A program made the position numbers and the translations under genes. Under the pieces are notes generated by a model. The model worked only from the letters and a program-made list of their open reading frames with translations. It did not search any database and was not told the DNA's origin. From an uncultured Candidatus Saccharibacteria bacterium (GTDB lineage: Bacteria > Patescibacteriota > Saccharimonadia > Saccharimonadales > SZUA-47), in NCBI GenBank assembly GCA_964419675.1, contig CAYQPN010000003.1, forward strand, positions 75,985 through 139,984: a DNA stretch of 64,000 nucleotides. The letters are read 5' to 3'. Positions 1 to 64,000 of the stretch are shown here, piece after piece (within the stretch, counting starts at the first letter, position 1; every line of letters starts with the position of its first letter).

Positions 1-59
1 GCTTTATGTGCTTGTTTCTTTTTTGGGTCTAAATAGTCCATTTTTGTACTGCTAGACCA

Positions 60-1238
60 TTGTCTCATATACCGCGCAAAATTGTTATACAAAAACACTT
101 GCTAATGGAGAGCTTTTCAAGGTACGATGTTTGGTACAAGGTAACAACGAAACAGGAATATTTAGTGGGCAGTCAAAACTTTATAGAAATAAATGGACGA
201 CGATACGACGCGGGAAGCGGAAAGCTAATCCACGAGTCTACTCAAATGCCTCCTAAAACTAGCTCTGCGTCAAAACCAGTAGTCAATAACAAAGGAGTTA
301 TGGACGGAGTGGCTAAAAGGCCGACAAAAAACTCAAGCCATACCGCGGCATCTCATATCCACAAAAGTCCACAGAAATCCCAAACTTTAATGAGAAGCAG
401 TGTGCATAAACCTACTGAAGTAATTCATCGTCCGGTCACTAAGGTCTCTATGATACAAAAATCTCAACTAGGGGATTCTGCACGCCGTCAATCCCAAGCT
501 AGCACCATTGTAAAAAGTCCGCTAATTAAGAAGTTTGGGCCAAATGTTGCAAGATCATCTGTTGCTAGAAGCCATCAAGAAACCATTATTAAACCAGGGC
601 CGGGGCGGGCCGACAAACAAACTACTAACCCTAGTACACGAAATACACCAGTTGTAAGTGAAAGCAGGAAAGTTAGCGTAACTGAGAAACTTATAAATGC
701 AGCACTAGCATCGTCACGCTCTCACGAAGAACTACCGGTGCATTTTAAGAGACACAGCAAACTATCTAGGAAACTTGGTGTTAGCACGCGCGCCGCTGGG
801 GTAAGCATGGCTGTTCTGGCCGGCGTATTACTAGGTGGCTTTTTTGCAGTGCAGAGAGTACCAAACTTGGCTATGAAAGTTGCTGCCACTAGGGCCGGAT
901 TTAATGCGAGCATGCCAGGTTATAGCCCGTCAGGGTTTAGTTTTAGGGGACCAATAAATTACACGGCAGGCAGAGTAACTGTTAGCTACCGTTCAAACTC
1001 CGACGATCGTAATTACTCGGTCAGTCAAAGCTCGAGCAACTGGAATAGTGACGCACTATTATCAAACTTTGTAGTAGCCAATAACAAGACGTACCAGACA
1101 TATTTAGATCGGGGAAGAACTCTATACATGTATGACGGATCCAGCGCAACGTGGATAGACAACGGAGTATGGTACCAAATTGAAGGCGACTCTAGCCTAA
1201 CAACAGATCAGTTGATTCGTATTGCCAGCAGTCTGTAG
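60..1238 (+). CDS. membrane-anchored protein with C-terminal DUF4367-like domain (anti-sigma-factor-like architecture)
   Basis: 392-aa ORF (TTG at 60, first ATG at 105). Basic S/T/K-rich N-terminal half, one TM helix (GVSMAVLAGVLLGGFFAV), and an extracytoplasmic tail PGYSPSGFSF...VSYRS...WYQIEGDSSLTTDQLIRIASSL that resembles DUF4367. Confidence 0.5.
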   Translation: MSHIPRKIVIQKHLLMESFSRYDVWYKVTTKQEYLVGSQNFIEINGRRYDAGSGKLIHESTQMPPKTSSASKPVVNNKGVMDGVAKRPTKNSSHTAASHIHKSPQKSQTLMRSSVHKPTEVIHRPVTKVSMIQKSQLGDSARRQSQASTIVKSPLIKKFGPNVARSSVARSHQETIIKPGPGRADKQTTNPSTRNTPVVSESRKVSVTEKLINAALASSRSHEELPVHFKRHSKLSRKLGVSTRAAGVSMAVLAGVLLGGFFAVQRVPNLAMKVAATRAGFNASMPGYSPSGFSFRGPINYTAGRVTVSYRSNSDDRNYSVSQSSSNWNSDALLSNFVVANNKTYQTYLDRGRTLYMYDGSSATWIDNGVWYQIEGDSSLTTDQLIRIASSL

Positions 1239-1270
1239 GTACTAGTACGGGATGTACCCAACCCCAAAGC

Positions 1271-1693
1271 CTAACTCTCTAACTCGATGCCTTCTGATTG
1301 GTCTTTAGGGGTAAGTATTTTGTCTACTAGCTTATCAATATCGTCATCTGACAGATTCGCCTTAACTGCGTAGCCCTCAATACCAAGCTCTCTTAGTCCT
1401 GCAGGAGCATCCGCCTCGTTCAGGTTAGATATAATAAACACTCTAATGTTTTTGCCCCAATCAGCCGCACGCATTTGCTTTAATACCTCATCACCTGCAA
1501 TTACGGGAATCATCATGTCAAGTAATACTAAATCAGGTTTTTCTCTTTCAATAATTTCAAGTGCTTGACCGCCATCTCGAGCTACAAAACACTGATATCC
1601 AATTATCTCTAATCTTGTTTTATATATATCTGACAGTGCTACATTATCTTCAACAATAACAATTTTGAGTGGGTGTATTTCGTAGTCATCCAT
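1271..1693 (-). CDS. single-domain response regulator (CheY-like receiver only)
   Basis: 140 aa. IVIVEDN acidic pocket, DLVLLDMMIP phospho-acceptor Asp, and conserved Lys in GYAVKAN. No output domain. Confidence 0.85.
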   Translation of the reverse strand: MDDYEIHPLKIVIVEDNVALSDIYKTRLEIIGYQCFVARDGGQALEIIEREKPDLVLLDMMIPVIAGDEVLKQMRAADWGKNIRVFIISNLNEADAPAGLRELGIEGYAVKANLSDDDIDKLVDKILTPKDQSEGIELES

Positions 1694-1761
1694 ATATTAA
1701 TAATAACTTAAGCACGGCTTTATCACCATAGGAATATCTATAATCAACCAGATAACCTATT

Positions 1762-2040
1762 ATGCTTGTAGGCTTACAAATGAAAGCAATCAATATTTTT
1801 CAAAATTCCAAGGGCAAAACCGTAATTTTTCAGAAACCTAATACCCCCCTAATTATCTGGCTGGTTTGTACCATTACGCAAAGACTTACCTCAGGTAACC
1901 TGACAAATTTAATTAGCTTAATTGGTTTTATAGCTCTTTTTTATTGGGCTAATCTAGAAGTACTTTACGGAGCCAGCTATTTCAGAAAAATACTGGGATT
2001 TGTGGTTATAGTTTTTAGCTTATACTCAAGATTAAAGTAG
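1762..2040 (+). CDS. small hypothetical membrane protein
   Basis: 92-aa ORF with 2-3 hydrophobic segments. No recognisable motif. Confidence 0.35.
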   Translation: MLVGLQMKAINIFQNSKGKTVIFQKPNTPLIIWLVCTITQRLTSGNLTNLISLIGFIALFYWANLEVLYGASYFRKILGFVVIVFSLYSRLK

Positions 2041-2100
2041 TGTCTCTAGGTTATTTTTTAGCTTTTGCATTTTAAAAGTAGTAGTTCATACTTAAGCGTA

Positions 2101-3270
2101 ATGGACATGATAAGAAAATTTACTATTTATCTTTGCCTGTTGCTTTACCGAACTCTGCTTGTTTTCTTAGTAACTTTAGGCGCGAGTGTACTGCTTGCAA
2201 GAGACAGCAACTATATTAAGGATGTATTGGTGGGTCAAGATGTATATAGCAAATTTGTGCCGGCACTAATAGAAGCAAACATCGCCCAACAAAACCAAAC
2301 GGTTAGTTCAATCCCACTTGAGGACCCTAAGGTCCAAGAAATATTCACTAAAGCCTTTCCAGCAGAAGACCTTCAATTAGCAAGTGAAACTATTATTAAT
2401 AGTGCCTATTCTTGGCTTGAAGGGGATAGTTCTACTTTTGATTTTAGAGTTGACTTCACAAAGAATAAAGAAGCTCTAGCCAGTGGTTTGGCAAATTACG
2501 CCTTTAACCGGTTGGAGTACTTACCAACCTGCAATATAATCCCTGAGTCTATCGACCCCTTCACAACTAACTGTCTACCAGAAAATATTGACCTAGTCAG
2601 CGAAAAACAAAGTTTCAAAGATTTAATCACTAACACCGACGGGTTCTTAGAGAACCCAATAATAACTCAAGAATCCTTGCCCAAAGACGGCAGGGGGCGA
2701 ATATTCTCAAATCAATACCCTGAAATGCCAGTTTATTACTCGTTAATGTTTGTATCTATACCAATTCTTGCTGGAGTGATTTTACTACTGGCAATTTTAG
2801 TAGTCTTTTTAAGCCGTTCTCTAAGACGGGGTATACGTAAAATTGGTCTAAGCACCGCTACGGTATGTTTCAGCTTAATCCTTTTTACAGTCATTTTTGT
2901 TTTTGTTTTACCTCTGTTCACTAACTCACTACCTATACTGCAAACCTCTGATCAGGGAATTGATGGGCTGTTGAATAGTGTCAGTAAAGCCATAGGTAGA
3001 GATTATTCTATTGCAATGATTAAAATTGGCGTACCAATTCTTCTTGGTGGTCTGCTAATTTTTGGCATAGAAAAACTTACCAGGCCTAAAGTAAACTACA
3101 AAACTGCTTCAAAGAAATCCGGTCTTTCCAGCAGTAATGAGCCTAAAATTAAAGGTCCTACTAAATCAAAAATCGTAAAAAAGCGTCCTCCCGTACAGTC
3201 CAGCGAATCTAGTGACACCAAACCTGCAAAAAGACTAAAGAACAAAAAGTATCGTACAATACCTAAATAG
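2101..3270 (+). CDS. hypothetical multi-pass membrane protein with Lys-rich C-terminal tail
   Basis: ORF 2065-3270 (TTG); first ATG at 2101 (MDMIRKF...). N-terminal TM, a large loop, three C-terminal TM helices, then a basic tail (KKRPPVQSS...KRLKNKKYR). Confidence 0.5.
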   Translation: MDMIRKFTIYLCLLLYRTLLVFLVTLGASVLLARDSNYIKDVLVGQDVYSKFVPALIEANIAQQNQTVSSIPLEDPKVQEIFTKAFPAEDLQLASETIINSAYSWLEGDSSTFDFRVDFTKNKEALASGLANYAFNRLEYLPTCNIIPESIDPFTTNCLPENIDLVSEKQSFKDLITNTDGFLENPIITQESLPKDGRGRIFSNQYPEMPVYYSLMFVSIPILAGVILLLAILVVFLSRSLRRGIRKIGLSTATVCFSLILFTVIFVFVLPLFTNSLPILQTSDQGIDGLLNSVSKAIGRDYSIAMIKIGVPILLGGLLIFGIEKLTRPKVNYKTASKKSGLSSSNEPKIKGPTKSKIVKKRPPVQSSESSDTKPAKRLKNKKYRTIPK

Positions 3271-3390
3271 AAACATCTTTGGTAATGAATCCCGTTAGAG
3301 CCTTTACTGGCTTATAAAAAACACGGAAAACTGATATTGTAAGTTAGATGTTAATGATATGTAGTAAGGCGTAAGGGAGGCTCTAACGGG

Positions 3391-4035
3391 ATGAAGATAG
3401 GGATTGTTGGGTCAGGGGATGTAGCTAGAAGCCTAGGGGATGGGTTGGCTGAACTTGGCCACGATGTAATGATTGGTACGCGAGACGTAAAAAAAAGCGA
3501 ACTAAAAGAGTGGCATAAAAAGAATGACAAGCATAAATCACTAGGTAGTACCACGGAAGCTGCCAGCTACGGTGATATAGCCATCCTGGCGACTGCCTGG
3601 CATGCCACTGAAGACGTTTTAGCTCAGATAAGGCCAGAGCTAGCGGGTAAGGTAGTGTTGGACGTAACAAACCCCTTGAAATTTAATGACGACGAAGCAC
3701 CAGAGCTTTCTGTGGGTCATACTATTTCTGGTGGTGAGATTGTTCAGCAAAGTCTACCAGATAGCCACGTGGTTAAAACCCTTAATATCATTAGCCACAC
3801 TAACATGGTCCAACCAAAATATCCGTCAGGTACACCAACTATGTTTATGTGTGGTAACAATCAATCTGCCAAAGACCACGCCCGTGAATTATTAGCTCAA
3901 ATGGGATGGTCGGATGTTGTAGACATCGGTGGAATTGAGAAAAGTAGGTTGCTAGAACCGATGTGCCTACTTTGGATTGAATACGGGGTAGCCCGCGACA
4001 CCTGGGAACACGCAATTTCAATTTTAAAGAAATAG
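3391..4035 (+). CDS. NADPH-dependent F420 reductase-like / NAD(P)-binding oxidoreductase
   Basis: 214 aa. N-terminal Rossmann motif MKIGIVGSGDVARSLG, with overall resemblance to the NpdG/F420_oxidored family. GGAGG-like RBS upstream. Confidence 0.65.
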   Translation: MKIGIVGSGDVARSLGDGLAELGHDVMIGTRDVKKSELKEWHKKNDKHKSLGSTTEAASYGDIAILATAWHATEDVLAQIRPELAGKVVLDVTNPLKFNDDEAPELSVGHTISGGEIVQQSLPDSHVVKTLNIISHTNMVQPKYPSGTPTMFMCGNNQSAKDHARELLAQMGWSDVVDIGGIEKSRLLEPMCLLWIEYGVARDTWEHAISILKK

Positions 4036-4091
4036 TAGAAAATTTGATTAAGTTCTTTACTTCTTACTCTTTTTATGATATAGTAAATTAA

Positions 4092-4655
4092 ATGAAACAT
4101 TTTCCTACACGGGAAGAATTAAAAAATGCCGGGCTAACACTGCACCGGCTTAACTTAGCCGACGGGGTACAAGCACTTGGACCCGACACTTCGATAAGGA
4201 TATTAAACAAAAGAGTAAAGGGTAATTTACCGGAACATTTGAGGAGCGTGTACTCTAATAGGGTCGATTTAAGCCTCGGTCCGATTGCTCTACTAGATTT
4301 TATAAGAGTTACACCCCATAAAGAATTACCAAGTATCTTTCCGCTTGGAGTTGTTCTATCATTAGAATTTTTTCTCGATTATAAAAATGTTGCTTTTGGA
4401 TTAAAGGGGCTTGGCGTAGAAGACGGAGATACAATTACAGCTCATGCAGGTAGCCAAGACGTTGCGTTAGGTAAAGATGCTGATATTTATTCATCTAGTG
4501 GCACCTATGGTACAAGACCGGCTTCTGAACTTGTGGGGGAACTGGCGGTACCGGATTTTATTAAACCTGCTTCCGGATATATTGTAACCATTACTCAAGA
4601 TGGGCTAAACTCTGGTTTATTACATCGAAGTGAAACCGCTGTCAGTTTAGTATAA
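4092..4655 (+). CDS. hypothetical protein
   Basis: 187-aa ORF with protein-like composition and no recognised motif. Confidence 0.4.
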   Translation: MKHFPTREELKNAGLTLHRLNLADGVQALGPDTSIRILNKRVKGNLPEHLRSVYSNRVDLSLGPIALLDFIRVTPHKELPSIFPLGVVLSLEFFLDYKNVAFGLKGLGVEDGDTITAHAGSQDVALGKDADIYSSSGTYGTRPASELVGELAVPDFIKPASGYIVTITQDGLNSGLLHRSETAVSLV

Positions 4656-4656
4656 A

Positions 4657-6315
4657 TTAGGCTAATCGTTTTCTAGATCTGTCCTCGCCCATAATTTGCA
4701 TTATTATCCAGAGGTCGGGGGTATGGGTTTTTCCAGTTAATTTGACCCTGATAATTGTGGCAAAGTCGGCAATCCCACCTCTAAACTTTTCCGGGTTAGC
4801 TTTTAGCTCTTTTCTATCAAGTGTGTAACCGGCGGATTCTGCAGCCTTTTTCATGTTTTCAAACCAAGTTTCTTTATCTGCAGAATGGTCATATGTTTTT
4901 AAAAATTCTTGTGTAGCAATATTCAAATCTTCTGGGCTAACTTCAAGTTTATCTCTATCTGAGTTTTTAAATATTTCGTCATAAAAATAGCCGAATTGCT
5001 CAGGCACGTCAGACCATTTAGCAACGTCTTTTCTGGGGTTATCACCACCGCGCTCAATTGCCAAAACAGCTTTTGTATATTCAGGGTCGCTCATCATAGC
5101 ACCAAACAATTTTTCATCATGGATTTCGACCCAAGTCAGTACCTGCTTATTAAAATGTTCCTGCGACATTCGGCCAATTTCATCTTTAGCGTAATCTTCA
5201 ACCTTTTTCATATCTAGCAGAGGGGAACGGGAGCTTTTAAGTTTATCTATGCTAAATACATATTCACTTAAGTCTACATCCGGGTTTTCTCTGTACCAAT
5301 CTTCAAAGTTTGAATTTGCTAGCCCAAGAATGTATGCCTTAACAGCATTGATGGGGTAGGCGGCCTTCTGCCAAAATGCAACATCCGCCTCTGGGTCTTT
5401 TCGCTTAGACAGTTTTCGCTTTCCGCCGCCAGTTGGGTCTACAATTGATATAACTGGGGTATGAGCATACCTAAACGGCGTAATCCCAAGAGCTTGCGCA
5501 ATTTCAATATGCAGTGGGGTAGAAGGCAACCATTCTTCACCGCGAAAAATAATTGTTGACTTCATTAAATGATCATCGACAACGTGGGCCAGGTGATATG
5601 TTGGCAACCGATATTCGTCAGATTTTATTAACGGTACATCCAGGTCATTTTCCGGTACTTCCATATGACCTTTAAGTACGTCGTCAAATTCTACCCGCTT
5701 GTCATGACTGCCATTAGATTTAAAACGCAGAACAAAGGGTTTCCCGGCATCGAGTGCCTCTATAATGTCCGAGTCAGACCTATCGCGCCACAACGCCCAT
5801 TCACCGTAATAGCCTGGACGCATTTTCTTAGCCTGTTGGTCTTTAACGGCATTCTGAAGTTCTTCAGGCGTTGCAAAACACGGATAGGCACGACCTTTGT
5901 CTAGAAGCTCCAGCGCAAAACTAAAATATATATCCTGGCGTTCACTTTGAACATAAGGCCCGTATTCGCCCTTGACGCTTCCGTCAGCCTGCAGACCTTC
6001 GTCAGGACTCAACCCAAAGGACTCAAGTTGGGTTGCTATAAGTTGTTTAGAACCTTCAACTTCACGCTTTTTATCGGTATCTTCTAAGCGCAACATGTAT
6101 ACACCGTCAGATTGTCGTGCAACATACTGGCAAATTAGAGCCGTAAAGATACCACCAATATGCATAAAACCGGTTGGGGAAGGGCAAAAGCGTGTAACTT
6201 CGGCGCCTGCTGGCAAATTGCGTGGTGGGTACTTTTGCTCAATTTCAGCACGGCTCAACACCTTCAATTCTCCCAAAAGTAACTCTCGTATTCGTTGTTT
6301 TGTTTCTTCGCTCAT
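4657..6315 (-). CDS. gltX: glutamate--tRNA ligase
   Basis: 552 aa. Class I signature PSPTGFMHIGG (HIGH) and KLSKRK (KMSKS). Confidence 0.9.
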   Translation of the reverse strand: MSEETKQRIRELLLGELKVLSRAEIEQKYPPRNLPAGAEVTRFCPSPTGFMHIGGIFTALICQYVARQSDGVYMLRLEDTDKKREVEGSKQLIATQLESFGLSPDEGLQADGSVKGEYGPYVQSERQDIYFSFALELLDKGRAYPCFATPEELQNAVKDQQAKKMRPGYYGEWALWRDRSDSDIIEALDAGKPFVLRFKSNGSHDKRVEFDDVLKGHMEVPENDLDVPLIKSDEYRLPTYHLAHVVDDHLMKSTIIFRGEEWLPSTPLHIEIAQALGITPFRYAHTPVISIVDPTGGGKRKLSKRKDPEADVAFWQKAAYPINAVKAYILGLANSNFEDWYRENPDVDLSEYVFSIDKLKSSRSPLLDMKKVEDYAKDEIGRMSQEHFNKQVLTWVEIHDEKLFGAMMSDPEYTKAVLAIERGGDNPRKDVAKWSDVPEQFGYFYDEIFKNSDRDKLEVSPEDLNIATQEFLKTYDHSADKETWFENMKKAAESAGYTLDRKELKANPEKFRGGIADFATIIRVKLTGKTHTPDLWIIMQIMGEDRSRKRLA

Positions 6316-6393
6316 TAATTACTAGTTTACATCAAAGCAAAAGAGAGTGCACGACAGTATAACTAATAATAAATACTGCAAAAAGTGTAAACT

Positions 6394-6837
6394 ATGACTA
6401 TGGTTATACGCGCCACAGGTATATGCATAAAAGACGATGCTGTCTTACTAGTTGATCAATCTTTTAAAGACATGCCTAGGTTCTGGTCTTTACCTGGTGG
6501 GAAAGTTGAGGAGGGTGAGGAGCTCCACGAAGCCATAATTCGTGAGATTAAAGAAGAAACAGGTATTGATGTTGTCGTGGAACGCCTGCTGTATGTTACT
6601 CAACGGTTTATAGAACAGAAGCATATAGTCCAAGTGATTTTTGAAGTAAAATACCTTAAGGGTGTTCCAGGTAAAAACTTGAAACTAACAAACAGTGAGC
6701 AAGTTCATAAAGTTGAGTTTATTAAATACAAAGTTCTTGAATCGTATGGCATTAGTAAAAAATTTGCAGATAAAATCAGGAGCGGTTTTACAGACGCTGG
6801 TAAATACTATGACCGGATTTCGGACCTTGGCTTATAA
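6394..6837 (+). CDS. NUDIX hydrolase
   Basis: 147 aa with a Nudix box GGKVEEGEELHEAIIREIKEETGI. Confidence 0.85.
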   Translation: MTMVIRATGICIKDDAVLLVDQSFKDMPRFWSLPGGKVEEGEELHEAIIREIKEETGIDVVVERLLYVTQRFIEQKHIVQVIFEVKYLKGVPGKNLKLTNSEQVHKVEFIKYKVLESYGISKKFADKIRSGFTDAGKYYDRISDLGL

Positions 6838-7413
6838 CAAAACAACACCTAACAATCGCTGGGTATTGATATGTGGTGGGCCAAATAGTGGCAAAACAAC
6901 GATTGTTAACAGACTTGAAGACCTTGGATACAAAGTTAAGCATGAAGAAGCTAGGCCCATACTAGACAGATACATTGAAGAAAAAGTCCCATTAGAGAAG
7001 ATTGTGGAAGATAAAATTGTTGGATCTTCTTTTCAGGACGAAATTGCACTAGCAGAATACGCAGCTGAACAAAAACAACCAAAGGAAGAGCTAGTATTTT
7101 TCGACAGAGTAGCAATAGAGTATTTTGCATTGCTAAACTACGTAATCTAAAAATAGATAAAAATATTGCGAAAAAGCTGAGGGAGTGTAGCTATGCATAT
7201 GCATTTTTCCTGGACGCAGTACCTGTCAACTTTTCTTCAGACAGGATAGAGACCATATATGGAGACCCCCTGAAGGCCTCTATTGAACAAGAGAAAGCTA
7301 TGCTGGAAATAATTGAGCAATTCGATATCCCTATTAGTCGAGTAGCCTACGATTCTGTCGATGCGCGTATTAAATACATTCTAAGCAAATTAACTAAAAT
7401 TGGCATAATTTAA
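6809..7413 (+). pseudogene. AAA_28/NadR-type P-loop ATPase, interrupted by a frameshift near 7130
   Basis: ATG at 6809 gives ...WVLICGGPNSGKTT (Walker A)...VFFDRVAIEYFAL, then a stop at 7148-7150. The reading continues in the -1 frame from ~7132 as AKLRNLKIDKNIAKKLRECSYAYAFFLDAVP...DARIKYILSKLTKIGII to a stop at 7411-7413. The 6695-6808 part of the track ORF is only an out-of-frame overlap of the NUDIX gene. Confidence 0.6.
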
Positions 7414-7543
7414 CATAAGTATTCTGTTGCTACAGTTGTCTCATATTATAGTGTGAATTTTAGCCCGAACTAAATCAGGCCTATTTATATTTATAATGTT
7501 TTGGCTAAAATTCTAAAGGTCATGCCTTTTTTATGACGATTAC

Positions 7544-8416
7544 ATGCACTTATGCTTGCCTATACTAACAATTAATGGTTTTATACTATCAATGAAATTA
7601 CCAGAAGTACTGTGTGAGGCTGCCATTCGTTTTGGCGAATTTAGGGGTGCTCCTTCGATACAATTACGTAATATTGAATCCGTTGCAAAGCGATATGGGA
7701 ATCACCGGCCTAAACCTAGAGTTGTAGCTGCCGGGCAAATGCTAGGTAAGTTATTGTATGCCCCACGTATTGAAATGACACCAAAAGCAGAAGATATGCT
7801 GGGGCGACACGTAGATAATGATGGTGTGATTATTCTAACCTCAAATCACGTTAGGTGGATGGACCCACTAATTCTTACCACCTGCCTCAAAAAAACTCCG
7901 ACACTACAGAGAGTAAACAAAGATATGATAATTCCCACTAAGCCGTCGTTGTTCAAGATACCGGGGCTTAGGTGGGCAGTTGAAGGAATGGGCTCGTTTG
8001 TGACTTTTAGAGAAAAGGACGCTATGGAAGAAGATGGCGACATCAGTTCTGAGGATAGGGCTTATTTAGCAAAGTCCGGAGCATATACGGTAGCAACTAT
8101 TGTTGACAATTTGGTAGCGGGAGGCAATGCAGCGGCATTTGTTGAAGGAACTCGAAACAAAGGTGACCCACTAATTGTGCAGGAAATTCTTGGCGGAGTT
8201 GCACTGATGCACAAAAGGGCCGTCAAGTTGGGCGCAAATGTAGCTGAACTTCCTGTCGGAATTTACTATGACCAGAGTAACCGAGGTGCAACTGTGTATT
8301 TTGGAGAAGTATATACACCTCCTCAAGATATGAAACTTCGACAACACACCGATTTCATCCAAGAGCAAGTTCAGGGATGTGTCACGACAGCCTTTGAGCT
8401 GGCTAAGGTTGCTTAG
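7544..8416 (+). CDS. lysophospholipid (1-acyl-sn-glycerol-3-phosphate) acyltransferase, PlsC family
   Basis: HX4D motif NHVRWMDP and the FVEGTRNKG (EGTR) motif. Alternative start at Met17 (7592). Confidence 0.75.
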   Translation: MHLCLPILTINGFILSMKLPEVLCEAAIRFGEFRGAPSIQLRNIESVAKRYGNHRPKPRVVAAGQMLGKLLYAPRIEMTPKAEDMLGRHVDNDGVIILTSNHVRWMDPLILTTCLKKTPTLQRVNKDMIIPTKPSLFKIPGLRWAVEGMGSFVTFREKDAMEEDGDISSEDRAYLAKSGAYTVATIVDNLVAGGNAAAFVEGTRNKGDPLIVQEILGGVALMHKRAVKLGANVAELPVGIYYDQSNRGATVYFGEVYTPPQDMKLRQHTDFIQEQVQGCVTTAFELAKVA

Positions 8417-8536
8417 ACATACACCGCTACGCTAAACCACTACCCATGCAAGCCTCACCAGCACTCGACTCTCTTCAGTCATAAAACCTAAATACACTCT
8501 TGACTTCTTTTTATCTACTGGTAGAACTAAAGGAGT

Positions 8537-9148
8537 TTAATTGATTACGGCTATGACTCTGGCTGGAGCACCATCAATATCTAGATTTAGGGGAAGCGCG
8601 TAAACCATGAACTCGTTGCCAGCAAGTTCATCAAGATTAGTTAGGTTTTCTATTATTAGTACTCCACTTCCCAGAAGTGCTTTGTGGATAGGGAACCCGT
8701 CTTTGCTATCAGCGCTTCCCGTATCCAACCCTACCATTTTGACTTTCTTTTTTATCAAATACTCAGCTACTTCAATTGTCATAGCAGGGAAATCCTCAAA
8801 ATAGCTTGAGCCATAATATTGGTCGCTCATGCCAGTGTGAAAAAGCACTATGTCACCTTCATCTACACCTGCGGACTCTACGGAATCGATTGTAAATTCG
8901 CCGTCGACTTTAACGTACTTGCCACGTCCTACAAATTTATCTATTGATATTTTATCTAAAGCCTTGCCATCCTTAACCATGTGCAATGGAGCATCAATAT
9001 GTGTGCCTATATGTGTTCCTATTGATAGCAAATGGTCATTATAGCCATCATTATCAAATACGCCTGCAGGTTGGATTTTTACCTTAGGGTCACCTGGATA
9101 TACAGGTGTTTGTTCGTTGACGAGCACAGACAAGTCGATTATCTTCAT
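8537..9148 (-). CDS. cyclase-family protein (kynurenine formamidase-like)
   Basis: 203 aa with the metal-binding signature HIGTHIDAPLH. Confidence 0.8.
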   Translation of the reverse strand: MKIIDLSVLVNEQTPVYPGDPKVKIQPAGVFDNDGYNDHLLSIGTHIGTHIDAPLHMVKDGKALDKISIDKFVGRGKYVKVDGEFTIDSVESAGVDEGDIVLFHTGMSDQYYGSSYFEDFPAMTIEVAEYLIKKKVKMVGLDTGSADSKDGFPIHKALLGSGVLIIENLTNLDELAGNEFMVYALPLNLDIDGAPARVIAVIN

Positions 9149-9315
9149 GTATTGATAATACCAAACTCATCCTGACGTTTCGTCTTTGTACAGGTTGGGC
9201 TAAACTGTATTTATAAATAATTATTCTGCACTAAAGGTATTAATTACAAAGGCATAACAAATTTCAGAAACACTTATGATTGCAAAAATATACACGAGGC
9301 TATACTGTTGGCTTA

Positions 9316-9552
9316 ATGGCTCACGAAATTGAAATTAAATTATTTAATTGTACAAAAAATCCTGATACTTGCCCAATTGTTGTACAGATGTTTGAGCTTG
9401 ATGCTTTTGAAGAGCAAATTAGTGATCTTGATAATGATGCTGCCTCTAGAAGAAAAATTTTTGGTGATTTTGTGACAGCCTGCGTAAATGGTAACTGCCC
9501 GGGACAGGATCCGCGCTTAGCGATGCAGATTCTTGATGATAAAAAAGAATAA
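9316..9552 (+). CDS. small hypothetical Cys-containing protein
   Basis: ORF 9280-9552 (TTG); first ATG at 9316 (MAHEIEIKLFNCTKNPDTCP...). No known motif. Confidence 0.3.
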   Translation: MAHEIEIKLFNCTKNPDTCPIVVQMFELDAFEEQISDLDNDAASRRKIFGDFVTACVNGNCPGQDPRLAMQILDDKKE

Positions 9553-9717
9553 TATTTTTGTGGGCGACTGCGGGATGTTTTTTTAAGGCTAGAGTCAATT
9601 TGCTTACACCATCACAACCAGATTAGGGTGGAATTAATCAATAAACAGGAATAAAATTATAGTGTAGGTAGTGTTGAGCTACAGCTAAATTAATAAAGTG
9701 GGAAAAGGAGTCTAGCA

Positions 9718-10557
9718 ATGTCTGAAGATACCAAAGAACCCAAAACTATTGAGGATAGCGTAGAGAGCGAAGAGACTAGTAAAAAAGTATCCGATAAACA
9801 CCTTACCAAACAAGCAAAGAAACATAAGAAATTAAAGATATTTAGCATTATATTGGCTGTCGTATTAATTGTGCCCATATTAGTTGCGGGATGGTATGGT
9901 TTTGTACCTGGCCTATCAAACATCCTGGGAGCACGCACGCCACGTGATCTTGGTGTGCGCTGGACAGAAGCCGACTTTGACAGCTACAAAGCAAAGACCA
10001 ATACGAACTTTATAGATTTTTCAAATGCTCCCGATAATCCAAACAAACCTGGTAAGAAAACGGTTTTTGACGACCCAAAAACCGTCGATAACCTACAGTT
10101 AACACAAGAAGAGATAACAGCAGCTATAAATTCTCTAGGGTGGTCGTGGTTACCAGCCACCAACGTCCAGGTACGCCTAAAAAACGGCGTCATGGAAGTT
10201 TCCGGCAATATTAAGCTTGACCATATTGAACAATTCGTCAATTTCATTGGAGGAGTCGGTTATAGTAATGAGGACGTATCTAAAGCAGCAGATTGGGGCA
10301 GGAAGCTGGTCAACGGTGGTGCATTCTACGCTCAAGGAGCGGCCTCTGTTAGCAATGACACTCTTGTTTTGGATTTACAACGAATATCGATTGGTCGATT
10401 TAACGCACCCATGGATATTGCCCAAAAAGTCATTCATACCGGTGGGTCAAATGGCATCGACCGGACAGATCATCTTTCTGTAGCTTCAGCCACAATCGGC
10501 GACGGGAGTCTAACCTTTACCGGCACTTACCCAACCACAATTTATGTAATGCATTAA
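9718..10557 (+). CDS. hypothetical membrane-anchored extracytoplasmic protein
   Basis: 279 aa. AAAGGAG RBS, charged N-terminus, and a single TM (IFSIILAVVLIVPILVAGWYGF). Confidence 0.5.
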   Translation: MSEDTKEPKTIEDSVESEETSKKVSDKHLTKQAKKHKKLKIFSIILAVVLIVPILVAGWYGFVPGLSNILGARTPRDLGVRWTEADFDSYKAKTNTNFIDFSNAPDNPNKPGKKTVFDDPKTVDNLQLTQEEITAAINSLGWSWLPATNVQVRLKNGVMEVSGNIKLDHIEQFVNFIGGVGYSNEDVSKAADWGRKLVNGGAFYAQGAASVSNDTLVLDLQRISIGRFNAPMDIAQKVIHTGGSNGIDRTDHLSVASATIGDGSLTFTGTYPTTIYVMH

Positions 10558-10577
10558 ACTTATGAAAGAGGGATGAT

Positions 10578-10823
10578 ATGACAAAAAGAACAGAAGAATT
10601 CAAAGTGAACGGGGAAGACCTGTTGAAAACAGTTAAGAAAATTATTAAAGAGGGAAACGTACGGCGCATCACTATACGAAATAAGGAAGGGAAAAGCATT
10701 GTAGAGATTCCGTTGACCATTGGTGTTGTAGGCGCCGTACTTGCTCCACCGCTCGCCGCAATCGGGGCCCTGGCTGCACTTCTAACTGAGTGCACAATAG
10801 TTGTTGAACGAGAAGAAAAATAG
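10578..10823 (+). CDS. DUF4342 domain protein
   Basis: 81 aa. VRRITIRNKEGKSIVEIPLTIGVVGAVLAPPLAAIGALAAL is typical of DUF4342. Confidence 0.6.
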   Translation: MTKRTEEFKVNGEDLLKTVKKIIKEGNVRRITIRNKEGKSIVEIPLTIGVVGAVLAPPLAAIGALAALLTECTIVVEREEK

Positions 10824-10902
10824 CTAAACTCACCTATAAATTTGACTGTCATCCTGATATTTGTAAAATCTTATACATACCCCTATAATCTCTCTTAAGC
10901 TT

Positions 10903-12054
10903 ATGGAACAAAATAACAAGTCTAGTAACAGTGCGTTTAAACCTCCTGTTGATGTAACAATAAAACGCACGCGCAAGTTTGATTTTTCTGGCATGAAAGA
11001 AAAATTTTTGAAGAAGCCAACTAAAAAGCGCCTTTTAATTGTAGCCGGGGCAAGCCTTGGGTTGCTTGTTTTGGGTGTTGGTGCACTTTATTTGTTTGGG
11101 CCTAAACCTGCTGAGATTGGACCTGAGCCAACCGTAGAATCAACTTACGTTGCACCTGTTCCGACCACTATGGCATCACCGCTCACTGGAGTAATAGTAG
11201 AAAAGGCGCTTGCTGAGCGGCCCGTAACGGGAATAATGGTTGAGAACAGCGTGGATGCTAGGCCTCAATCTGGGTTAACAGACGCAGGTATCGTTTTTGA
11301 AGCCATCGCCGAGGGTGGGATTACCAGGTTTTTGACTCTATTCCAAGAAGCTCAGCCAACCAACGTCGGTCCTATACGGAGTGCTAGACCTTACTACGTT
11401 GAATGGGCTGCCGGCTTTGGTTCAAGATATTTGCATAGCGGTGGTAGCGGGGAAGCTTTGGCTCTAATCCGTAGTCTAGGAGTCAAGGACATAGATCACG
11501 GCGCCTATGGCGAGCGAATTGCCAGCCGTGTCTCCAGCCGCTACGCGCCACATAATGTCTACACCAGCATGGAAAGAATTGACGCACTAGGCACAGAACT
11601 TGGATTTACCAGCAGCGAGTTTACTCCTTTTGCACGCAAGGAAGATGTAAAAGCTGAACTACCGACGGCTTCAACAATAAATTTTGATATTTCAGGGCAA
11701 AATTACAATACCAAATACTCCTACGATGCAACATCAAACAGCTACTTAAGAAACATGGCTGGGTTGCCTCACACCGACGAAAATAACGGCAAGCAAATTC
11801 AACCAAAAGTAGTAATTGCATTAATCACTACCTACAGCATACATTCCGACAAAATCCACAGTGTTTATAAAACAACCGGTTCGGGTAGTGCAATTGTCTT
11901 CCAAGACGGTATTGCCACAACTGGAACTTGGAAAAAAGATTCACAAACTAGCTCACTGGGCTTTTTCAACGTAGACGGTACACCGTTACTACTCAACGCC
12001 GGTCAAACGTGGATAACGGCAATACCGGACGGAAGAACAAGTTATACACCTTAG
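10903..12054 (+). CDS. DUF3048 domain protein (YerB-like)
   Basis: 383 aa. TM anchor, then PLTG...RPVTGIMVENSVDARPQSGL...VFEAIAEGGITRFLTLF, which is characteristic of DUF3048. Confidence 0.65.
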   Translation: MEQNNKSSNSAFKPPVDVTIKRTRKFDFSGMKEKFLKKPTKKRLLIVAGASLGLLVLGVGALYLFGPKPAEIGPEPTVESTYVAPVPTTMASPLTGVIVEKALAERPVTGIMVENSVDARPQSGLTDAGIVFEAIAEGGITRFLTLFQEAQPTNVGPIRSARPYYVEWAAGFGSRYLHSGGSGEALALIRSLGVKDIDHGAYGERIASRVSSRYAPHNVYTSMERIDALGTELGFTSSEFTPFARKEDVKAELPTASTINFDISGQNYNTKYSYDATSNSYLRNMAGLPHTDENNGKQIQPKVVIALITTYSIHSDKIHSVYKTTGSGSAIVFQDGIATTGTWKKDSQTSSLGFFNVDGTPLLLNAGQTWITAIPDGRTSYTP

Positions 12055-12077
12055 TGTTATCTAAAAAAGGGTAGGCA

Positions 12078-13607
12078 ATGGATTACTTCAGTAAATACAA
12101 GCGTCAATTAGTCAACCGCTCTTTTTTGGCCATTTTTGTACCTGTTATTTTAACAGTGGCTGCTGGGTTTCTAGGAAGTTTACTGGGGCTAGATACAATT
12201 TATGTTACTGCCATTATGCTTGTCGCGGGTCTATGCGGGGCTATTGTAATGACAATTATCATAAGTACGCAGACAAGTAAACCGATTGAGGTTATAGGCC
12301 AAGTTCTAACATATGCTTCACACTCTAACAGAGACAGTTCTGCCCCAAGTGCTGAGTCTTTAATTATTGCTCGTGAATTAGTAGAATCGATTAGCTCACA
12401 GATTTACGAACTAGCTAGTAGCTCGAATACGACGGACTCGACTAACCCGAGTGTGGCTACAACTCCCACGAATTCAAATTTATTTGACCATCTAAGCTTG
12501 CCGGTTTTCGGTATAGATAGGTCTCAAAAGGTAACAATTGTTAATCGTTCCGCAGCTGAATTTTTAGGTAAGACTGTCGCAGATATAGCCGGAAAGCCAC
12601 TTTACGATTCGTTGCAACTGACTTTCCAAGACAATGAGACATTTGATACTTGGTTGGGAAAAATCACTGCTACCGCCGTTACTGGATCTCATAGTTGGAC
12701 AAAAGTTAGACATATACCCCTGGAGGGTGAGCCCAAACAGTTCGACTTGACTGCAAGTTTTAGCAGTGGGAACGAAAGCGGCACTGAAACAATGCTGGTT
12801 TTGTTTGATAAAACAGCTGCGTATGACGATGAAGACCAGCAGGTTGATTTTGTTGCATTGGCTGTCCACGAGCTTAGGACACCCTTAACTATTATGCGTG
12901 GCTACATCGAAGTTTTTGAAGACGAGCTAGGACCAACACTCTCTCCCGAATTAACACAGTTTATGTATAAGATGCATGCTAGTGCACAACAGCTTACAGC
13001 ATTTGTAGGTAATATTTTAAATGTTGCCAGAGTTGAAGAGAATCAACTTTCACTCAAACTACGTTCAGAGTCTTGGCCCGATATCTTAAAGATGGCTATA
13101 GAGGACTTGCAGATGAGGGCTCATGTACATGGCATAACCATTGAGCTACAAATTGCTCAAGATTTACCTGCTGTCGCGGTTGATAGAATAAGCATACACG
13201 AAGTGTTGAACAACCTGGTTGACAACGCAATTAAGTACAGCGAGCAGTCGAATAAAATAATTATTACATCACAGATTAACGCAGACGGACTTGTAGAAAC
13301 AAGTGTCCAAGATTTTGGAATTGGCATGCCGCCGAATGTTGTTAATGAACTATTCCAAAAATTTTATAGAAGTCATAAAAGCAACGTGCGAACTGGTGGT
13401 ACGGGGCTTGGACTATACATTAGTAAAGCACTGGTCAACGCCCACGGTGGCAATATTTGGGTTCGTTCAAAAGAAGGCGAGGGGAGTATATTTAGTTTTA
13501 CAATACTACCGTATGATAAATTATCATCTGAAAAGAAAGCCGGAGAGGATGATATCATTAGAGGAGCCCATGGATGGATAAAAAACCATTCGTTATATAG
13601 GCAATAA
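12078..13607 (+). CDS. sensor histidine kinase
   Basis: 509 aa. Two N-terminal TM helices, H-box HELRTPLT, N-box NLVDNAIKY, DFGIGM and GGTGLGL. Confidence 0.88.
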   Translation: MDYFSKYKRQLVNRSFLAIFVPVILTVAAGFLGSLLGLDTIYVTAIMLVAGLCGAIVMTIIISTQTSKPIEVIGQVLTYASHSNRDSSAPSAESLIIARELVESISSQIYELASSSNTTDSTNPSVATTPTNSNLFDHLSLPVFGIDRSQKVTIVNRSAAEFLGKTVADIAGKPLYDSLQLTFQDNETFDTWLGKITATAVTGSHSWTKVRHIPLEGEPKQFDLTASFSSGNESGTETMLVLFDKTAAYDDEDQQVDFVALAVHELRTPLTIMRGYIEVFEDELGPTLSPELTQFMYKMHASAQQLTAFVGNILNVARVEENQLSLKLRSESWPDILKMAIEDLQMRAHVHGITIELQIAQDLPAVAVDRISIHEVLNNLVDNAIKYSEQSNKIIITSQINADGLVETSVQDFGIGMPPNVVNELFQKFYRSHKSNVRTGGTGLGLYISKALVNAHGGNIWVRSKEGEGSIFSFTILPYDKLSSEKKAGEDDIIRGAHGWIKNHSLYRQ

Positions 13608-13610
13608 AAC

Positions 13611-13985
13611 ATGAAACCAAGAATACTATGTATTGAAGACGAACTATTTATAAGCGAGCTATACACCCGCGCGCTTGAAAATGCCGGATATGATGTTCGT
13701 GTTATTGCAGACGGTCAGGAAGGCTTGCAGGAAGCCCTAGCGGGTAACTACGACATAATCCTACTTGATATCATGCTTCCGACAATGAATGGCGTAGACA
13801 TGCTTAAACTTATGCGTAGCCCAACCGTTAATCCACCGCTCGTAAGCAAAATTATCATTACTACAAATCTTGATCAAAAAGAAGAAATACGCAAACAGGT
13901 TGAACAGATGGCCGACGGCTACTTAATAAAAGCTGAGATTACTCCCCGTGAACTAGTAACATACATCCAGCAAGTTACACAGTAA
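13611..13985 (+). CDS. single-domain response regulator
   Basis: 124 aa starting 4 nt after the kinase stop. ILCIEDE, DIILLDIMLP, GYLIKA. No output domain. Confidence 0.85.
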   Translation: MKPRILCIEDELFISELYTRALENAGYDVRVIADGQEGLQEALAGNYDIILLDIMLPTMNGVDMLKLMRSPTVNPPLVSKIIITTNLDQKEEIRKQVEQMADGYLIKAEITPRELVTYIQQVTQ

Positions 13986-13987
13986 GT

Positions 13988-14016
13988 TTCGATCATTGTT
14001 GATTATCAGATATAAT
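13988..14016 (+). promoter_or_regulatory. candidate sigma70-type promoter (copy 1 of the TTATCAGATATAATA element)
   Basis: TATAAT at 14011-14016, preceded 17 nt upstream by TTCGAT. The 15-mer TTATCAGATATAATA recurs at 14306-14320 in front of tRNA-Glu. Confidence 0.35.
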
Positions 14017-14024
14017 AAACCAAG

Positions 14025-14255
14025 CTGTAGCCATTCCAAATTCAAGAGAGGATTCTTGAATTTGAGAGGAATGGCTTGTGTGACCAAGTCATTGTTTAAC
14101 AAAAAGTAACGTCTTTGTTAAACTTGACAGGGCATCAAGTCATGACGAGGTCCCATCGTCTAAAGTGAAGACCGCCAGTGGCGGTATGCAAGACCGGAAG
14201 CGCGACGGCGCTGAGGTGGGGTCGACCAATTCGCTACCGAGCGAATATGGGTGAC
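14025..14255 (+). ncRNA. candidate structured RNA: two long hairpins followed by a tRNA-Glu-derived, tRNA-like element
   Basis: Hairpins at 14029-14076 (AGCCATTCC.AAATTCAAGA/TCTTGAATTT.GGAATGGCT) and 14088-14128 (GTTTAACAAA/TTTGTTAAAC). From 14149, 15 nt are identical to the tRNA-Glu 5' end. Acceptor-like pairing GGTCCCA (14149-14155) / TGGGGTC (14217-14223) is followed by GACCA. There is a D-arm-like GTCT/AGAC, and internal hairpins at 14171-14185, 14200-14211 and 14229-14246. Confidence 0.35.
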
Positions 14256-14290
14256 TAGGACATCTTAACCGTTAGTCAACAATTTATCAC

Positions 14291-14319
14291 TAAACTTACA
14301 CTTTATTATCAGATATAAT
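14291..14319 (+). promoter_or_regulatory. candidate promoter of tRNA-Glu (copy 2 of the TTATCAGATATAATA element)
   Basis: TATAAT at 14314-14319, 15 nt upstream of the mature tRNA 5' end. Confidence 0.4.
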
Positions 14320-14334
14320 ATACAAGCCTAATAC

Positions 14335-14409
14335 GGTCCCATCGTCTAACGGTTAGGACACTAGATTCTCAATCTAGCAATACGAGTTCGATTCTCGTTG
14401 GGATCACCA
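14335..14409 (+). tRNA. tRNA-Glu (anticodon CTC), CCA encoded
   Basis: Manual cloverleaf. Acceptor GGTCCCA/TGGGATC, D-arm GTCT-AACGGTTA-GGAC, anticodon arm CTAGA-TTCTCAA-TCTAG, T-arm ACGAG-TTCGATT-CTCGT, then discriminator A plus CCA. Confidence 0.93.
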
Positions 14410-14414
14410 AATAA

Positions 14415-14446
14415 AATTGCTCACTGTTAAGTGAGCAATTTTATTT
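14415..14446 (+). terminator. rho-independent terminator after tRNA-Glu
   Basis: Perfect stem AATTGCTCAC / GTGAGCAATT with loop TGTTAA, followed by TTATTT. A-rich on the 5' side, so potentially bidirectional. Confidence 0.7.
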
Positions 14447-14454
14447 GATAATTA

Positions 14455-14596
14455 CCCAAACGAGAAGCGAACTCGACAAGCGAGTCCAACGAGCGGAGTT
14501 CGAAGACAAGTGCAGTGAAGAGAAAGCGCGAAGCATTTTCTTTGAACAAGCGCAGGCGCATCCGCCCAAGGCGGATATTCTCGCTTTGGATCACCA
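14455..14596 (+). other. structured leader-like element ending in a degenerate copy of the tRNA-Glu 3' end
   Basis: ATTCTCGCTTTGGATCACCA (14577-14596) matches the tRNA 3' end ATTCTCGTTGGGATCACCA (14391-14409) with one indel and one substitution. CCAAACGAGAA (14456-14466) can pair with TTCTCGCTTTGG. Internal helices are CGAACTC/GAGTTCG and ATCCGCC/GGCGGAT. The element ends 18 nt before the ATG at 14615. Confidence 0.3.
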
Positions 14597-14614
14597 TTTT
14601 GATATTATTGTCAT

Positions 14615-15187
14615 ATGACCGTGATTCATAAGTTCAGCCCCTTAGTATTACTAACTTTATCTCAAATACTCTGGTGGGGCTCTCTTGCTGTCTGTTATTT
14701 AGTGAATCCGTCTGTATTGAATAGTGGTGAAGTTATAAGTCTCTACGGAACATTTCCGGAGACTATGTGGATATTTGGGTTTGGACTCGTGAGTAGCGGG
14801 ATCCTCACTCTTGTGCTGGCAAGTCATCTTAAGCACCAAAAGTATCTTAAAATTACTTTAATTATTGTTGGTTTGTGCTCAATATTATTGCCGTTTTTTA
14901 GACTAAACTCTGGGAATGTTAATTTTCTGTTTCACGCGGTATTCTCGGGTGCTATATTCTTCTGCGAAGCGTTAGGGCTCTTATTTGTTAACTTAAAACT
15001 TAGAAAGAGTTACTATAAATATTTTTCTGCTTTCATGACAATCTGTATTCTCGTACTATTTTTAAGTCTTGGTGAAATTGGGATACTTAATCTATTACTG
15101 GCTAGCGAGTTTGCAGTACCGATTATCTTTGGTGCATGGTTGCAAGTGATAGCTAGACGGGAAGATGTTTTTTCTGTATTAGCCTAA
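14615..15187 (+). CDS. hypothetical multi-pass membrane protein
   Basis: 190 aa with about six hydrophobic helices. No motif recognised. Confidence 0.5.
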   Translation: MTVIHKFSPLVLLTLSQILWWGSLAVCYLVNPSVLNSGEVISLYGTFPETMWIFGFGLVSSGILTLVLASHLKHQKYLKITLIIVGLCSILLPFFRLNSGNVNFLFHAVFSGAIFFCEALGLLFVNLKLRKSYYKYFSAFMTICILVLFLSLGEIGILNLLLASEFAVPIIFGAWLQVIARREDVFSVLA

Positions 15188-15206
15188 CAATTTCTATTTA
15201 AACTTT

Positions 15207-16052
15207 CTATGCAACTAACAGCTTTTGAATGTGTAGTCCGTCAAGACGATCGACATTCTGATGAATATTTGACAGCATAAGAGGTTTATAAATATTCAAC
15301 CGATTATAGTGTGCCACTAGTGGTGCGGTACCAATCACAAATAACGGAATTTTTGACTGGCCCAAAGCTCTATCCACACCCTTAGCAACATTTCTGATAA
15401 AAGTATCTTCAAGCATTTTACTTCGATCTTTATAGCCACCGTGACCATGAAAGGCCTCAGAATTCTTGATGCCTCCAAGTCCAACCATATGAGTTTGCAA
15501 ATCCTCGCCAGGTTCGTCTAGGTGCAAAGACTTTTTCAAATCTTCCGGAATCTTTTTTTCGGCAATACGAGTAACAGATGCATCGTTCCTAACTCTAAAG
15601 AGACGAGTATTTTTTTTACTAAGCGCTAGAATAAAATGATTATGAAGAGTTTCTGGTTCCAAGATGCTCAAAGGTTCAACCACAAAACGAACACCAACAA
15701 AAATTCGCTGTTCAAAGCTATGATTAATTCTAAATTTATAAATTGCTTCATCATTTATGAATATAGCCAGACCTTTTGACTGAGATTCCCAGAAAAGAAG
15801 TTCGTCTATCATTTTTCTTGCTAGCTCAACCCATTTTGTATCTTTTTTTACCTCTAACGGCATAAAGTTGCCTAAGGCCATTTGTTTGGCAGACCTAAGA
15901 GCATTTTTAAAGACAATTCTATTTGATTCTGTACCAGAAAAACCCGGCTTCATAGGCAAATAAATCGATATGCTTGGCGTTGATTCTTGTCTGGCTAATT
16001 TGTTTATTGTATAAGGCGTAATCGTATTAATCATAATCACCACCACACTCAA
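15207..16052 (-). CDS. eRF1-like (baeRF-family-like) protein, hypothetical
   Basis: 281 aa. The N-terminal pattern PSISIYLPMKPG...ESNRIVFKNALRSA and overall layout match my recollection of bacterial eRF1-like baeRF families. No GGQ motif seen. Assignment from memory only. Confidence 0.4.
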   Translation of the reverse strand: MSVVVIMINTITPYTINKLARQESTPSISIYLPMKPGFSGTESNRIVFKNALRSAKQMALGNFMPLEVKKDTKWVELARKMIDELLFWESQSKGLAIFINDEAIYKFRINHSFEQRIFVGVRFVVEPLSILEPETLHNHFILALSKKNTRLFRVRNDASVTRIAEKKIPEDLKKSLHLDEPGEDLQTHMVGLGGIKNSEAFHGHGGYKDRSKMLEDTFIRNVAKGVDRALGQSKIPLFVIGTAPLVAHYNRLNIYKPLMLSNIHQNVDRLDGLHIQKLLVA

Positions 16053-16078
16053 TTTAAGCAGATTTAGTCTGTTACTTC

Positions 16079-16094
16079 TGTGACCGATGCCACA
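16079..16094. promoter_or_regulatory. CRP/FNR-type palindromic operator candidate
   Basis: TGTGACCGATGCCACA is one mismatch from the palindrome TGTGAC-N4-GTCACA. It lies 27-42 nt upstream of the eRF1-like gene start. Confidence 0.35.
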
Positions 16095-16105
16095 CTGTAG
16101 TCAAA

Positions 16106-16771
16106 CTAAAGATTTGATCCAAGCATCATTTGGAGCCTAGCAAGATCCTTAACCGAAATTGTTCCATGATTCACCGTAACTAAACCTTGTGACTTTAGTT
16201 TATTTAATTTTCGGCTAACTGTTTCCCTAGATAGTCCCGATCTGCTGGCTAGTTCATCTTCTGTTAGCTGTAACGCATATACACCACTTTTGTCCTTAAC
16301 CCCAAATCGTCCACACTCAACAGCCAACTCAAACAATAAACGGCTTTGTGAGGTGCCTCCCATCAGATGCGCCATCCGCCGCTGCAAACCCTCTGTTCCA
16401 GAGTAGACGCGGCTCAGTAAATCGTAGGTAACATCGCTATTTGCTTTTAAAAATTCAATTACTTCATTGGTTGGGGCTTTTCTGGTGCTAGACTCCGCTG
16501 ACACCTCGTAAAAATATTGATTCGGCGTATTGTTAATAGCCCACATCATTGGGAAGAACGCTGATTCCTTAAAGACATTAACAACAACTTCTAGCCCCTT
16601 ATCAGTAATGTCATACTGTCGCACCTGACCTGTTTCTAAATAATAAATACCATCTGGGGTGGTGTCGGCATAAATGAGTATTGAACCCTTATCATGATGG
16701 TACAGGGGGTACTTCGAGAAAAAACCTTCGACTTTTTTCTGAATCGATTTTTTCATAATAGTCCTCTTCAA
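16106..16771 (-). CDS. Crp/Fnr-family transcriptional regulator
   Basis: 221 aa. N-terminal cNMP-binding-like beta-roll and a C-terminal HTH (LASRSGLSRETVSRKLNKLKSQGLV). Confidence 0.85.
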   Translation of the reverse strand: MKRTIMKKSIQKKVEGFFSKYPLYHHDKGSILIYADTTPDGIYYLETGQVRQYDITDKGLEVVVNVFKESAFFPMMWAINNTPNQYFYEVSAESSTRKAPTNEVIEFLKANSDVTYDLLSRVYSGTEGLQRRMAHLMGGTSQSRLLFELAVECGRFGVKDKSGVYALQLTEDELASRSGLSRETVSRKLNKLKSQGLVTVNHGTISVKDLARLQMMLGSNL

Positions 16772-16811
16772 TTTGTATTATAGGCTGTTTTTGTACATAT
16801 ACCACTAAGCG

Positions 16812-16827
16812 TGTGACTTGGGTCATA
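16812..16827. promoter_or_regulatory. CRP/FNR-type palindromic operator candidate in the divergent crp / hsp20-operon intergenic region
   Basis: TGTGACTTGGGTCATA has the same TGTGAC half-site and spacing as the site at 16079, with one mismatch to the palindrome. Confidence 0.4.
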
Positions 16828-16886
16828 GATATGCTGACTTCTTGAGTTTTAAACTAGTGTTGTAAGTAGGGCATGAAGGAGGAGAT

Positions 16887-17108
16887 ATGAGCGTAGCGTC
16901 AGATTTAGGTATAGACGAGAAGTTCTATGCCGAAATCAGTAATCATTGGGAACGTCGAGCACGTAAGCTTCAAGAAAGACGCAGGGGGGCTATTAATTAC
17001 TATGAGGAGGCAAGAAAGCCAAGTCTAGAGATGATTCACCCAGGGTATTTTAGTAAGTTTAATAATTATACAAAGGAGATGGAGAACTATGAAAGTCGTA
17101 AAATATAA
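16887..17108 (+). CDS. small hypothetical protein (first gene of the Hsp20 operon)
   Basis: 73 aa with a strong RBS GAAGGAGGAG 5 nt upstream. Overlaps the hsp20 start by 20 nt. Confidence 0.5.
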   Translation: MSVASDLGIDEKFYAEISNHWERRARKLQERRRGAINYYEEARKPSLEMIHPGYFSKFNNYTKEMENYESRKI

Positions 17109-17508
17109 TCCATTTGATGCTTTTCAATTATTGGATCAAGACATGGATAAATTGATGCCGAGCTGGGATTGGATACCCTCGGTTACTGATAACAGCCCCC
17201 TAGATATGTATGAAGAAGACGGTAAGGTTGTAGCTGAAGTTCGTTTGCCGAATTTCAAAAAAGAAGAGATTCACATCAGCACAGATAATAACGTACTAGA
17301 AATCAGGGCTAAACACGATGAAAAAGAGGAAAAAAAGGGCAAGCGTCGCTACTACTTGAGAGAGGGGAGTAGCCAGTTTATGCGCAGAGTGAGGTTGCCA
17401 GACGGTGTTGAGACCACAAAAGCCAACGCAATATACAAGGATGGCGTTTTAAAAGTGGTATTGCCAAAGGGACAGACAAGAAAAGTTAAAGAGATTTCGG
17501 TCAAATAG
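17089..17508 (+). CDS. Hsp20/alpha-crystallin family small heat-shock protein
   Basis: 139 aa. Alpha-crystallin domain pattern LDMYEEDGKVVAEVRLPNFKKEEIHIS...LEIRAKH...F.RRVRLPDGV...A.YKDGVLKVVLPK. Confidence 0.9.
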   Translation: MKVVKYNPFDAFQLLDQDMDKLMPSWDWIPSVTDNSPLDMYEEDGKVVAEVRLPNFKKEEIHISTDNNVLEIRAKHDEKEEKKGKRRYYLREGSSQFMRRVRLPDGVETTKANAIYKDGVLKVVLPKGQTRKVKEISVK

Positions 17509-17526
17509 CTAAAGAGGGAGGAGATT

Positions 17527-18036
17527 ATGTACGCAGTAAATCATTTGCCGATGACTGATAGCAGTACTTCAACAACAAGTTGTTGCTCTCTGATAGACCC
17601 CAAAGAATGGGACAACCAGACTTTTGAATTCAGAGATAAAAAATTTGCAAAAGTAACTACACATAGCTTTCTGTACTTTCCTCTCGATATGAATTCTAAG
17701 ATGCACAGATCCCAATCACTCATTGAGCAGGTTGGCGGAGACGAAAATGAGCCTCTGATGCTAAGTGAGGACGTATCTAAATGGCACAGCGACCACTATA
17801 TTGCCGTCTCGAAAGATATTCCTGGACTAGAAATGTCACGACTAAGTGGTACTTTCATGACAAAGGTTTTTGAAGGACCATACAAAAATGCAGGTAGGTG
17901 GTATGAGCAGTTATGTAAATACGTCAAACAATTGGGAAAAACTCCTATAAAAACGTACTTCTACTACACAACTTGCCCGAAGTGCGCTAAGGTCTACAAA
18001 AAGAATTACGTAGTGGGGTTCGCACAAGTAAACTAA
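17527..18036 (+). CDS. hypothetical protein with C-terminal CPKC motif
   Basis: 169 aa with RBS GAGGGAGGAG. C-terminal YFYYTTCPKCAKVYKKNYVV. Family not identified. Confidence 0.5.
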   Translation: MYAVNHLPMTDSSTSTTSCCSLIDPKEWDNQTFEFRDKKFAKVTTHSFLYFPLDMNSKMHRSQSLIEQVGGDENEPLMLSEDVSKWHSDHYIAVSKDIPGLEMSRLSGTFMTKVFEGPYKNAGRWYEQLCKYVKQLGKTPIKTYFYYTTCPKCAKVYKKNYVVGFAQVN

Positions 18037-18054
18037 TTTCGAGGACACCGAACT

Positions 18055-18420
18055 ATGATTAAACTACTAAAACAAGGAAAATATAGGTTGATAGAAACCA
18101 AGGCTCATAAAAAGATTCTGACCCTCGGAGCCAATGATTATGCTTGGGTTAATGCTATTGAGATTGGTGAAATTTTGGTAGCGAGTCATAATCCGCATAT
18201 TGTTGATGCTATTCTGTCTGTAGGGAACTATTGGCTCTACGACGTCAAGGACGACCCCGAATTAACGGATCTGCAGCACCTGGAGCTTGAGGTGGGGCCA
18301 AATACTATACAGGGCTTCTTGCTTCTGACCGGTTTGCCAACCAGCAAAAAGAAGCGAAGCAGAATTATCCCAACAAATCAATTGGTAGGGAATAAAAGCA
18401 AGCAGGGGAAAACAACATGA
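18055..18420 (+). CDS. hypothetical protein
   Basis: 121-aa ORF in operon context. Its stop overlaps the next start (ATGA). Confidence 0.45.
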   Translation: MIKLLKQGKYRLIETKAHKKILTLGANDYAWVNAIEIGEILVASHNPHIVDAILSVGNYWLYDVKDDPELTDLQHLELEVGPNTIQGFLLLTGLPTSKKKRSRIIPTNQLVGNKSKQGKTT

Positions 18421-18707
18421 CGCACATAAAAATTTTTACACTTGAGGAAGCTAAAGCAATTGGAGATGTAATTGGTATTGATTTTAACAAGATAAATATC
18501 GAGGAATTCCGTGCTGGACTTGGAGTTGAGCTAGAACACGGCAGTCATGATCCAGAAACCGACGTTATTGGAGATGACGAAAATCTAGCAGGGAAAATCG
18601 CCTGGGCGCATCTAAAAGAATTTCCGGACTATTATACTCGACTTAAAAAAATGGAAGCCGAAGGTGAAGTATTCTGGTCCCAGAAAGTATCCGACCAAAC
18701 TCGGTAG
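18417..18707 (+). CDS. DUF5661-like protein
   Basis: 96 aa. FRAGLGVELEHGSHDPETDV...KIAWAHLKEFPDYYTRLKKME matches my recollection of the DUF5661 pattern. Confidence 0.5.
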   Translation: MTHIKIFTLEEAKAIGDVIGIDFNKINIEEFRAGLGVELEHGSHDPETDVIGDDENLAGKIAWAHLKEFPDYYTRLKKMEAEGEVFWSQKVSDQTR

Positions 18708-18754
18708 ATTATCATAGATATAGCATATAGATCCAGCCTTAAACACCCCTATGA

Positions 18755-19720
18755 TTATTCGTCGCTTTCATCTTCTAGTTCGTGGCCGATAATCTCTTCT
18801 ACTAAATCTTCCACTGTAACAATACCAACAATTTTTTCGTCTTTTTCAATTACAAAAAGATGAGATTTTGCAGATATAAATTTTCTAAATAGAGTATCGA
18901 GCGCTGTCATAGAACCAACAGTCTTTGTCTTGTGTGTTTTTAATTCGTCTAGCGTATAGCTACGTTCATCAAAATCTATATCTACAAGGTCTTTGAGTAC
19001 CAAAAACCGTTTGCATTCAGTAAAGGCTGAATTAAATATCGGGACTCTTGACCAGTTTTCAGCTTTTAGCTCGTCAATCTTAGCGGCATCAACAACATCA
19101 GACTCAAGCAAATAATATACATCCTTAAGTGGAATCATAATCTCTCTAACTCTCTTTTCGCTTAGCTGGAGAGCTCCTTTTACGATCTCTACTTCATCGT
19201 CATCAAGCTCACTTGCGTCATCCCCAAGATGGTCGTCGATCATAAGGCCTAGTTCATGCCGAGTATGTAGCCTTTCGCCTTCAGGCCCAATTATTTTATC
19301 TAATAAAATTTGCAATGGCTTAGAAATGGAATATGAAAGCAATATTATGAAACGCAAAAAAGGTGCGAACCGAGAAACTGCTTTAAGCGCATGTTTTGCA
19401 GCAAATGCCTGTGGCAAAATCTCACCAAATATGACAAGTATTATAGTGCTGATTGCACCAGCAACGAAACCGTTCATAAATTGAGCTAGTACCAATGATG
19501 TAGCGGAAATAACTGCCACATTTGTAAAAAGAATACTAGCCAGGTTAAGATGTGTTTTTTTTCTAATTGATAATGCTATTTTCGCATCTTTGTTTCCAAG
19601 CTTTGAACGGCGTTTTAAGTCTGTGATATCCAGTGATAACAAAGCCACATTTAAACCAGAGCAAATTGCTGAAACTATAACCAAACCAACGGCAAGTATA
19701 GCCAGTATTATATTATCCAT
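18755..19720 (-). CDS. CNNM/DUF21 transmembrane domain plus CBS-pair protein (HlyC/CorC-type transporter, no CorC C-terminal domain)
   Basis: 321 aa. Four N-terminal TM helices followed by two CBS-like repeats (VREIMIPLKDV..., IVGIVTVEDLVEEIIG). Confidence 0.78.
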   Translation of the reverse strand: MDNIILAILAVGLVIVSAICSGLNVALLSLDITDLKRRSKLGNKDAKIALSIRKKTHLNLASILFTNVAVISATSLVLAQFMNGFVAGAISTIILVIFGEILPQAFAAKHALKAVSRFAPFLRFIILLSYSISKPLQILLDKIIGPEGERLHTRHELGLMIDDHLGDDASELDDDEVEIVKGALQLSEKRVREIMIPLKDVYYLLESDVVDAAKIDELKAENWSRVPIFNSAFTECKRFLVLKDLVDIDFDERSYTLDELKTHKTKTVGSMTALDTLFRKFISAKSHLFVIEKDEKIVGIVTVEDLVEEIIGHELEDESDE

Positions 19721-19863
19721 TTTTCAACATTATACATATTGAGGACACTTGATGCTAATATTATAAGAGGTGTCAGCAGGAAAGCGGTCCTAATGCTAAT
19801 GCCTTTTACATTACGTCTGTAGAGGAATACAATGATACATAAGATAAGGATAGAAAAACTAGT

Positions 19864-20358
19864 ATGAAAGAATTATTTCACAGATTATCCGCCAGAGTTA
19901 GCATAGCAGCAGGTAACCCTTTTGCGTTTTTCCTTGCATTTGGCATAGTTGCTGTTTGGGCTATTACGGGGCCCGTATTTAATTTCTCTAACACCTGGCA
20001 ACTATTTATAAATACCGGTACAACTATTGTGACTTTTCTGATGATTTTCCTTGTTCAGAACACTCAAAACAGAGACGGAAAAGCTATGCAGTTAAAATTA
20101 GATGAACTAATTAGGTCTTCAAAAAGTGCACGCGACTCATTTGTTGGACTTGAGGACATAAGCGATGAAGAGCTTGCAGCACTTGATATGGATTTTAGAA
20201 AATTACACGAAGCAAAAGTTACAAGCCCAGAAATGCACAAATTGCACACTAAGGTGTTGGCTGAGCATGCTCGTAGAACAGGGCGTGAAATGGGCCGGGA
20301 CTTTGCGATACATACCAAAGAAAGAGTAGTCAAAACCTTCTTAGGAAAGAAATCGTAA
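19864..20358 (+). CDS. low-affinity iron permease family protein
   Basis: 164 aa. WAITGPVFNFSNTWQLFINTGTTIVTFLMIFLVQNTQNRD...LKLDELIR is typical of PF04120-like proteins. Confidence 0.7.
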   Translation: MKELFHRLSARVSIAAGNPFAFFLAFGIVAVWAITGPVFNFSNTWQLFINTGTTIVTFLMIFLVQNTQNRDGKAMQLKLDELIRSSKSARDSFVGLEDISDEELAALDMDFRKLHEAKVTSPEMHKLHTKVLAEHARRTGREMGRDFAIHTKERVVKTFLGKKS

Positions 20359-20439
20359 CTTAAATTTAACGGTTGCACTTCCACCGTAAAGCCTACATAA
20401 TTAGATTTAAGCAAAAGCACTTTGCTTAGATATTTTTAT

Positions 20440-21657
20440 ATGTTCGGATTTTCTAAAAATAGTAAAGGTTCAAAATCAGGTGGGGGTAATGACCCTTCAC
20501 ATTTTTTGCATGATGAGAAACAAACAGCAGGAGTAATCTTAAATGGTATAGATGACGCTGTTATTCTTATAGACTCACAAAACACTGTGCAAATATTTAA
20601 TCCTGCAGCAGCAAAATTAACGGGTTGGTTACAGAACGAGGCTACTGGCATTGACTATCGGTCAATTCTAAAAGTTGGCGATGAAACCGGAGCATTATAT
20701 GCGGACGCCCAACACCCTTTTTATAAAGTATTTCAGCAGAAACAAACTATCCGAGACACAAGCGCCACAATTACAAAAAAGGATAATACTCTCATATCAG
20801 TCGATATTAATGTATCACCACTACTAGACGAGAAGGGACTAGTTAGTGGTGCGGTGGGTGTCTTCCGTGATGTTTCTGAACAAAGGCAAGAAGAGAAACA
20901 ACGTGCAGACTTTATCTCAACAGCAAGCCACGAAATGCGTACACCGGTTGCAGCGATAGAGGGTTACCTAGCACTTGCACTAAACGACAAAGTTAGTGCA
21001 ATTGACGAGAAAGCCAGGGGGTTTTTAGAAAAAGCCCATGCTTCAACTCAGCACTTGGGCAAGCTATTTTCCGATCTATTGACCAGCGCCAAGGCAGAAG
21101 ACGGTAGACTAACAAGTCACCCCATTCCGGTAGAAATCAATGACTTTACAGAGAAATTGGTAGAGGACCTTAGGTTCCCAGCAGAGAAAAAGGGCCTAAA
21201 ACTCGAGCTTGTTTCCTCTCTGAATGCAACCGTCAAACCGCTTTTGTACGCAACTGTTGACCCAGATAGGCTAAGAGAAGTTATTACGAATCTTTTTGAC
21301 AATGCCGTTAAATATACAGAAGCAGGAACAATAAGCATAGGTGTTACGGGAGATGCGCACGTTGTTCAATTCCACATATCAGATACCGGACCCGGAATTC
21401 CAAAGTCAGATGTTCCACACTTATTCCAGAAATTTTATAGAGTAGACAATTCAGCTACTCGTACAATTGGTGGAACTGGTTTAGGTTTGTTTATATGTAA
21501 AAAAATAATTGAGCTATACTCTGGAAAAATATGGGTTGAAAGCGAAGAAGGCAAGGGGAGTACTTTTTACATAAACTTACCACGGTTAGACTCTGTCAGC
21601 GCAGAGAAACAGACCAGTATTATCACTCCTACTGTAGATTTGACAAGTAATGTATAG
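20440..21657 (+). CDS. PAS-domain sensor histidine kinase (cytoplasmic)
   Basis: ORF from TTG 20422; ATG at 20440. PAS-like region, H-box SHEMRTPV, N-box NLFDNAVKYT, DTGPGI and GGTGLGL. Confidence 0.88.
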   Translation: MFGFSKNSKGSKSGGGNDPSHFLHDEKQTAGVILNGIDDAVILIDSQNTVQIFNPAAAKLTGWLQNEATGIDYRSILKVGDETGALYADAQHPFYKVFQQKQTIRDTSATITKKDNTLISVDINVSPLLDEKGLVSGAVGVFRDVSEQRQEEKQRADFISTASHEMRTPVAAIEGYLALALNDKVSAIDEKARGFLEKAHASTQHLGKLFSDLLTSAKAEDGRLTSHPIPVEINDFTEKLVEDLRFPAEKKGLKLELVSSLNATVKPLLYATVDPDRLREVITNLFDNAVKYTEAGTISIGVTGDAHVVQFHISDTGPGIPKSDVPHLFQKFYRVDNSATRTIGGTGLGLFICKKIIELYSGKIWVESEEGKGSTFYINLPRLDSVSAEKQTSIITPTVDLTSNV

Positions 21658-21735
21658 ATTTAGTATGAACGATGTTACAATAAAACTTATAATGCTTATA
21701 AAGCCAAAAAGATAATCGGGGGATAAAAAGGCACC

Positions 21736-22944
21736 ATGGCAAAAATACTACTAGTAGAAGACGACAATAACTTACGTGAAATATACGAGGCGCGACTTCA
21801 GGCTGAAGGTTATGAAATAGTATCGGCCCGAGACGGAGAAGAAGCACTTACTGTGGCCATGAAAGAGCGCCCTGACTTGATTATTTCTGACGTTATGATG
21901 CCGAAAATCAGCGGTTTTGACATGCTCGACATAATTCGTTCCACTGAAGAGACTAAGAATGTAAAAGTTATCATGATGACTGCACTTAGCCAGGCTGAAG
22001 ATAAGGCAAGAGCAGAAAAGCTCGGCGCAGACCGATATTTAGTTAAATCACAAGTAACATTAGAAGATGTTGCAAAAGTTGCACGAGAGGTTTTAAGTGG
22101 CGAATCTCCAGCGCCAACACCTGCTGTACCAACAATAGCATCGCCGGCACCGGCTCCAGTAGTAAGCACCGTGGCGCCAGAATCAACTGTTGTTACTCCA
22201 CCTCCAACCGCTACAGTCCCAGTAGTCACGCCAATGCCTGCTGTGACACCAACACCCGTGGAGCCTACGGCACTGTCGGCTATAAGCCCAGTTGCACAAA
22301 ATGATAGTTCAATTCCTGCGCCAATCACACCACCTACAACAGATGACAAAGGCAGTAGTGACGATGATGAACAAAGCGCTATTGCAAAACAAATTGAAAG
22401 CTTTATAGATTCCAAAAAAGAAGACTCAACGCCTCAGGCTACATCTACTCTTAATCAAGCAAGCCCAATGGTGGCCCCAACAAATCCGCAAACCTCGCCA
22501 ACTATGCCACCGATTACACCTGCGCCGGTTAGCCCACTGCCACCTGTAGTACAATCTACTCCGGAAATGCCAGATGTAGGAAATAATTCATCCGAAAAAA
22601 AAGTTATCGAACCGATAGTAAATGATGCCGTAGCCTTACCTGATCTTAACGATTTGCTTAAAAAAGAAGAAGAAAAAGAGAAGATGGCAGAAGTTGCGCG
22701 GCAGATTGTAGAAGAAAACAATACACCACCGCCAGCAATTGCCATTGACGCAGCTAACCCTCAAGGAAACTCTGAACCTGTTCACCCAGAACCCGCCGCC
22801 GAGGAAAACTCAAACCCAGAGCCAGTAGCGATCTCAAGCCCAACAAATACTGGCACAAACATTGACGGAGTTATACCCCAACCCCCAGCTTCTCCACCTC
22901 AAAACGATCTACCAGCAGACGACCCAAACAACATCACTTTATAG
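21736..22944 (+). CDS. response regulator receiver fused to a ~280-aa Pro/Thr/Ala/Val-rich low-complexity tail
   Basis: 402 aa. A canonical receiver (LLVEDDNN, DLIISDVMMP, RYLVKS) covers residues 1-120. The remainder is low-complexity PAPTPAVPT... with an acidic/Lys island. Confidence 0.85.
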   Translation: MAKILLVEDDNNLREIYEARLQAEGYEIVSARDGEEALTVAMKERPDLIISDVMMPKISGFDMLDIIRSTEETKNVKVIMMTALSQAEDKARAEKLGADRYLVKSQVTLEDVAKVAREVLSGESPAPTPAVPTIASPAPAPVVSTVAPESTVVTPPPTATVPVVTPMPAVTPTPVEPTALSAISPVAQNDSSIPAPITPPTTDDKGSSDDDEQSAIAKQIESFIDSKKEDSTPQATSTLNQASPMVAPTNPQTSPTMPPITPAPVSPLPPVVQSTPEMPDVGNNSSEKKVIEPIVNDAVALPDLNDLLKKEEEKEKMAEVARQIVEENNTPPPAIAIDAANPQGNSEPVHPEPAAEENSNPEPVAISSPTNTGTNIDGVIPQPPASPPQNDLPADDPNNITL

Positions 22945-22978
22945 GTAACCGCCCCAAACCACGTATAATACCTTTGAC

Positions 22979-23644
22979 ATGCGTTTAAATAAGTTTTTGG
23001 CTAGCTATACCCACCTTTCAAGACGAAAGGCCGATGAGGCTATTTTAGAGGATAGGATACTGTTGAATGGAACAGTAGCGACAATTGGACAAGTCGTCAG
23101 CGAAGATGATGTTGTCAGTCTAGATGGAAAAATTGTTAAAACCGAGACAAGTAAGGTCACAGTACTTTTAAACAAGCCCGAGGGGTATGTTTGTAGTCGC
23201 AAAGGTCAGGGAAGCCCAACCATATATGACTTACTGCCTGAAAAATTTCAACCACTAAATATTGCCGGCAGACTAGATAAAGACAGCTCCGGGCTGGTAA
23301 TTTTAACTAATGACGGCGATTTACTCTTCAAGCTAACTCATCCTAGCCAAAACAAACAGAAAATATACCTTGTGACCCTTGACAAACCCTTGTCTTCAGC
23401 GGAATTCAAACAGTTGAAAAAAGGCGTTGATATTGGTGACGACAGACCAAGCTCATTTGAAGTGACAAAACTGGACCAAGCTCTAACTTATCAAGTCAGA
23501 TTATCCGAAGGTCGTAACCGACAAATCCGCCGCTCTTTCGAAGCTATTGGGTATGACGTCATTGAGCTACATCGAATTCAGATAGCGGGATTTAAACTTG
23601 GAGCAGTTAAAAGTAAGTCATTTACGCTTATTAAGCCTGAGTAA
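22979..23644 (+). CDS. RsuA/RluB-family pseudouridine synthase
   Basis: 221 aa. N-terminal S4 domain (MRLNKFLA...SRRKADEAI) and catalytic motif GRLDKDSSGLVILTNDG. Confidence 0.85.
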   Translation: MRLNKFLASYTHLSRRKADEAILEDRILLNGTVATIGQVVSEDDVVSLDGKIVKTETSKVTVLLNKPEGYVCSRKGQGSPTIYDLLPEKFQPLNIAGRLDKDSSGLVILTNDGDLLFKLTHPSQNKQKIYLVTLDKPLSSAEFKQLKKGVDIGDDRPSSFEVTKLDQALTYQVRLSEGRNRQIRRSFEAIGYDVIELHRIQIAGFKLGAVKSKSFTLIKPE

Positions 23645-23736
23645 CCTGTAGAAGAGCTTGAGCACTTAGCAAGATTATTATTCAATAATAATTTAAATTT
23701 TACAATATTCCTCACCTCTGTTATAATGATTAGTAA

Positions 23737-25131
23737 ATGAGTAAGACTAAAGTACCAATTGTGGCTATTGTAGGCCGAGCTAATGTAGGCAAAAGTAGCC
23801 TATTTAATGCTCTAATTGGCAGGCGTGAGGCGATTGTTGCCGATGAGCCAGGTACAACTCGAGATAGCATTACCGCCAAGGCTACGCTTGAATCTGGCAA
23901 AGATTTTTGGCTAGTGGACACAGCAGGGTTAAAATCTGCCGAGGATGACTTTGAACTTACAATTCAAGAACAGATACTCCAAGCCACCGATGCTGCAGAT
24001 GTTATATTAGTAACCGTTGACGCTAGCAGTATTATTACTGAAGAAGATAGACGAGTTACAAAACTAGCTCATAAAAGTAAAAAACCGCTAATACTACTTG
24101 TGAACAAGGCCGACAAAGCTAAGTCGTCACAAATTGAAGAGTTTAAAAAACTTGGTGTTAAACCTCTTATAGCAACATCCGCCACCCAGAAAAAGGGCTT
24201 TGCTGAGCTAGAAGAGGCACTAGAGCTAGCTTTGCCAGCTGCTAAAATTGATGAAGACGACGATAGAATCCGTATAGCACTTTTAGGGAGGCCAAACGTT
24301 GGTAAATCCTCGCTTTATAACTCTCTTGCTAAAAAACAACAGGCAATCGTGGCCGACAGGGCAGGAACAACACGGGACGTAAACCGCACCATCATCCGTT
24401 ATATGGACCGCGAGATAGAATTAATGGACACAGCTGGTATTCGGCGCCCCGGGCGCATAGACCGCGGTGTAGAGCACTTTAGCGTGCTACGGTCATTACA
24501 CGCCATCGAGGAAGCTGATGTATGCTTCCTGCTAATCGATGCTAACGAACTTAGCGTTGCGCTAGACCAAAAAATTGCTGGACTAGTCAAAGAAGCAGGT
24601 AAGGGACTTGTTTTAGTTGTCAGCAAATGGGACTTAAAAGAAAAAGACGCCTATACCCGTGACAAGCTAGCACCCCAGATTGTTGCAGATTTTATCTTTG
24701 TGCCTTGGGCTCCTTTAATTTTTACGAGTAGTGAAACAGGCAAAAACGTTCAAAAACTATTTGATTTAACTCTTGAAATTATGAATCGCCGGGTTCAGAA
24801 GATTTCGACTCGTGAGCTTAACAGCTGGATGAAAAAGGTAACAGACCGCCACCCGCCAGCAGGGCTTAAGAATCGCCAGCCAAAATTACGCTATATGGTA
24901 CAAGAAATTGATAACCCAATCCCAGCATTCAAAGTATTTGGTTCTCAAACTAAGTTTTTGCACTGGAGCTACCGACGTCACATGGAACGCATGATGCGTG
25001 AATCGTGGGATTACGCTGGTACACCTATCCAGATTTGGTATATAGACCGCGATGATACGAAAGATAAAGATTCTAAGTTTAAGAACAACGGCAATCGGGG
25101 CAAGACTTTCAAGAAAAAAGAATTGAACTAA
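23737..25131 (+). CDS. der: ribosome-biogenesis GTPase Der (EngA)
   Basis: 464 aa with two G domains (GRANVGKSSLFN/DTAG/NKAD and GRPNVGKSSLYN/DTAG/SKWD) and a KH-like C-terminus. Confidence 0.92.
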   Translation: MSKTKVPIVAIVGRANVGKSSLFNALIGRREAIVADEPGTTRDSITAKATLESGKDFWLVDTAGLKSAEDDFELTIQEQILQATDAADVILVTVDASSIITEEDRRVTKLAHKSKKPLILLVNKADKAKSSQIEEFKKLGVKPLIATSATQKKGFAELEEALELALPAAKIDEDDDRIRIALLGRPNVGKSSLYNSLAKKQQAIVADRAGTTRDVNRTIIRYMDREIELMDTAGIRRPGRIDRGVEHFSVLRSLHAIEEADVCFLLIDANELSVALDQKIAGLVKEAGKGLVLVVSKWDLKEKDAYTRDKLAPQIVADFIFVPWAPLIFTSSETGKNVQKLFDLTLEIMNRRVQKISTRELNSWMKKVTDRHPPAGLKNRQPKLRYMVQEIDNPIPAFKVFGSQTKFLHWSYRRHMERMMRESWDYAGTPIQIWYIDRDDTKDKDSKFKNNGNRGKTFKKKELN

Positions 25132-25138
25132 AATTGGC

Positions 25139-25735
25139 TCAATATTCGTCAGGTTGTTGGGCGTCGTCAAAGTCTTCTAGCGCTTGTGCCATGTCTGACT
25201 CCGGGATTGCTTCAGGATATGCGCTTGTATCAAAATGATCACTATTTAGATCTCCTAGCGCCGCCAAAGTAAAGCCACATGTTATCAGAGCTTCATGTAA
25301 TTCTTGTAACGTTTGGATTGGCACTATTGCCCCTGCAAAATCCATAATGCGCGGACTAATATCTATTTTTGGGTCCCAAACCGCAAACCCAATTTGCGTT
25401 GCTTCATCGCTATTAGTCCTCTCTACCGAGTGAAGACCTTTACGTATATCACACCGTCCATACAACGGTGGTACTTGTTGGATTATCAACTCACCGCCAT
25501 CGTCCAGAGAAAACGGGTCAATCCCTAGCGTATAGTAATAACCGTTGGCTTCAGCTTCAGGAACTACTGGGTCTGAGTTGTCGGCATCGACCAACTCTAC
25601 AAATGCATAATCTGCGAGCAGTGTTGAAACTTGTAGTGCAATGATTAATTCAAGTTCCGCTCGTCCTCGCTCATCATAAAGTTCTGCCCCGGTGGGACGT
25701 TCCACGCCCATTGGGAAAAGTTTCCATTCAGCCAT
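25139..25735 (-). CDS. hypothetical acidic cytoplasmic protein (orphan)
   Basis: 198 aa, strongly acidic, no TM and no motif recognised. Its stop lies 7 nt from the convergent der stop. Confidence 0.5.
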   Translation of the reverse strand: MAEWKLFPMGVERPTGAELYDERGRAELELIIALQVSTLLADYAFVELVDADNSDPVVPEAEANGYYYTLGIDPFSLDDGGELIIQQVPPLYGRCDIRKGLHSVERTNSDEATQIGFAVWDPKIDISPRIMDFAGAIVPIQTLQELHEALITCGFTLAALGDLNSDHFDTSAYPEAIPESDMAQALEDFDDAQQPDEY

Positions 25736-25923
25736 TCATACTATTATCCTGTGATAACTAAATTAAGCAAGCAGTAGCGCGATTAATTATATTTAAAGAC
25801 TGTACCGTCACAACACCACCTAAGCCTGAGACTTAGGAGATAGTTCTTACTATGTTAGTAGTAGGCCTATAACAGAAGGGGTTGTGCAGGCTATTTTTTA
25901 GTTTAGGTGTCTTTTCTCGCCCA

Positions 25924-25956
25924 ACTGTAAACTGTCAACTTAATACTGTAAACTGT
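25924..25956. repeat. direct repeat ACTGTAAACTGT x2 (21-nt period) immediately upstream of pth
   Basis: Identical 12-mers at 25924-25935 and 25945-25956. The second ends 5 nt before the pth ATG. Confidence 0.6.
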
Positions 25957-25960
25957 TCGT

Positions 25961-26596
25961 ATGGGTTTGTTTGAACGAAAAAGGTCTACTTTTGATTCTG
26001 TGGCGCCGTTATATACTATTGGCGATTCGCAGACTTTGCTTGTAATTGGGCTCGGTAACATCGGTAAGGATTATGTCGGCAACCGTCATAACGTAGGCTT
26101 CATGGTCCTTAATAAATATCAGACTAGCCACGACTTCTCAGGTTGGGTTACCAAAAAAGATTTAGCTTGTGAGATTTCTATCGGGCAAGTTGGATCAACG
26201 AGGGTTATCTTGGCAAAACCTACTACACTTATGAATAACAGCGGGGAAGCTGCTCAGAAATTGCAAAGTTTTTACCACGCATACAGCCCAGACACAGTGG
26301 TAGTTCATGATGAACTTGACATAGATTTTGGAACTATCCGTACCAGAGTTGGCGGAGGCAGTGCAGGGCATAACGGTATAAAATCTTTGCTTACCCACAT
26401 TGATGAAGATTTTGCTAGAATTCGCATTGGAATTGGACCAAAACAGCCACCTCAAATCAACAGTGCTGACTTTGTATTGCAAGATTTTGACGTAAAAGAA
26501 CAGAAAATATTAACAAAAATTATAAACGAATCCTGCACGATTCTAGACGAAAGAACCACCGGCCAATTAGACGAACGAACAATTACTATTACCTAG
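25961..26596 (+). CDS. pth: peptidyl-tRNA hydrolase
   Basis: 211 aa. LVIGLGNIGKDYVGNRHNVGF and VVVHDELDIDFG motifs, with a ~25-aa N-terminal extension. Confidence 0.9.
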   Translation: MGLFERKRSTFDSVAPLYTIGDSQTLLVIGLGNIGKDYVGNRHNVGFMVLNKYQTSHDFSGWVTKKDLACEISIGQVGSTRVILAKPTTLMNNSGEAAQKLQSFYHAYSPDTVVVHDELDIDFGTIRTRVGGGSAGHNGIKSLLTHIDEDFARIRIGIGPKQPPQINSADFVLQDFDVKEQKILTKIINESCTILDERTTGQLDERTITIT

Positions 26597-27155
26597 CACT
26601 TGGGGGCATCGCCGCATCATAGGCTCTGGCAATTCTTTCTTGTACTGATACTGGCCTTTCTGGTTGAGGGTTAGAAGAAACTGGCATCCAAAGTTGAATT
26701 TCCAACTCATCTATTCCTGAGCGTCTTGCTTGCTCAACTGCATTACCCCTATCGCCAATTAATACTGTAGGTAGACCATTCCTTCTCTGTGGGGATACAA
26801 ACTGAAGCCAAGTCGGGTCGGTAACAACTTCAATACCAGCAATTCTAAGAATTGGATAACGATGTTCATCAACGGTCCATCCAGCTCTGTTGTTTACTTC
26901 GGGATCAAGCCCCCGATCTCGCAGAGCATCAAGCATGCTTGTGGTAACTTGTCTACATCTTCTGGAAAACGGTATCTCCGATACTTCTATACCACTTGAT
27001 CTTGATTCAGCCCTATACGCCTCTTCAGCCGATTCAGTTATTAGTCTCGTCATCTCCTCATCTAACCCGCCAGAGACACCAACAAGTTGTTGGTTCTTAG
27101 GATTAAGTGGTGACTCCGCCCACGGTGGTGAAAATAGATTATTCGCCATATTCAT
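26589..27155 (-). CDS. hypothetical protein with transglutaminase-like (papain-fold Cys-His-Asp) core
   Basis: 188 aa. RRCRQVTTSMLDALRDRGLDPEV...DEHRYPILRIAGIEVVTDPTW fits the C...R..G(I/L)...H...DPT spacing of transglutaminase-like cysteine peptidases. By-eye call only. Confidence 0.4.
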   Translation of the reverse strand: MNMANNLFSPPWAESPLNPKNQQLVGVSGGLDEEMTRLITESAEEAYRAESRSSGIEVSEIPFSRRCRQVTTSMLDALRDRGLDPEVNNRAGWTVDEHRYPILRIAGIEVVTDPTWLQFVSPQRRNGLPTVLIGDRGNAVEQARRSGIDELEIQLWMPVSSNPQPERPVSVQERIARAYDAAMPPSAR

Positions 27156-27204
27156 ATTGTATCACACTAATGCTTAACTGTCAATGAGACTCCTAGCAAT
27201 GTTA

Positions 27205-27800
27205 GGCCTATAGAGGGTGAGGACTGCCAGTGGCAGTACGCAAGAGAATCTAACTGATTTTGAACTTGTTCAATAGTCAAGTTAATTCTGTGGTCACGCT
27301 AGCGTGACTGGGCACCGCTTGGGATGTCCTCCAAATAAATAAGAGTCTACAGAGGTGAGATATGCCTGTGGCATATCGGAACCCACAGACTGATTACAAG
27401 CTTGCTTGAAGTCATGTCGAGGGCGGGTCGAGACTCGGCTGACTTTAGTCACCGAGATCGTGACGAGGGCACCGCCGGCTGTCTACCCCCAATAAAAAGA
27501 GCCTCTAGAGGGGGTGGGCACCGCTAGAGGCTCATTACACCCTTCAACCCACCTTGAAGGCTCCTTAATGCTATCTCGCAATAAGCACTAAGCCCACTCA
27601 ATGGTATTTCCGCTATTAAACTCACAGCTCAAATAAAACGAGGGAGTAATACGGGGTTAAAGGGGATTTACTACTCATCAGCAAATCAAATGATTAACTG
27701 GTGACCAGTAAAACTGTCTTAGAGCTTCCACCGCAAAACGGTGAAAAGCTTGAAGGCGTGGAGGGTAACAACGACTTGCAGGCCAGACTCTAAAACATAA
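27205..27800. ncRNA. candidate large structured non-coding RNA region (class unknown, strand undetermined)
   Basis: The 776-bp gap has no ORF of 60 aa or more. Many perfect 5-10 bp helices are present, including nested domains and a pseudoknot-compatible arrangement (coordinates in findings). GGGCACCGC occurs three times. Confidence 0.4.
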
Positions 27801-27952
27801 ATTCTTTTCAGTCAACCGAGGTTGGTGTTAGAATTTAGGGGTAAAAGGTACGTAATGTCCTATAAATAGGACTTACAAGTTGCTATTCTAGCAAAAAAGT
27901 GTCGTTATGTCAATACTAAAATACTTTTTCGTTGTATAAGCAAAACTATATT

Positions 27953-28804
27953 ATGAATACGCTTACCCTTAGACCACCTCTGAGAAAAAAACTTAACCGA
28001 TTAAAAGTTAAAGTTAGCACTTTAACTTACCTAGGTATTGATATTAATGAACTAATAGATAGACCAATAGTTGCAATTGTGGGAACTCGAAAGCCGACTC
28101 CGTATGGAAAACAAATAACAGAGAAGATTGCCGCTGAGCTGGCAAGGGCAGGGACAATAATAGTTAGCGGGCTAGCCTTCGGAATAGATACAATTGCCCA
28201 CGAGGCTTGCTTGAAGGCTGGCGGGACCACGATTGGAGTTCTACCAAGCGGTATCAACAACATATATCCTGCGTCACACCGAAACATCGCAAAACGAATC
28301 GTAAAAGAGGGTGGGGCGCTTTTAAGTGAGTATGAGGCTGACCGGCAACCCCTAAAAATAGAGTTTCTTGAGAGGAATAGAATAATTGCAGCATTGAGCG
28401 ACGCAGTAATAGTCACAGAGGCCGCAGAACGCTCAGGAAGCTTAAACACCGCTGGACATGCAGAGTCTATGAATATCCCCGTTTTTGCCGTTCCTGGACC
28501 CGTAACTAGCTCGCTGAGCGGAGGCACAAACCATTTGCTAAAAACGGGATGTAGAATGATCACCGAAGCCAGAGATGTGTTGGAGTTTCTAAATGTTAAA
28601 GGTATCAAAAACAAAGTCCCGATAAAAGGTAACACCCCTGAGGAAACGCTAGTAATGATTAAAATATCTGAAGGGATGCATGATTCAGCCTTACTTCAAG
28701 TACAATCTGGTCTGGAAACGAGAAAGTTTCAGATGGCGATAACTATGCTGGAACTTGACGGTAAGATAAAAGCCGACGCAGTGGGAAATTGGCATATTAT
28801 TTAG
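27953..28804 (+). CDS. dprA: DNA-processing protein DprA
   Basis: ORF from TTG 27932; ATG at 27953. Rossmann-like DprA core IVGTRKPTPYG...IVSGLAFGIDTIAHEACL...AVIVTEA..SGSL.TA. Confidence 0.88.
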   Translation: MNTLTLRPPLRKKLNRLKVKVSTLTYLGIDINELIDRPIVAIVGTRKPTPYGKQITEKIAAELARAGTIIVSGLAFGIDTIAHEACLKAGGTTIGVLPSGINNIYPASHRNIAKRIVKEGGALLSEYEADRQPLKIEFLERNRIIAALSDAVIVTEAAERSGSLNTAGHAESMNIPVFAVPGPVTSSLSGGTNHLLKTGCRMITEARDVLEFLNVKGIKNKVPIKGNTPEETLVMIKISEGMHDSALLQVQSGLETRKFQMAITMLELDGKIKADAVGNWHII

Positions 28805-28924
28805 AGTTAGTTTAGATTTATGTTTGCAATGCCGCGTAAGTTTAGGTTATTCTAGGCAACTGTCAGCCCATGACGCACTGTAATGGGGTATACTAAACGC
28901 TAATGACTAATATAAGGACAACCC

Positions 28925-31216
28925 TTGAGTAAAAATCTTGTTATAGTTGAGAGTCCAGCTAAAGCAAAGACTATTGAGAAATTTCTTGGAGCAGATTACA
29001 CAGTAAAGAGTAGCTTCGGGCATATCCGTGATTTACCTAAAAAGGGCATGAGCATTGACAAAGAGAACAACTTTGAACCGACCTATGAAGTGAGCATTGA
29101 CAAGAAAAAGGTCGTGTCAGAACTCAAAAAATTCGCAAAAACGGCCGATACGGTCTGGCTTGCAAGTGATGAAGACCGCGAAGGAGAAGCCATTGCTTGG
29201 CATCTATGTAAAGCACTGGGTTTAAGCGTTGAAGACACCAAACGCATCGTCTTTCATGAAATTACCAAAAGTGCCATCGAGGCCGCCATTAAAGCTCCTA
29301 GAACCGTAGATAAGCACCTGGTAGATGCCCAGCAGGCTAGAAGAGTATTAGACCGCCTGGTTGGTTATGAACTTAGCCCAGTACTGTGGAAGAAGATTCG
29401 GCCTGGTTTAAGCGCCGGTAGAGTTCAGTCTGTTGCGGTCCGAATTATCACTGAGCGCGAACGAGAAATAACAGCATTTAACGCCGAAAAATCTTTAAAG
29501 GTAACTGCCAACTTGGTTGTATCGGGTAAAGACGTCTTGGAAACAGAGTTGTCTAAGAAGTTAAAAGACGCAGTCGAAGCTCGAAAATTATTAGAACATG
29601 TCAAAACCGCAACTCTAAAAGTAGTGAACAGCGAGAAAAAGCCAGGAGTAAAAAGCCCATCGGCACCTTTTACGACCAGTACTTTGCAACAAGAGGCTGC
29701 CATACGCCTAAGCTACGGAGTAAAGCAAACCATGTTACTAGCGCAAAGGTTGTATGAAAATGGGCACATCACCTACATGCGTACCGACAGCCCGGTTCTT
29801 TCGGGGCTAGCAACTAGCATGATAGGCAATTTTATAGAGCAAAAATACGGTAGTAAGTACCATCAGTATCGTCAATTTGCTTCTAAAAATAGCTCCGCTC
29901 AAGAGGCTCACGAAGCTATTCGCCCAACTGATGTTTCTAAGCTGGTCGCAGGCGATGATGAGCAACAGCGTAAAATTTATGATTTGATTTGGAAAAGAGC
30001 CGTTAGCTCTCAAATGGCTCAAGCTAAGGTAGAAAAAACCGAAGTAACGGTATCAATTGAGGGCAGGGAAGAAACTTTGCACGGCAAAGGCGAGGTACTG
30101 ATATTTGACGGTTATTTGAGCATTTACGGCGGTGGAAAAGAAGACAAGATTATCCCGCCTCTATCTGTTGGGGACGAGCTAACTCTACAAAAAATGGTTG
30201 CAAAAGAGACTTTTGGCAGATCTCCTGCTCGGTACAGTGAAGCGAGCTTAGTTCGCAAGCTTGAGGAGATGGGTATAGGACGACCGAGTACTTATGCGCC
30301 AACTATTGGCACAATCCAAGACCGCGGATACATTGAGAAGAAAGATCTTGACGGGGAAGAGCGGGCAGTAGCAGAGCTTACCCTTGAAAATGGCCAGATT
30401 AATGAAGCGGAAATAATTGAAAGGTTTGGTGCTGACCGGCAGAAACTTATTCCAACTCACCTGGCGGAAGTTACCACTGATTTTTTGGTTAAACACTTTT
30501 TACCAATTGTTGACTACGACTTTACCGCTAAAGTAGAAGCAGAGTTTGACGATATAGCAGATGGCAAAAAACAGTGGAATGCTATGATTTCTGATTTTTA
30601 TAAAGATAAATTTCACCCCTTAGTTGAGGCTTCTGATAGTATTTCTAGAAGTGAAAGTTCGCAAGCAAAAAAATTAGGTGTTGACCCAAAAAGCGGTAAA
30701 CCACTAATAGCCAGGTACGGTAAATTTGGCCCGATGCTACAGATTGGTGAAGCCGAAGACGAAGATAAGCCTAAATTTGCACCACTTCCTGAAGGCGCAA
30801 CACTGGACAGTGTTACGTTTGAGCAAGCACTAGAAATGTTTAAGTTGCCAAGAGTTGTTGGCAAGACCACTGATGGCTTAGAAATTACTGCAAACCTAGG
30901 GCGTTTTGGCCCCTACGTTCAAGTTGAGAAAAACTACTTTTCAATTAAAGGCTTTGACCCATTGACTATATCTGAGGAAGATTCGATTAAAATCATCGAT
31001 GAAGTTAGTGAAAAACGTAAGCCTATAAAAGAATTTTCTAACGGTATTATAGTATTAAATGGTCCGTACGGCCCCTACATTAAAAAAGACAAAGTTAATG
31101 CTCGTATACCAAAAGGTGTCGACCCAGAATCTTTAACAGAAGAACAGTGCATAGAGCTTATTGAAAAAGCTCCTAAAAAGAAGCGTCGTTTTACCAAGAG
31201 AAAAACCAAAAAGTAA
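28925..31216 (+). CDS. topA: DNA topoisomerase I (zinc-finger-less, repeat-type C-terminal domain)
   Basis: 763 aa with a TTG start after an AAGGA RBS. Toprim LVIVESPAKAKTIEKFLG, active-site ITYMRTDS. The C-terminus has G(R/K)FGP(Y/M) repeats and a Lys-rich tail rather than Cys4 fingers. Confidence 0.95.
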   Translation: MSKNLVIVESPAKAKTIEKFLGADYTVKSSFGHIRDLPKKGMSIDKENNFEPTYEVSIDKKKVVSELKKFAKTADTVWLASDEDREGEAIAWHLCKALGLSVEDTKRIVFHEITKSAIEAAIKAPRTVDKHLVDAQQARRVLDRLVGYELSPVLWKKIRPGLSAGRVQSVAVRIITEREREITAFNAEKSLKVTANLVVSGKDVLETELSKKLKDAVEARKLLEHVKTATLKVVNSEKKPGVKSPSAPFTTSTLQQEAAIRLSYGVKQTMLLAQRLYENGHITYMRTDSPVLSGLATSMIGNFIEQKYGSKYHQYRQFASKNSSAQEAHEAIRPTDVSKLVAGDDEQQRKIYDLIWKRAVSSQMAQAKVEKTEVTVSIEGREETLHGKGEVLIFDGYLSIYGGGKEDKIIPPLSVGDELTLQKMVAKETFGRSPARYSEASLVRKLEEMGIGRPSTYAPTIGTIQDRGYIEKKDLDGEERAVAELTLENGQINEAEIIERFGADRQKLIPTHLAEVTTDFLVKHFLPIVDYDFTAKVEAEFDDIADGKKQWNAMISDFYKDKFHPLVEASDSISRSESSQAKKLGVDPKSGKPLIARYGKFGPMLQIGEAEDEDKPKFAPLPEGATLDSVTFEQALEMFKLPRVVGKTTDGLEITANLGRFGPYVQVEKNYFSIKGFDPLTISEEDSIKIIDEVSEKRKPIKEFSNGIIVLNGPYGPYIKKDKVNARIPKGVDPESLTEEQCIELIEKAPKKKRRFTKRKTKK

Positions 31217-31359
31217 CCATAAGCAGTTTTCGTATCACATAATTTGGCGTTTTCCACAACTTGTGCTCTGTTAGTAGTTGTTTTGTCGTAATATTCACAT
31301 ACATTTTATGTGTAATTACGGCGAATTGCTGGTAAAATAAATATATAAGAGAATAATTG

Positions 31360-31388
31360 TTGACTTATTAAAAATATTGTTATACAAT
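31360..31388 (+). promoter_or_regulatory. candidate sigma70-type promoter
   Basis: -35 TTGACT (31360-31365), 17-nt spacer, -10 TACAAT (31383-31388), 22 nt upstream of the ATG at 31411. Confidence 0.45.
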
Positions 31389-31410
31389 AGACTAAACGGA
31401 AGCGAGATAT

Positions 31411-32445
31411 ATGGCAGAAACAACTAATCACAAGTTACAGGTGGAAACAGTTATAAACGATATTCTTGGCTCAATTGAGCGTGAGAGAGAACGCGAAATT
31501 ATATCTAGAAGATACGGGCTTTTTGATAGAAAAGAAACACTTGAACAGATTGGCGAACTACTTGGAATTACTCGTGAGCGAGTAAGACAACTTGAAAAAG
31601 CTGTAGTCACAAAATTGCGAACTCAAGCTGATAAAGATTTACCACATATTACAGAGGTAGAGCAGGTGTTAACATCACTTCTATCAGAGATGGGAAATGT
31701 TGCTAGAATAAGTAATTTATCTGAGAAGCTTACTAAAGAGAATAGCAAAATCGACCAATCCAGAATTGCATTTCTAGCTCGACTTTGCCCAAATATCACA
31801 TTCTTAAACGAAAACGATCATTTCCAAAACTCTGCAGCTATTTCTAAAGAATACAAGACAGAGAAGGGGATTAAGGACAAAGTTGGTAATGTTATTGAAG
31901 CAATCAAGAAGATTGCAAAGCCTGTAAACATCAAGGAAATTGCCGGTGCTATGGGCCACCCTAATGCACAGCAAGTTGAAGCGTTGGCTTCAGTATCAAA
32001 AGACCTTGCAACCCTAAACGGTCGCTGGGGACTTATCAAATGGCCGATGGTTAATCCAAAGAATATCAGAGACAAAATATACGTTATTCTTTATGAAAAC
32101 GAAAAACAAATGCACTTTAACGAGATTTCTAAAGCTATAGCAAAATCTGATTTTAAACGTAAGGACGTGACAACTCAGGCTATTCATAACGAACTTATCA
32201 AAGACAAGAGATTCATTTTAGTAGGACGCGGTATTTACGCACTGAAAGAATGGGGCTTCAAGCAGGGAACTGTGGCCGATGTTATTTCAGAGGTGCTTAA
32301 AAGTGCTGGAGAGCCACTTCACAGAGACGAAATTGTTAAAAGAGTGCTAAAAAAGCGCTTTGTTAAAGAAACAACCATTCTTTTGAACTTACAAGGCAAG
32401 CCACAGTTCAAGAGAACCGCCAAAGCCACATATACTTTAGCTTAA
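31411..32445 (+). CDS. sigma-70 region-4-like HTH protein with C-terminal HARE-HTH-like domain
   Basis: 344 aa. N-terminal RRYGLFDRKETLEQIGELLGITRERVRQLEKAVVTKLR (region 4.2-like). C-terminal MHFNEISKAI...IHNELIKDKRFILVGRGIYALKEWG (HARE-HTH-like). Confidence 0.6.
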   Translation: MAETTNHKLQVETVINDILGSIEREREREIISRRYGLFDRKETLEQIGELLGITRERVRQLEKAVVTKLRTQADKDLPHITEVEQVLTSLLSEMGNVARISNLSEKLTKENSKIDQSRIAFLARLCPNITFLNENDHFQNSAAISKEYKTEKGIKDKVGNVIEAIKKIAKPVNIKEIAGAMGHPNAQQVEALASVSKDLATLNGRWGLIKWPMVNPKNIRDKIYVILYENEKQMHFNEISKAIAKSDFKRKDVTTQAIHNELIKDKRFILVGRGIYALKEWGFKQGTVADVISEVLKSAGEPLHRDEIVKRVLKKRFVKETTILLNLQGKPQFKRTAKATYTLA

Positions 32446-32451
32446 GTTATT

Positions 32452-33051
32452 ATGAACCTGTTACGTCATCATGGGCTTGAATTAGCAGTTTTTGAGCCTG
32501 AAGATGTTTTACAGTCAAAAGATGAGTTCAAAGAACAGGCGACCAAGCAAGGAGCAGAGTCGTTTCGACGACTTGTAAGGGTTAGTGGCCCTTTTGATAA
32601 TTTAAGAACACATCTAAGTACTTTCGAAGGTGAATTGAGAACCCTAGCAGAATCATGCAGGGCTAAAATTATACCGTTTAGATGGGGAATTTGCCGCGAA
32701 AGCAGACGTTTTACCAACCAGTGGCAGTATACCCAGCCTAGTCTACCTGCGGGCTATCTTATGGCTGCAGAAGTAACTGTTGTCTTAGAAGGAGCAGAGC
32801 TATCTGGGATAGATTATGAGTTGAAAAAAAGAGAATTTGAACAAGGAGTAGAAATCTATCGGTCAGATGCCGCAAGACGTCCACATAGAATAAAAGATAT
32901 TGACATCAATCAGACAATGTACGGTCACTTAGCCACACATATTGATCAGGAAGATGGTTTGTGGTACGTAGACATAGAGCCTAGAATCGGTCGCAAGACA
33001 GGGCCTACAATAGATACTCCCAGTTTTAAAGGCGCACAAGTTATAGAATGA
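32452..33051 (+). CDS. hypothetical protein (orphan)
   Basis: 199 aa with no TM or recognised motif. It is the last plus-strand gene before the orientation switch. Confidence 0.45.
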   Translation: MNLLRHHGLELAVFEPEDVLQSKDEFKEQATKQGAESFRRLVRVSGPFDNLRTHLSTFEGELRTLAESCRAKIIPFRWGICRESRRFTNQWQYTQPSLPAGYLMAAEVTVVLEGAELSGIDYELKKREFEQGVEIYRSDAARRPHRIKDIDINQTMYGHLATHIDQEDGLWYVDIEPRIGRKTGPTIDTPSFKGAQVIE

Positions 33052-33243
33052 TGAACGTTTTACGAACAACTTAGAATACGCCTAAACTCTAACAAAGATC
33101 AAACAGTGACTTAAAAAAACAATAACCGTGGCTTGAGACGGGGGAATTAAATTCGAAAAACAATTAATTATAAAAACAGCAAAAGCTTACAAAAAAATTA
33201 ATGTGTAAATCGCAGTAGAGGACATAGTCCGAACACAGGCATG

Positions 33244-33271
33244 ACGTCGCACAATGTATATTTTGCGACTC
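33244..33271. other. dif-like Xer recombination site candidate
   Basis: ACGTCGCACAA-TGTATA-TTTTGCGACTC. The central hexamer is identical to E. coli dif (GGTGCGCATAA-TGTATA-TTATGTTAAAT). The left arm resembles GCGCATAA, and the arms form an inverted repeat (GTCGCAcAA / TTtTGCGAC). It sits in the convergent gap where gene orientation flips. Confidence 0.45.
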
Positions 33272-33666
33272 GCTATATAGTTTACTGACTTGATTCTGTA
33301 TACCCCCTAAACAGGGGAGTTTTCATTAGTTATCCTAATTAAGCCAGTATTACTCTACGCACGACTCATTACACGGCTCTAATTAACCTAATTCCAGCAT
33401 CCTATGCTTGGGTTGGATGTAGTGCGATATACATTACATATAGTTATCCACACTTACGCTGTGAAATGCACGCTTTTTCACGATTTCTAGCGTTTAACTT
33501 CTTAAAGCCCCCCGTTGTCCCCCGATAGAGGATGCATGTATTTGCTTTTTTGTTAATCCCCTAGCATAATATGTTTTTTTTATTTTATAGAACATTTTGC
33601 GAACACTACTAAAAGCAGAGGAGGGTACTACGAGAGACCCTAATCTAATTACTAATTAGCTTCTGA

Positions 33667-34569
33667 CTACTGAACAAAGACACGTCCAGGAACTCTGACA
33701 TCAATATACTTCTGTGGCAACTGGCCTTCCCTACTTAGTTGAACTAGGGTTGCTTTCATGGCACCCACCTGCTCTTTTGCATCTGAGTAAGTACTTAATT
33801 TAATGTAGTAGCCCACATCCTTTAAGCGCACCTCAAATTGGCCATCTGCTACATTGAAGAGTATTTCCTGAGGTTTAAGCTGTAGGGTATTAACCTCTGT
33901 TGATAGAGAGTTTAGCTCATAAACTAGTAGATTAATAAGCGAAACTTCGTCTAAAGTAAGCACCGATGAGCCTAGCTGGAAGTTTTGTTGCTGACTTGCA
34001 AAACGAAGACCTAAAATTTCAGTATCTGACTCGGGAATAGTCTGTGACACGTAGACTCCTTTATCATCTATAATGCCAATCTCCGAGCCATTTTGTACCT
34101 TTAGTAGGGGTAATGACGTTGTAATAGAGACCACCAAGTCCCTACCACCAAGCGGTATTATTGCATCTATACTTGATATTTCAGGAAAATGATTCTTCAT
34201 CTCTTGTTCAAAATTTCCGGCCCGAAAAAATACTTTACTACGATTAACTATTGAACTATTGAATAACTCACTAGCCACTGATTGATACTCCGATATACCA
34301 TGGTATGCTACGCTAGATTTTCTTAACTTTATCTGCGGTGACGTCGACATCGTAGTTGCAAAAAACAACAACGCAAAAACCACTAGTAGTATTATGTAAT
34401 TTAGAAAGCTCGAGATAGAAAACCTACCCTTTGCAGACTCTTTGAACTCCTGGTCTCTTTTTTTAGTACTAACTGGTTGATTTACCGGTCTATAATAACG
34501 AGTGACCGGAGCACTACTAGTGTGACTATTAGATAATTTTGGCTGTCTTTTATGCTTTTTTAAACGCAC
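33667..34569 (-). CDS. ftsQ: cell-division protein FtsQ/DivIB-like
   Basis: 300 aa. Basic N-terminus, single TM, POTRA-like segment (FPEISSIDAIIPLGGRDLVVSITTSLPLL). Position directly after murG in the dcw cluster. Confidence 0.55.
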   Translation of the reverse strand: MRLKKHKRQPKLSNSHTSSAPVTRYYRPVNQPVSTKKRDQEFKESAKGRFSISSFLNYIILLVVFALLFFATTMSTSPQIKLRKSSVAYHGISEYQSVASELFNSSIVNRSKVFFRAGNFEQEMKNHFPEISSIDAIIPLGGRDLVVSITTSLPLLKVQNGSEIGIIDDKGVYVSQTIPESDTEILGLRFASQQQNFQLGSSVLTLDEVSLINLLVYELNSLSTEVNTLQLKPQEILFNVADGQFEVRLKDVGYYIKLSTYSDAKEQVGAMKATLVQLSREGQLPQKYIDVRVPGRVFVQ

Positions 34570-34575
34570 AATAGT

Positions 34576-35742
34576 TTACTTCCTGGCAATTTCCATTAAT
34601 ATCCGTGCAATTCTTATCCCGGCGTCACTTACAAATAAATCATGAAGGGCCCAGCCTAACTTTATTCGCATTGATTCATCACTCAGAAGTAAATTTGAGG
34701 CCCTTAGTAGTGACTGTTGATCGTTCTCGTCTACTATCACTGCGGCATCCTTATCTTTTAATATGTTTGCATTTTTAGTTTGCTGACCTCCTGTAAGTAA
34801 AGGGTTTGGAACGACAATACACGCCTTTGCTTGCGTAGAAAACTCTGCAATGTTTGTAGCACCACCCCTACAAATAATCAGTTCAGCTGCTGCGCTGTAG
34901 TTGAACATCTCATTTGTAAATCCAATAAGTTTTATGTGAGACATTTCGTCATCCGATATTTTTTGCTTGTAGCTAGCTTCTGTTTGTTCGTATAATTTCT
35001 TGCCGCAAACATGAACTATTAATAGGTTACTTTTGATTTTTATTAGATCTCTAGCTATCTCGATTACCATATTATTTAGATTAGATGCTCCGTTGCCACC
35101 ACCGGTAACAAGAATTACGCAGGTATCCTTGCTAATCCCAAGCTTTGATTTTGCGAGATTCTGAGCTTTTAAATCTACAACTGAAAATTCGTCTCTAATT
35201 GGTATTCCTACTTGAATAGTTTTCATTTTATCGTACGGGTACAAACCTATCGGCATGGCCGTAGTATTCTTGCTAGCGTGTTTTGCAGTTATGCGGTTGG
35301 CTAGGCCGGGTATCGCGTCAGAATCGTGCGTTATATATGGGATTTTTCTATATCTTGCTGCTATCCCAATTGGAACCGATACAAAGCCACCCTTTAGAAA
35401 TATCACGGACGGCTTCAGTCTGCCTAGAAGAAACCAGGCTTGAATTGTGCCTAAGGTAAAATAAAACAGGTCCCGGACATTCAGCAGTTGTGTTTTAACA
35501 TCAAGAACGTGACTGATAAACCCTGCCCCATGATAGCGCCGAAATTTTCCGGCAAAAATCTGATAAGTTTCATTAATAGAGTCGTGATCCATTACTTCTC
35601 TCAGAGTCTCTCCACGTTGTCCAACATAGCCAACATTAATTGAGCTATCTAACTTTTTAAGTGCTTTTGATACTGCAAGTAGAGGTGTTAGATGGCCACC
35701 TGAGCCCCCGCCTACTAATAATACTTTTACTACGTTACTCAT
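34576..35742 (-). CDS. murG: UDP-GlcNAc:lipid I N-acetylglucosaminyltransferase MurG
   Basis: 388 aa. N-terminal GGGSGGHLTPLLAV and C-terminal ICRGGATNIAE. Its start overlaps the ftsW stop by 4 nt. Confidence 0.9.
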   Translation of the reverse strand: MSNVVKVLLVGGGSGGHLTPLLAVSKALKKLDSSINVGYVGQRGETLREVMDHDSINETYQIFAGKFRRYHGAGFISHVLDVKTQLLNVRDLFYFTLGTIQAWFLLGRLKPSVIFLKGGFVSVPIGIAARYRKIPYITHDSDAIPGLANRITAKHASKNTTAMPIGLYPYDKMKTIQVGIPIRDEFSVVDLKAQNLAKSKLGISKDTCVILVTGGGNGASNLNNMVIEIARDLIKIKSNLLIVHVCGKKLYEQTEASYKQKISDDEMSHIKLIGFTNEMFNYSAAAELIICRGGATNIAEFSTQAKACIVVPNPLLTGGQQTKNANILKDKDAAVIVDENDQQSLLRASNLLLSDESMRIKLGWALHDLFVSDAGIRIARILMEIARK

Positions 35743-36956
35743 CCCCTACCCCAGCGTACTGGTCTTAGGTGCGTGGACTCAGTAGCACGTGATTTTCCGT
35801 ATATTCGTTTAACAACTCGTCTTTGTGATAAATCGGTATACCTTGAAACCTGAAAAACTATCCCAACTGCTGCCATAACAAAAATTATACTGGTTCCTCC
35901 GTAGCTAACAAAAGGTAGAGTTATGCCTTTTAGTGGGAGTAGCCCAATCATGGCCCCCACATTTATCATCATCTGAACGCTCAACCATACCAGAATTCCA
36001 CTTACCAGCAATCTTGTGTAGTCGTTAGGGGAAGTCTCTGCGATGGACTTTATTCTTCTAAATAACAGAAAAAATACCGCAATTATAAGTGCTGAACCAA
36101 CGAAACCAAACTTCTCCGAGACTATTGCAAAAATAGAATCATTTGCTGCTTCTGGAAGGTAGCCATACGCCTGTACGCTTCGCCCAAGCCCTTTTCCGAA
36201 TATACCGCCTGAACCAACCGTTATAAGCGCTTGACAGGCTTGATAGCCCTCATTTTGACAATCTGCCGTGGGATTCAAGAATGTCGTAACCCTATCTCTT
36301 CTATATTGACTAGACATCACCGCCATTACAGTCACAGCAAGTACCACAAAACTGACTACTACCAACTTTTTCATAGGCAGACCCGCAACATATGCCATGA
36401 AGCCTACTATTGCCATCATGACAGCAGCAGAGCCTAAATCACTTTGGAGCCCTGCGACTACTAAAACTATTACCCCTACGGTAATTCCTATCATTTTTAG
36501 CGTATCTCTATGCGCAATGGATTGTTCTCGCTTCTGTTTTACGAGATAGCCCGCTAACCAGATGATTAGAGTGAATTTTATGAGTTCAGCTGCCTGAAAA
36601 GAAAACCCCCCAATCTGTAACCATCGATATGCACCATTTATTTCTTCCCCATAAAATCTAACTGAAACCGCCACTGCGGAAGATAAAACTATAAATGGTA
36701 TTGCTAGCTTCTTCCATATTGAAACTTTTATGACAGATGCTACTACAAACGCAATAATTCCAAGAGCAATTGCAGTCAGTTGTTTAACGGTATAAAAATT
36801 TTCTGGTAATCCTTTAATACTTGTTATGCCAGGCCCGATAGCAAAAACAGTTACTGCACCGAAGCCTAGAAGGATTGTCATTAGCAGAACAAGAATGTAG
36901 TCTGGACGGTGCTTCCTAACATCTTGGCCTGCGGAAACTGCCGATTGTCTTGGCAT
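35739..36956 (-). CDS. ftsW: SEDS-family peptidoglycan glycosyltransferase FtsW/RodA
   Basis: Ten-TM SEDS pattern (...LQSDLGSA...LPEAANDSIFA...GLLPLKGITLPFVSYGGTS). The track ORF begins at a TTG (37064) that overlaps mraY by 67 nt, so ATG at 36956 (Met37) is preferred. Confidence 0.85.
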   Translation of the reverse strand: MPRQSAVSAGQDVRKHRPDYILVLLMTILLGFGAVTVFAIGPGITSIKGLPENFYTVKQLTAIALGIIAFVVASVIKVSIWKKLAIPFIVLSSAVAVSVRFYGEEINGAYRWLQIGGFSFQAAELIKFTLIIWLAGYLVKQKREQSIAHRDTLKMIGITVGVIVLVVAGLQSDLGSAAVMMAIVGFMAYVAGLPMKKLVVVSFVVLAVTVMAVMSSQYRRDRVTTFLNPTADCQNEGYQACQALITVGSGGIFGKGLGRSVQAYGYLPEAANDSIFAIVSEKFGFVGSALIIAVFFLLFRRIKSIAETSPNDYTRLLVSGILVWLSVQMMINVGAMIGLLPLKGITLPFVSYGGTSIIFVMAAVGIVFQVSRYTDLSQRRVVKRIYGKSRATESTHLRPVRWGRG

Positions 36957-36997
36957 GACTCGCCTGCCCCGAGAAGCAGCCCCGAGTCGGCTTGAAT

Positions 36998-38038
36998 TCA
37001 CGCCACAAACTCCCTCAAGTAAATTATCAAACCAACTATGGATGAAATTATTCCTATAATCCAAAATCGCATTGTCACTTTTGTCTCCGGCCAGCCACTT
37101 GCTTCAAAATGGTGATGAATCGGAGCAATCTTAAACACTTTTTTGCCATTACGAAGTTTTTTGGAACTAATTTGTATTAAGCTTGATCCAGCTTCTACTA
37201 CAAAAACAAAACCTATTATTGGTAGTAACACTAGCGTGTCAGTTAACATTGCTACCACTCCGAGGGCTGTTCCTAAAGCAAAAGAACCGGAATCACCCAT
37301 GAAAAACCTTGCGGGATAAAGATTAAACCATGTATAGCTCAACAATGCCCCCACTAACGTTATACAGAATGCGGCAATGCCAGCCTCATTCTGCATTAAA
37401 GCTATAATAGCGTATGCACTAAAAGCGATAACTGCTAGTCCACCAGCCAAACCGTCTAAACCGTCACTGATATTTACTGCGTTTGCTGTTGATACAACTA
37501 CTAAAATAAACAGAGGTATAATTAACCATCCAAGTGTAAGATGTCCGATAAACGGTACAGTTATTGATGTAACGTCGAGTTTTGCAAAGAACCACCAACC
37601 GCCGACCAAAGATACAAGAAAAATTAAAATAGATTTAGACCTAGCGCGCATTCCCGCTATGCCTCCAGAAACACTTTTAATGTTCAAAAAGTCATCAACT
37701 AACCCTACTAGTCCTGCCCCAACCATCGCGGCAAGAGGAAGCCATGTTTGGGCACGGTCAAGGTTGCCCAATAATGTTATTAAGGCTGTCGTTAGAACAA
37801 AGATAATCCCTGCCATTGTTGGTATATTTGACCTATGCTTGGCTGCATGAAGTTTTTGATACACCGTTGCAGCTTCGCCTGTCACTGCGACAGTTCGGGC
37901 TTGTTTCCACCATTTATACTTGTAGGCAAGCGTTGTATATATAGGGGTAAGTAGCATTGATAACACGAAACCAAAGACTCCAAACATAAGTACTGATAAA
38001 ATTGATTCGTTCGTTAGGATTATGTTGATTTCTGTCAT
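36998..38038 (-). CDS. mraY: phospho-N-acetylmuramoyl-pentapeptide transferase MraY
   Basis: 346 aa. NAVNISDGLDGLA, GDSGSFALG and PIHHHFE motifs. Confidence 0.93.
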   Translation of the reverse strand: MTEINIILTNESILSVLMFGVFGFVLSMLLTPIYTTLAYKYKWWKQARTVAVTGEAATVYQKLHAAKHRSNIPTMAGIIFVLTTALITLLGNLDRAQTWLPLAAMVGAGLVGLVDDFLNIKSVSGGIAGMRARSKSILIFLVSLVGGWWFFAKLDVTSITVPFIGHLTLGWLIIPLFILVVVSTANAVNISDGLDGLAGGLAVIAFSAYAIIALMQNEAGIAAFCITLVGALLSYTWFNLYPARFFMGDSGSFALGTALGVVAMLTDTLVLLPIIGFVFVVEAGSSLIQISSKKLRNGKKVFKIAPIHHHFEASGWPETKVTMRFWIIGIISSIVGLIIYLREFVA

Positions 38039-38068
38039 ATTTATTTCCGTTTCTTGACTCTTATTATA

Positions 38069-39832
38069 TCACTGATTGGTCTTTGCCTTAACCGAGAAGT
38101 TGTCTATTAACATATTCGATAGAGAGGCAAAAATAGGTCCAGCAGCCCGAGACCCGGCGTAACCGCCAATTTTAGGTTCATTAACCCTGACAAAAATTAC
38201 ATATTCTGGCTTGTCACCTCCGACAAACCCCATATACGTACCATTAAATCTGTCATCATAATACCCTCCGGCAGGATTTGCAATTTCTGCAGTACCAGTT
38301 TTACCCCCAACGCTATAACCAGCCCGAATAGCCGGTCTATTTACGTTATTCACTACGTTATTCATGAAGCCTATGACGGTGTTAGACACTTCCGGCGAAA
38401 TAACGTTTTGTTTTACGATTTCTGGTTTCTTTTCTGTTTCTACACCACTCGAATCAATAGTCGAAGCAACCAGATGAGGCTTATAGTAAGTCCCGCCGTT
38501 AACGATAGACGCTAGTGCAGTTATCATCTGCAGTGGAGTAGCGGTCATACCCTGCCCGAAACTGGTGTTTACGTATTTAATGTTAAGCCCAAACCCCTCA
38601 GTAGGGCTAGGAACAATACCTTCAGATTCATATCCCTGTTCAATTCCCGTTATCTTACCCAATTGAAAATGATTGGTCATGTAATCGTTCCAGAGTAGTC
38701 TTCCCTTTTCATTAAATTCTCCATTGCCCATTTGTAGTAATAGCCAAGATGCACCAGTGTTTAGTGAGTATCTTAAAATATCGGAGACTGTTCGCTGTGC
38801 AGCTCCTCCGTCTTCTTCAATGTTTTTTACGGTGTAACCATCTACTTTATAAAAACTAGGGTCATAGTACGACTGGTCAGGTGTTACAGAACCGCTGTCT
38901 AGGGCCGCTGAGGTAGTTAAGACCTTCATAATTGAGCCTGGCTCTAACGGAGAGCTAACAGAAGCATTAGTAAACAGCGAAGCATCTTCTACTTCCCCGA
39001 ACTTGGCCGGATCGTAACTTGGATAGTTTGAAATAGCCTTTATCGCTCCAGTGTATGGATCCATTATTATTGCACTACCTGAATTACTGATTGCGTTTTT
39101 TAAACCTTCGGCTAATATTTTTTCAAGCTGTTGTTGCATTGCAACGTCAATTGTCAGCACTACGTCGCTACCATCTACCGGATCTTCTTGAATATTTTCA
39201 CCGCTAGCAAGCAGAGGTATACCATTCTGGTCTGTTAGAGCTCTTATTTTTCCCGCCTTACCGGCCAAATCGGTATTTAGATATTGTTCAATACCATAGT
39301 TGCCTTCTCCTTCATCATTAACAAAGCCTAATGTTTGAGCGGCCAATGGGCCCTGAGGGTACACCCGTTGAATGACTTTCTCGGTAAATATACCTTTTAG
39401 TTTTTTTGAAGTTATTTCTGATTCTATTGCTTGTTTTACTTCTTTAGTTTGCTTCTTTGCCAATATCTCATAACGTGAATTCTTAACTTGAAGAGCCTGC
39501 TCAATGGTTGTTCTCTCTACCTTTAATATATCTGCCAGAAGTAGAGCTTCTGATTCAACATCGGACACAAATTCTGGGTCAGCAACGATGTTATAGCGTA
39601 TTTCGTTTAATACTAGCGGGACTTTTTGCCCACCGTCTTCCGCAAATATAGTCCCTCTGGTAGCCGGAATTTCATAACGTTTAAGCTGGTTACCCTCTGC
39701 TTGAGCTTGATAATAGTCATAACGAATAACCTGTAAATAAAAAAGTCGCCCTATGAATATTATAAATACAACAATTAACAACGCATAGAGTGAGCGTATC
39801 CGTCTGTTTGAATTAACCTGAATGTCTTCCAT
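38069..39832 (-). CDS. ftsI: class B penicillin-binding protein (FtsI/PBP2-type transpeptidase)
   Basis: 587 aa. N-terminal TM, SxxK (GSIMK), SxN (YSLN) and KTGT (GGKTGTAE). Confidence 0.88.
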   Translation of the reverse strand: MEDIQVNSNRRIRSLYALLIVVFIIFIGRLFYLQVIRYDYYQAQAEGNQLKRYEIPATRGTIFAEDGGQKVPLVLNEIRYNIVADPEFVSDVESEALLLADILKVERTTIEQALQVKNSRYEILAKKQTKEVKQAIESEITSKKLKGIFTEKVIQRVYPQGPLAAQTLGFVNDEGEGNYGIEQYLNTDLAGKAGKIRALTDQNGIPLLASGENIQEDPVDGSDVVLTIDVAMQQQLEKILAEGLKNAISNSGSAIIMDPYTGAIKAISNYPSYDPAKFGEVEDASLFTNASVSSPLEPGSIMKVLTTSAALDSGSVTPDQSYYDPSFYKVDGYTVKNIEEDGGAAQRTVSDILRYSLNTGASWLLLQMGNGEFNEKGRLLWNDYMTNHFQLGKITGIEQGYESEGIVPSPTEGFGLNIKYVNTSFGQGMTATPLQMITALASIVNGGTYYKPHLVASTIDSSGVETEKKPEIVKQNVISPEVSNTVIGFMNNVVNNVNRPAIRAGYSVGGKTGTAEIANPAGGYYDDRFNGTYMGFVGGDKPEYVIFVRVNEPKIGGYAGSRAAGPIFASLSNMLIDNFSVKAKTNQ

Positions 39833-39887
39833 ACTATTATTATACTTGTTGAGGTACTAGTCTTTTTTCTAGACTGTACTAAACAAC

Positions 39888-40235
39888 TTAGTTTTGAATA
39901 GTTCCCGATGGAGCAACTGATACTAGGCCTGCTGCAGCCTGAGCAACTTTTTCGGAATCAAGTGAACGCAAGCGAGCTGCGGTTAGCTCTAGGTCCTTTT
40001 GGTCTTCTTTAAGCTGTGATTGCTTACTTTCTAAGCTATTAATCTTATAGCTAAAAGAGTTAGTCTTTGTGACCTGCGTCAAATAAACTAAACCTATTAA
40101 ACAAACCATGACGAGAATCGTTATGGCGTTGGTTATAGGTCCTAACCTTTTTGTTTCTTGTTTGTAGCTTACAGCGTTTTGACCACGCGTTGAAAAGCGT
40201 TGTCTGCTGATGCTGGATGCTGATGAATATGTCAT
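39888..40235 (-). CDS. ftsL: FtsL-like bitopic cell-division protein
   Basis: 115 aa. One TM plus a coiled-coil segment (SLESKQSQLKEDQKDLELTAARLRSL). Position between rsmH and the PBP gene. Confidence 0.55.
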   Translation of the reverse strand: MTYSSASSISRQRFSTRGQNAVSYKQETKRLGPITNAITILVMVCLIGLVYLTQVTKTNSFSYKINSLESKQSQLKEDQKDLELTAARLRSLDSEKVAQAAAGLVSVAPSGTIQN

Positions 40236-40408
40236 ACTTTTGTTTTTGTTTCTTTACTCAGTCACCTTAGGAGAGAAAAAACGGGCGCGTTATTTCTTCT
40301 CCTTTGAGGTGACCAAGATTTTTTTGTTTGCCCACACTCTTTTTAGTGTGTATATAGGGTGCTAGTCAAAGCGTCTTCTCTTGAATTTCAAGATCAAACA
40401 ACTCTAAC

Positions 40409-40457
40409 TTTTACCTTATAGGAGCGTGAGCTTGATTTTACCTGTATAGGCATGAGC
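40409..40457. repeat. tandem ~24-nt direct repeat abutting the rsmH stop codon
   Basis: TTTTACCTTATAGGAGCGTGAGCT (40409-40432) versus TTTTACCTGTATAGGCATGAGCT (40436-40457). Confidence 0.6.
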
Positions 40458-40458
40458 T

Positions 40459-41355
40459 CTACCCGCCCTTTCTTTTTGTTGTTTTTATTTTCACTGCGAC
40501 TCGTAGCTTCGCACTACGGGCACGCGGATTAAGGACTAATTCATCTGACGCAGCCGTGATGGGTTTCTTTGTTAAAACTCTCAGGTCAGCATCATATCTA
40601 TTCCCGCCATATTCGTTGAAAAATTGTTTTACTAACAAATCCTCAAGACTATGGAACGAAATAACTGCAAGGCGTCCGCCTGGTGCTAGAAGTTTGAGCC
40701 AAATAGGCAATGATTGGCGCAATTGCTCTAACTCGTCATTCACAGCTATTCTAATAGCCTGAAATGTTCTTGTGGCAGGATGTACCCGACTATATCCGGG
40801 CCAAGCCTTGCTAACTATGTTTGCAAGTTCGTGTGTCGATTTAAACGGCCGGTGTTCCACTATAAGCGAGGCTATATGCCTGGCTTTAGGTTCCTGCGCA
40901 TATTCTTTTAAAATACGCGTAAGCTCCTTTTCAGAATACGTATTTACCAAAACTCCAGCACTAAGGGCTTGGTTCTGGTCCATACGCATATCTAGTGGTC
41001 CATCGCTGTTTATAGAAAACCCACGACTCGCTATGTCAAGGTGCGGTGACGACACGCCTAAATCTGCAATAATAATGTCAAATCGTTCTTCTTTATTCAC
41101 TAGCTCTTGGCTAGCTGATAAGAAATCTAACTGACGTATTGAAATATCTGATTTTCCCACAAAACGCTTTTTTAGTGCTTCAACCGCATTATTATCGCGG
41201 TCTACTAACACTGCTGTTGCATTTGTAGCCTTCAGTATTTCGTTTGCGTGTCCACCGTACCCTGCCGTTAAGTCTAAATATGATTCACCCTTTTTGGGGC
41301 TTATCGTCTCTAGTACTTCGCGCAAGAGTACAGGTATGTGATTTTGTTTTGGCAT
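40459..41355 (-). CDS. rsmH: 16S rRNA (cytosine1402-N4)-methyltransferase RsmH
   Basis: 298 aa. HIPVLLREVLE, DLTAGYGGHA, DLGVSSPHLD and SFHSLEDL motifs. Confidence 0.93.
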   Translation of the reverse strand: MPKQNHIPVLLREVLETISPKKGESYLDLTAGYGGHANEILKATNATAVLVDRDNNAVEALKKRFVGKSDISIRQLDFLSASQELVNKEERFDIIIADLGVSSPHLDIASRGFSINSDGPLDMRMDQNQALSAGVLVNTYSEKELTRILKEYAQEPKARHIASLIVEHRPFKSTHELANIVSKAWPGYSRVHPATRTFQAIRIAVNDELEQLRQSLPIWLKLLAPGGRLAVISFHSLEDLLVKQFFNEYGGNRYDADLRVLTKKPITAASDELVLNPRARSAKLRVAVKIKTTKRKGG

Positions 41356-41410
41356 GACTTTTTCTTGTTTATTTTTAGAGGACTATGAGATGGGACAAGC
41401 CCCCTCTCAT

Positions 41411-41463
41411 CGCGCGGTGTGCGGAACAAATCCGACACTCCGGCTGCTCTCCCCAGAAACATC
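41411..41463. repeat. GC-rich motif copy A in the mraZ-rsmH spacer
   Basis: CGCGCGG-[hairpin CGGTGTGCGGA/TCCGACACTCCG]-CCGGCTGCTCTCCCC-AGAAACATC. Confidence 0.55.
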
Positions 41464-41779
41464 TTTCTATTTGTTTTTATTTTTGCAAGGTCACCTAATC
41501 AGCAGCCAACTTTTTGTTTTGAAAAGTTTTTGTTTTTGTTTATCTAAAACGATGCGAATTTCGGAAGTTATGTGTAAGAGATTTAAAAAATCCCTAAATA
41601 ATCTTCTTTCTCATCTGGTTTTAGAAGTTGAGAGACTTATGTGTGAGGTGGAGTTTTGGGAGGTGTTTTTTATGGAATGTACGAAGGTTTTTAATGTGGT
41701 TACCTTAAATCCACATGTTGGTTGCCGATTAGCTAACCTCGAGGCGTGGTATCAAGACACCCCTTCGGGGTTTCTTGGG

Positions 41780-41831
41780 CGCGCGGGGAACGAAATAAAT
41801 TCGTTCATCCGGCTGCTCTTCCCGATGCATC
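41780..41831. repeat. GC-rich motif copy B in the mraZ-rsmH spacer
   Basis: CGCGCGG-[hairpin GAACGAA/TTCGTTC]-CCGGCTGCTCTTCCC-GATGCATC. The flanks match copy A; the hairpin has a different sequence at the same position. Confidence 0.55.
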
Positions 41832-41906
41832 GCTACATCAGAAAAAACTCTTTGGTTTTCTAATCTTTTTTCTTGCTAAATTTTTAATGTACTTAAACTA
41901 TGGATA

Positions 41907-42266
41907 CTACTTAGCGATTATCCGCCAGTAACGTCCTACACTAACGACAGAAATGTCTCGGTCTATTCCGGCATAAGAGAGGAGATGCTGTTCAAGCGTT
42001 ATCCTTCCCTGCTTACCATCTAGTTGAGCCTGGATCTTGCCTGTTCTAAATTGAACGTTCAGATCTGCTACGCGCTCATCTAAGATGTCGCCGTCTAGTT
42101 TTGGTTCCACTAGCTCTTCCCATACCTTTTTAGGATATAGGTGTAAGTAGTGTCCAAACCCGCGGGTGATGACCACTCCATCTGCAAGGCTATCCCGTAG
42201 TTCTGTTGGGATAGTTAGCCGACGTTTCTCGTCTAGCTTGCGTTCGAAGTAATCTACCTTACCCAT
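41907..42266 (-). CDS. mraZ: transcriptional regulator MraZ
   Basis: 119 aa with two SpoVT/AbrB-like half-domains (LDEKRRLTIPTELR and LDGKQGRITLEQHLLSYAGIDRDISVVSVGRYWRI). First gene of the dcw cluster. Confidence 0.85.
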   Translation of the reverse strand: MGKVDYFERKLDEKRRLTIPTELRDSLADGVVITRGFGHYLHLYPKKVWEELVEPKLDGDILDERVADLNVQFRTGKIQAQLDGKQGRITLEQHLLSYAGIDRDISVVSVGRYWRIIAK

Positions 42267-42327
42267 TTAGTGAATGTTTAATCCTTTTAGTGGTTTTTGT
42301 TTTTTAATTTGTTGTAACTGTTTTGGT

Positions 42328-42374
42328 TACCACATTTACCCACTAACAAGAGCATACTACCCACTCGAACCCAC
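42328..42374 (-). promoter_or_regulatory. candidate MraZ operator: phased GTGGGT direct repeats upstream of mraZ
   Basis: On the plus strand, ACCCAC occurs at 42338-42343, 42359-42364 and 42369-42374, with a degenerate TACCAC at 42328-42333. Spacing is 10/21/10 nt. Read on the mraZ strand, these are GTGGGT repeats 70-110 nt upstream of the start. Confidence 0.55.
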
Positions 42375-42494
42375 ATGCAAGTCTTTTTTCTCTGTTTATT
42401 AGAGTTTTTCCACAGTATAAAATTTGTCTACACCACTATCCACAACATATGGTGTTATAAGTGTGTTTAACTACGCTATTGGTTAATTTCCCGA

Positions 42495-42782
42495 CTAAGG
42501 TTGATCTGGAGGGAAACAAACTTTTACATGGTCTCCAGGTTGTAAATTCCCGAAATTTATTCCCGGGTTCATTGACTCAGTTTGACTAACACGTTCATCA
42601 CTCCCACCTGTAAGGTCCCACACTCTATCGCCAGGTTGAATTATTACATCTCTAGTATCGCAAGAAACAACTTCATCGCCACAAGCGGAGACACCGCCAG
42701 CGGTCAAGAGCAGTGCAGAGGCTGCTACCAATAGCCTTCTTTTTGGTGGTTTTGCAATATCGGGATTACTTGTTTGATCCAT
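42495..42782 (-). CDS. small lipoprotein, hypothetical
   Basis: 95 aa. Signal peptide with lipobox LLLTAGGVSAC. Possible LysM-like segment (weak). Confidence 0.5.
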   Translation of the reverse strand: MDQTSNPDIAKPPKRRLLVAASALLLTAGGVSACGDEVVSCDTRDVIIQPGDRVWDLTGGSDERVSQTESMNPGINFGNLQPGDHVKVCFPPDQP

Positions 42783-42826
42783 AACTTAATTATACCGTAT
42801 ATGGTTACAATTGTCAATGTTATTCT

Positions 42827-44116
42827 TTAGCTTGAAAGTTCTTTTATTCTTTCTGCATACCATTTTGCGCTAGGGCGAATTTTTCTTTCCATTGTTTTTC
42901 TGTCTACTTCTATTAAGCCAAATTTAGGCCACCAACCGTATGCCCATTCAAAATTATCAAACAGACTCCAGTGCAGATATCCAATCACCTTAATGTCTTC
43001 ACTAATTGCCCGCTCCATTGCCACAATTGTCTGTTCTAACCACCATTTGCGGTTTATGTCGTTCATATCTGCCAAGCCATTTTCTGTAATCATTATTGGT
43101 TTATGGTAGTGTGCCCACGCTCTAACTATTAGTGGATACAGCCCCTCTGGTTCCATGTACCAACCTAAATCGTTCTTAGGATAGTTTGGATTCTCTCTAT
43201 AAAAAACTTCGTGAGATTTTATTCCTTTGTAATCCCTAAACCGGTAGTAGTCTGTGAAATAATAATTGAAACCTACAAAGTCTTGGTACTTATCTACTCT
43301 GTTATAAAACCACCAATTCCAAAAATAGCGCATCCACCTTGTGGCTATATTATCCAAAATATTCTGAGGTCTTTTGGGCTCTACATTAGCAAATTGTGAC
43401 GCCAAGCCAATCTGCAATTTTGGGTTAGATTTCTTTAAAACTGGGTAGATAGCTTTGTGTGCCTTAGTGAGTAAGTAATACACTTTTATAAAAGTTATGT
43501 AATTCTTCTTATTTGGAGGCCACTCAGAGGTAGCATAGCCAAAACTGGAGTACACATTAGGCTCATTAATCGTCAACACGTATTTTAATTTGTGCATTGG
43601 CAGTTCAGCAGTCATCTTCTCGACGAATTTTACAAAATGCTTAATGTTTTTTCTTTTTTCAAAGCCCCCCATGTCTGTAAACCAAGTCGGCATGGTCCAA
43701 TGCCAGATATTTAAAATTGGTTCTATGCCTTGCTTAAGCAGTTCTTCAATGTAATCTCTATAGTGTTGCCATTCAGCTTCAACCCACTTACCTTGTTCTG
43801 GCTCTACTCTCGACCATTCGATCCCAAACCTAAACGAATTTAAATTTAAAGATTTTGCTAGTTTAAAATCTTCTTTGTATCGTTTGTAATGCTCAATACC
43901 AGACCCGGATATATAGTTTTCTGGGTCAGTTGCTAAGGCGCTAATTTGGTCCCAAGCAGGCATCCAAGACAACCTCTTCTTAGCAGTTTTTGCTAACCTG
44001 GACGCGTTCTCTAGCTCCCAAACAGTCCATTGGTTAAAATTATCGCCCTCAACCTGATGGCTGGCTGTACTTGCCCCCCACAAGAAGTCTTTAGGAAATA
44101 GTTTATTTTCTTTCAT
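42827..44116 (-). CDS. glycoside hydrolase family 1 beta-glucosidase
   Basis: 429 aa. FLWGASTASHQVEG, acid/base TINEPNVY and nucleophile ITENGLAD. Confidence 0.92.
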   Translation of the reverse strand: MKENKLFPKDFLWGASTASHQVEGDNFNQWTVWELENASRLAKTAKKRLSWMPAWDQISALATDPENYISGSGIEHYKRYKEDFKLAKSLNLNSFRFGIEWSRVEPEQGKWVEAEWQHYRDYIEELLKQGIEPILNIWHWTMPTWFTDMGGFEKRKNIKHFVKFVEKMTAELPMHKLKYVLTINEPNVYSSFGYATSEWPPNKKNYITFIKVYYLLTKAHKAIYPVLKKSNPKLQIGLASQFANVEPKRPQNILDNIATRWMRYFWNWWFYNRVDKYQDFVGFNYYFTDYYRFRDYKGIKSHEVFYRENPNYPKNDLGWYMEPEGLYPLIVRAWAHYHKPIMITENGLADMNDINRKWWLEQTIVAMERAISEDIKVIGYLHWSLFDNFEWAYGWWPKFGLIEVDRKTMERKIRPSAKWYAERIKELSS

Positions 44117-44142
44117 AACTTTAAGGATATTGTATCAGTTTT

Positions 44143-44760
44143 TTAAAATAACATCTCAGTGGCTTGCTCTAACGAATTAACCTCAATGTGCCTGCTATTT
44201 TGCGGCGCCACTATAAAATTTCTATTCAGCCAATAATGCTCCCAGCTAGGTGGTAAGTTTAGTGGAGCCTTATCATCAACTAATACCCCATTAATGTTTG
44301 GTCCGACGAAGTTTTTCAGTAGATACTTGGCTTTATGAACGTCAACAACCCGAATTGGTAGCGCCGATACAAGGTTGCATAAACCAATCTTGAACAATTG
44401 GTACTCTTTGTTGCCGTAAGTTAGAATTCCTACTTTTTCAAAGTTTTGCAAATCTACTGATTGCAAAAAGTGATGAGAATCATCATAGCAAAAATGCACA
44501 TTATCTTTTTTGATGCGAGCTTTAATCTTATCTACAATCAGACCCCACTCCACACCCGTGACAGCCCGGATATGATCTTCATGCCTATATAGTCTTAGTA
44601 ACCCCTGCTTGTCTTGGGCGTCATGATACTGTTCGAATGTATCCAATAATTCCCCTTTTTTGCATAGCCTTAATTTCACAAAATAATTATCCAGCCACTC
44701 TGCAAATTTTTTATGGTCAAACAGAGTTTCATCAAAATCAATAAATACATGGTTTATCAT
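44143..44760 (-). CDS. HAD-superfamily hydrolase-like protein
   Basis: 205 aa with N-terminal motif I FIDFDETLFD (DxDxT). Confidence 0.55.
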   Translation of the reverse strand: MINHVFIDFDETLFDHKKFAEWLDNYFVKLRLCKKGELLDTFEQYHDAQDKQGLLRLYRHEDHIRAVTGVEWGLIVDKIKARIKKDNVHFCYDDSHHFLQSVDLQNFEKVGILTYGNKEYQLFKIGLCNLVSALPIRVVDVHKAKYLLKNFVGPNINGVLVDDKAPLNLPPSWEHYWLNRNFIVAPQNSRHIEVNSLEQATEMLF

Positions 44761-44799
44761 TATTTACTCCTAGCAGACTTAACTTACTTATTTTTTTCT

Positions 44800-45798
44800 T
44801 TATGAAAAGTATATTTTCATTATTTCCCTAGCAATTACGTCACTGTCATGCCTAATTAACGAACGGATATGATTTATCTTGTCATTTGCGTCTATTTTTA
44901 CTGGTGACTTATCAATCAACGGCAATCCCACAGGACGGTAGTGAGAATCTGCTAAAACTTGAAGGTCAAATTCCAACATATACTCACCATCTCTGACGTA
45001 CATTGTGCGCATTTGTTTGGTTGGCTCGTCAGTGTTGAATATTACGTAATCTAGGATGTCTCCGCCGGCAAACCGTTCAATTTCTTGTGCGTGATCGGCC
45101 ACGGTAAAATCATCCGTTTGTCCCGGTTTTGTAACTAAGTTTGCTACGCACACGACTTTGGCTTTGGTAGACTTTAATGCCTGCCCTACTCCGCCCACTA
45201 AAAGCGCTGGCGCCAATGTTCCATATAAATTTCCTGGGGCAATTACTATAACGTCAGCTTCTTTTATTGCTTCCTGTGCCTTAGGATTAATAAGGCTACC
45301 TGGTCGCAGGCTAAGATTCGGGTTCTTGGCCTCCATTTTTGCGTTACCTATTTTATGTTCGCCGAAAATTTCTTTTCCCTTACCTAAATCTAGTACTAGA
45401 TCAACCTTATCTAGAGTGATTGGCAATACTTTACCAGTAATTCTCAGTACTTCGCTAGCTACTTCGATTGCATCTTCAAAACTATTTGTCATTTTTTCTA
45501 CGGCACTAATAAACAAATTTCCAAAACTATGCCCCTTTAGGGTGCCTTCATCGAATCGATAAGTAAACAAATCTCTTACCCTCTTAGTCTCGCTTAAAGC
45601 TACCAAGCACTGTCGAACGTCACCCGGAGGCAAAACCCCTAACTCATCTCGCAGTACTCCAGTTGAGCCACCATCGTCTGACATATTTACAAGCGCTGTG
45701 ATATTGCTGGTGTAGCGTTTTAGACCACTCAGCATAGTGAAGCTTCCTGTTCCTCCACCTATTACTACGATATTCGGTTGATTGTTTAATCGAATCAT
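44800..45798 (-). CDS. YvcK/CofD-family (UPF0052) gluconeogenesis-factor-like protein
   Basis: 332 aa. VVIGGGTGSFTMLSGLK...ALVNMSDDGGSTGVLRDELGVLPPGDVRQCLVAL. Confidence 0.85.
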   Translation of the reverse strand: MIRLNNQPNIVVIGGGTGSFTMLSGLKRYTSNITALVNMSDDGGSTGVLRDELGVLPPGDVRQCLVALSETKRVRDLFTYRFDEGTLKGHSFGNLFISAVEKMTNSFEDAIEVASEVLRITGKVLPITLDKVDLVLDLGKGKEIFGEHKIGNAKMEAKNPNLSLRPGSLINPKAQEAIKEADVIVIAPGNLYGTLAPALLVGGVGQALKSTKAKVVCVANLVTKPGQTDDFTVADHAQEIERFAGGDILDYVIFNTDEPTKQMRTMYVRDGEYMLEFDLQVLADSHYRPVGLPLIDKSPVKIDANDKINHIRSLIRHDSDVIAREIMKIYFS

Positions 45799-46004
45799 AA
45801 TTGCTTCTCTTATTTAACTCTACATTACTCGGCCGAGCATTGTTAGTTAATAGCAATACAATGAAATTGTCGATGTATTATTTACAGCTATATGGTATCT
45901 GTTAACACGAGTGTAGCCTATTTTATCGTTTTTCAATTAAAAAGCGAACAAGTTTATTTGCACGCCTTCTAATCTGTTAGAATGTTGTAAATTTAGTTTC
46001 TTGT

Positions 46005-46427
46005 CTAAAGACCAACCCAGCCGATTACAGCACCCATTGCGAGCAAAGTTGCTAGCTGGTTCCCTGCTGTTAGCATTGTCAATTTCAAAGGTCGTTGCTC
46101 AAAAGCATCGTGAGTAAGTGCCATACTAAGCTGAAATCCAGCCCACATCCAAAATGCTGTGCTCATGGAGGCACCCATCCAGGAATAGCCAAAGAAGCTA
46201 GCAGAAAGGTACGTAACGTGCGCCAACACGTATGCTTGCAGTGCTGCAGCTAGTACAGTTAGGACCCAAGCCGAACTCTTTGGTCCCTTCTTCATTGTTT
46301 TCTCGTCCATCTTAATTAGCTTGCGCCACATTTCGCCAAATACCGGTTTTGAGTACCAAACCATCCCTACTACAAAACTAGAAACTACTGCCAAAACTAC
46401 TGCCCAAACATTTATTTGAACTTCCAT
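46005..46427 (-). CDS. DUF1761 family membrane protein
   Basis: 140 aa with four TM helices. YSKPVFGEMWRKL motif. Confidence 0.6.
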   Translation of the reverse strand: MEVQINVWAVVLAVVSSFVVGMVWYSKPVFGEMWRKLIKMDEKTMKKGPKSSAWVLTVLAAALQAYVLAHVTYLSASFFGYSWMGASMSTAFWMWAGFQLSMALTHDAFEQRPLKLTMLTAGNQLATLLAMGAVIGWVGL

Positions 46428-46447
46428 TTAATTGCTCCCTCTTTAAA

Positions 46448-47035
46448 TTATTTAGTAGATACGCTGTAAGTTATTGTCGTCTTATCGTTGTTGTAACCTT
46501 CTCCGGCTGGTGTAATGATTAATGTTACACTCAAAGTACCCTTCTCATATGATTGAGATGCCGTTCCGTTATATGTTGATGTACTCTTATTATCCCAATC
46601 TGAGAATTTATCGCTGAAAAAATTCTTAACGTCTTCTACTGACTTATCAGTTTGCGCCGAGACATACCAGGCCGTACTACCATCGCTGGTTGTTGAATAT
46701 GAAGAAACTATACTCTGATTATCATAAACTGGAACTTCGCTTGGAAAATTATCTGGAAGCTTTTCGCTTGTACTAGAAGAAAACTCCCCGTCGTTAGTTT
46801 TTACACTTACACTCCCATTGTCTGAGCTGTAGTCAACATCAGCTCCAGTTGTGCTCTTTATTATACTTTCAGTTAGATTTTCAGCATTATACCCGTCGGT
46901 TAAAGACTTGTCGTTATCACTTAATACAAATTTCCATAGTAAAAATAGCCCCACGATAACTGCCACCACAATTAGTATCATTTTATTATTGTCTGCTGAT
47001 TTTTTTGTTGGCTCAGTTTTTACTTCGTCTGCCAT
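46448..47035 (-). CDS. hypothetical membrane-anchored Ser/Thr/Asp-rich protein
   Basis: 195 aa with an N-terminal TM (MILIVVAVIVGLFLLWKFVL). No motif recognised. Confidence 0.5.
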   Translation of the reverse strand: MADEVKTEPTKKSADNNKMILIVVAVIVGLFLLWKFVLSDNDKSLTDGYNAENLTESIIKSTTGADVDYSSDNGSVSVKTNDGEFSSSTSEKLPDNFPSEVPVYDNQSIVSSYSTTSDGSTAWYVSAQTDKSVEDVKNFFSDKFSDWDNKSTSTYNGTASQSYEKGTLSVTLIITPAGEGYNNDKTTITYSVSTK

Positions 47036-47099
47036 ATAACACTCCTCGCTAGTAGTTAATATTAATTACTACTATGCTACTGTATTAAATCAATTGCAA

Positions 47100-47651
47100 C
47101 TATTTTCTAGGGCGGAATGTGGCATAGGCTAACTTACTCTTTTGAGTGCCAAGATTTATAACATACTTTTCAAATGGCCTGAATAATGATGAGTAGTGGT
47201 TGTTGGGCGCTAGTAAGTTTTGCAACTTCCCCTGCGTTTCGAGATATTCCACTATACAATGGAAATCACCATCACCTGATACAACGACAGCTTTATGATA
47301 ATTTGGAAGCTCTTTCATAGCGTGCAAAACTAATTCTGCATCAACATTACCTTTTGTAACATGTTTGTCGCTTTGAACTTCTTCTTCTGTCATATACATG
47401 TCTACGGTTGGCTTTAATACAACTAAATACCCGGCTTCTTGCATCTGTTTGTACATAGCCTCGTTATCAGGGATGTATCCAATAAACATGAAGGCTTTTT
47501 CAACTTTAAATTCGTCTTTTAGATACACCCTAAATTTTTTCCAGTCCATCTTCCAGCCTTCACGCTGAACACCAAGATTTAGGTTTTGACTGTCTATAAA
47601 AGCATAGTTTGGTTTATGTTGTTTTCTTCTTCTAAGCATTAATTTTCCCAT
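47100..47651 (-). CDS. NYN/LabA-like domain protein (predicted RNase fold)
   Basis: 183 aa. YAFIDSQNLNLGV... and VVVSGDGDFHCIVEYL, characteristic of NYN/LabA. Confidence 0.72.
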   Translation of the reverse strand: MGKLMLRRRKQHKPNYAFIDSQNLNLGVQREGWKMDWKKFRVYLKDEFKVEKAFMFIGYIPDNEAMYKQMQEAGYLVVLKPTVDMYMTEEEVQSDKHVTKGNVDAELVLHAMKELPNYHKAVVVSGDGDFHCIVEYLETQGKLQNLLAPNNHYSSLFRPFEKYVINLGTQKSKLAYATFRPRK

Positions 47652-47708
47652 TTATAGCTATATTGATAATAACAGAACACTCTCAAAAAACACTCTTGGA
47701 TCAAGTGA

Positions 47709-48161
47709 TCAAATCTGCGCTCCCATGACTTGTTGCATTTTTAGTAAAATATCCATAGCTCTATCTGCGTCTTTTACGTCAACCAATATATGATCGCTTC
47801 TATAAGCTCCGATAACGTACACGCCAACATTGGCTGGCGAAAGAGACTCAACAATCTTTAGCAAATAGCCAGTACATGTTGGCCAATCAGGATGGGTGTC
47901 GCAGTATATTGAACTTACGGTTTGTTTTTCTAAAATATACTTATCCAAATCTTCAGTTAACTCATCTTTAGAAATGATAAGAGTAATTTCCCATCGGTCA
48001 GTACTAAGCACTCTAAGTTCTTTTTTTGAATTATTGAATATTTCAGTTGCTAGCTTAAGTCCTTTTGGGTCAATCTTGGCGAACACATATTGAGCATCAT
48101 CTAATAAGAATGTGGTGTTTATTAGAGTTTTAGCAATAATTTCTTTGTCGTAAGTCCCCAT
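47709..48161 (-). CDS. hypothetical protein (possibly ACT-like)
   Basis: 150-aa ORF adjacent to the Ldh_2 gene. Only weak resemblance to ACT-type folds. Confidence 0.4.
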   Translation of the reverse strand: MGTYDKEIIAKTLINTTFLLDDAQYVFAKIDPKGLKLATEIFNNSKKELRVLSTDRWEITLIISKDELTEDLDKYILEKQTVSSIYCDTHPDWPTCTGYLLKIVESLSPANVGVYVIGAYRSDHILVDVKDADRAMDILLKMQQVMGAQI

Positions 48162-48163
48162 AT

Positions 48164-49162
48164 CTATCCTGCATGCCCACTTATTTTATCCCAAACTTCT
48201 TCATCGACTTCTATTTCACCTGTTTTTTGCAATGTCGTAGAATGCTCAAATGCTTTTTGACCTGGATATACCACCCTATCAAAGCCTTCTTGAGGCTCAG
48301 TGGAAACAATTTCTTCTTTTATCCTATCGACTTGTGCTATAAACGCTTTTTTGTCTCCAAAAACTCCTGGATCCATAATGTATAACCAGGTTCCTAACTC
48401 TGATTTATCCTTTTGTTCTCTTCCAGCTACACCACCTACTAAAGTACTTGTTAGTACTTCTAGCAAAAGATTAACTGCATATCCCTTATATCCACCAAAA
48501 GGCTCAATCTTAACGGCTTTTTCTGGGTCTGTAGTGTATTCTCCAGATGCATCAAAATATGTATCTTCTGGTAATTTAATGCCTGCTTTTTTTGCTTCAC
48601 CTATTAGACCCCATGCCCTTTTAGATGTAGCTCCATCAAAAACTATAGGGTCTGTTGAACTTGGTATACCGTAAGCTAGCGGGTTGGTGCCAAATATATC
48701 TGTTACACCACCGTAAGGGACAGTGCCTTGCGGGCCTCCATTAGAACTTAGGATTGCTAAATATCCTTTGTCCGCAAACTTTCTAACTGCATAGAATAGA
48801 GCCGACATGTATTCGCCCTTTATGCCCACTGTTAAGGTTCCGTTTTCTGATGCCAAACTACAATACTCATCAAAACGTTCAAGAATAATATGTAACGGAC
48901 TCTTTCCGTTGCCATCGTATACTTTCAAAGCTGACTTATTCACTTTTAGAATTTCCTTCTTTGTAGATGAATTTTTTAGACCATTTATCCATTCATCAAA
49001 CCCGTGTGTGCCTTTAAACCCCTTAAAAAAGTTGTCTTTTAACTCGTGCTCCAACACCGCCTCCACACAATCTTCAGCAAGTTTTTTCGAAACTTTTTGG
49101 GCTAGTACATACTTCATCAAAGCAACTTTATATTGATTAAGTGTAACTGTTATTTTTTTCAT
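48164..49162 (-). CDS. Ldh_2 family (malate/L-lactate dehydrogenase type 2) oxidoreductase
   Basis: 332 aa. IFGTNPLAYGIPS and GYKGYAVNLLLEVL motifs. Confidence 0.78.
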   Translation of the reverse strand: MKKITVTLNQYKVALMKYVLAQKVSKKLAEDCVEAVLEHELKDNFFKGFKGTHGFDEWINGLKNSSTKKEILKVNKSALKVYDGNGKSPLHIILERFDEYCSLASENGTLTVGIKGEYMSALFYAVRKFADKGYLAILSSNGGPQGTVPYGGVTDIFGTNPLAYGIPSSTDPIVFDGATSKRAWGLIGEAKKAGIKLPEDTYFDASGEYTTDPEKAVKIEPFGGYKGYAVNLLLEVLTSTLVGGVAGREQKDKSELGTWLYIMDPGVFGDKKAFIAQVDRIKEEIVSTEPQEGFDRVVYPGQKAFEHSTTLQKTGEIEVDEEVWDKISGHAG

Positions 49163-49407
49163 ACTTTCTCCTTAATGTTACGGATTTTTTTGAGAACAAG
49201 AGTCGATAGTATGTAGCCAACAGATGGGACTAACGCGTTTAAGAACGGCTTGTCATTGTTTATAACAAACAAGTATATAATGACTACCGCGTAAGTTAAG
49301 GTGCCTATAGTAACTCTACGCACCCAGCTTGTTTCCCAGGCTTTGTCTGCCTCTACTTTTATATTTCTATCCTCGATTGCTTTAACTCGATTTTCTAAAT
49401 TTTTCAT
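49159..49407 (-). CDS. small hypothetical membrane protein
   Basis: 82 aa with two TM segments. Start and stop overlap both neighbours by 4 nt. Confidence 0.45.
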   Translation of the reverse strand: MKNLENRVKAIEDRNIKVEADKAWETSWVRRVTIGTLTYAVVIIYLFVINNDKPFLNALVPSVGYILSTLVLKKIRNIKEKV

Positions 49408-49811
49408 TTCAAGTTCTCAAATCTGCCATATTTATATGGTGGGCTACAGATTTCGTAGAATGTCAGACCTGAATCTTTGTCTGCTGTCCATTGCATCAGA
49501 TCTCCGATTTTAACTTCAATTTCACCTGAATCCCCTGTTTTGAATAATGCCCGTTTAGTTTTGTCATTTGAAGTTAGTTCAAAATACCCTGATCCCCCTA
49601 GGAACCCTTCTGTGGTTTTTTCTCCTTTTAGAATTCGCTGCAAGGGTGTGCTAAATCCTGGTTTTACTCTGACAATTGCTAAATCTTTGGTAGTATCACC
49701 GTCAAACTCATATAAATCACACTCAACACCTTCTTTAACTTCTTGTGTTTCTAAATATATTACCCTAAGCTCTTTACCGTTTTGTTCTTTAAAAACTTTA
49801 ATTTTGCTCAT
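49404..49811 (-). CDS. hypothetical protein (beta-rich, cupin-like?)
   Basis: 135-aa ORF in operon context. No diagnostic motif. Confidence 0.4.
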   Translation of the reverse strand: MSKIKVFKEQNGKELRVIYLETQEVKEGVECDLYEFDGDTTKDLAIVRVKPGFSTPLQRILKGEKTTEGFLGGSGYFELTSNDKTKRALFKTGDSGEIEVKIGDLMQWTADKDSGLTFYEICSPPYKYGRFENLK

Positions 49812-49860
49812 GAATAATTATTTTTCATCAGGCTGACTTATTTTCTTTCAAATCTTTTCA

Positions 49861-50205
49861 TTATTTTGACTCCCAGAAATGCCTAAATTTTTTTACTTTG
49901 CCATTTTTATCTAAGCTGATTATATAACAGCCGGCGAGCTTCTCGACATTGCTATTTCTAGTAATGTCTGCAGTACAAAGAGTTATCTGCGAGGTACTAT
50001 TTTCTACTAGAATTTCAAATTCTAACTTAATTTTTGATTGTACTGACAGATGTTCTTCCCAAACTTTCAACAATACTTCAATATTTGTTATCGGCTCTTC
50101 AAAAGGAGATTCATACCACTCAAAATCGTCAGCAATGATTGTCCTTAGTAAATCTGGGTTCTTCTGCTCCCAGGCCCTACAGATGACCTCACTAGCTGTA
50201 TTCAT
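49861..50205 (-). CDS. NTF2/SnoaL-like fold protein
   Basis: 114 aa. The pattern W...L....DDFEWYESPFEEP...LL.VWEE is typical of SnoaL-like small proteins. Confidence 0.45.
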   Translation of the reverse strand: MNTASEVICRAWEQKNPDLLRTIIADDFEWYESPFEEPITNIEVLLKVWEEHLSVQSKIKLEFEILVENSTSQITLCTADITRNSNVEKLAGCYIISLDKNGKVKKFRHFWESK

Positions 50206-50223
50206 AATAACTATTCTAGCAGT

Positions 50224-50748
50224 TTATAAAATTATTTGAGTGGAAGATGGGAGATCCGCTTTAATACCATCTAGGTCTTGCGTTGCTGGGTTGTTGCCAC
50301 TTAGGTTAAATACTTCTAGATTTTTGAGTTTACCTAGCTCATTAGGCAGACCTGTAATTTGATTATCTGCATAATTTAGAATTCTGAGTTTTGATAGCTG
50401 GCCAATTTCTGCGGGGATGCCCGTCATCTGATTATCGCTAACATTCAATATCTCTAGTTTTGTAAGTTTACCAATTTCTGAAGGCAAAGAACCGGTTAAA
50501 TTGTTGCCTGACAGATTTATTTCTACTGCATTTGTATTATTTAATATATCTTTAGGGAACTCTGTTAAACCTTTGTTTGAATAGTCTAATACAAGCCCTT
50601 TTGTAGTTTTGCTTGCCTGACCATCCGTAGAACTAGAATTAGAGCCTGTATCGACGCTCTCATCGGTATTTTTGTCTCTAACTAAGAACAATGTAGCGCC
50701 AACACTTAGAATTATTACCAAAACAAGTACCAAAATATTTTTCTTCAT
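50224..50748 (-). CDS. secreted or membrane-anchored leucine-rich-repeat protein
   Basis: 174 aa. N-terminal hydrophobic signal/anchor, then five 23-residue LRRs (LxxLxLSxNxLTGxLPxEIGxLxxL). Confidence 0.8.
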   Translation of the reverse strand: MKKNILVLVLVIILSVGATLFLVRDKNTDESVDTGSNSSSTDGQASKTTKGLVLDYSNKGLTEFPKDILNNTNAVEINLSGNNLTGSLPSEIGKLTKLEILNVSDNQMTGIPAEIGQLSKLRILNYADNQITGLPNELGKLKNLEVFNLSGNNPATQDLDGIKADLPSSTQIIL

Positions 50749-50793
50749 ACTATCTATTATACTCCTCAGTGCAAACTGAATTAAACCTTGTAG

Positions 50794-51213
50794 CTATATG
50801 GTTTTACCCATTCGGGCCTTATTAGCCCACTCATCGGCTAGTTCGTTGCCGTCATGGCCAACGTGAGCCCTAACCCAAACAAGTTTTGCATTAGTGTTTT
50901 TATAGACAGAACAGGCTTCTTTTACTATGTCCAGGTTTTGAATTTCTCCCCTGGTAGATTTCTTCCACCCCTTAACCTCCCATCCTGGTGCCCATTTTGT
51001 AATAACATTTATCCAAAACTCACTATCGGTATGTATTTCACACTCTTCCCCGCCCGAGTGCTTCATAGCTGCAATCAAAGCCCTGCCTTCCATTCTGATA
51101 TTGGTAGATTCTTTTTCGCTTCCTAAATCAACTGGTTTACCGTTTTCAACAACCGCAAACCCACCTGGACCCGGGTTTGGGCTACAACTACCATCAGTAA
51201 AGTATATTTTCAT
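50794..51213 (-). CDS. rnhA: ribonuclease HI
   Basis: 139 aa. YFTDGSCSPNPGPGGFA, NIRMEGRA, IHTDSEF and GNELADEWA, giving the DEDD catalytic set. Confidence 0.9.
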   Translation of the reverse strand: MKIYFTDGSCSPNPGPGGFAVVENGKPVDLGSEKESTNIRMEGRALIAAMKHSGGEECEIHTDSEFWINVITKWAPGWEVKGWKKSTRGEIQNLDIVKEACSVYKNTNAKLVWVRAHVGHDGNELADEWANKARMGKTI

Positions 51214-51767
51214 TTTGCTTTGGCCTCTATTTGTTTCATCTTTTTATACTCTGAGTATGTCATATAGGTTGAGGTATCTTTAACTTTATCGACAAACAAG
51301 GTGCCGTTTAGGTGATCTACTTCGTGCTGAATGACATGGGCTGGTAAGCCTTCAAAAACTGCAGTGTGTTTTTTGGCCATTTCGTCGAAATACTCTAGCT
51401 CAATTTTCTTATACCTTGGCACTTTTGCAAATAAATCAGCCTTAACTGCTCCGGCGCTAATACAGCCTTCCCACATTTGAGATTTACTCCCAAATACTTT
51501 AATAATTTTTGGGTTAATAATTACTAAAGAAAATTCTTCTACATCTTTTCGCAAGGCAGTTTTTTGAATTTCAATAACCGCCAATCGTATACTCTCCCCT
51601 ACTTGCGTTGCTGCCAAACCAATACCTAGTTTTTTCGATATTAAAGTTTTTTGCATGTCTTTTATAAGCATCTGCATTTTTCTGCTTAGAATTTCGCTTC
51701 TTGATAACTCGACAGTTTGTTGCCTTAATACGTTGTTCCCGAACTGAGTTATTGGTAGTATCTTCAT
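51210..51767 (-). CDS. def: peptide deformylase
   Basis: 185 aa. GIGLAATQVG, EGCIS and HEVDHLNG. Confidence 0.92.
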   Translation of the reverse strand: MKILPITQFGNNVLRQQTVELSRSEILSRKMQMLIKDMQKTLISKKLGIGLAATQVGESIRLAVIEIQKTALRKDVEEFSLVIINPKIIKVFGSKSQMWEGCISAGAVKADLFAKVPRYKKIELEYFDEMAKKHTAVFEGLPAHVIQHEVDHLNGTLFVDKVKDTSTYMTYSEYKKMKQIEAKAK

Positions 51768-52237
51768 ATTTGTGTAACACGGTGTTTTTGAGTTAGAGCT
51801 CCAAGAATTTTAATTACGTCTTGTGGTTTCATGAAAACTGTTGCTGTATTTACTATCGGATGAAAACCCAACTCTTCTAACTCAAGCAAATCTTTATCAA
51901 ATATTATTTCAACGTGAGCACTATTTGGATTTAAGCAACAAAATATTGATACAGACCCGGGCTCTACCCCCATCATGTTCATTAACTTTTCAGGGCTACA
52001 AAACCTAACTTTTTTCTCCCCCAAATCTGTAGCCAAAACTTTCAAATCTAGTTTTTTAAGCCCTGGCATACAAACTAAATATTGCCTTTTGCCTTTATCG
52101 TCTTGGATAAACAAGTTTTTAATCTCTGTTCGTCCTGGCAACTCCACCATTGCCTCATCAATTGTATAAACTGCTTTGTGCTCTAACAATTCATAGTCTA
52201 TCCCGAGTTTTTCCAAAAAATCTATTGAGTCTTTCAT
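51764..52237 (-). CDS. YbaK/ProX-type aminoacyl-tRNA deacylase domain protein
   Basis: 157 aa. KNLFIQDDKGKRQYLV...LGEKKVRFCSPEKL....GVEPGSVSIF pattern. Confidence 0.72.
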   Translation of the reverse strand: MKDSIDFLEKLGIDYELLEHKAVYTIDEAMVELPGRTEIKNLFIQDDKGKRQYLVCMPGLKKLDLKVLATDLGEKKVRFCSPEKLMNMMGVEPGSVSIFCCLNPNSAHVEIIFDKDLLELEELGFHPIVNTATVFMKPQDVIKILGALTQKHRVTQI

Positions 52238-52240
52238 TGT

Positions 52241-52870
52241 TTAATTTATTTCAATCACTCTTCCGTTTTCATTAGGAAGAAGTTTTATGTCAGTGCCTTC
52301 GAAAGCAAATTTTAATAAGCCCTGGAGCCATTCTTTTGCTTCTGGAGTGTAGTGCCAATCGTGAACGGCTAAAACGTATTCAGGATTTAGCTCAAGTACT
52401 TTGTCTATGGAATCACCCGTTTTACCCCAAGGCCCAATAAATGGCATGGCAAGCACTTTTTTAGTTTCTAAGAAATGCTGAGAATCTCCTGGGTGAGTAA
52501 ATAAATCTTTAAAATGATAGCCATTCTCTGTTGGGGCTTTGGCATTTGGTATTGGTAGTGCTTCATGCGGAGAGGTGAATTTAACCGAACAACTAGATTC
52601 TTCTCTAATCACAACATCAATATTTGCATCTTCGATTAATTTTTTTATCTGATGATTGCAAATTACATGAACCGCAGGAAATTTTGCTACCAAGCTTTTC
52701 AATATGTCTAAATCAAAATGGTCGCCGTGTTCATGCGTATAGATAATTCTATCAACATGCTTAACTCTGTCTATTAATTCTCGCTCAGCCCAACCGCCCG
52801 GGTCAAAAAGCCCTACCCTATCAGGGGTTTCTACTAATACACATGAATGTCCCAGCTTTGTAATCTTCAT
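52241..52870 (-). CDS. MBL-fold metallo-hydrolase
   Basis: 209 aa with the THEHGDH metal-binding motif. Confidence 0.8.
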   Translation of the reverse strand: MKITKLGHSCVLVETPDRVGLFDPGGWAERELIDRVKHVDRIIYTHEHGDHFDLDILKSLVAKFPAVHVICNHQIKKLIEDANIDVVIREESSCSVKFTSPHEALPIPNAKAPTENGYHFKDLFTHPGDSQHFLETKKVLAMPFIGPWGKTGDSIDKVLELNPEYVLAVHDWHYTPEAKEWLQGLLKFAFEGTDIKLLPNENGRVIEIN

Positions 52871-53017
52871 GAATTAATTTTAGCAGAAAAAAGGTTGATA
52901 TATTTTTTATATTGCATGTGTTATTATTTACATATCAGTTAAAAGAAAGAAACAAAAATGGCACCTGCGAGAAGAATCAAACAAACAGTAAACTACGAAG
53001 CATTCCTGTCGTAGAGC

Positions 53018-54379
53018 TTAAACAATTAGTTCGCTTATTTTTATACGCTTTTGTTCAGTTGTGTCTCTGTCCCTAATCGTTACAGAATCATCTTCTAAAG
53101 TATCAAAATCTATAACTATGCAGTATGGGGTGCCGATTTCGTCCTGACGACGGTATCTTTTACCTATATTTCCGTTATCGTCAAACTCACATACATATTT
53201 CTTACTTAATGCCTTATATACTTCCCTTGCCTTTTCAACAAGCTCAGGTTTGTTCTTAAGTAACGGAAAAACCGCATACTGAACAGGTGCAAGCTCAGGT
53301 TTAAGTTTTAACACTGTTCTAGATTCTCCATTTTCTAAAACTTCAACTGAATATGCATCTGACAAAACTGCCATAAAAACTCTACCCATTCCCATTGAAG
53401 TTTCTAAAACCCACGGAATATACTTTTCTTGTGTCTGAGAATCTACATACGACAAATCAACACCTGAAAATTTAGAGTGTTGGGATAAATCATAATCGGT
53501 TCTGTCATGTATACCTTCAACCTCATCAAAACCAAGCGACGGGAAGTTATATTCAATATCCCAAGCATCTTTGGCGTAAAAGACTAGATTCTCATGCTGT
53601 TTCCAGCGTAAGTTTTTCTCATTTATTCCGATATCTAAATACCAGTTCCATCGATCTTGCTTAATTTGCTCGTAAGCTTCTACATTCTCATGTGGTTTAA
53701 TAAATAGCTGTGTATCGGCTTGTTCAAATTCTCTAGTTCTGAAAAGAAAGTTTCTAGGGCTAATTTCATTTCGGAATGCCTTATTTATTTGAGCAACCCC
53801 AAACGGAATTTTTACTCGTGTAGAGTCAACAATATTCTTAAAGTTTAGATATATTCCCTGACACGCTTCTCCCGGTAAATATACAGGCTCACTGCCGTCG
53901 TTTGTGAAATCTCCAAGATTTGATTTAACCAATAAATTAAATGCTTTGACTGAACCGAATTCTTTCTTTCCACATTTTGGGCATTTTATTTTATCCCGAT
54001 TCTCATCAAAAAGTTTATTTAACTCATCTTCAGACATTTTTTCGTCTGCTGTAACACCAATAGTTGCTAGTTCTTTATCTACTCTTATGCGGGTATTGCA
54101 TGATTTACACTCAGCCATTGGGTCAGAAAACCCACTCGTGTGCCCCGAAGCATCCCATACCTTCGGGTGTTTGAACATTGCAGAATCTAGGCCAACATAA
54201 TTTTCTTTTCTATGAACATTTACCGACCACCAAGATTTTTTTATATTATTCAGGAGTTCAACTCCGTAAGGACCAAAATCATAGATTCCCGCCATACCAC
54301 CATAAATTTCAGAACCCTGAAAAATAAACCCGCGTCTCTTGCAGAGACTCACAATATCATCAAGTTTTAAATCGTTCAT
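53018..54379 (-). CDS. glyQS: glycine--tRNA ligase (alpha2 type)
   Basis: 453 aa. N-terminal LCKRRGFIFQGSEIYGGMAGIYDFGPYGVELLNNIKKSWW and class II core motifs. Confidence 0.92.
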   Translation of the reverse strand: MNDLKLDDIVSLCKRRGFIFQGSEIYGGMAGIYDFGPYGVELLNNIKKSWWSVNVHRKENYVGLDSAMFKHPKVWDASGHTSGFSDPMAECKSCNTRIRVDKELATIGVTADEKMSEDELNKLFDENRDKIKCPKCGKKEFGSVKAFNLLVKSNLGDFTNDGSEPVYLPGEACQGIYLNFKNIVDSTRVKIPFGVAQINKAFRNEISPRNFLFRTREFEQADTQLFIKPHENVEAYEQIKQDRWNWYLDIGINEKNLRWKQHENLVFYAKDAWDIEYNFPSLGFDEVEGIHDRTDYDLSQHSKFSGVDLSYVDSQTQEKYIPWVLETSMGMGRVFMAVLSDAYSVEVLENGESRTVLKLKPELAPVQYAVFPLLKNKPELVEKAREVYKALSKKYVCEFDDNGNIGKRYRRQDEIGTPYCIVIDFDTLEDDSVTIRDRDTTEQKRIKISELIV

Positions 54380-54450
54380 TTAAATCTATTATACAGTAAA
54401 TGGGATTGTCAGGTAATGCTTTCAAGGCTCGGGCTTAGTAACGATTTAGG

Positions 54451-54918
54451 CTAAGAGTTCCACCTCTTAACTTCTCTTTCGGTCATTCTATAGCCTAAAG
54501 GTAACGCGCTTTGTCTATTGTTTGGTCTATACCCAAATATATGCTTAAGAACAAGTCTTCCGCGTCTAGTGTTTGGATCAATCAAATTAACTATTGGCTT
54601 GCGCTCGGGTTTATCGGTGCGAACCGAGCCAAATCTTGGTTTGACAGTGCGGTTATCAGCTTCGAATGCGTTAAATCTTTCTTGTAAGCTGAATTCGTCG
54701 TCGTCAAGCGTTTGCTGTGCTCTGTCTATTAACAACCATACATACGCTTCTGGGTCGTTCATCTCTAATTCTTTTGCTGCATCATCTCCTAGATCTTCCA
54801 TAAAAAGAGCTTGGATATTTTCTATTGAGCCGTCGTCACTCAGTGGACTAACGTGTGGCAAATCAAAGCCTAGTATTGGCGTATGATCAGGTTCAATGTG
54901 AATGGGTGTGTCTGACAT
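54451..54918 (-). CDS. hypothetical protein (orphan; acidic N-terminus, basic C-terminus)
   Basis: 155 aa with no motif recognised. Confidence 0.45.
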   Translation of the reverse strand: MSDTPIHIEPDHTPILGFDLPHVSPLSDDGSIENIQALFMEDLGDDAAKELEMNDPEAYVWLLIDRAQQTLDDDEFSLQERFNAFEADNRTVKPRFGSVRTDKPERKPIVNLIDPNTRRGRLVLKHIFGYRPNNRQSALPLGYRMTEREVKRWNS

Positions 54919-54957
54919 GTTAATATATTATAGCAAACATTAGCGCTTTAGTCAACA

Positions 54958-55647
54958 TTAGGCTCTGTGCATCATGATGACTTGTTTCAGCGTTTTGCTT
55001 GGCTCTTTGGATAGTTCCTTCAGATTAGTTACTTTTTGTAATAGTTCTGGTTTTGTAGCATATGACGCAATCTTGAGTAACTTTATTTGATTTGGACTAA
55101 ATTGTCCATTGTCTTTTTGATAAAATGCCATATCGTCATATGAAAATTCATAATGGCTCGATTCTGAGAATTTTTGTGAATTTAATGGTTTTTCAAGATT
55201 TATTCCGCTACCGGCAATATTCAAAATACGCATTGCATACCATAAGAATGTACTGTGAACGTCAACTTCCCCTTCATTCACTGCATATAGCGCTTTGTGT
55301 AGCACTTCAAAGTATTCAGCCTCGCTAGTGTGTTGAGTGTGATCGTCGGCTATTTTTAAAATATCGTAGGCCACCATAGTCGTGGCAACGTCCGAAACAA
55401 TGTTTTTATAGTGCTCTTTTATCCTGGTAGAAATGACTGTTTTTATCTCTCCCCTACCATCAATATAGGTTAGTTCATTAATAGAAAAAATCTCTAATCC
55501 ACCGGCCAACTTACTATTACTTTTGCGAACACCTTTGGCAAGCAAACTTAATTTTCCATTGTTTGGGGTTATAACGGTTACAATTCTGTCGGCTTCAGAA
55601 AAATTTATACGTTTAAGTATTATTGCTTCAGTAACGACACTTTTCAT
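54958..55647 (-). CDS. recO: DNA repair protein RecO
   Basis: 229 aa. The N-terminal OB-fold pattern EAIILKRINFSEADRIVTVITPNNGKLSLLAKGVRKSNSKL is typical of RecO. Confidence 0.85.
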   Translation of the reverse strand: MKSVVTEAIILKRINFSEADRIVTVITPNNGKLSLLAKGVRKSNSKLAGGLEIFSINELTYIDGRGEIKTVISTRIKEHYKNIVSDVATTMVAYDILKIADDHTQHTSEAEYFEVLHKALYAVNEGEVDVHSTFLWYAMRILNIAGSGINLEKPLNSQKFSESSHYEFSYDDMAFYQKDNGQFSPNQIKLLKIASYATKPELLQKVTNLKELSKEPSKTLKQVIMMHRA

Positions 55648-55651
55648 AAAC

Positions 55652-56038
55652 CTAAACTTCTAACAAGTTAAGTGACTCATCTATTAGTTTCTGCAAACTA
55701 GTGGTTGGTTTATACAGATATTTACTGATTTTTAGCAACTTCCAATCACTGCTGGATGAAATGCTATCCGCCACTTTAATAGAACTATGAATAATTAATG
55801 GAACGTCTGCCCAATCATCGTAGCTCCTGAATTCGTATAAAAATTCTGTTCCGCTATGCCCGGGCAATGATAGCTCCACAATAATTATGTCTGGCTTAGA
55901 CTCATCAGCAATTTTAATTGCTTGTTCAGGGGATGAAACAGTGTGCGTTTTAATATTTTGTTTTGCAAATTCGCGTCTCAAACAATCTGCCATTACTCTA
56001 TCTGGTTCAAGCACTAATGCGTTTTTCATCTTTGACAT
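55652..56038 (-). CDS. atypical receiver domain (phospho-acceptor Asp replaced by Glu)
   Basis: 128 aa. The receiver fold is retained (PLIIHSS, KYLYKP), but the DD pocket reads LEPD and the acceptor position reads IIIVELSLPG instead of LLD.MLPG. Confidence 0.75.
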   Translation of the reverse strand: MSKMKNALVLEPDRVMADCLRREFAKQNIKTHTVSSPEQAIKIADESKPDIIIVELSLPGHSGTEFLYEFRSYDDWADVPLIIHSSIKVADSISSSSDWKLLKISKYLYKPTTSLQKLIDESLNLLEV

Positions 56039-56734
56039 CTATATAAACGCAAGCTGGGGGCTAATGCGAAATGTTACTGCCAGCCCTTCTAACCCGTCCT
56101 TTTTGGTCTTTGAAAGTGAAGCATTAAGCAAATTAAACATGTTTCTGGCGGTCAAAAGGTCTGTTGCTGGCCCCGAAACACCACTGAATGGTTGCCTCGT
56201 CGTTCCAGCCACTTTTATTGCCTTAGCGAATGAAAGTTTAGATAAATCTACAGAGTTATTATAAACAGCAACCCTAATTCCACCTCTTGCCCTACTCACG
56301 TCCCAAGTGATAGGTGAAGGTTTTTGAGTAAGCCCTAACATCGCCTGCCACAAACACTCTATGCCAGATTTTAATACTTCCCTATCCGCATCCACTGTGG
56401 CAATACCCGACTGTATAAAGACTTCAGTTTCGCAGCCATGTTCGATAGATAATGGGCTTAAATCTGTAGCTACTTGCGACAATGAACTGCCGATATGGAC
56501 AGGTTCAAGAAGTAATTCTGTCTGGAACATACTCAAACGTTGGTATAAAAGGACGTTATCGATGGTTCTTAGAGCACGGCGAGCCTGCAACGAGATTGGG
56601 CTTCCAGCCTGATCGGCTTCCGCTAACATTTTAATAGACGTAAGCGGTTTTTTTAGTTCTTCTCCCAGCATGAAGACCAAATCGCCTTCACCTAATCCAC
56701 GTTTTAGCCCATTTTGGCTCGAGTGGTCTTGCAT
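56039..56734 (-). CDS. degenerate histidine-kinase-like protein (pseudokinase)
   Basis: 231 aa and colinear with the window's bona fide kinases. The H-box reads LGEELKKPLTSI (His to Glu), the N-box CLWQAM, the G1 box NNSVD and the G2 box GVSGPATDLL. Its stop abuts the receiver start with no gap. Confidence 0.6.
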   Translation of the reverse strand: MQDHSSQNGLKRGLGEGDLVFMLGEELKKPLTSIKMLAEADQAGSPISLQARRALRTIDNVLLYQRLSMFQTELLLEPVHIGSSLSQVATDLSPLSIEHGCETEVFIQSGIATVDADREVLKSGIECLWQAMLGLTQKPSPITWDVSRARGGIRVAVYNNSVDLSKLSFAKAIKVAGTTRQPFSGVSGPATDLLTARNMFNLLNASLSKTKKDGLEGLAVTFRISPQLAFI

Positions 56735-56802
56735 GAACGTTGTTACCCCTGTTTACATATAAGTATACAAGTAATCACTGCAATAAAATATTGCGCTTTT
56801 AA

Positions 56803-57456
56803 CTACGGAATAAAGGTTAGGCTTGGAATGATTATGTCATTGAAGTCACTAAAGGAATCTTGAGATTCAGTAAATAGCTTGATTGTCTTATCTCTTAGAG
56901 GCAATAGAATCATTATTCCCTGTGTCTTTGAAGATATCTCTCCCTCTACTCTCAACCCTAACGTATCTGGTAGCGCAGTTAGACGGAATGCTTGAGCTGT
57001 TAGTTTACCAGAAGCTATAGAGGAACTGAATTTCTTAACTTCTTGATCGTATGTATTACTGACTATCTCAACACGAAACGCATAAAGTTGGTTTGAGGCG
57101 ACTCCTGGAACAACTCTAGGATTTGCGTACACATCCAACACTGTACCAGAGTCTTTATCAACTTGATAAACGCTCCATGTTTTTGGGAAGCTAAATGACA
57201 AAGAGCCGTAGGTTGCTGGTCCAACGTAGGATTGATATGGCGCTTTTTCTCTCTCAACAAAGTCGGCTTCTTTAGCTGTTTCAGCCTTTTGTACAGCCAG
57301 CGTTGAAGCATCAGCTACTTTTTTTTCTACATTATTTTTGTAGTCTTGTCTCTCGGTAAAAGCCCAAAAGCCAAAAGCACTGGAGCCTACAAACAGAGTC
57401 ACAAAAACTGCTACTAAAACTATCGGGGTACTTATTCCTGATTCTCTATTTACCAT
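56803..57456 (-). CDS. hypothetical membrane-anchored extracytoplasmic protein
   Basis: 217 aa with an N-terminal TM (PIVLVAVFVTLFVGSSAFGFWAF). Confidence 0.5.
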   Translation of the reverse strand: MVNRESGISTPIVLVAVFVTLFVGSSAFGFWAFTERQDYKNNVEKKVADASTLAVQKAETAKEADFVEREKAPYQSYVGPATYGSLSFSFPKTWSVYQVDKDSGTVLDVYANPRVVPGVASNQLYAFRVEIVSNTYDQEVKKFSSSIASGKLTAQAFRLTALPDTLGLRVEGEISSKTQGIMILLPLRDKTIKLFTESQDSFSDFNDIIIPSLTFIP

Positions 57457-57501
57457 AAGCTTAATCTTAATCTAACTCCTAAGAACATGCAACACTTACT
57501 C

Positions 57502-57993
57502 TCAACTATACTCATACAAGAACATTCCATTTATTTCTTTAGTAGGCGTTCTACCTTCAATTTTAAACGCAAAACTAACTACTTTAAGTTTATCACCGCC
57601 TAAATACTGAATAACTTTTTTGTCCAATTTGCCCATATATGGTTTTAGTAAGAAAACATACATTCCGTCTGCTTTTGGCCACGGTTTTGTCCAATAATTT
57701 CCCCAGACTATTTTAATGAATTTTTTATAACGATAACTCCTTACTTGAGAATAAATACAGAGTAGAGGGTTCATCTCGTATCCAACAGAATAAATGCCTT
57801 TTTTTGCAGCAGCGATTAGTAGCCGACCATCTCCACTACCAAGTTCAAGCATTGTTTGACCGGGCCTAAGGTTTAGAAGATTAATGGCGTCTTCAACTCT
57901 TGAGCCTAAAGTAGGTAGATATGGTGCTCCAAACATTACTACTGCCGTAAACAAAACAAAAACAACTGCTAAGAATAGATAGAATATACTCAT
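57502..57993 (-). CDS. class I SAM-dependent methyltransferase with N-terminal TM
   Basis: 163 aa with motif I MLELGSGDGRLLIAAAKKG. Confidence 0.72.
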   Translation of the reverse strand: MSIFYLFLAVVFVLFTAVVMFGAPYLPTLGSRVEDAINLLNLRPGQTMLELGSGDGRLLIAAAKKGIYSVGYEMNPLLCIYSQVRSYRYKKFIKIVWGNYWTKPWPKADGMYVFLLKPYMGKLDKKVIQYLGGDKLKVVSFAFKIEGRTPTKEINGMFLYEYS

Positions 57994-57997
57994 CAGT

Positions 57998-58195
57998 TTA
58001 TTTTTCTTTAAGTTTTATTTTACTTATCTTGTTTTTTGCAGTCTCTAATTTTTTTTCTAATTGTTTAATTAACTTTATGCCCTGCTCATAGTCTGCTAGG
58101 AGTAACTCAAGCTCGTCATAATCAGCATTCTCTACCCTACTCAACAATTTTTGGAGTTCTGATTCTAGTTCTTTATACGATTTTTCTTTATTCAT
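57998..58195 (-). CDS. xseB: exodeoxyribonuclease VII small subunit
   Basis: 65-aa helical protein directly downstream of xseA. SYKELESELQKLLSRVE...LE..L..YE.G..L pattern. Confidence 0.8.
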   Translation of the reverse strand: MNKEKSYKELESELQKLLSRVENADYDELELLLADYEQGIKLIKQLEKKLETAKNKISKIKLKEK

Positions 58196-58204
58196 AATGT
58201 ATAC

Positions 58205-59326
58205 CTATACTATACCTTTTACTTCTGCGTTTGCCACACCATCTTTAAACGTAATGTTTATATTTGCACCCGCAGAAACCTGAGAAACTGATGAAATCAA
58301 TTTTCCACCGTCTTGAATTAAGGCATAGCCTCTTTTAAGCGTTGTGCTTGGGTGCATACTAGAAAGAAGCTTTCGGGCCGTTTGCAAATCATGAGCTTTT
58401 GATTCTAGCGCATTTACTAACGAATTTGAAAAAGAGGCTGAAGCTAACTTTAGATTGCTTATCTTAGCTGAAACTTGTTCTAAAACTGTGACAGCAAGAG
58501 AATTCGCCTCATATACAAGCTGTTTTTTAATCGATTTACGATCTGGGAACAGTAACTCTGCAGCATTGCTTGGGGTACTAGCCCGCATATCCGCTGCCAT
58601 CTCGCACAAGCTGACGTCTGTTTCGTGCCCGATTGCAACGAGGGTCGGTATCCTACTGCCGGCTACAGCACGTGTAACTTGTTCTGTGCTATATGCCCCA
58701 AGATCGTCTGCACTTCCACCACCTCTTATCACAACCAGAACATCAACTGTGTCTGCTTGCTGGTTAGCTTGTTCAATAGCGTTAGATATTAATTCTGGAG
58801 CTGAGACGCCTTGGACTTGTACGTCATATAAATGTATTTCAACACCTTGCCACCGTGCATTTAAAATCTTTATAAAATCCGCAAAACCAGCGGACTGTTC
58901 AGAGGTTATTAATCCAATCTTCTCCGGAGCATGCGGAACAAGTCGTTTACGCTCCTGGCTAAAAAGGCCCTCTTTTTCCAACTTTACCTGAAGCAAATTG
59001 GCAGCTTTTTTAATACTTCCTTCACCTACTGGGCGAATTGAACGAATATTCAAATTAAAGCCAAACTGTGGGTGTATTCTTGGCTCAGCAACAATTTCAA
59101 GCATCATTCCTTCTTCAAGTGGCCCAGGCAACATATACACCGTACCAAAACAGCGTAATTTGGACAATTCATCTTTTATGTCACAATAAACCCACTTATT
59201 CTTTGATATGTTGAAGTTTGCGAGTTCACCCACCACAGTGATTGTTGGGTATGCGTATTCGAGTGACTGGTTTAAAACTGCAACAGCATCTGAAACATTA
59301 AATACTGGGTCAGTTATCATGTTCAA
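58205..59326 (-). CDS. xseA: exodeoxyribonuclease VII large subunit
   Basis: 373 aa. N-terminal OB fold (ITVVGELANFNISKNKWVYCDIKDE), VIRGGGSADDL and GHETD motifs. Confidence 0.9.
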   Translation of the reverse strand: MNMITDPVFNVSDAVAVLNQSLEYAYPTITVVGELANFNISKNKWVYCDIKDELSKLRCFGTVYMLPGPLEEGMMLEIVAEPRIHPQFGFNLNIRSIRPVGEGSIKKAANLLQVKLEKEGLFSQERKRLVPHAPEKIGLITSEQSAGFADFIKILNARWQGVEIHLYDVQVQGVSAPELISNAIEQANQQADTVDVLVVIRGGGSADDLGAYSTEQVTRAVAGSRIPTLVAIGHETDVSLCEMAADMRASTPSNAAELLFPDRKSIKKQLVYEANSLAVTVLEQVSAKISNLKLASASFSNSLVNALESKAHDLQTARKLLSSMHPSTTLKRGYALIQDGGKLISSVSQVSAGANINITFKDGVANAEVKGIV

Positions 59327-60383
59327 TATCCTCAGAGGTGAATTCTTTTCCTATCAATTCTTCTTTACCATCTGATTTTAGCGCTCGTCTATAGAAGATA
59401 TAGCCGATGGGCAAGAAAATACCCATATTGACTACGCGGTACACAACTGTTGCTGATAGCGCTAACGCCTCTTGCACACCAGCGGTTGCCATTACACCGG
59501 TCATTAAACCCTCATATATACCAACGCCACCAGGCAGAACCGCAACTAAACCTGCAACGTTAGCGACTGCGTAGGCAATAATTATCGCTCCGGGGTTAAC
59601 AATGCTAGCGAAAGATAAATAGACTACATATATAGTCGTTAACTCTGTTAGATTCATCGTCATGGTCCATAAAAATGGCCACCGCAAATCTTTCCAGTTA
59701 GACCTAACGTGCCGATAATCTTGATGTAAATCACCAAATAGCGTCTCTATACTATTAATATTTATCAAATGTCCTTTTTTGAGGTGAAATGGTTTTGCTA
59801 TTGCATTAATAAGTTTTGGCAGAGCTACTGTAAACTGCTTAATCCGAGTTTCGTCGCTGATTATAAAGATTAGAACGAGTGTGAGAGAAATAATTAGCGT
59901 CGCCAAACTGCTTGCTATCATTATAATTACTCTGCTGGCTGAACCAAAGACAGATAGCAAAAAAATGGCTATCATTAAATAAATAATGAAAGACATGAAT
60001 GTTAATAAGTGTCGTGATGTCTGCAATAGCGTTGTTTTAGACCCTTTTATTCCAAGTTTTTTAAGCCTAATACCTAAGTATCCAAAACCACTAACTCCGC
60101 CAGATGGAAAAACATTATTAACAAAGTTCATTTCAAGCGACACTTTAAACAGCTCTTTAGTTCTCAGATGTTCGCCTAACGTTTTAAGATAACTCTGATA
60201 AAACTTTGCAACCGCTGTATGGTTAGCTATTTGAATTGGAATAATTAGTATTATCCAAAAGAAGTTAAGGCTACTAAAGGTGTTGAAAGCATCACCAATT
60301 TGTTTCCTTGCAAATATCACGAGAAGAGCAAGTGCTATAAACGTAACTGCGTTTATCCAAAATTTAAAAGATTTAAATTTCAT
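59310..60383 (-). CDS. flippase-like (UPF0104 / lysyl-PG synthase TM-region family) membrane protein
   Basis: 357 aa with about eight TM helices. GAIIIAYAVANVAGLVAVLPGGVGIYEG is typical of the family. Confidence 0.6.
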   Translation of the reverse strand: MKFKSFKFWINAVTFIALALLVIFARKQIGDAFNTFSSLNFFWIILIIPIQIANHTAVAKFYQSYLKTLGEHLRTKELFKVSLEMNFVNNVFPSGGVSGFGYLGIRLKKLGIKGSKTTLLQTSRHLLTFMSFIIYLMIAIFLLSVFGSASRVIIMIASSLATLIISLTLVLIFIISDETRIKQFTVALPKLINAIAKPFHLKKGHLININSIETLFGDLHQDYRHVRSNWKDLRWPFLWTMTMNLTELTTIYVVYLSFASIVNPGAIIIAYAVANVAGLVAVLPGGVGIYEGLMTGVMATAGVQEALALSATVVYRVVNMGIFLPIGYIFYRRALKSDGKEELIGKEFTSEDIEHDN

Positions 60384-60441
60384 ACTTTTTACTTTACCAA
60401 TAGATTTGTTATCTTACCCATTACACTACATAATACCAGGT

Positions 60442-61650
60442 ATGGAATTCAAACCACTAGCAATTGCAATACTCGGAAGACAGCCAAAGCTTGGAATTGC
60501 CGAACTAGAAAGTCTATACGGCGCGGAACATGTCAAGCCCTACAGCCCACAAGCCTGTTTTTTAGATATACCTACCGACAACATTGATTTTGAGAGACTT
60601 GGTGGTTCACTACGACTTGCCAGAGTGCTCAGCCCGCTACCCTCAACTAACTGGAAAGATATCGAAAGTTATTTGCTTAAAACAACTCCAGAACACTCCA
60701 CTTATATTGATGGCAAAATAACTTTCGGGATAAGTACTTTCGGCATAAAAACAAGTCCAAACAATGTTGCCAGAACAGCTCTTAGTGTAAAAAAAGCGCT
60801 GAAAGCTGTAGGAAAATCAGTAAGAATGGTTCCTCATAAAGATTTAAGTCTAGGCACGGCAGTAGTTCTGCATAATCACCTAACCTCTAAAAATGCTTGG
60901 GAACTGTTGGTAGTGTCAGATGGCAAGACAGTATATTTAGCACAAACGACCAGAGTTCAGAATATTGACTTATACTCTGCCCGAGATCAGGCTAGACCGC
61001 ATAGGGACGCCAAAGTGGGCATGTTACCACCTAAATTAGCCCAGACGATCATTAATTTGGCTGTTGGTGACAAGGCTAAAGAGCCAATTTGTGTATTAGA
61101 CCCTTTTTGTGGGACTGGAGTGCTTTTGCAAGAAGCAACTCTCATGAATTATGACGTAATTGGTACAGACCTTGAGCCAAGAATGGTTCAATATACTGTT
61201 GATAACCTATCGTGGCTAGATTCAAAATACCCAGATACTGGTGACTATAGAAGAATTGAAGTTGCCGATGCTACATCCCATAAATGGGACTTGTCAAAAG
61301 TCGAAAATCGAAAGTCAAAAGTTGTAGTAGCATCGGAGACCTTTTTAGGTCAACCACTGGGCGCGCTACCCAATAATGAACACCTGAGTAAAATAATTTA
61401 TGAGGCTAACCTTGTAAATCACAAATTCTTGTTAAATATTGCCACGCAAATTAAGTCAGGAACAAGATTATGTCTAGGCGTACCTACCTGGAAAGGCAAA
61501 CATGAGTTTTTGCACCTTCCCCTACTTGACCATTTAACAGAGATGGGTTATACTCGTGTAAGATTTAGGCATGTTTCCGACAATGACTTGATTTATCACC
61601 GTGAAGGTCAAGTAGTAGGACGAGAATTGCTAATAATTATTAAAAACTAG
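60442..61650 (+). CDS. putative SAM-dependent (RNA/DNA) methyltransferase
   Basis: The track ORF starts at 60280 inside the neighbouring gene; ATG at 60442 (MEFKPLAIAILG...) is preferred. Motif I is VLDPFCGTGVLLQEA followed by GTDLEP. The motif IV region reads ASETFLG rather than (D/N)PPY. Confidence 0.55.
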   Translation: MEFKPLAIAILGRQPKLGIAELESLYGAEHVKPYSPQACFLDIPTDNIDFERLGGSLRLARVLSPLPSTNWKDIESYLLKTTPEHSTYIDGKITFGISTFGIKTSPNNVARTALSVKKALKAVGKSVRMVPHKDLSLGTAVVLHNHLTSKNAWELLVVSDGKTVYLAQTTRVQNIDLYSARDQARPHRDAKVGMLPPKLAQTIINLAVGDKAKEPICVLDPFCGTGVLLQEATLMNYDVIGTDLEPRMVQYTVDNLSWLDSKYPDTGDYRRIEVADATSHKWDLSKVENRKSKVVVASETFLGQPLGALPNNEHLSKIIYEANLVNHKFLLNIATQIKSGTRLCLGVPTWKGKHEFLHLPLLDHLTEMGYTRVRFRHVSDNDLIYHREGQVVGRELLIIIKN

Positions 61651-61789
61651 CTAAACTAACTGATTCTGGCTTCTTTTTGGTCGAACGATACAACAAAGAT
61701 GCGAGAAGCGGAGTGATGTCGTACGTATGGTACGATGAGCGAGCATCGCAGATTCTGCGGCAGTAGCGTTCAGCAAAAAGGAGTCCAGA
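61651..61789 (+). promoter_or_regulatory. structured 5' leader candidate upstream of rpmA
   Basis: GATGC (61698-61702) / GCATC (61743-61747) encloses AGTGA plus the hairpin TCGTAC-GTATG-GTACGA (61719-61735). RBS AAAGGAG at 61777-61783. Confidence 0.3.
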
Positions 61790-62062
61790 ATGTCACATGT
61801 TAAAGCAGGTGGAACAAGCAAGAATATTCACGATAGTCCCGGCCAAAGACTTGGTATTAAGCGTTCAGGTGGTCAAACTGTTCGTAAAGGTGAAGTTTTA
61901 GTTCGCCAAGTTGGTCAGAATAAACTATCCGGCAAAGGCACTTACCTTAGCCGAAATTACACAATCCATGCCGAAAAAGATGGAGTTGTTAAATTCGTTT
62001 CACGTCGAAAAAAGAATCACACTGGCCGTACCGTTCCCCGCACTGAAGTCGTTGTAGAGTAA
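61790..62062 (+). CDS. rpmA: 50S ribosomal protein L27
   Basis: 90 aa. MSHVKAGGTSKNIHDSPGQRLGIKRSGGQ.V..G..LVRQ.G matches the L27 consensus. Confidence 0.93.
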   Translation: MSHVKAGGTSKNIHDSPGQRLGIKRSGGQTVRKGEVLVRQVGQNKLSGKGTYLSRNYTIHAEKDGVVKFVSRRKKNHTGRTVPRTEVVVE

Positions 62063-63313
62063 TCAGGCCGCTTGTCTAGGGACTTCCCTGGCCGCACGAT
62101 AGTCTTGAATTACAGGAAGATGATCTAGAAGAGGTGTTATGTCAACATAAGAGCCAACCATTGTAGGCTTGAAATCTTGTCCCTCGCGCAAACCTTCAAC
62201 TTGAGAAGCGTACTCTATTGGTTTGTTATCTAAAACTCCAGCAATGTACACCTCATCATCCGTACCATAGGTATTCGGTCTCTTTACATTTTTATTAACA
62301 ATACCAGAGACCCAGACACGACCTTCAAGATCTCTACTGAAATTCCAAACTAGCCTATCGTTAGCTGCTGGTATTTGTTCAGTAGTAACCTGCCCTAAAA
62401 TAGGATGACGAGAAATCCTTACTCCAATAACGGGCTGTGAGAAATCTGGTTTTAACATATCTGGTATTTCAACATCAGACATTACTTCCGCAGCTGTTTT
62501 ACCGCTTTGGTGTTTGAAACCTTGCCCAGGAATAAAATCAAAAACACCCATTCCCTTTGCGCCCCAACCCATTGTTACTTCGAATGCTTCGTCCTTATAT
62601 GAATTAGTGCCTCCTAAGGCCTGCTCAGAAAAATGAGAAGTAACCCATCGAAGTTGATCTCTGGATAGTTCAATTTTGTCAGTCAAGGCCTTCTGTTCTA
62701 ATGAAACACGTAAATCATCAACAAGTCTTGTTTCTCTAACATAGCCATATTCCATAGTATCGCCTTTAGAATAATACCCCCGTTCTCTCCCCTGCTGATC
62801 TTGCCAACTATCATAGTAAGGGGACACCCTCCAATCTCCATCACTATTGGAGCGATAAAATAGTCTAGGAGCGACTTGGCCTGTTTCAAGTCTAACGTAA
62901 CCAACACAGTGATCACGACCTTCGACTGTAGCAGTCTGGGACAACAAAAACTGCTGACCTTCTATATTGATTCCATGTACGGGAGGTAGTGCATTGAATA
63001 ACTCCGAAGTATTTTGGTCTTCTGGAAATTTGTTTTCAAACAAAGCGTCTCTAGTCGCATTAACTTCTAAATCTAGCTTGTTTTCATCATATACTTCTGT
63101 TTCATCTCCGAGTTGATCTATAGATGTAGAGGCCAGCACCTCTCCCATTTTTGTTGCTCTAATAACAGTAATCTCGCCGCTGTTCTGGGTTTCAATAGTA
63201 GGCGGCTGATCCCACCAGTTATCTCCAGAAAATATTGCACCAGGTAGAGTAGCGGTGTTTGCAACTGGCGCTTCAACAGAGACTATTACCGGCTGTATTT
63301 CAGGTGAACTCAT
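62063..63313 (-). CDS. hypothetical protein (416-aa orphan)
   Basis: Long ORF with protein-like composition, no TM and no motif recognised. Its stop abuts the rpmA stop with no gap. Confidence 0.5.
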   Translation of the reverse strand: MSSPEIQPVIVSVEAPVANTATLPGAIFSGDNWWDQPPTIETQNSGEITVIRATKMGEVLASTSIDQLGDETEVYDENKLDLEVNATRDALFENKFPEDQNTSELFNALPPVHGINIEGQQFLLSQTATVEGRDHCVGYVRLETGQVAPRLFYRSNSDGDWRVSPYYDSWQDQQGRERGYYSKGDTMEYGYVRETRLVDDLRVSLEQKALTDKIELSRDQLRWVTSHFSEQALGGTNSYKDEAFEVTMGWGAKGMGVFDFIPGQGFKHQSGKTAAEVMSDVEIPDMLKPDFSQPVIGVRISRHPILGQVTTEQIPAANDRLVWNFSRDLEGRVWVSGIVNKNVKRPNTYGTDDEVYIAGVLDNKPIEYASQVEGLREGQDFKPTMVGSYVDITPLLDHLPVIQDYRAAREVPRQAA

Positions 63314-63444
63314 AATTTATATTTTGCTTATTTACAGATATAAATATAGCATAAAATCTGTAAAAAGTCAATCTAAATGCTTAAAATGACCGGACTTTTT
63401 GCTCATGTCCTCATTCGTTATGCGAAATACGATCTACGACCGTG

Positions 63445-63837
63445 CTACATGCCTAAGTGTGATTTTACGCGCTCAACCACGTCTGCGATAACAACTTGAG
63501 ATTTAACCAAATAGTCATCTACACCAAGATCTTTTGCTCTTTGTTGGTCACTTTCTTGACTCAGTGCTGTCAGCATGACAATTTTTGTGTTTGCAGTTTC
63601 GGGAGTATTCCGCAAGATATCAAGTACGTCAAACCCGGAAACTTTTGGCATCATAACATCTAGCAATATCAGATCAGGCTTGAATTCTAGTGCAGCTGCT
63701 AGAGCATCTTCACCGTTGGGAGCTCGTTTTATTAAGAAACCTTCTGCCTCTAGACGCGTTTGATAGACAGATGCCAGCGCATCATCGTCTTCTACTAATA
63801 GTATTTTCTTCTGTTTTTGTTGATCATCCATGAACAT
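63445..63837 (-). CDS. single-domain response regulator (close paralog of the receiver at 21736)
   Basis: 130 aa. ILLVEDDD, DLILLDVMMPKVSGFDVLDILR, KIVMLTALSQ and DYLVKSQV are near-identical blocks to the receiver of 21736-22944. Confidence 0.85.
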   Translation of the reverse strand: MFMDDQQKQKKILLVEDDDALASVYQTRLEAEGFLIKRAPNGEDALAAALEFKPDLILLDVMMPKVSGFDVLDILRNTPETANTKIVMLTALSQESDQQRAKDLGVDDYLVKSQVVIADVVERVKSHLGM

Positions 63838-63895
63838 ATGTTAACACAACTGATACCATAAGCAATACTCAGAACGCTTGAATCGCTTTATTGTT

Positions 63896-64000
63896 TTACG
63901 CTTTTTTTATGAGAGTTTTGATGAAACCCATGAACATTGGGTGAGGCCTATTTGGCCTAGAAGCTAGTTCAGGATGAAATTGTGATGCGAGAAAATACGG
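63896..64000 (-). CDS. pyrG: CTP synthase, C-terminal 34 codons (partial, runs off the window)
   Basis: The reverse-strand translation [34 protein letters not shown] matches the conserved end of the PyrG glutamine amidotransferase domain. Not in the ORF track because it has no start codon in the window. Confidence 0.8.

Follow-up and report, generated by a model that had tools for sequence, protein, structure and literature searches.

A chromosome dimer resolution site (dif) is defined as two arms with partial dyad symmetry around a 6-bp center (PMC5357621). Both XerCD/dif of E. coli and CodV-RipX/dif of B. subtilis use a single 28-bp chromosomal site of this kind; XerH/difH of Helicobacter and Campylobacter, XerS/difSL of streptococci and lactococci, and archaeal XerA/dif combine one recombinase with two similar, non-identical arms, the center of difSL being 11 bp long and archaeal XerA working without FtsK. 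In the plasmid sites cer and psi, an Xer core site is joined by about 180 bp of accessory sequence, to which ArgR/PepA or ArcA bind. Tus-Ter and RTP-Ter rely on short protein-binding sites of the terminus region, present in several copies with opposed orientations. Predictions of dif have been made in 16 phyla, TM7 not being among those covered (PMC3025954). In the literature searched, the gene table of the cultivated Saccharibacterium Southlakia epibionticum ML1 (PMC10633639, supplement) aside, there is no description of dif, Xer, the terminus, or chromosome resolution for Saccharibacteria/CPR, and no paper contains the sequence of the site considered here.

Here, we analyze a stretch of 64 kb (the window, i.e., the whole DNA under study, 64,000 nucleotides), which is chromosomal DNA of Saccharibacteria (class Saccharimonadia, CPR/Patescibacteria) with a GC content of about 40%, and a palindrome at its positions 33244..33271. 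The palindrome is most likely the dif site of Saccharibacteria, likely unreported so far, and thus a first candidate for this group. It is almost certainly a conserved, single-copy DNA site, putatively bound by protein; for the more specific reading, that it is the dif site of Saccharimonadia, the chances are about even.

Like XerCD/dif and CodV-RipX/dif, the locus has a single 28-bp chromosomal site with two arms and a 6-bp center; like XerCD/dif, it is situated at a large-scale switch of gene orientation, and the relative ML1 encodes FtsK with the gamma domain; unlike both systems, ML1 has only one Xer-like recombinase. Further differences from XerCD/dif are that the site does not demonstrably coincide with a shift point of neutral skew or with the position opposite dnaA, and that it is embedded in a conserved module of about 600 bp with extra motifs. 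The asymmetry of the arms and the lineage-wide conservation of the site are shared with the single-recombinase systems (XerH/difH, XerS/difSL, archaeal XerA/dif), to which the site, by analogy, seems closest; here, unlike in difSL, the center is of 6 bp, and, unlike for archaeal XerA, FtsK with the gamma domain is kept in the lineage, as seen in ML1. Similar to cer and psi, a recombination-type core is flanked by conserved accessory motifs within a few hundred base pairs; unlike in these plasmid sites, with their one-sided accessory sequence and known proteins, the motifs are found on both sides of a chromosomal site. A likeness to Tus-Ter and RTP-Ter, as short protein-binding sites of the terminus region, would explain uneven replichores; unlike Ter, the site has one copy and is a recombinase-type palindrome of the 9-6-9 layout.

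The Convergent Gap and Its Flanking Genes

The palindrome belongs to a non-coding module of 615 bp (33052..33666, no strand assigned) between two convergent operons. The longest ORF in this gap has 33 aa, and no other convergent gap in the 64-kb window exceeds 150 bp. To the left of the gap, 28 of the 36 main ORFs are on the plus strand; between 33667 and 60383, every main ORF lies on the minus strand. The switch of orientation, the unusual length of the gap, and its lack of ORFs are thus as claimed in the original prediction, which had also called the gap AT-rich; in this respect it is only mildly so (GC content 0.369 vs. 0.403 in the window).

The minus-strand operon aimed at the gap (33667..42266), assigned from translations and from Pfam matches of identical or related genes, is a dcw operon encoding MraZ, RsmH, an FtsL-like protein, PBP, MraY, FtsW, MurG, and an FtsQ-like protein; the FtsQ-like gene (33667–34569, minus strand) is the last one, and neither ftsA nor ftsZ follows ftsQ in the dcw operon of the window. 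The opposing plus-strand block (27932..33051) encodes DprA, TopA, a Sigma70_r4/HARE-HTH protein, and a 199-aa protein without a Pfam match, whose gene ends at 33051 and is the last before the gap. The block at 46–60 kb contains, by Pfam, a GlyRS-type aaRS, ExoVII, a flippase-like protein, Ldh_2, NYN, and LRR proteins, which rules out its interpretation as a ribosomal-protein superoperon. Two arguments built on that interpretation fall with it: that the asymmetry of skew merely reflects codon bias linked to expression, and that such an operon is directed at the junction. No tyrosine recombinase is found anywhere in the 64 kb, in agreement with the earlier remark that no Xer gene is present in the window; FtsK with the gamma domain is also not encoded there.

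In almost every locus analyzed, the site is located between convergent genes. Its distance from the dcw operon, beyond the end of the latter, is about 450 bp. It is linked to the MurG/FtsQ-like end in 92 of 97 loci, and the TopA-side flank is retained in 78 of 89; where synteny is lost on one side, the genes still converge on the site. The junction of ML1 is separated from the sigma-like gene by about 18 kb of accessory genes, including type II CRISPR-Cas9, a T4SS coupling protein, and small ORFs. Plasticity of this kind is seen near dif sites and termini. A duplicated degenerate site, as in IMEX-type elements, is absent from 1.07 Mb of flanking DNA.

An assembly-break hotspot was considered and rejected: four low-coverage contigs of the same species end at 33220–33357, probably due to the low coverage, and the set of loci anchored at MurG (described below) has no excess of contig ends at the site.

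Sequence and Layout of the Palindrome

The 28-mer at 33244..33271 reads ACGTCGCACAA-TGTATA-TTTTGCGACTC and is a candidate Xer recombination site. It contains a near-invariant 24-bp core, GTCGCACAATGTATATTTTGCGAC, composed of GTCGCACAA, TGTATA, and TTTTGCGAC (33246–33269); the central hexamer (33255..33260) is asymmetric and is the putative region of strand exchange (no strand is assigned to any of the three). The arms are complementary at 8 of 11 positions in the 11-6-11 layout, the layout of the conserved core being 9-6-9, and the site scores five of six pairs by the palindrome criterion of PMC3025954, where more than four are needed; its architecture fits dif. The center is the same as that of E. 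coli dif as printed in PMC3025954, and the inner bases, CGCAnAA / TTnTGCG, resemble the XerC-side arm, with 16 of 20 matches to positions 5–24 of E. coli dif. Unlike in E. coli dif, each of the two arms is of the XerC-arm type; the outer XerD-type arm of canonical dif, TTATGTTAAAT, has no match in the site. The original prediction had specified this 28-mer, the identity of its center with that of E. coli, a XerC-like left arm, and arms that are inverted copies of each other; the 28-mer and its center are confirmed to the letter, and the 28-mer occurs once in the window.

These features by themselves would be consistent with a chance inverted repeat without function. Across the 64 kb, 127 windows of the 11-6-11 layout score at least 8/11, hence the inverted repeat alone is ordinary. 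The best identity to the published seed dif sites of PMC3025954 is 17/28, which about 48 other 28-mers in the window equal, and a 28-mer at 63305 is closer to canonical dif (19/28). Likeness to canonical dif was accordingly dropped as a statistical argument, not being significant; a function of the site has to be argued on other grounds than resemblance.

Conservation and Copy Number

Metagenome loci were collected by MurG homology, independently of the site, and 59 of them had enough downstream DNA. The core is near-invariant in all 59 (at most three mismatches, same strand in all), at a distance of 1.2–1.6 kb past MurG in 58 loci and 2.6 kb in one. In a scan of species genomes (one genome per species, exact core required), the core is found in more than 120 genomes; among the matches listed, there is one match per contig, each from a different assembly, nearly all are labelled Saccharibacteria or Saccharimonadales, and three complete chromosomes are included. 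No second copy with up to five mismatches is present in 1.07 Mb of flanking DNA. As expected for dif, the site thus occurs once, both in the window and per contig, with no degenerate copy in the flanking DNA, and, to this extent, its uniqueness, proposed earlier as a check, holds.

Conservation is also lineage-wide, as for dif. Relatives with MurG 45–57% identical have the same convergent junction and a gap of 590–680 bp, so that the length of the module (about 590–680 bp) is kept at this distance; in alignments of these gaps, most of the sequence is unalignable, while the palindrome is almost invariant. Over all genomes sharing the near-invariant 24 bp, MurG is only 30–57% identical and the flanks are unalignable. 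Conservation, rather than the palindrome or the likeness to dif, is what lies far beyond chance; this refutes the chance reading, to which we give practically no weight. Judging from these alignments, very strong selection acts on the DNA sequence of the 24-bp core.

In 57 non-redundant loci, 20 of the 24 core positions are invariant; the variable ones are the mirror pair 5/20 in the arms and positions 10 and 14 in the center. Positions 5 and 20 toggle independently, with all four combinations seen. The center varies across the class as TATACA > GATACA > GATATA (opposite strand), and the asymmetry of the arms is fixed in 57 of 57 loci, with A at position 7 and G at the mirror position 18. Symmetric tolerance of the half-sites, together with a conserved asymmetric center and the difference between the arms, is the pattern that would be expected of a directional core site of a tyrosine recombinase with the same or similar protomers at both arms.

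Recombination Machinery

A search with an approximate sequence of E. coli XerD as the probe reveals no recombinase gene within 4–10 kb of the site in 132 loci. This is unlike XerS/difSL, as xerS adjoins difSL (PMC5357621). In the gene table of ML1, exactly one protein, SEML1_0117 (307 aa), belongs to PF00589 (Phage_integrase); it has a SAM-like N-terminal domain and best structural matches to XerC, and is non-essential, with a growth defect in Tn-seq (PMC10633639). FtsK of ML1 is SEML1_0096, with the gamma domain PF09397, and no serine recombinase is listed in the table (PMC10633639).

One Xer-like enzyme in ML1 and near-identical arms fit a single-recombinase dif system, the idea put forward in the original prediction. 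In such a system, each arm of 9–11 bp would bind one monomer of the single Xer-like tyrosine recombinase of the lineage; the one-base difference between the arms and the asymmetric 6-bp center would give the site its direction; and the gamma domain of FtsK would activate strand exchange across the center at cell division, turning a dimer of sister chromosomes into monomers. The dif-like reading of the original prediction is well supported, if indirectly, by the single copy, the class-wide presence, the layout, and the Xer-like enzyme and FtsK of ML1; the other half of it, a probable replication terminus, agrees with gene orientation only, as detailed below.

Position Relative to the Replication Terminus

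The gene table of ML1 is anchored at dnaA (coordinate 1) and spans about 864 kb, with yidC and rnpA on the minus strand at the far end (PMC10633639); the origin signature rnpA-yidC | dnaA-dnaN, from which the strand bias diverges, is thus at coordinate 0. The dcw operon (plus strand) reaches to 263,648, with a gap of 557 bp after it, the junction being placed by synteny. The fraction of genes on the plus strand is 78% at 67–137 kb, 91% at 207–269.6 kb, 51% at 273–348 kb, 34% at 348–421 kb, 9% at 421–484 kb, where the S10-spc-alpha, EF-Tu, and rpoBC operons are located, and 22% at 632–703 kb; the minus-strand bias starts at about 348 kb and continues to the origin. Essential genes at 273–348 kb are mainly on the minus strand (about 12 vs. 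three on the plus strand). As the plus-strand bias ends at the junction, the genome-wide switch of orientation begins there, although it is a plateau (270–348 kb) and not a point.

The syntenic junction of ML1 is found at a genome fraction of 0.31, which corresponds to about 110 degrees from dnaA, and not at 0.5, so that the distance of about 180 degrees expected in the original prediction is not seen. The replichores of ML1 are very uneven (about 0.31–0.40 vs. 0.60–0.69); uneven replichores occur in about 15% of complete genomes (PMC7111523). In three complete records, with unknown start points, the site is at 0.487, about 0.47, and 0.758; positions in complete or near-complete records cluster at about 0.47–0.57, which carries little weight, as the record starts are unknown.

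Bulk GC skew in the window changes from plus to minus at about 33 kb, mainly following the coding strand; it was rejected as evidence for a terminus, since neither third-position nor fourfold-site skew shows this flip. For the plus strand of the window, fourfold-site skew takes the values −0.10, −0.07, and −0.18 directly left of the gap, and on the right side of the gap the values are −0.06, −0.05, and +0.09; neutral skew within the window is too weak for a decision. Over about 190 loci, genes directed toward the site have a fourfold-site GC skew of +0.02 to +0.06 if located on the dcw side and, on the TopA side, of −0.45 for SigL/TopA/DprA and −0.26 for other families (n = 174, distances up to about 30 kb); genes pointing away have −0.09 on the dcw side (n = 15) and −0.02 on the TopA side (n = 25). 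There is no sign change of fourfold-site skew at the site across the approximately 190 loci, contrary to what the original prediction would lead one to expect.

These numbers cannot be fitted by a model that is symmetric about the site, whether it places a terminus or an origin there. They would be explained most economically if the G-richer (leading) strand were the dcw-coding one on both sides, with forks from the dcw side running past the site and encountering the other fork beyond it. Genes directed toward the site on the TopA side are outliers under every model, and AT skew shows no shift parallel to that of GC skew; hence, codon bias specific to a family or to expression may contribute.

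The claim of a probable terminus is thus supported in part: gene orientation speaks for it, the plus-strand bias of 78–91% in ML1 ending at the syntenic junction, and position and neutral skew speak against it. In ML1, the one dnaA-anchored relative analyzed, the junction is the origin-distal edge of one replichore, but not demonstrably a meeting point of the forks. That the site is the edge of a replichore, as defined by gene orientation, is probable; that it is the exact terminus of replication is rather doubtful.

The Surrounding Module

From the stop codon of the FtsQ-like gene toward that of the 199-aa gene, in the direction of decreasing coordinates, the module consists of a possible dcw terminator and repeat M2, followed by a stretch rich in A, GTGAAAAAGC and TTATCCACA, some 120 bp of variable sequence, a GC hairpin and T-run on the TopA-side strand, the palindrome itself, some 170 bp of AT-rich sequence, and repeat M1.

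The hairpin, CCCCTAAACAGGGG followed by AGTTTTCA (33304..33325, plus strand), is terminator-like. By strict criteria, a hairpin is seen at a fixed distance of about 27 nt from the site in 52 of 158 loci, with differing stem sequences, and on the other side of the site in only two of 158. It is probably the intrinsic terminator of the TopA-side operon, in which case the palindrome would be transcribed in the 3′ UTR. This raises the alternative that the palindrome acts as RNA, i.e., as a hairpin in a long 3′ UTR of the TopA/sigma-like genes or in an unannotated small RNA ending at the terminator. The conserved position of the hairpin, about 27–35 nt beyond the palindrome on the TopA-side strand, making transcription of the palindrome probable, and the conserved spacing of 250 nt from the stop codon are both in favor of this. 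However, all four combinations at positions 5/20 occur, including the non-pairing C/A, hence there is no base-pair coupling and no covariation of the stem; the 12-nt "loop" is no less invariant than the stem; and a DNA site accounts no less well, if not better, for the fixed orientation and asymmetry of the arms. No known structured RNA family is recognized in the gap: covariance models of Rfam give no match at the gathering level, and the matches at E ≤ 10 are at chance level and yield no family for the palindrome. We consider the RNA reading very improbable.

The repeats M1 (33053..33068; GAACGTTTTACGAACA on the plus strand) and M2 (33590..33605) have the form GTTC-N7-GTTC, both on the minus strand; M1 directly follows the stop codon of the 199-aa gene, and M2 is about 60 bp from that of the FtsQ-like gene. 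They are the only copies of this motif in the 64 kb. Among unbiased loci, M1 is present in 26–40 of 54 and M2 in 51–55 of 57. A 33-aa ORF starting inside M2 was rejected as a conserved small ORF, as it is not kept in a relative locus (L005). An inverted repeat, GTGAAA-N9-TTTCAC (33462..33482, no strand assigned), has one half, GTGAAAAAGC, partly conserved.

A single perfect match to the DnaA-box consensus, TTATCCACA (33444..33452, plus strand), is the only exact one in the 64 kb, and TGTGGAWAA is found at the same relative position in 54 of 57 unbiased loci, with constant orientation. A conserved perfect box with AT-rich flanks could mark oriC or a second origin, and the neutral skew of the TopA side would fit forks leaving the site. 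However, the features of oriC, namely, a cluster of DnaA boxes, an AT-rich unwinding element, diverging genes, and dnaA/dnaN nearby, are not those of the gap: the box at 33444–33452 is single, with no cluster around it; the genes converge; the dcw-side skew fits forks arriving at the site; and the origin signature of ML1 at coordinate 0 is about 264 kb away from the junction. An origin here is therefore extremely unlikely. The GTTC-N7-GTTC repeats and the DnaA-box-like motif are at present unexplained accessory features.

The same motifs bear on another alternative, that the palindrome with its module is a platform for one or more other DNA-binding proteins linked to the division operon or to the terminus, and does not serve recombination; examples are a polar barrier to replication forks or a site organizing or anchoring the chromosome, with the repeats and the box as working parts. 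High conservation of TGTGGAWAA and M2, both confined to the gap within the 64 kb, argues for this, as do the common orientation of M1 and M2, expected of a polar element, the uneven replichores of ML1, which would need an early fork to be held, and the preference of the site for the end of the dcw operon (92/97 loci vs. 78/89 for the TopA side, plus the insertion in ML1). On the other hand, known fork traps have several sites in opposed orientations; nothing points to a cognate protein; an asymmetric 6-bp center between near-identical arms is typical of core sites of tyrosine recombinases and needless for the operator of a dimer; and the only tyrosine recombinase of the lineage would be left without an obvious target. 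We regard this platform as possible, if rather unlikely.

Implications

Returning to the candidate dif site, a more speculative extension of it is a "terminus organizer", in which the module of about 600 bp, with the palindrome, the two GTTC-N7-GTTC repeats, and the DnaA box, is physically coupled to the division operon across Saccharimonadia. We consider this improbable; if true, the module would serve both as a dif site and as a polar barrier to forks or a checkpoint dependent on DnaA, would fix one end of a replichore, thus explaining both the ratio of 0.31:0.69 in ML1 and the absent flip of neutral skew, and would tie resolution of the chromosome to expression of divisome genes 450 bp away.

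Saccharibacteria and other CPR constitute a large and barely studied share of bacterial diversity, and a class-wide, single-copy site of 24 bp is a landmark by which metagenome-assembled genomes can be oriented and checked. One recombinase with a near-symmetric site makes a clear prediction, testable in two genetically tractable strains, and both the accessory motifs and the disagreement of gene orientation with neutral skew pose the question of how replication is completed in these tiny genomes.

Conserved elements of the gap

The 615-bp ORF-free spacer between the converging gene blocks (33052–33666), which contains the dif-like palindrome (33244–33271), is flanked at both ends by a GTTC-N7-GTTC pair with 11-bp periodicity, the two copies (33053–33068 and 33590–33605) having the same orientation. 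The 64-kb window contains no further copies, and the pair is kept class-wide. A single perfect DnaA box, TTATCCACA, is seen at 33444–33452, approximately 190 bp from the palindrome, with no box cluster around it; the relaxed form of the box, TTWTCCACA, retains its relative position and orientation in 54 of the 57 non-redundant MurG-anchored loci gathered without reference to the palindrome.

Another dif-like 28-mer, TGAACTCATAATTTATATTTTGCTTATT, overlaps a gene start at 63305–63332; it has five palindromic pairs and, with 19/28 matches, outscores the palindrome of the gap against published dif seeds.

Four metagenome contigs of the same species as the window (99.8–100% identity; three samples, 3–5x coverage) end within the gap, at 33220–33357. 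The ends fall on either side of the palindrome, with no sequence divergence before the break; contig breaks in the gap are not seen as a general pattern in other lineages. The Saccharibacteria site also occurs in MAGs labelled Bdellovibrionales (L016 and L087; CAZRQA010000006.1, CAZDHE010000016.1) and on a contig of a MAG labelled "Parcubacteria" (L126); these three are probably mis-binned or mislabelled contigs.

Flanking genes and replichores

Fourfold-site skew was strongly C-biased in the TopA-side genes aimed at the site (27932–33051 and equivalents, ~190 loci) in essentially every genome, with values of −0.52 for SigL, −0.42 for TopA, and −0.26 for other families; for the dcw genes of the same loci it was about 0 to +0.15. 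The C bias of the TopA side could reflect either head-on (lagging-strand) placement or codon bias. In the cultivated relative Southlakia ML1, gene orientation gives strongly unequal replichores, about 0.31–0.40 vs. 0.60–0.69 (gene table, PMC10633639). Here, ~18 kb of accessory genes (264–282 kb; gene table, PMC10633639 supplement 1) directly adjoin the junction, comprising ten small ORFs for hypothetical proteins, a type II CRISPR-Cas9 system, and a T4SS coupling protein (PMC10633639).

A protein with Sigma70_r4 and HARE-HTH domains (31411–32445), conserved class-wide, is encoded beside the gap; its ML1 counterpart, SEML1_0294, is annotated as "RpoS" and is essential in Tn-seq. Elsewhere in the window, a baeRF-family (bacterial archaeo-eukaryotic release-factor-like) protein is encoded at 15207–16052, next to a Crp-type regulator (16106–16771).

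On the other side of the gap, the dcw cluster (33667–42266) terminates with an FtsQ-like gene, without ftsA or ftsZ beyond it; in ML1, ftsA and ftsZ are located at 171–173.5 kb, ~90 kb from the dcw cluster. The ancestral dcw cluster appears to have been split exactly at the junction.

Follow-up and report, generated by a model that had tools for sequence, protein, structure and literature searches.

Covariation and strand-bias analysis of related loci shows that the spacer between mraZ and rsmH of a Saccharimonadales (CPR/TM7) bacterium encodes a conserved and highly structured predicted non-coding RNA on the sense strand of the dcw cluster. The reading we favour, with a probability of roughly 0.55, is that this is a boxA-protected, probably excised and stable RNA, clamped by a long-range closing helix (P1), whose exposed single strands J1 and J2 would bind a conserved cellular partner.

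Saccharibacteria, like other Candidate Phyla Radiation bacteria, are ultrasmall and have tiny genomes, and to our knowledge almost no regulatory RNAs have been described in bacteria of this radiation such as the Saccharibacteria. An order-wide folded RNA of 250-450 nt, located within the most conserved cell-division gene cluster, would add a family now missing from RNA databases and would open gene regulation, and possibly the way division is coupled to ribosome biogenesis, to concrete tests in organisms that are hard to study. Its rRNA-type boxA ties the RNA to Nus-factor transcription and its neighbour rsmH ties it to ribosome maturation, and phage copies of part of it suggest that the RNA has a part in infection, either as a target or as a tool.

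The mraZ-rsmH spacer and its distribution

The window is the whole 64-kb stretch of DNA under analysis, and all relevant features of the spacer lie on its minus (dcw sense) strand (Table 1). The gap between mraZ and rsmH measures 551 nt, in agreement with the 550 bp given by the first-pass annotation, which had interpreted it as an insertion and described the two genes as normally adjacent. Adjacency does hold in other phyla, where the apparent gap in tblastn searches is 87-156 nt, but the present clade departs from this, every relative examined having a gap of 250-570 nt. A homologue search returned 6054 MraZ homologues; the long gap is present in 17 of 17 Saccharimonadales genome loci having mraZ, and the more than 140 relatives with mraZ next to rsmH all carry a long spacer. 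Every examined Saccharimonadales locus with this gene order also contains a core RNA of about 255 nt, so the spacer is not an insertion confined to the genome at hand.

Searching with a 21-mer of J1 retrieved at least 120 metagenome loci (L081-L200), from soil, rhizosphere and groundwater samples. On all contigs that extend to mraZ and rsmH, the match lies in the spacer between the two genes and its orientation is unchanged; loci picked in this way are uninformative on the invariance of J1, and the sample may hide stand-alone cellular copies. Searches with nhmmer identified exactly one copy of the core RNA per locus in 140 loci and none in 54 loci from other phyla, in L024 and L025 (labelled Rickettsia typhi and uncultured bacterium) or in L018-L021, which are Saccharibacteria without mraZ. 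L017 gave no core match either, but its upstream flank is too short for judging.

The family is undescribed, being without an Rfam match or a published description that we could find. With Rfam 15 (4227 models), the only gathering-level matches in the window and the phage loci were tRNAs. When the spacer was scanned permissively, at E up to 10, five sub-threshold matches appeared, of at most 20.5 bits against gathering scores of 42-95, which amount to noise; MIR398, Hammerhead_HH9 and TLS-PK2 were rejected as spacer families on this ground. Scanning ten related loci at E up to 1 gave nothing, and a literature search that included the literal J1 sequence found no description of the RNA.

Table 1. 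Features of the mraZ-rsmH spacer and flanking genes, in window coordinates
Feature	Position	Strand	Description and evidence
mraZ	41907..42266	(-)	119 aa, the short form usual in the clade; Pfam MraZ 4.7e-15
boxA-like element	41882..41892	(-)	GUACAUUAAAA; matches 9/11 positions of GYTCTTTAANA
Module copy A	41751..41847	(-)	Encloses the 41780-41831 element of the first-pass annotation; covariance model 86.8 bits, fold, covariation
Hairpins of copy A	P0 ~41848-41815, Pa ~41813-41781, Pb ~41777-41753	(-)	3′ strand of P0 GGGAAGAGC; fold
Core RNA	41742-41486	(-)	P1, P2 and pseudoknot, GUACAUU box, J1, P3, J2
P1 5′ arm	41717..41742	(-)	UCGAGGUUAGCUAAUCGGCAACCAAC; pairs with 41486-41510
P2 hairpin and H-type pseudoknot	41684..41716	(-)	P2: 41716-41711 pairs with 41699-41694; covariation
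Pseudoknot	41706-41702 with 41688-41684	(-)	AAGGU pairs with ACCUU; P2 loop with downstream strand
GUACAUU box	41682-41676	(-)	Alignments
J1	41666-41628	(-)	Near-invariant, G-free 39-nt single strand ACACCUCCCAAAACUCCACCUCACACAUAAGUCUCUCAA; two CACCUC boxes
P3	41541..41627	(-)	Long variable hairpin; 46-123 nt in relatives
J2	41511..41540	(-)	A/C-only CAAAAAC-repeat single strand, AACAAAAACAAAAAC..AAAACAAAAA
P1 3′ arm	41486..41510	(-)	GUUGGCUGCUGAUUAGGUGACCUUG; invariant UAGGUGA and conserved G.G mismatch
Module copy B	41389..41479	(-)	Encloses the 41411-41463 element of the first-pass annotation; covariance model 53.8 bits
rsmH leader	41356..41388	(-)	A-rich, without Shine-Dalgarno, ..AAAAAUAAACAAGAAAAAGUC AUG; sequence
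rsmH	40459..41355	(-)	16S rRNA m4C1402 methyltransferase family; Pfam Methyltransf_5 1.6e-92

Architecture of the core RNA

The long-range closing helix P1 comprises 23-24 bp, of which 97-98% are standard pairs (96.9% canonical over 82 distinct sequences), and shows compensatory changes at 10 of 24 pairs. When P1 and P2 were evaluated together in an alignment of loci found by protein similarity, 97.1% of positions were paired, against 20-46% in slid controls, with 13 compensatory pairs; none of 500 shuffles reached the observed values. RNAfold predictions switch from P2 to the pseudoknot helix and back, and the pseudoknot was assessed by permuting its column-defined partners, which gave a complementarity of 11.1 for the real partners and 9.17 ± 0.21 for the permuted ones (about 9 sd), with many distinct pair variants. 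P3 folds with a mean z-score of -4.2, and 96% of 83 sequences have a z-score below -2. Read on the sense strand, the helices contain 320 G-U cells and 95 A-C cells, and the combination of compensatory changes with this sense-strand G-U bias points to selection at the RNA level.

The same evidence bears on a plus-strand reading of the spacer, either as an antisense sRNA pair with terminators or as a decayed or cryptic protein-coding gene, both of which had been raised by the first-pass annotation or among its refuting cases. The plus strand does have T-rich runs after the hairpins and an ORF of 169 aa, but scanning both strands of the spacer gave no site resembling an intrinsic terminator, and the whole-spacer fold (minus strand z = -5.4, plus strand z = -2.4) and the G-U versus A-C count favour the minus strand, as does hairpin P0 of module copy A, which requires five G-U pairs on the sense strand. 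The ORF has no Pfam match, and the frame that follows a conserved ATG runs from 10 to 133 codons across relatives, most often 10, and is not conserved. We consequently rejected coding potential on either strand, in keeping with the earlier description of the spacer as non-coding, and consider both plus-strand alternatives highly improbable.

J1 remains nearly unchanged while the flanking proteins fall to 50-60% identity: among the loci found by protein similarity, the 21-mer is exact in 22 of 24 and the full 39-mer in 16 of 24. Constraint as strong as this usually marks contact with a core machine. Within J2, CAAAAACAAAAA is invariant in the alignments, and AAACAAAAAC occurs six times in the window against 0.7 expected.

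Mimicry of 16S rRNA by J1 (ACACCNCCC, UCACAC, AAGUC, CACCUCC) was considered and is unsupported, the local alignment of J1 to the 3′ domain of E. coli 16S rRNA being no better than that of shuffled J1 (p = 0.14-0.42). J1 contains CACCUCC and CACCUC and was also considered as an antisense seed against ribosome-binding sites; its duplex energies with 70 start regions of the 64-kb window were no better than those of shuffled J1, so that no enrichment was seen within this stretch. The AGGUGAC shared by the P1 3′ arm and a hairpin before ftsL was dismissed as a coincidence, the hairpins of relatives at that place being unrelated.

The accessory module

The GC-rich duplicated motif, which the first-pass annotation took for the main feature of the spacer while the conserved core went unnoticed, is shown by our comparison to be an optional three-hairpin peripheral domain that normally lies on the 5′ flank of P1. 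The duplication itself was reproduced: a repeat search recovered two gap-free, in-register 44-nt copies (41411-41454 and 41780-41823) that are 75% identical and 369 nt apart, and the 64 kb contain exactly two matches to the pattern GAGCAGCCGG-N-CCGCGCG, where 0 would be expected. The reported hairpin covariation was borne out as well, since the central hairpins differ compensatorily (GAACGAA/TTCGTTC versus GTGTCGGA/TCCGCACAC), and the strong neighbouring hairpins are real in both the repeat search and the folds. Across the module, 93.6% of cells are paired, compared with 72.6% in shuffles. Copy B keeps Pa and Pb (the latter at 41410-41385), with P0 not evident.

A covariance model of the element places the module in approximately 20 of about 140 relatives (some 15%), where it abuts the 5′ side of the core in the same orientation at all loci except L015. 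The module of L015 is inverted, which fits poorly with the idea that this domain works as sense-strand RNA. The genome studied here has a second copy on the 3′ flank of P1; no module was found at this position in L204-L207 or in any other relative with a complete spacer, and to date only the present genome is seen to have the 3′ copy. The contig of L201, whose MraZ is 97% identical, stops within P1.

The presence of two copies in one spacer, together with the inversion in L015, is what a small mobile or repeat element (REP/MITE-like) invading the operon might leave behind. Against such an origin, the position of the module is fixed, abutting P1; the covariance model run with filters off detects only the two known copies in the 64-kb window and no third; about 925 kb of related DNA holds no confident copies outside the mraZ-rsmH spacer; and a pattern scan of viral contigs returned weak matches only, of at most 24 bits. 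The lack of confident copies outside the spacer in the related DNA and in the window largely refutes the invasion proposed earlier, and we leave this explanation the slightest of probabilities. Of the three interpretations put forward at that stage, a duplicated cis-regulatory RNA within the dcw transcript came closest, in that the repeated element is a structured RNA unit with covarying hairpins. The interpretation was incomplete, and the core had gone unnoticed.

The boxA-like element and the relation to rsmH

A boxA-like element lies close downstream of mraZ and is always upstream of both the accessory module and the core. The copy in the window, which matches only 9 of 11 positions of a consensus taken from PMC5725501 and not from the clade's own rRNA, is invariant among the closest relatives. 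Over 126 relatives, 19 perfect and 36 one-mismatch elements were counted, against 0.002 and 0.026 expected per region, so that in 55 of 126 loci no more than one position departs from the consensus, a rate roughly 15-fold above background. No 16S sequence was found in any related locus examined. A target of Nus-factor antitermination has its boxA on the transcribed strand and upstream of the RNA, as is found here, and P1 supplies the long-range helix of at least 20 bp around the RNA that is expected of an rRNA-type processing stem.

The main rival to the favoured reading, which we consider possible although distinctly less probable, is that the RNA acts in cis as a 5′-UTR leader that regulates rsmH together with the division genes downstream of it. 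The J1/J2 junction would be bound by a small ligand, a protein or the ribosome, with an effect on Rho-dependent termination (J1/J2 serving as a rut site that boxA counteracts), on the stability of the mRNA or on initiation of rsmH without a Shine-Dalgarno sequence. The position of the RNA is strictly upstream of rsmH at all loci, and in minimal versions P1 ends approximately 25-30 nt before the rsmH AUG, a placement that is typical of cis-leaders and counts against an autonomous RNA. Scans detected no terminator between the conserved RNA and rsmH and, with a consensus search, no sigma70-like promoter within the spacer. The sequence CAAAAACAAAAAC is common to J2 and the leaders of rsmH, ftsL and mraZ, similar A/C-rich leaders precede rsmH in relatives and also ftsL, and the C-rich, G-poor composition of J1 and J2 resembles that of a rut site. 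There are also precedents for such a leader in the actinobacterial mraW motif, which is transcribed from the same place, and in the regulation of mRNAs such as suhB by boxA (PMC5725501). On the other hand, a 39-nt invariant strand is more than a rut site or a simple standby site would need, and rsmH has no Shine-Dalgarno sequence, so there is nothing for anti-SD-like boxes to mask.

Phage copies of J1

Eleven distinct IMG/VR contigs carry GYACMUU..CACCUCCCAAAACUCCACCUCACACAUAAGUCUC without mraZ or rsmH. The neighbours of these copies are terminase, lysis (endolysin) or HNH genes, or an array of some 18-20 tRNA genes, with the J1 block of L214 lying inside such an array. Several copies close a unit at its 3′ end or face their neighbours convergently, which, together with their separation from rsmH and the dcw genes, speaks against a cis-acting rsmH leader. 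The occurrence of J1 without mraZ or rsmH suggests an autonomous RNA function and, so far as gene context can indicate, argues that J1 may work independently of rsmH.

Homology between host and phage is limited to about 35-60 nt and has sharp edges, and this, with a phage location between lysis and terminase modules, a frequent place of cos sites and late-region boundaries, is what would be expected if J1 were a DNA-level element, that is, a protein site on DNA (phage cos or pac, attachment site or operator) common to phages and hosts, with RNA structure being secondary. Promoter and terminator calls among the phage copies are in line with this in being inconsistent: L272 has a promoter-like site matching 11 of 12 positions, and hairpins follow J1 closely in L272 and in L212, but taken together the scans give no consistent picture. 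We judge a DNA-level role very improbable given that the host helices show many compensatory changes and a sense-strand G-U bias, that the block always has one orientation with respect to boxA and rsmH, that no integrase lies beside the phage copies in the stretches examined, and that no prophage junction is seen at J1 in any of 140 host loci.

Proposed function

The favoured reading of a boxA-protected, P1-clamped RNA can be set out as a sequence of steps, in which we infer all of transcription, processing at P1 and action in trans. The RNA would be transcribed within the mraZ-to-rsmH transcript, or from a start just after mraZ. The boxA directly upstream would load putative NusB/S10-type antitermination factors, as in rRNA operons, allowing polymerase to cross 250-550 nt of untranslated, C-rich and G-poor RNA without Rho termination, and the boxA complex may also aid formation of the long-range P1 helix, much as in the rRNA leader-trailer helix. 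Clamped by P1, and probably once cut within this helix or close to it, the RNA would then act autonomously, with a J1/J2 partner that is more likely to be a protein or RNP than an mRNA. Stand-alone J1 blocks in phages would fit a J1 that is independent of rsmH, and the likeliest role of the accessory module is to stabilise the flanks or provide a scaffold for them.

A broader proposal, which we advance tentatively and with less than even confidence, is that these RNAs may constitute a new autonomous, RNP-forming class of non-coding RNA common to Saccharibacteria and their phages. Such an RNA would be made like a miniature rRNA, through boxA antitermination and excision at a processing stem from a cell-division operon; the partner of its J1 would be a core machine (RNA polymerase, Rho, the 30S subunit or a 16S-3′-end-binding factor), and the stand-alone J1 RNAs of phages would capture the same partner during infection.

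Comparison with known systems

The mraW RNA motif of Actinobacteria (RF01746) is, like the spacer RNA, a structured element on the sense strand between mraZ and mraW/rsmH, and its transcription in Corynebacterium has been detected by RNA-seq (PMC4046766, PMC5784534). The analogy is one of position only: the mraW motif belongs to another phylum and measures about 110 nt, compared with 255-450 nt for the spacer RNA, and unlike the latter it has no known J1/J2 strands, 23-bp closing helix or phage copies. RF01746 gave no match at E up to 10 in window positions 41250-42000, nor did any of ten relatives match it at E up to 1.

The succession of a boxA and a long-range helix that encloses a long, untranslated and structured RNA resembles the leader of an rRNA operon, and two reports describe the Nus-factor complex as shielding rRNA-type transcripts from Rho and aiding their folding (PMC4807359, PMC10250234). 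The likeness has bounds, since the RNA enclosed here is 200-290 nt long, is not rRNA and lies inside a protein-coding cluster, and neither boxB nor boxC was identified. A further resemblance is to boxA-regulated mRNAs (suhB and others), which have a boxA in the UTR of a ribosome-biogenesis gene, rsmH being a gene whose product modifies 16S rRNA; about 25% of predicted boxA targets are translation-related (Baniulyte et al. 2017, PMC5725501). The suhB-type boxA is repressive, lies within 50 nt of the start codon and is not accompanied by a large structured RNA (PMC5725501), whereas the spacer boxA is found 100-450 nt upstream, ahead of a complex RNA.

With ROOL, GOLLD, HEARO, OLE and raiA the spacer RNA shares a large, intricate fold, strong sequence conservation and a motif that also occurs in phages, and differs from these RNAs in that the host copy is embedded in an operon and not free-standing. 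A tRNA-array setting in phage genomes is known for ROOL and GOLLD. No Rfam model of these five RNAs, 6S RNA, riboswitches, EAR or ribozymes matched the window spacer, ten relatives or the phage loci. The likeness to 6S RNA is loose and consists of a closing stem, a big internal loop and a terminal hairpin, with an internal loop of about 40/30 nt in the spacer RNA that is far larger than the 6S bubble.

Conserved RNA of the mraZ-rsmH spacer

The spacer between mraZ and rsmH carries a conserved, structured non-coding RNA on the sense strand of the dcw cell-division cluster, preceded by a boxA and optionally accompanied by the duplicated GC-rich motif (here, the module) described in the first-pass annotation. 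Its core, missed at that stage, was revealed by side-by-side comparison of relatives' spacers. In a scan of genome contigs, the nearest relatives by RsmH are Saccharimonadales (Saccharibacteria/TM7, CPR), the genome-scan loci showing 44-67% identity to the window's protein. All 17 Saccharimonadales loci where mraZ was found have a gap of 250-570 nt, against an apparent ~90-150 nt in other phyla; the long spacer is therefore ancestral to the clade, and not the insertion initially proposed.

Features of the dcw region in the window and of selected fetched loci
Feature	Sequence	Position	Strand	Remarks
Promoter-like site	window	42442-42414		TGGATA-17-TATACT; only sigma70-like match in the region; upstream of mraZ
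(A/T)GTGG(G/T) array	window	42329-42375	minus	four direct repeats upstream of mraZ; start-to-start 10, 21, 10 bp
AAACAAAAAC site	window	42293-42302	minus	upstream of mraZ
mraZ	window	42266-41907	minus	Pfam MraZ
mraZ-rsmH gap	window			551 nt
boxA-like box	window	41892-41882		GUACAUUAAAA
Module repeat copy	window	41780-41823
Core RNA	window	41742-41486	minus	conserved in relatives' spacers
AAACAAAAAC sites	window	41526-41541	minus	J2; twice, overlapping
Module repeat copy	window	41411-41454
rsmH	window	41355-40459	minus	Pfam MraW/RsmH methylase family
19-aa ORF	window	40394-40453	minus	rsmH-ftsL spacer; MPIQVKSSSRSYKVKVRVV
AAACAAAAAC site	window	40242-40251	minus	7 nt before ftsL start codon
ftsL-like gene, then PBP gene	window		minus	after rsmH in dcw order
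TATAAT before ATG	window	39833-39847		upstream of PBP gene
Inverted module	L015	2600-2689		usual place, opposite strand
Weak module match	L136	1354-1447	minus	partial; 16.9 bits
tRNA arrays	L214	332-2956		two, convergent; ~18-20 tRNA genes in all

The core is closed by P1, a long-range helix of 23-24 bp in which UAGGUGA is invariant and a G.G mismatch is conserved; it is 96.9% canonical across 82 distinct sequences. The loop of a second helix, the hairpin P2 (AUGUGG/CCACAU), pairs with the segment just downstream to form an H-type pseudoknot. In an alignment of 18 sequences found via protein similarity, pairing in P1 and P2 amounts to 97.1%, against 20-46% with partners slid, and 13 pairs show compensatory changes; the observed values were reached by none of 500 shuffles. 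Pseudoknot complementarity is 11.1, compared with 9.17 ± 0.21 after permuting loops and downstream partners across the sequences, and the pair variants include AGGG/CCCU, AUGG/CCAU, AGUGUAA/UUACACU and CGAUAG/CUAUUG. The strand J1 (ACACCUCCCAAAACUCCACCUCACACAUAAGUCUCUCAA) is nearly G-free and preceded by a GYACMUU box; among 24 loci found via proteins rather than by the motif, 22 contain its exact 21-mer and 16 an exact 39-mer. P3 is a hairpin of 46-123 nt, free in sequence (mean fold z-score -4.2), and the strand J2, CAAAAACAAAAAC-N-AAAAACAAAAA, consists of A and C only and returns into P1. Three observations assign the RNA to the dcw sense strand: G-U pairs exceed A-C mismatches in the sense-strand reading (320 vs 95), the whole-spacer fold has z = -5.4 on the minus strand vs -2.4 on the plus strand, and reading frames are not conserved across relatives, in agreement with the earlier description of the spacer as non-coding.

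The J1 21-mer matched at least 120 metagenome loci, and every contig reaching that far places it between mraZ and rsmH in a uniform orientation. An nhmmer profile of the 5' half matched 140 loci exactly once each, and had no match in 54 loci of other phyla, in two loci labelled Rickettsia typhi and uncultured bacterium (L024/L025) or in four Saccharibacteria loci (L018-L021). In these four, rsmH has no preceding mraZ, so that RNA and mraZ co-occur; L017, also unmatched, has an upstream flank too short to judge. An unrelated, divergently oriented gene lies upstream of rsmH in L018-L021, across a gap of ~0.5-0.9 kb.

No Rfam 15 family matched this RNA in the window or in ten relatives, and literature searches, including the literal J1 sequence, did not find this RNA described. 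By position, its nearest analogue is the mraW motif of Actinobacteria (RF01746), which is transcribed in Corynebacterium (PMC4046766, PMC5784534) and whose model has no match in the window spacer or relatives. Orphan large ncRNAs show similar size, conservation and association with phages; their models, too, give no match. On all the tests available here, the spacer RNA forms a new family assembled in part from known elements.

The accessory module

The duplication itself was borne out: a repeat search returned two gap-free copies, 75% identical and 369 nt apart, the hairpins listed initially are present in the repeat search and folds, and two instances of the flank pattern GAGCAGCCGG-N-CCGCGCG are present in the 64 kb, with none in shuffles. 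Three hairpins in succession make up the module: P0, with the conserved GGGAAGAGCA as its 3' strand; Pa; and Pb, which reads GAGAAAC..GGUGUCUC with a conserved A.G mismatch. An alignment of 22 copies, fitted to the model, has 93.6% of its cells paired; shuffling lowers this to 72.6% and sliding to 37-56%. A covariance model (R1) places the module in ~20 of ~140 spacers, directly adjoining the 5' side of P1 in sense orientation, with the exceptions of L015, where it is inverted, and of the second copy in the window, which lies 3' of P1.

Among the closest relatives, found through MraZ, L201 (MraZ identity 97%; contig ending inside P1) has the 5' module with Pb remodelled by compensatory changes, L206/L207 have the 5' module only and L204/L205 have none, making the 3' copy so far specific to the window's genome; other genomes have unrelated hairpin insertions in its place. 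A mobile repeat, as the first-pass annotation had envisaged, was rejected, since neither ~925 kb of related DNA nor the window, searched with filters off, contains a confident copy elsewhere. The module is an accessory peripheral domain. The motif is thus a real structured element, not the functional heart of the locus but a side domain of a larger, order-wide, previously undescribed RNA, and the observation exceeds in interest what was first proposed.

The inverted L015 copy is slightly degenerate (GGGAAACGCAG; one Pb mismatch). The weak match in L136 (GGGAAAAGCAGUCCGA plus a hairpin), ~1.4 kb downstream of the core and past rsmH, could be fortuitous, or else a diverged copy located in the following spacer.

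Transcription signals and proposed mechanism

A box reading G[CU][AU]C[ACU]UUAACAAU sits 20-60 nt past the mraZ stop codon, always upstream of module and core. It fits the Nus-factor boxA consensus, GYTCTTTAANA (PMC5725501). The fit is perfect in 19 of 126 loci and has one mismatch in 36, with backgrounds per region of 0.002 and 0.026, respectively; the window's box agrees at 9 of 11 positions, in a block conserved in its nearest relatives. A consensus scan found neither a sigma70-type promoter nor an intrinsic terminator in the spacer. Ribosomal RNA operon leaders likewise present a boxA and then a long-range helix enclosing untranslated structured RNA (PMC4807359, PMC10250234), and they and boxA-regulated mRNAs are the nearest mechanistic analogues. 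Rho would otherwise terminate a long untranslated C-rich, G-poor transcript. Nus-factor antitermination would then carry RNA polymerase through the spacer RNA, while P1 would clamp the RNA, probably doubling as a processing stem, and J1 and J2 would be displayed single-stranded for a conserved partner.

Speculative candidates for the partner are Rho, RNA polymerase, S1/30S and binders of the CACCUCC 3' end of 16S rRNA. Mimicry of the 16S 3' domain by J1 and its antisense pairing to ribosome-binding sites within the window were tested and found no support.

Phage copies of J1

Scanning IMG/VR with parts of J1 turned up GYACMUU..(A)CACCUCCCAAAACUCCACCUCACACAUAAGUCUC in 11 distinct phage contigs: L208, L210/L211 (near-identical records), L212-L214 and L271-L275. 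Two further matches, L209 and L215, look like chance or coding matches. Around J1 the genes are clearly of phage type: small and large terminase in L208 and L210, an endolysin in L212, L213, L272 and L273, and an HNH endonuclease in L271; in L214 (42 kb) the J1-containing RNA ends the minus-strand tRNA array. All 11 contigs lack mraZ and rsmH, and the phage copies lack P1 and boxA. Promoter and terminator scans were not uniformly positive: L272 has a promoter-like site (11/12) 42 nt upstream of the J1 block, and L272 and L212 have strong hairpins downstream.

Occurrence without rsmH argues that the J1 block acts independently of that gene, although a DNA-level role (cos or att) is an alternative for these copies. 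What keeps a purely cis-acting rsmH leader alive is that P1 lies close to the rsmH start codon and that a terminator is missing; because of the phage copies, we place an autonomous (trans-acting or RNP) role slightly ahead of it.

L208 and L210/L211 share an extended -10-like box, TGGTATAAT, ~260 nt upstream of the J1 block, and ~200 nt conserved before J1 (e.g. ..AATTCAnCnnnACAUACGGG.., ACCUCGCA), a sequence resemblance that suggests a longer phage-specific RNA.

Other features of the dcw region

Downstream of the promoter-like site, the (A/T)GTGG(G/T) array resembles the classical MraZ operator array (E. coli Pmra). The 19-aa ORF, probably an unannotated small basic protein, recurs between rsmH and ftsL in L001-L016, L204 and L206 (MPIQVKSRSRTYKVKVKVI in L010), with a good Shine-Dalgarno overlapping the rsmH end and synonymous differences among relatives; a variable GC-rich hairpin and an A/C-rich leader follow before ftsL. 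TATAAT lies 5-12 nt before the ATG of many window genes and SD-like motifs precede only 13 of 55, pointing to leaderless mRNAs on a wide scale. A separate promoter seems to serve the ftsI-like PBP gene, so that the dcw genes may form more than one operon. Finally, AAACAAAAAC occurs six times in the window (0.7 expected), four of them in dcw untranslated regions, and is a candidate element for SD-independent translation or for protein binding.

Follow-up and report, generated by a model that had tools for sequence, protein, structure and literature searches.

In Caulobacter crescentus, a histidine-kinase core that carries Tyr in place of the phospho-acceptor His (DivL) binds the single-domain receiver DivK. 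Several pseudo-receivers are important or essential in reduced genomes, HP1043 being one example. Several percent of all receiver domains are pseudo-receivers, whose mode of activation has been termed a mystery, and the His is missing from about 1% of HisKA domains (PMC12632262). Glu is the commonest replacement at the acceptor position of aspartate-less receivers and often serves as a partial phosphomimic, a model refuted for some pseudo-receivers (PMC12632262). Almost every case studied is an orphan lacking a reference state. Non-orphans account for only two of the 20 characterised atypical regulators in the 2025 pseudo-receiver review (PMC12632262). Among kinase-like proteins, PsmA of the Streptomyces polarisome has lost its acceptor His (Glu in S. 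venezuelae), has degenerate ATP motifs and works through protein-protein contacts (PMC12963549). An Asp to Glu exchange in a receiver is found in PhoB D10A/D53E (PDB 2jb9), deposited as a constitutively active mutant.

The locus analyzed here encodes two cognate partners that are both dead and nonetheless conserved. The pair lies in the window, the whole 64,000-nucleotide stretch of Saccharibacteria DNA that was analyzed, and consists on the minus strand of a gene for a 231-aa kinase-like protein (56039-56734) followed by a gene for a 128-aa receiver (55652-56038). The junction (56036-56041) is as tight as the earlier note had described, with the TAG stop of the kinase-like gene (56039-56041) directly preceding the receiver ATG (56036-56038). 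A second in-frame ATG of the receiver (Met4) lies 9 nt further on and is an equally plausible start according to ortholog N-termini. The first receiver start lies 1 to 17 nt behind the kinase stop in 11 GTDB orthologous loci, and several further loci show an overlap of 1 or 4 nt between the called genes. The window also encodes two genuine PAS-HisKA-HATPase_c kinases with receivers.

The neighborhood of the pair is stable across loci. Upstream on the same strand lies the gene of a 217-aa protein with an N-terminal membrane anchor (56803-57456), identified by synteny, which precedes the pair at every locus with a recovered upstream flank. This membrane-protein family has no Pfam match and no significant sequence match in the PDB, so that its PsbP/Mog1p-like assignment derives solely from SEML1_0245, the syntenic gene of Southlakia epibionticum, which published work annotates as Mog1p/PsbP-like by structure. 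Downstream, recO (54958-55647, minus strand, with RecO_N and RecO_C Pfam matches) starts 4 nt past the receiver stop, directly follows the receiver in every locus with enough sequence and probably belongs to the same operon. A promoter and terminator scan of 54300-58300 returned counts no higher than in shuffles, and the operon structure is thus deduced from spacing only. The order xseA-xseB-methyltransferase-membrane protein-HK-RR-recO is fixed in the Saccharimonadia loci examined, which comprise 12 GTDB species loci and further metagenomic loci with gene maps read. All loci with this fixed order are attributable to Saccharimonadia.

The 231-aa protein is a soluble DHp+CA core without a sensor or transmembrane domain. 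The AF2 model (pLDDT 80.6) consists of a DHp helical hairpin and an alpha/beta CA domain, with low confidence for lid residues 172-186. The hairpin (residues ~16-70, with helices 16-40 and 45-70; 56525-56689, minus strand) includes the H-box GEELKKPLT and can be aligned to the DHp of DivL, of CpxA and of the genuine kinases in the window. The CA-like domain (residues ~76-222 by AF2 secondary structure; 56069-56509, minus strand) lacks the N, G1 and G2 boxes. Foldseek top matches are the histidine-kinase cores of ZraS, DivL, HK853 and RetS, with E values of 1e-9 to 1e-12 for these four and CpxA, and DivL is the second-best PDB sequence match. Fold and model therefore bear out the colinearity with DHp and catalytic domains claimed from the sequence. 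The Pfam HisKA score of 16.9 bits stays below the cut-off of 26.9, and no HATPase_c match was reported in the protein at E values up to 1.

In hhalign comparisons, Glu25 (codon GAA, 56660-56662, minus strand) coincides with the acceptor His in both genuine kinases of the window (AVHELRTPLT and ASHEMRTPVA), and it aligns with the His of the canonical ortholog L020. Profile alignments further place it on the acceptor-position Tyr of DivL and on a Glu at the acceptor position of CpxA chain 4biz. The His to Glu replacement in the H-box was thus read correctly, as was the loss of the nucleotide-binding signatures, since a column-wise comparison with L020 recovers none of the N-box Asn, G1 DxGxG and G2 GxGLG. 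The HisKA phosphatase motif (E/D at H+1, T/N at H+4) is also incomplete, with Glu26 at H+1 and Lys29 at H+4; the H+4 residue is L, Q, T, K or R across the kinase-like orthologs. The former ATP lid carries a conserved RQP motif, and the WQA and ATD motifs of the CA-like domain are specific to the subfamily. Of the properties of a catalytically competent HisKA kinase, the protein retains the fold and lacks the acceptor His, the ATP boxes and passing Pfam scores. The fold is kept, the catalytic residues are gone and the gene is under purifying selection, which makes the protein a pseudo-histidine kinase as Collins and Childers use the term (cited in PMC12632262), with loss of activity predicted from the sequence.

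The 128-aa protein matches Pfam Response_reg above threshold (43 bits against 30.2) and is modeled by AF2 as a (beta-alpha)5 receiver (pLDDT 88.3). Its top Foldseek matches are KdpE, DivK and RR468 (TM-score ~0.8), its best NCBIfam match is DivK-type, and no domains beyond the receiver were found in the open reading frame or by Pfam. Glu55 (codon GAG, 55874-55876, minus strand) aligns with Asp52 of KdpE and Asp53 of PhoB. Glu11-Pro12-Asp13 (56000-56008, minus strand) form the Mg pocket by hhalign to PhoB E9-D10-E11, with the first acidic residue (Glu11) kept and the second replaced by Pro12. Ser85 aligns with PhoB Thr83, and Lys110 (55709-55711, minus strand), which is invariant in receiver homologs, aligns together with Pro111 with the conserved Lys-Pro. 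The Asp to Glu replacement, the LEPD pocket and the retained Ser/Thr and Lys positions noted earlier are all recovered, and the profile alignments place no His or Asp at either acceptor position of the pair. The protein has the Pfam score, fold, Ser/Thr and Lys of a phosphorylatable receiver and lacks the acceptor Asp and the DD Mg pair. It conforms to the definition of a pseudo-receiver or aspartate-less receiver (PMC12632262) and not to that of a plant-type pseudo-response regulator, which combines Glu at the D position with a C-terminal CCT domain.

The beta3-alpha3 loop and helix alpha3 of the receiver (residues 61-72, HSGTEFLYEFRS; 55823-55858, minus strand) are hyperconserved. F66, Y68, E69, F70, R71 and Y73 are invariant in the homolog set of the window receiver, and H61, G63, E65, F66 and E69 are conserved in at least 96% of 57 pseudo-receivers. 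Canonical orthologs carry a weaker form of the motif (HNGIEVLHELQSY). This region is the most conserved surface of the receiver and a candidate output interface.

Replacement of both acceptors extends well beyond the window. The 69 homologs of the 231-aa protein share 40-64% identity and span 155-257 aa (most 225-243). All 26 close homologs share Glu25, and across 144 aligned family representatives the kinase acceptor position is Glu in 106. Among 84 unique syntenic orthologs, the position holds Glu in 69 and Asp in eight. Glu55 is likewise invariant in 31/31 receiver homologs. The joint states were read from 59 unique pairs recovered through the neighboring gene by peptide pattern and similarity ranking, in which the receiver acceptor is Glu in 55. 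Kinase and receiver acceptors are Glu/Glu in 49 pairs, Asp/Glu in three, His/Asp in two, Asp/Asp in two, and His/Glu, Asn/Glu and Ala/Glu in one each. The neighbor-anchored survey disfavors the canonical clade, hence 49/59 is no estimate of the frequency of Glu/Glu pairs across Saccharibacteria. Glu in the kinase and Glu in the receiver are associated (Fisher p = 4.6e-4, uncorrected for phylogeny). The active-site Ser/Thr and Lys are each kept in 57/57 scorable pairs. The Mg-pocket triplet is EPD in 45/59 pairs, the canonical EDD occurs only in canonical orthologs, and the second Mg-pocket position is never acidic in non-canonical orthologs.

Both genes are tightly coupled and under purifying selection, with dN/dS of 0.08-0.24 in pairs with unsaturated dS, and invariant motifs persist at 35-60% overall identity. 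The acceptor substitutions are non-random. Because neither the acceptor alignments nor the orthologs contradict it, the view that the pair is functional and phosphorylation-independent, and not a pseudogene, is well supported. Covariation between the two proteins (mutual information with APC, 60 pairs) peaked for kinase W129, H80 and D192 with receiver S57 and T64; these top pairs are subfamily markers, so that the signal is phylogenetic and yields nothing reliable on contacts.

Relatives encode working versions of the pair at the identical locus. In four canonical orthologs (L020, L102, L103 and L104), the kinases carry the His, the N box, DxGxG and GLGL and pass the Pfam HisKA and HATPase_c models, and the receivers carry EDD and Asp. 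These orthologs share neighbors and protein sizes with the window pair, and they also share the family motifs RxQP in the lid, the C-terminal QL, the receiver H-x-G-x-E...SY and YLYKP. They differ in having the His, N, G1 and G2 boxes and the EDD...Asp receiver. More than 100 canonical proteins of ~240 aa were found in Saccharibacteria and other Patescibacteria. Intermediate states at the locus include His/Asp without ATP boxes, Asp/Asp, Asp/Glu and His/Glu. A paralogous family unrelated to two-component systems was considered and rejected given the synteny with the canonical orthologs.

The module matters for fitness in the sole Saccharibacterium with Tn-seq data. In S. epibionticum, the two genes syntenic to the pair show depletion, with SEML1_0246 classified as GD/GD/ES and SEML1_0247 as NE/GD/ES (PMC10633639, Table S1), and the membrane-protein gene SEML1_0245 is essential at all time points (PMC10633639). 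The recO gene, located between SEML1_0246/0247 and glyS, tolerates insertions (PMC10633639), which argues against a purely polar effect. The S. epibionticum orthologs match HisKA and HATPase_c, and SEML1_0246/0247 are probably a canonical pair. Their fitness phenotype thus speaks for the importance of the module and not for that of the dead form.

We consider it likely that the window pair is a functional, phosphorylation-independent derivative of a genuine two-component system. The presence of the canonical pair at the same locus in relatives makes the Glu/Glu pair an in-situ orthologous derivative. The ancestral system was a short cytoplasmic DHp+CA kinase with a single-domain receiver, encoded between the gene of the membrane-anchored protein and recO, and this type persists at the same locus in some Saccharibacteria. 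In the lineage of the window and in most sampled lineages, the kinase has lost its ATP boxes and carries Glu, sometimes Asp, for the acceptor His. On the receiver side, the second Mg-binding acidic residue is gone and Glu stands in for the acceptor Asp, with the phosphoryl-holding Ser/Thr and Lys kept. The earlier note had proposed Glu as a phosphomimic. That suggestion gains indirect support, by analogy, from the identity of the residue pattern with constitutively active PhoB D10A/D53E. The match would favor a locked-on receiver with the dead kinase retained as a binding partner. The permanent engagement of both proteins and the scaffolding role that the note also suggested are putative.

Under this derivative model, Glu55, Ser85 and Lys110 would meet in the phosphoryl pocket and hold the receiver in an active-like state, as in PhoB D10A/D53E. 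The dead kinase core could provide a dimeric docking partner, much as DivL does for DivK, and Glu25 would lie in the docking site. Output would then pass through protein-protein contacts, probably at the alpha3 face of the receiver, and might feed into the process that the canonical system serves; in S. epibionticum, that system matters for growth. Docking faces the objection that Glu25 and Glu55 would bring two carboxylates face to face, with mutual repulsion in the absence of a bridge. A more specific version, which we regard as rather doubtful, takes the two Glu as halves of a fossilized phosphotransfer complex instead of independent phosphomimics, a state reached repeatedly. Here, Glu25 would insert into the receiver active site at the phosphoryl position, where Lys110 and Ser85, or a cation shared with Glu11 and Glu55, would hold it, and kinase core and receiver would form an obligate complex frozen in transfer geometry. 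The repeated origin would follow from His/Asp and Asp/Asp orthologs nesting beside Glu/Glu ones with strong bootstrap support.

The former ATP pocket contains conserved polar residues (WQA, RQP and ATD), which could mean that a ligand is bound and that the module is switchable and not constitutive. Phosphorylation might have been replaced by a ligand- or metal-driven switch, either through a small molecule in the remodeled pocket or through a divalent cation bound by the acidic cluster of kinase Glu25 and receiver Glu11, Asp13 and Glu55, which would control the association of both proteins. W129-Q130-A131, Q181-P182 and T191-D192 at the former ATP site are invariant in the window subfamily, and Q181 and P182 are conserved in at least 85% of 62 dead kinases. 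Acidic residues appear to be selected at the acceptors (kinase Glu/Asp in 77/84 orthologs, receiver Glu/Asp in 59/59 pairs), and the first Mg-pocket residue is always acidic. However, the pocket residues vary by subfamily (WQA versus G-Y/Q, ATD versus A-G), so no single ligand site is conserved family-wide, and the systematic loss of the second Mg-binding acidic residue weakens metal binding at the classical site. We regard such a switch as possible at low probability. A role of the dead kinase mainly towards other kinases seems more doubtful still. Modeled on RetS acting on GacS and DivL acting on CckA, the protein would heterodimerize or dock with a genuine PAS kinase, with the pseudo-receiver as a modulator. 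The two PAS kinases of the window would offer partners, and the best structural matches include DivL and RetS, with DivL also prominent by sequence. HK853, ZraS and CpxA score equally, though, and the structural similarity comes from the fold that kinases have in common. Tight translational coupling and correlated acceptor evolution favor the adjacent receiver as primary partner, and in the canonical ancestor the kinase was already paired with this receiver and already without a sensor domain.

Residual phospho-signaling by non-canonical chemistry is very unlikely. Candidate acceptors are His80 or another receiver Asp, and another donor might act in the His/Asp lineages. His80 is invariant in the window subfamily, yet the position is Ser in most of the wider family. 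L021-type orthologs without ATP boxes still keep His, Asp and an intact HDLKT phosphatase-type H-box, but the window proteins lack the acceptor His, the acceptor Asp and the N, G1 and G2 boxes. The least probable of all is that both genes are functionless relics decaying under relaxed selection in a reduced genome. The loss of all catalytic signatures is as expected in reductive genome evolution. The open reading frames are nevertheless intact, length is constant, synteny is fixed in every locus examined, and motifs and acceptor substitutions show the constraint described above; the pseudogene reading was rejected on the dN/dS values and the conservation.

Canonical orthologs and intermediates at one locus trace the evolution of a working system into an enzyme-free one. 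A bacterial lineage that is ultrasmall and host-dependent would have hard-wired a signaling output rather than deleting it, which would point to an important cellular process under the control of the module, next to a membrane-protein gene that is essential in S. epibionticum. If the two Glu are indeed the halves of a fossilized transfer complex, the pair would be a natural, convergently evolved, enzyme-free two-component system. As the canonical form exists at the same locus in relatives and S. epibionticum is genetically manipulable, the working of a pseudo-receiver and pseudo-kinase would become directly testable.

No description of such a co-degenerate cognate pair was found in the literature on Saccharibacteria two-component systems and on paired dead kinase and receiver systems, and the pair is not described in the main texts of PMC10633639 and PMC11665869. 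The view that paired degeneration is unusual agrees with the rarity of non-orphans in the 2025 review. The aspartate-less receivers ChxR, HP1043, FrzS and CmrT likewise belong to PF00072 and lack phosphotransfer residues, but the review reports none with a dead cognate kinase (PMC12632262), and most have an output domain, which the window receiver lacks. Plant PRR/TOC1 and Ascomycete Rim15 also replaced Asp by Glu in a conserved functional receiver-like domain (PMC12632262). These eukaryotic proteins have several domains, are under the control of Ser/Thr phosphorylation and have no adjacent kinase-like partner, and the events are evolutionarily unrelated. PsmA is a large hybrid protein whose receiver keeps the Asp, unlike the window pair; its His-position residue varies among orthologs (Glu, Asp, Gln, Val, Tyr) and it lacks the acidic residue at H+1 that the window subfamily keeps (PMC12963549).

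DivL and DivK share with the window pair the combination of a kinase core without acceptor His and a single-domain receiver, with binding predicted for the window proteins. DivL ranks high among the matches of the kinase-like protein by both sequence and structure, and DivK is among the closest structures of the receiver. However, DivL is a large multi-PAS membrane protein and the window kinase a bare 231-aa core. DivK has a genuine acceptor Asp and receives its phosphoryl group from other kinases, which makes its contact with DivL phosphorylation-dependent, whereas the window partners are both dead and encoded by adjacent genes. The likeness to DivL-DivK-type reverse signaling is thus limited to fold and architecture. 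The active site of the window receiver shows the same pattern as PhoB D10A/D53E, with the second acidic residue of the Mg pocket removed, Asp replaced by Glu and the Thr/Ser and Lys kept. PhoB D10A/D53E is a laboratory mutant of a DNA-binding regulator with Ala in the pocket, whereas the window receiver is a natural single-domain protein with Pro in the pocket and a predicted active state.

The kinase-like gene of the window (231 aa; 56039-56734, minus strand) directly abuts the pseudo-receiver gene (128 aa; 55652-56038, minus strand), with the receiver ATG (56036-56038) immediately following the TAG of the kinase-like gene (56039-56041). A second in-frame receiver ATG 9 nt further on, at Met4, is an equally plausible start according to ortholog N-termini. 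The receiver stop lies 4 nt before the recO start, and on the other side a 68-nt gap separates the kinase-like gene from the upstream gene of a 217-aa membrane-anchored protein. Directly past the recO stop, a near-consensus promoter-like site (54927-54955, minus strand; TTGACT, 17-nt spacer, TG-TATAAT; 11/12 matches) is located upstream of an ORF and glyS. This site suggests recO as the last gene of the operon that includes the pair. Promoter-like counts around the pair are overall not above those of shuffles. The ORF between recO and glyS (155 aa; 54451-54918, minus strand) has no Pfam match and is weakly conserved, with one partial tblastn match (locus L010) and different small genes at the other loci.

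Pfam searches and profile alignments confirm all elements of the observation in the earlier note, namely both ORFs, the replacement of His and Asp by Glu, the lost ATP boxes, the changed receiver pocket, and the retained receiver Thr/Ser and Lys. The kinase-like protein matches HisKA below threshold (16.9 bits, cut-off 26.9) and has no Pfam match to HATPase_c, and the 128-aa protein is a Response_reg domain (43 bits, cut-off 30.2). In a profile-profile alignment, Glu25 falls on the acceptor His of the two genuine PAS-HisKA-HATPase_c kinases of the window (12078-13607 and 20422-21657), with LGEELKKPLT facing AVHELRTPLT and ASHEMRTPVA. DivL and CpxA, matched in a profile search of the PDB, likewise have their acceptor position aligned with Glu25. 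The N-box Asn, G1 DxGxG and G2 GxGLG are all missing compared to the canonical ortholog at locus L020. In the receiver, Glu55 aligns with KdpE Asp52 and PhoB Asp53, Glu11-Pro12-Asp13 with PhoB Glu9-Asp10-Glu11, Ser85 with PhoB Thr83 and Lys110-Pro111 with the conserved Lys-Pro. AlphaFold2 models based on family alignments predict a DHp hairpin and an alpha/beta CA domain with a disordered former ATP lid for the kinase-like protein (pLDDT 80.6), and a (beta-alpha)5 fold for the receiver (pLDDT 88.3). The closest PDB structures by Foldseek are the histidine-kinase cores of ZraS, DivL, HK853, RetS and CpxA for the former, and KdpE, DivK and RR468 for the latter.

Degenerate catalytic sites could reflect pseudogenization or a paralogous oddity, and neither reading holds. 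For the kinase-like protein, searches yielded 69 homologs with 40-64% identity and comparable lengths (155-257 aa, most 225-243), and the few with a source name are labeled Saccharimonadales. Among 26 aligned homologs, Glu25, Glu26, P30, L31, I34, E39, H80, W129-Q130-A131, Q181, T191-D192 and Q227 are invariant. The receiver has 49 homologs, and the 31 aligned sequences share E11, P12, E55, K110, P111 and the block F66-Y68-E69-F70-R71-Y73-W76. Pairwise dN/dS among close orthologs with unsaturated dS is 0.08-0.24 for both genes. The invariant residues, similar lengths and low dN/dS rule out the pseudogene reading as judged from sequence, and together with the lost sites support the earlier proposal of a functional, phosphorylation-independent pair as largely right. 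The paralog reading is rejected since canonical orthologs, i.e., a working kinase with an Asp receiver, occupy the same locus. An exhaustive profile search with the kinase-like family retrieved 341 cluster representatives (E up to 1e-10). Most of the best 150 span 200-254 aa, and among the 144 of these that were aligned the His position is usually Glu (106), followed by Arg (7), Asp (6), Gln (6), Tyr (4) and His (3). Among the three His-keepers of the best 150, P0185, the kinase of L020, lies directly downstream of a homolog of the 217-aa protein, passes the Pfam HisKA and HATPase_c models and contains AHELKTPLT, NMFDNAIKYS, RDEGVGV and GSSGLGLY; its receiver reads IEDD...ILDIML. A search with P0185 found >100 canonical HisKA+HATPase_c proteins of ~240 aa in Saccharibacteria and other Patescibacteria. 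The three looked up (loci L102, L103 and L104) lie in an xseAB...membrane protein-HK-RR-recO-glyS context, with Asp acceptors and EDD pockets in the receivers. Given canonical kinase-receiver genes at the same locus, the window pair is, by sequence and position, orthologous to a genuine two-component system whose cytoplasmic kinase has no sensor and whose receiver is a single domain.

The gene order is stable across relatives. Twelve GTDB species representatives, labeled Saccharibacteria, Saccharimonadales or Saccharimonadia where labels exist, share the order LPG_synthase_TM protein, xseA, xseB, small methyltransferase, 217-aa membrane protein, kinase-like protein, receiver and recO, often followed by glyS. 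Distant family members fetched one by one have an identical order. Where the downstream sequence was long enough (11 GTDB loci), the first receiver start comes 1 to 17 nt after the kinase stop, and at several further loci the gene calls for the two overlap by 1 or 4 nt. The 217-aa protein (56803-57456, minus strand) has an N-terminal membrane anchor and the motifs YPKTWS and LLPxRDKTIKxWTE, with no Pfam and no PDB sequence match. Its gene precedes the pair, canonical or dead, at every locus with recovered upstream flank, and the protein may supply the sensor that the kinase lacks. The class I SAM-methyltransferase-like gene (163 aa; 57502-57993, minus strand; weak DOT1/CMAS matches) is invariably flanked by xseB and the gene of the membrane protein; the counterpart in Southlakia epibionticum is non-essential.

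A survey anchored on the upstream membrane protein, which is independent of the pair itself, recovered 80 more metagenomic loci. The anchor pattern and ranking disfavor the canonical clade, and the following proportions describe the window's wider relatives rather than all Saccharibacteria. The His position of 84 unique kinase-like orthologs is occupied by Glu (69), Asp (8), His (3), Gln (2), Asn (1) or Ala (1), and only one (L020) keeps the ATP boxes. The 59 unique kinase/receiver pairs are Glu/Glu (49), Asp/Glu (3), His/Asp (2), Asp/Asp (2), His/Glu (1), Asn/Glu (1) and Ala/Glu (1). No pair combines kinase Glu with receiver Asp (Fisher p = 4.6e-4, a statistic that ignores phylogeny). The receiver retains Ser/Thr and Lys in 57/57 pairs. 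Its first pocket residue is acidic throughout, the second only in the canonical form. Every non-canonical ortholog lacks the ATP boxes and the second pocket Asp, even L021, L019, L057 and L077, which keep His and/or Asp. Catalysis loss thus appears to precede or accompany acceptor replacement.

A neighbor-joining tree of the two flanking proteins (447 columns, 58 taxa, 200 bootstraps) sets the canonical clade apart from all other taxa in 83% of replicates. The window falls within a fully supported (100%) 17-taxon clade that is Glu/Glu throughout except for L026 (Asn/Glu). L021 (His/Asp) pairs with L055 (Glu/Glu) at 100% bootstrap, and L057 and L077 (both Asp/Asp) group with L078 (Asp/Glu) at 87.5%. 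Two readings fit, repeated His-to-Glu and Asp-to-Glu replacement or a joint regain of His and Asp, and each implies linked selection on the two acceptor positions. The L021 locus (1334-2414, plus strand) encodes a kinase-like protein without ATP boxes and with an intact phosphatase-type H-box, AHDLKTPL, and a receiver with the acceptor Asp and an ESD pocket. This intermediate could represent a phosphatase-only or phosphotransfer-only stage. The L057, L077 and L078 genes, downstream of the anchor match, encode the kinase H-box LSDDLALPL, and this clade shows that acidic residues besides Glu are tolerated at both acceptor sites.

A matching gene order in S. epibionticum is found in Table S1 of Wang et al. 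2023 (PMC10633639), with orthology resting on gene order and sizes. By Tn-seq (T0/T1/T2), xseAB (SEML1_0242/0243) and the methyltransferase SEML1_0244 are NE at all time points. The 663-bp hypothetical gene SEML1_0245, a core, Patescibacteria-enriched family with a Mog1p/PsbP-like domain by structure (Table S2), is ES/ES/ES. The 708-bp histidine kinase gene SEML1_0246 is GD/GD/ES, with insertions falling from 32 in the input to 8, 3 and 1, and the 366-bp response regulator gene SEML1_0247, overlapping it by 4 nt, is NE/GD/ES. recO (SEML1_0248) is NE/NE/GD and glyS (SEML1_0249) is GD/ES/ES, essential from T1. recO insertions are tolerated, which speaks against glyS polarity as the reason for the depletion of SEML1_0246/0247. 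SEML1_0246 matches HATPase_c and HisKA (Table S2), hence the S. epibionticum pair is probably canonical. The text of PMC10633639 does not discuss these genes. The window encodes a second, genuine pair (12078-13985, plus strand; 509-aa PAS-HisKA-HATPase_c kinase and 124-aa single-domain receiver), preceded by a DUF3048 protein (10903-12054). A similar S. epibionticum pair is largely dispensable (SEML1_0318 NE throughout, SEML1_0317 NE/NE/GD; PMC10633639). Adjoining the PAS kinase at 20422-21657, a 402-aa protein (21736-22944, plus strand) carries an N-terminal genuine receiver with Asp and an uncharacterized output domain of ~290 residues without Pfam match.

The window pair has lost the acceptor residue of each partner as well as the ATP and Mg sites. 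It conserves the folds, the H-box helix, and the receiver Ser/Thr, Lys and first acidic residue, and the two genes are coupled. Polar residues are also conserved in the former ATP pocket and may bind a ligand. Glu55 would hold the receiver in an active-like state, and the dead kinase would most simply be a dimeric docking partner of the receiver, much as DivL is for DivK. The beta3-alpha3 loop and helix alpha3 (HSGxEFLYEFRSY) are the most conserved receiver surface, present in weaker form already in canonical orthologs, and are a candidate output face. PhoB D10A/D53E has exactly the pattern of the window receiver, with the pocket Asp lost and the acceptor Asp changed to Glu, and was deposited as a constitutively active mutant (PDB 2jb9). 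Glu at this position is described as a frequent partial phosphomimic, although this has been disproved for some pseudo-receivers (PMC12632262). Pseudo-histidine kinases (DivL, RetS, PsmA) and pseudo-receivers (ChxR, HP1043, FrzS, CmrT, plant PRRs) are established categories, with 0.9% of HisKA domains lacking His and 2.0% of receivers lacking Asp (PMC12632262). We found no report in the open-access literature searched of an adjacent cognate pair with both partners dead, both acceptor sites acidic and canonical orthologs at the same locus. The dead pair offers good experimental handles. In PsmA, by comparison, the residue at the His position varies and the receiver Asp is retained (PMC12963549).
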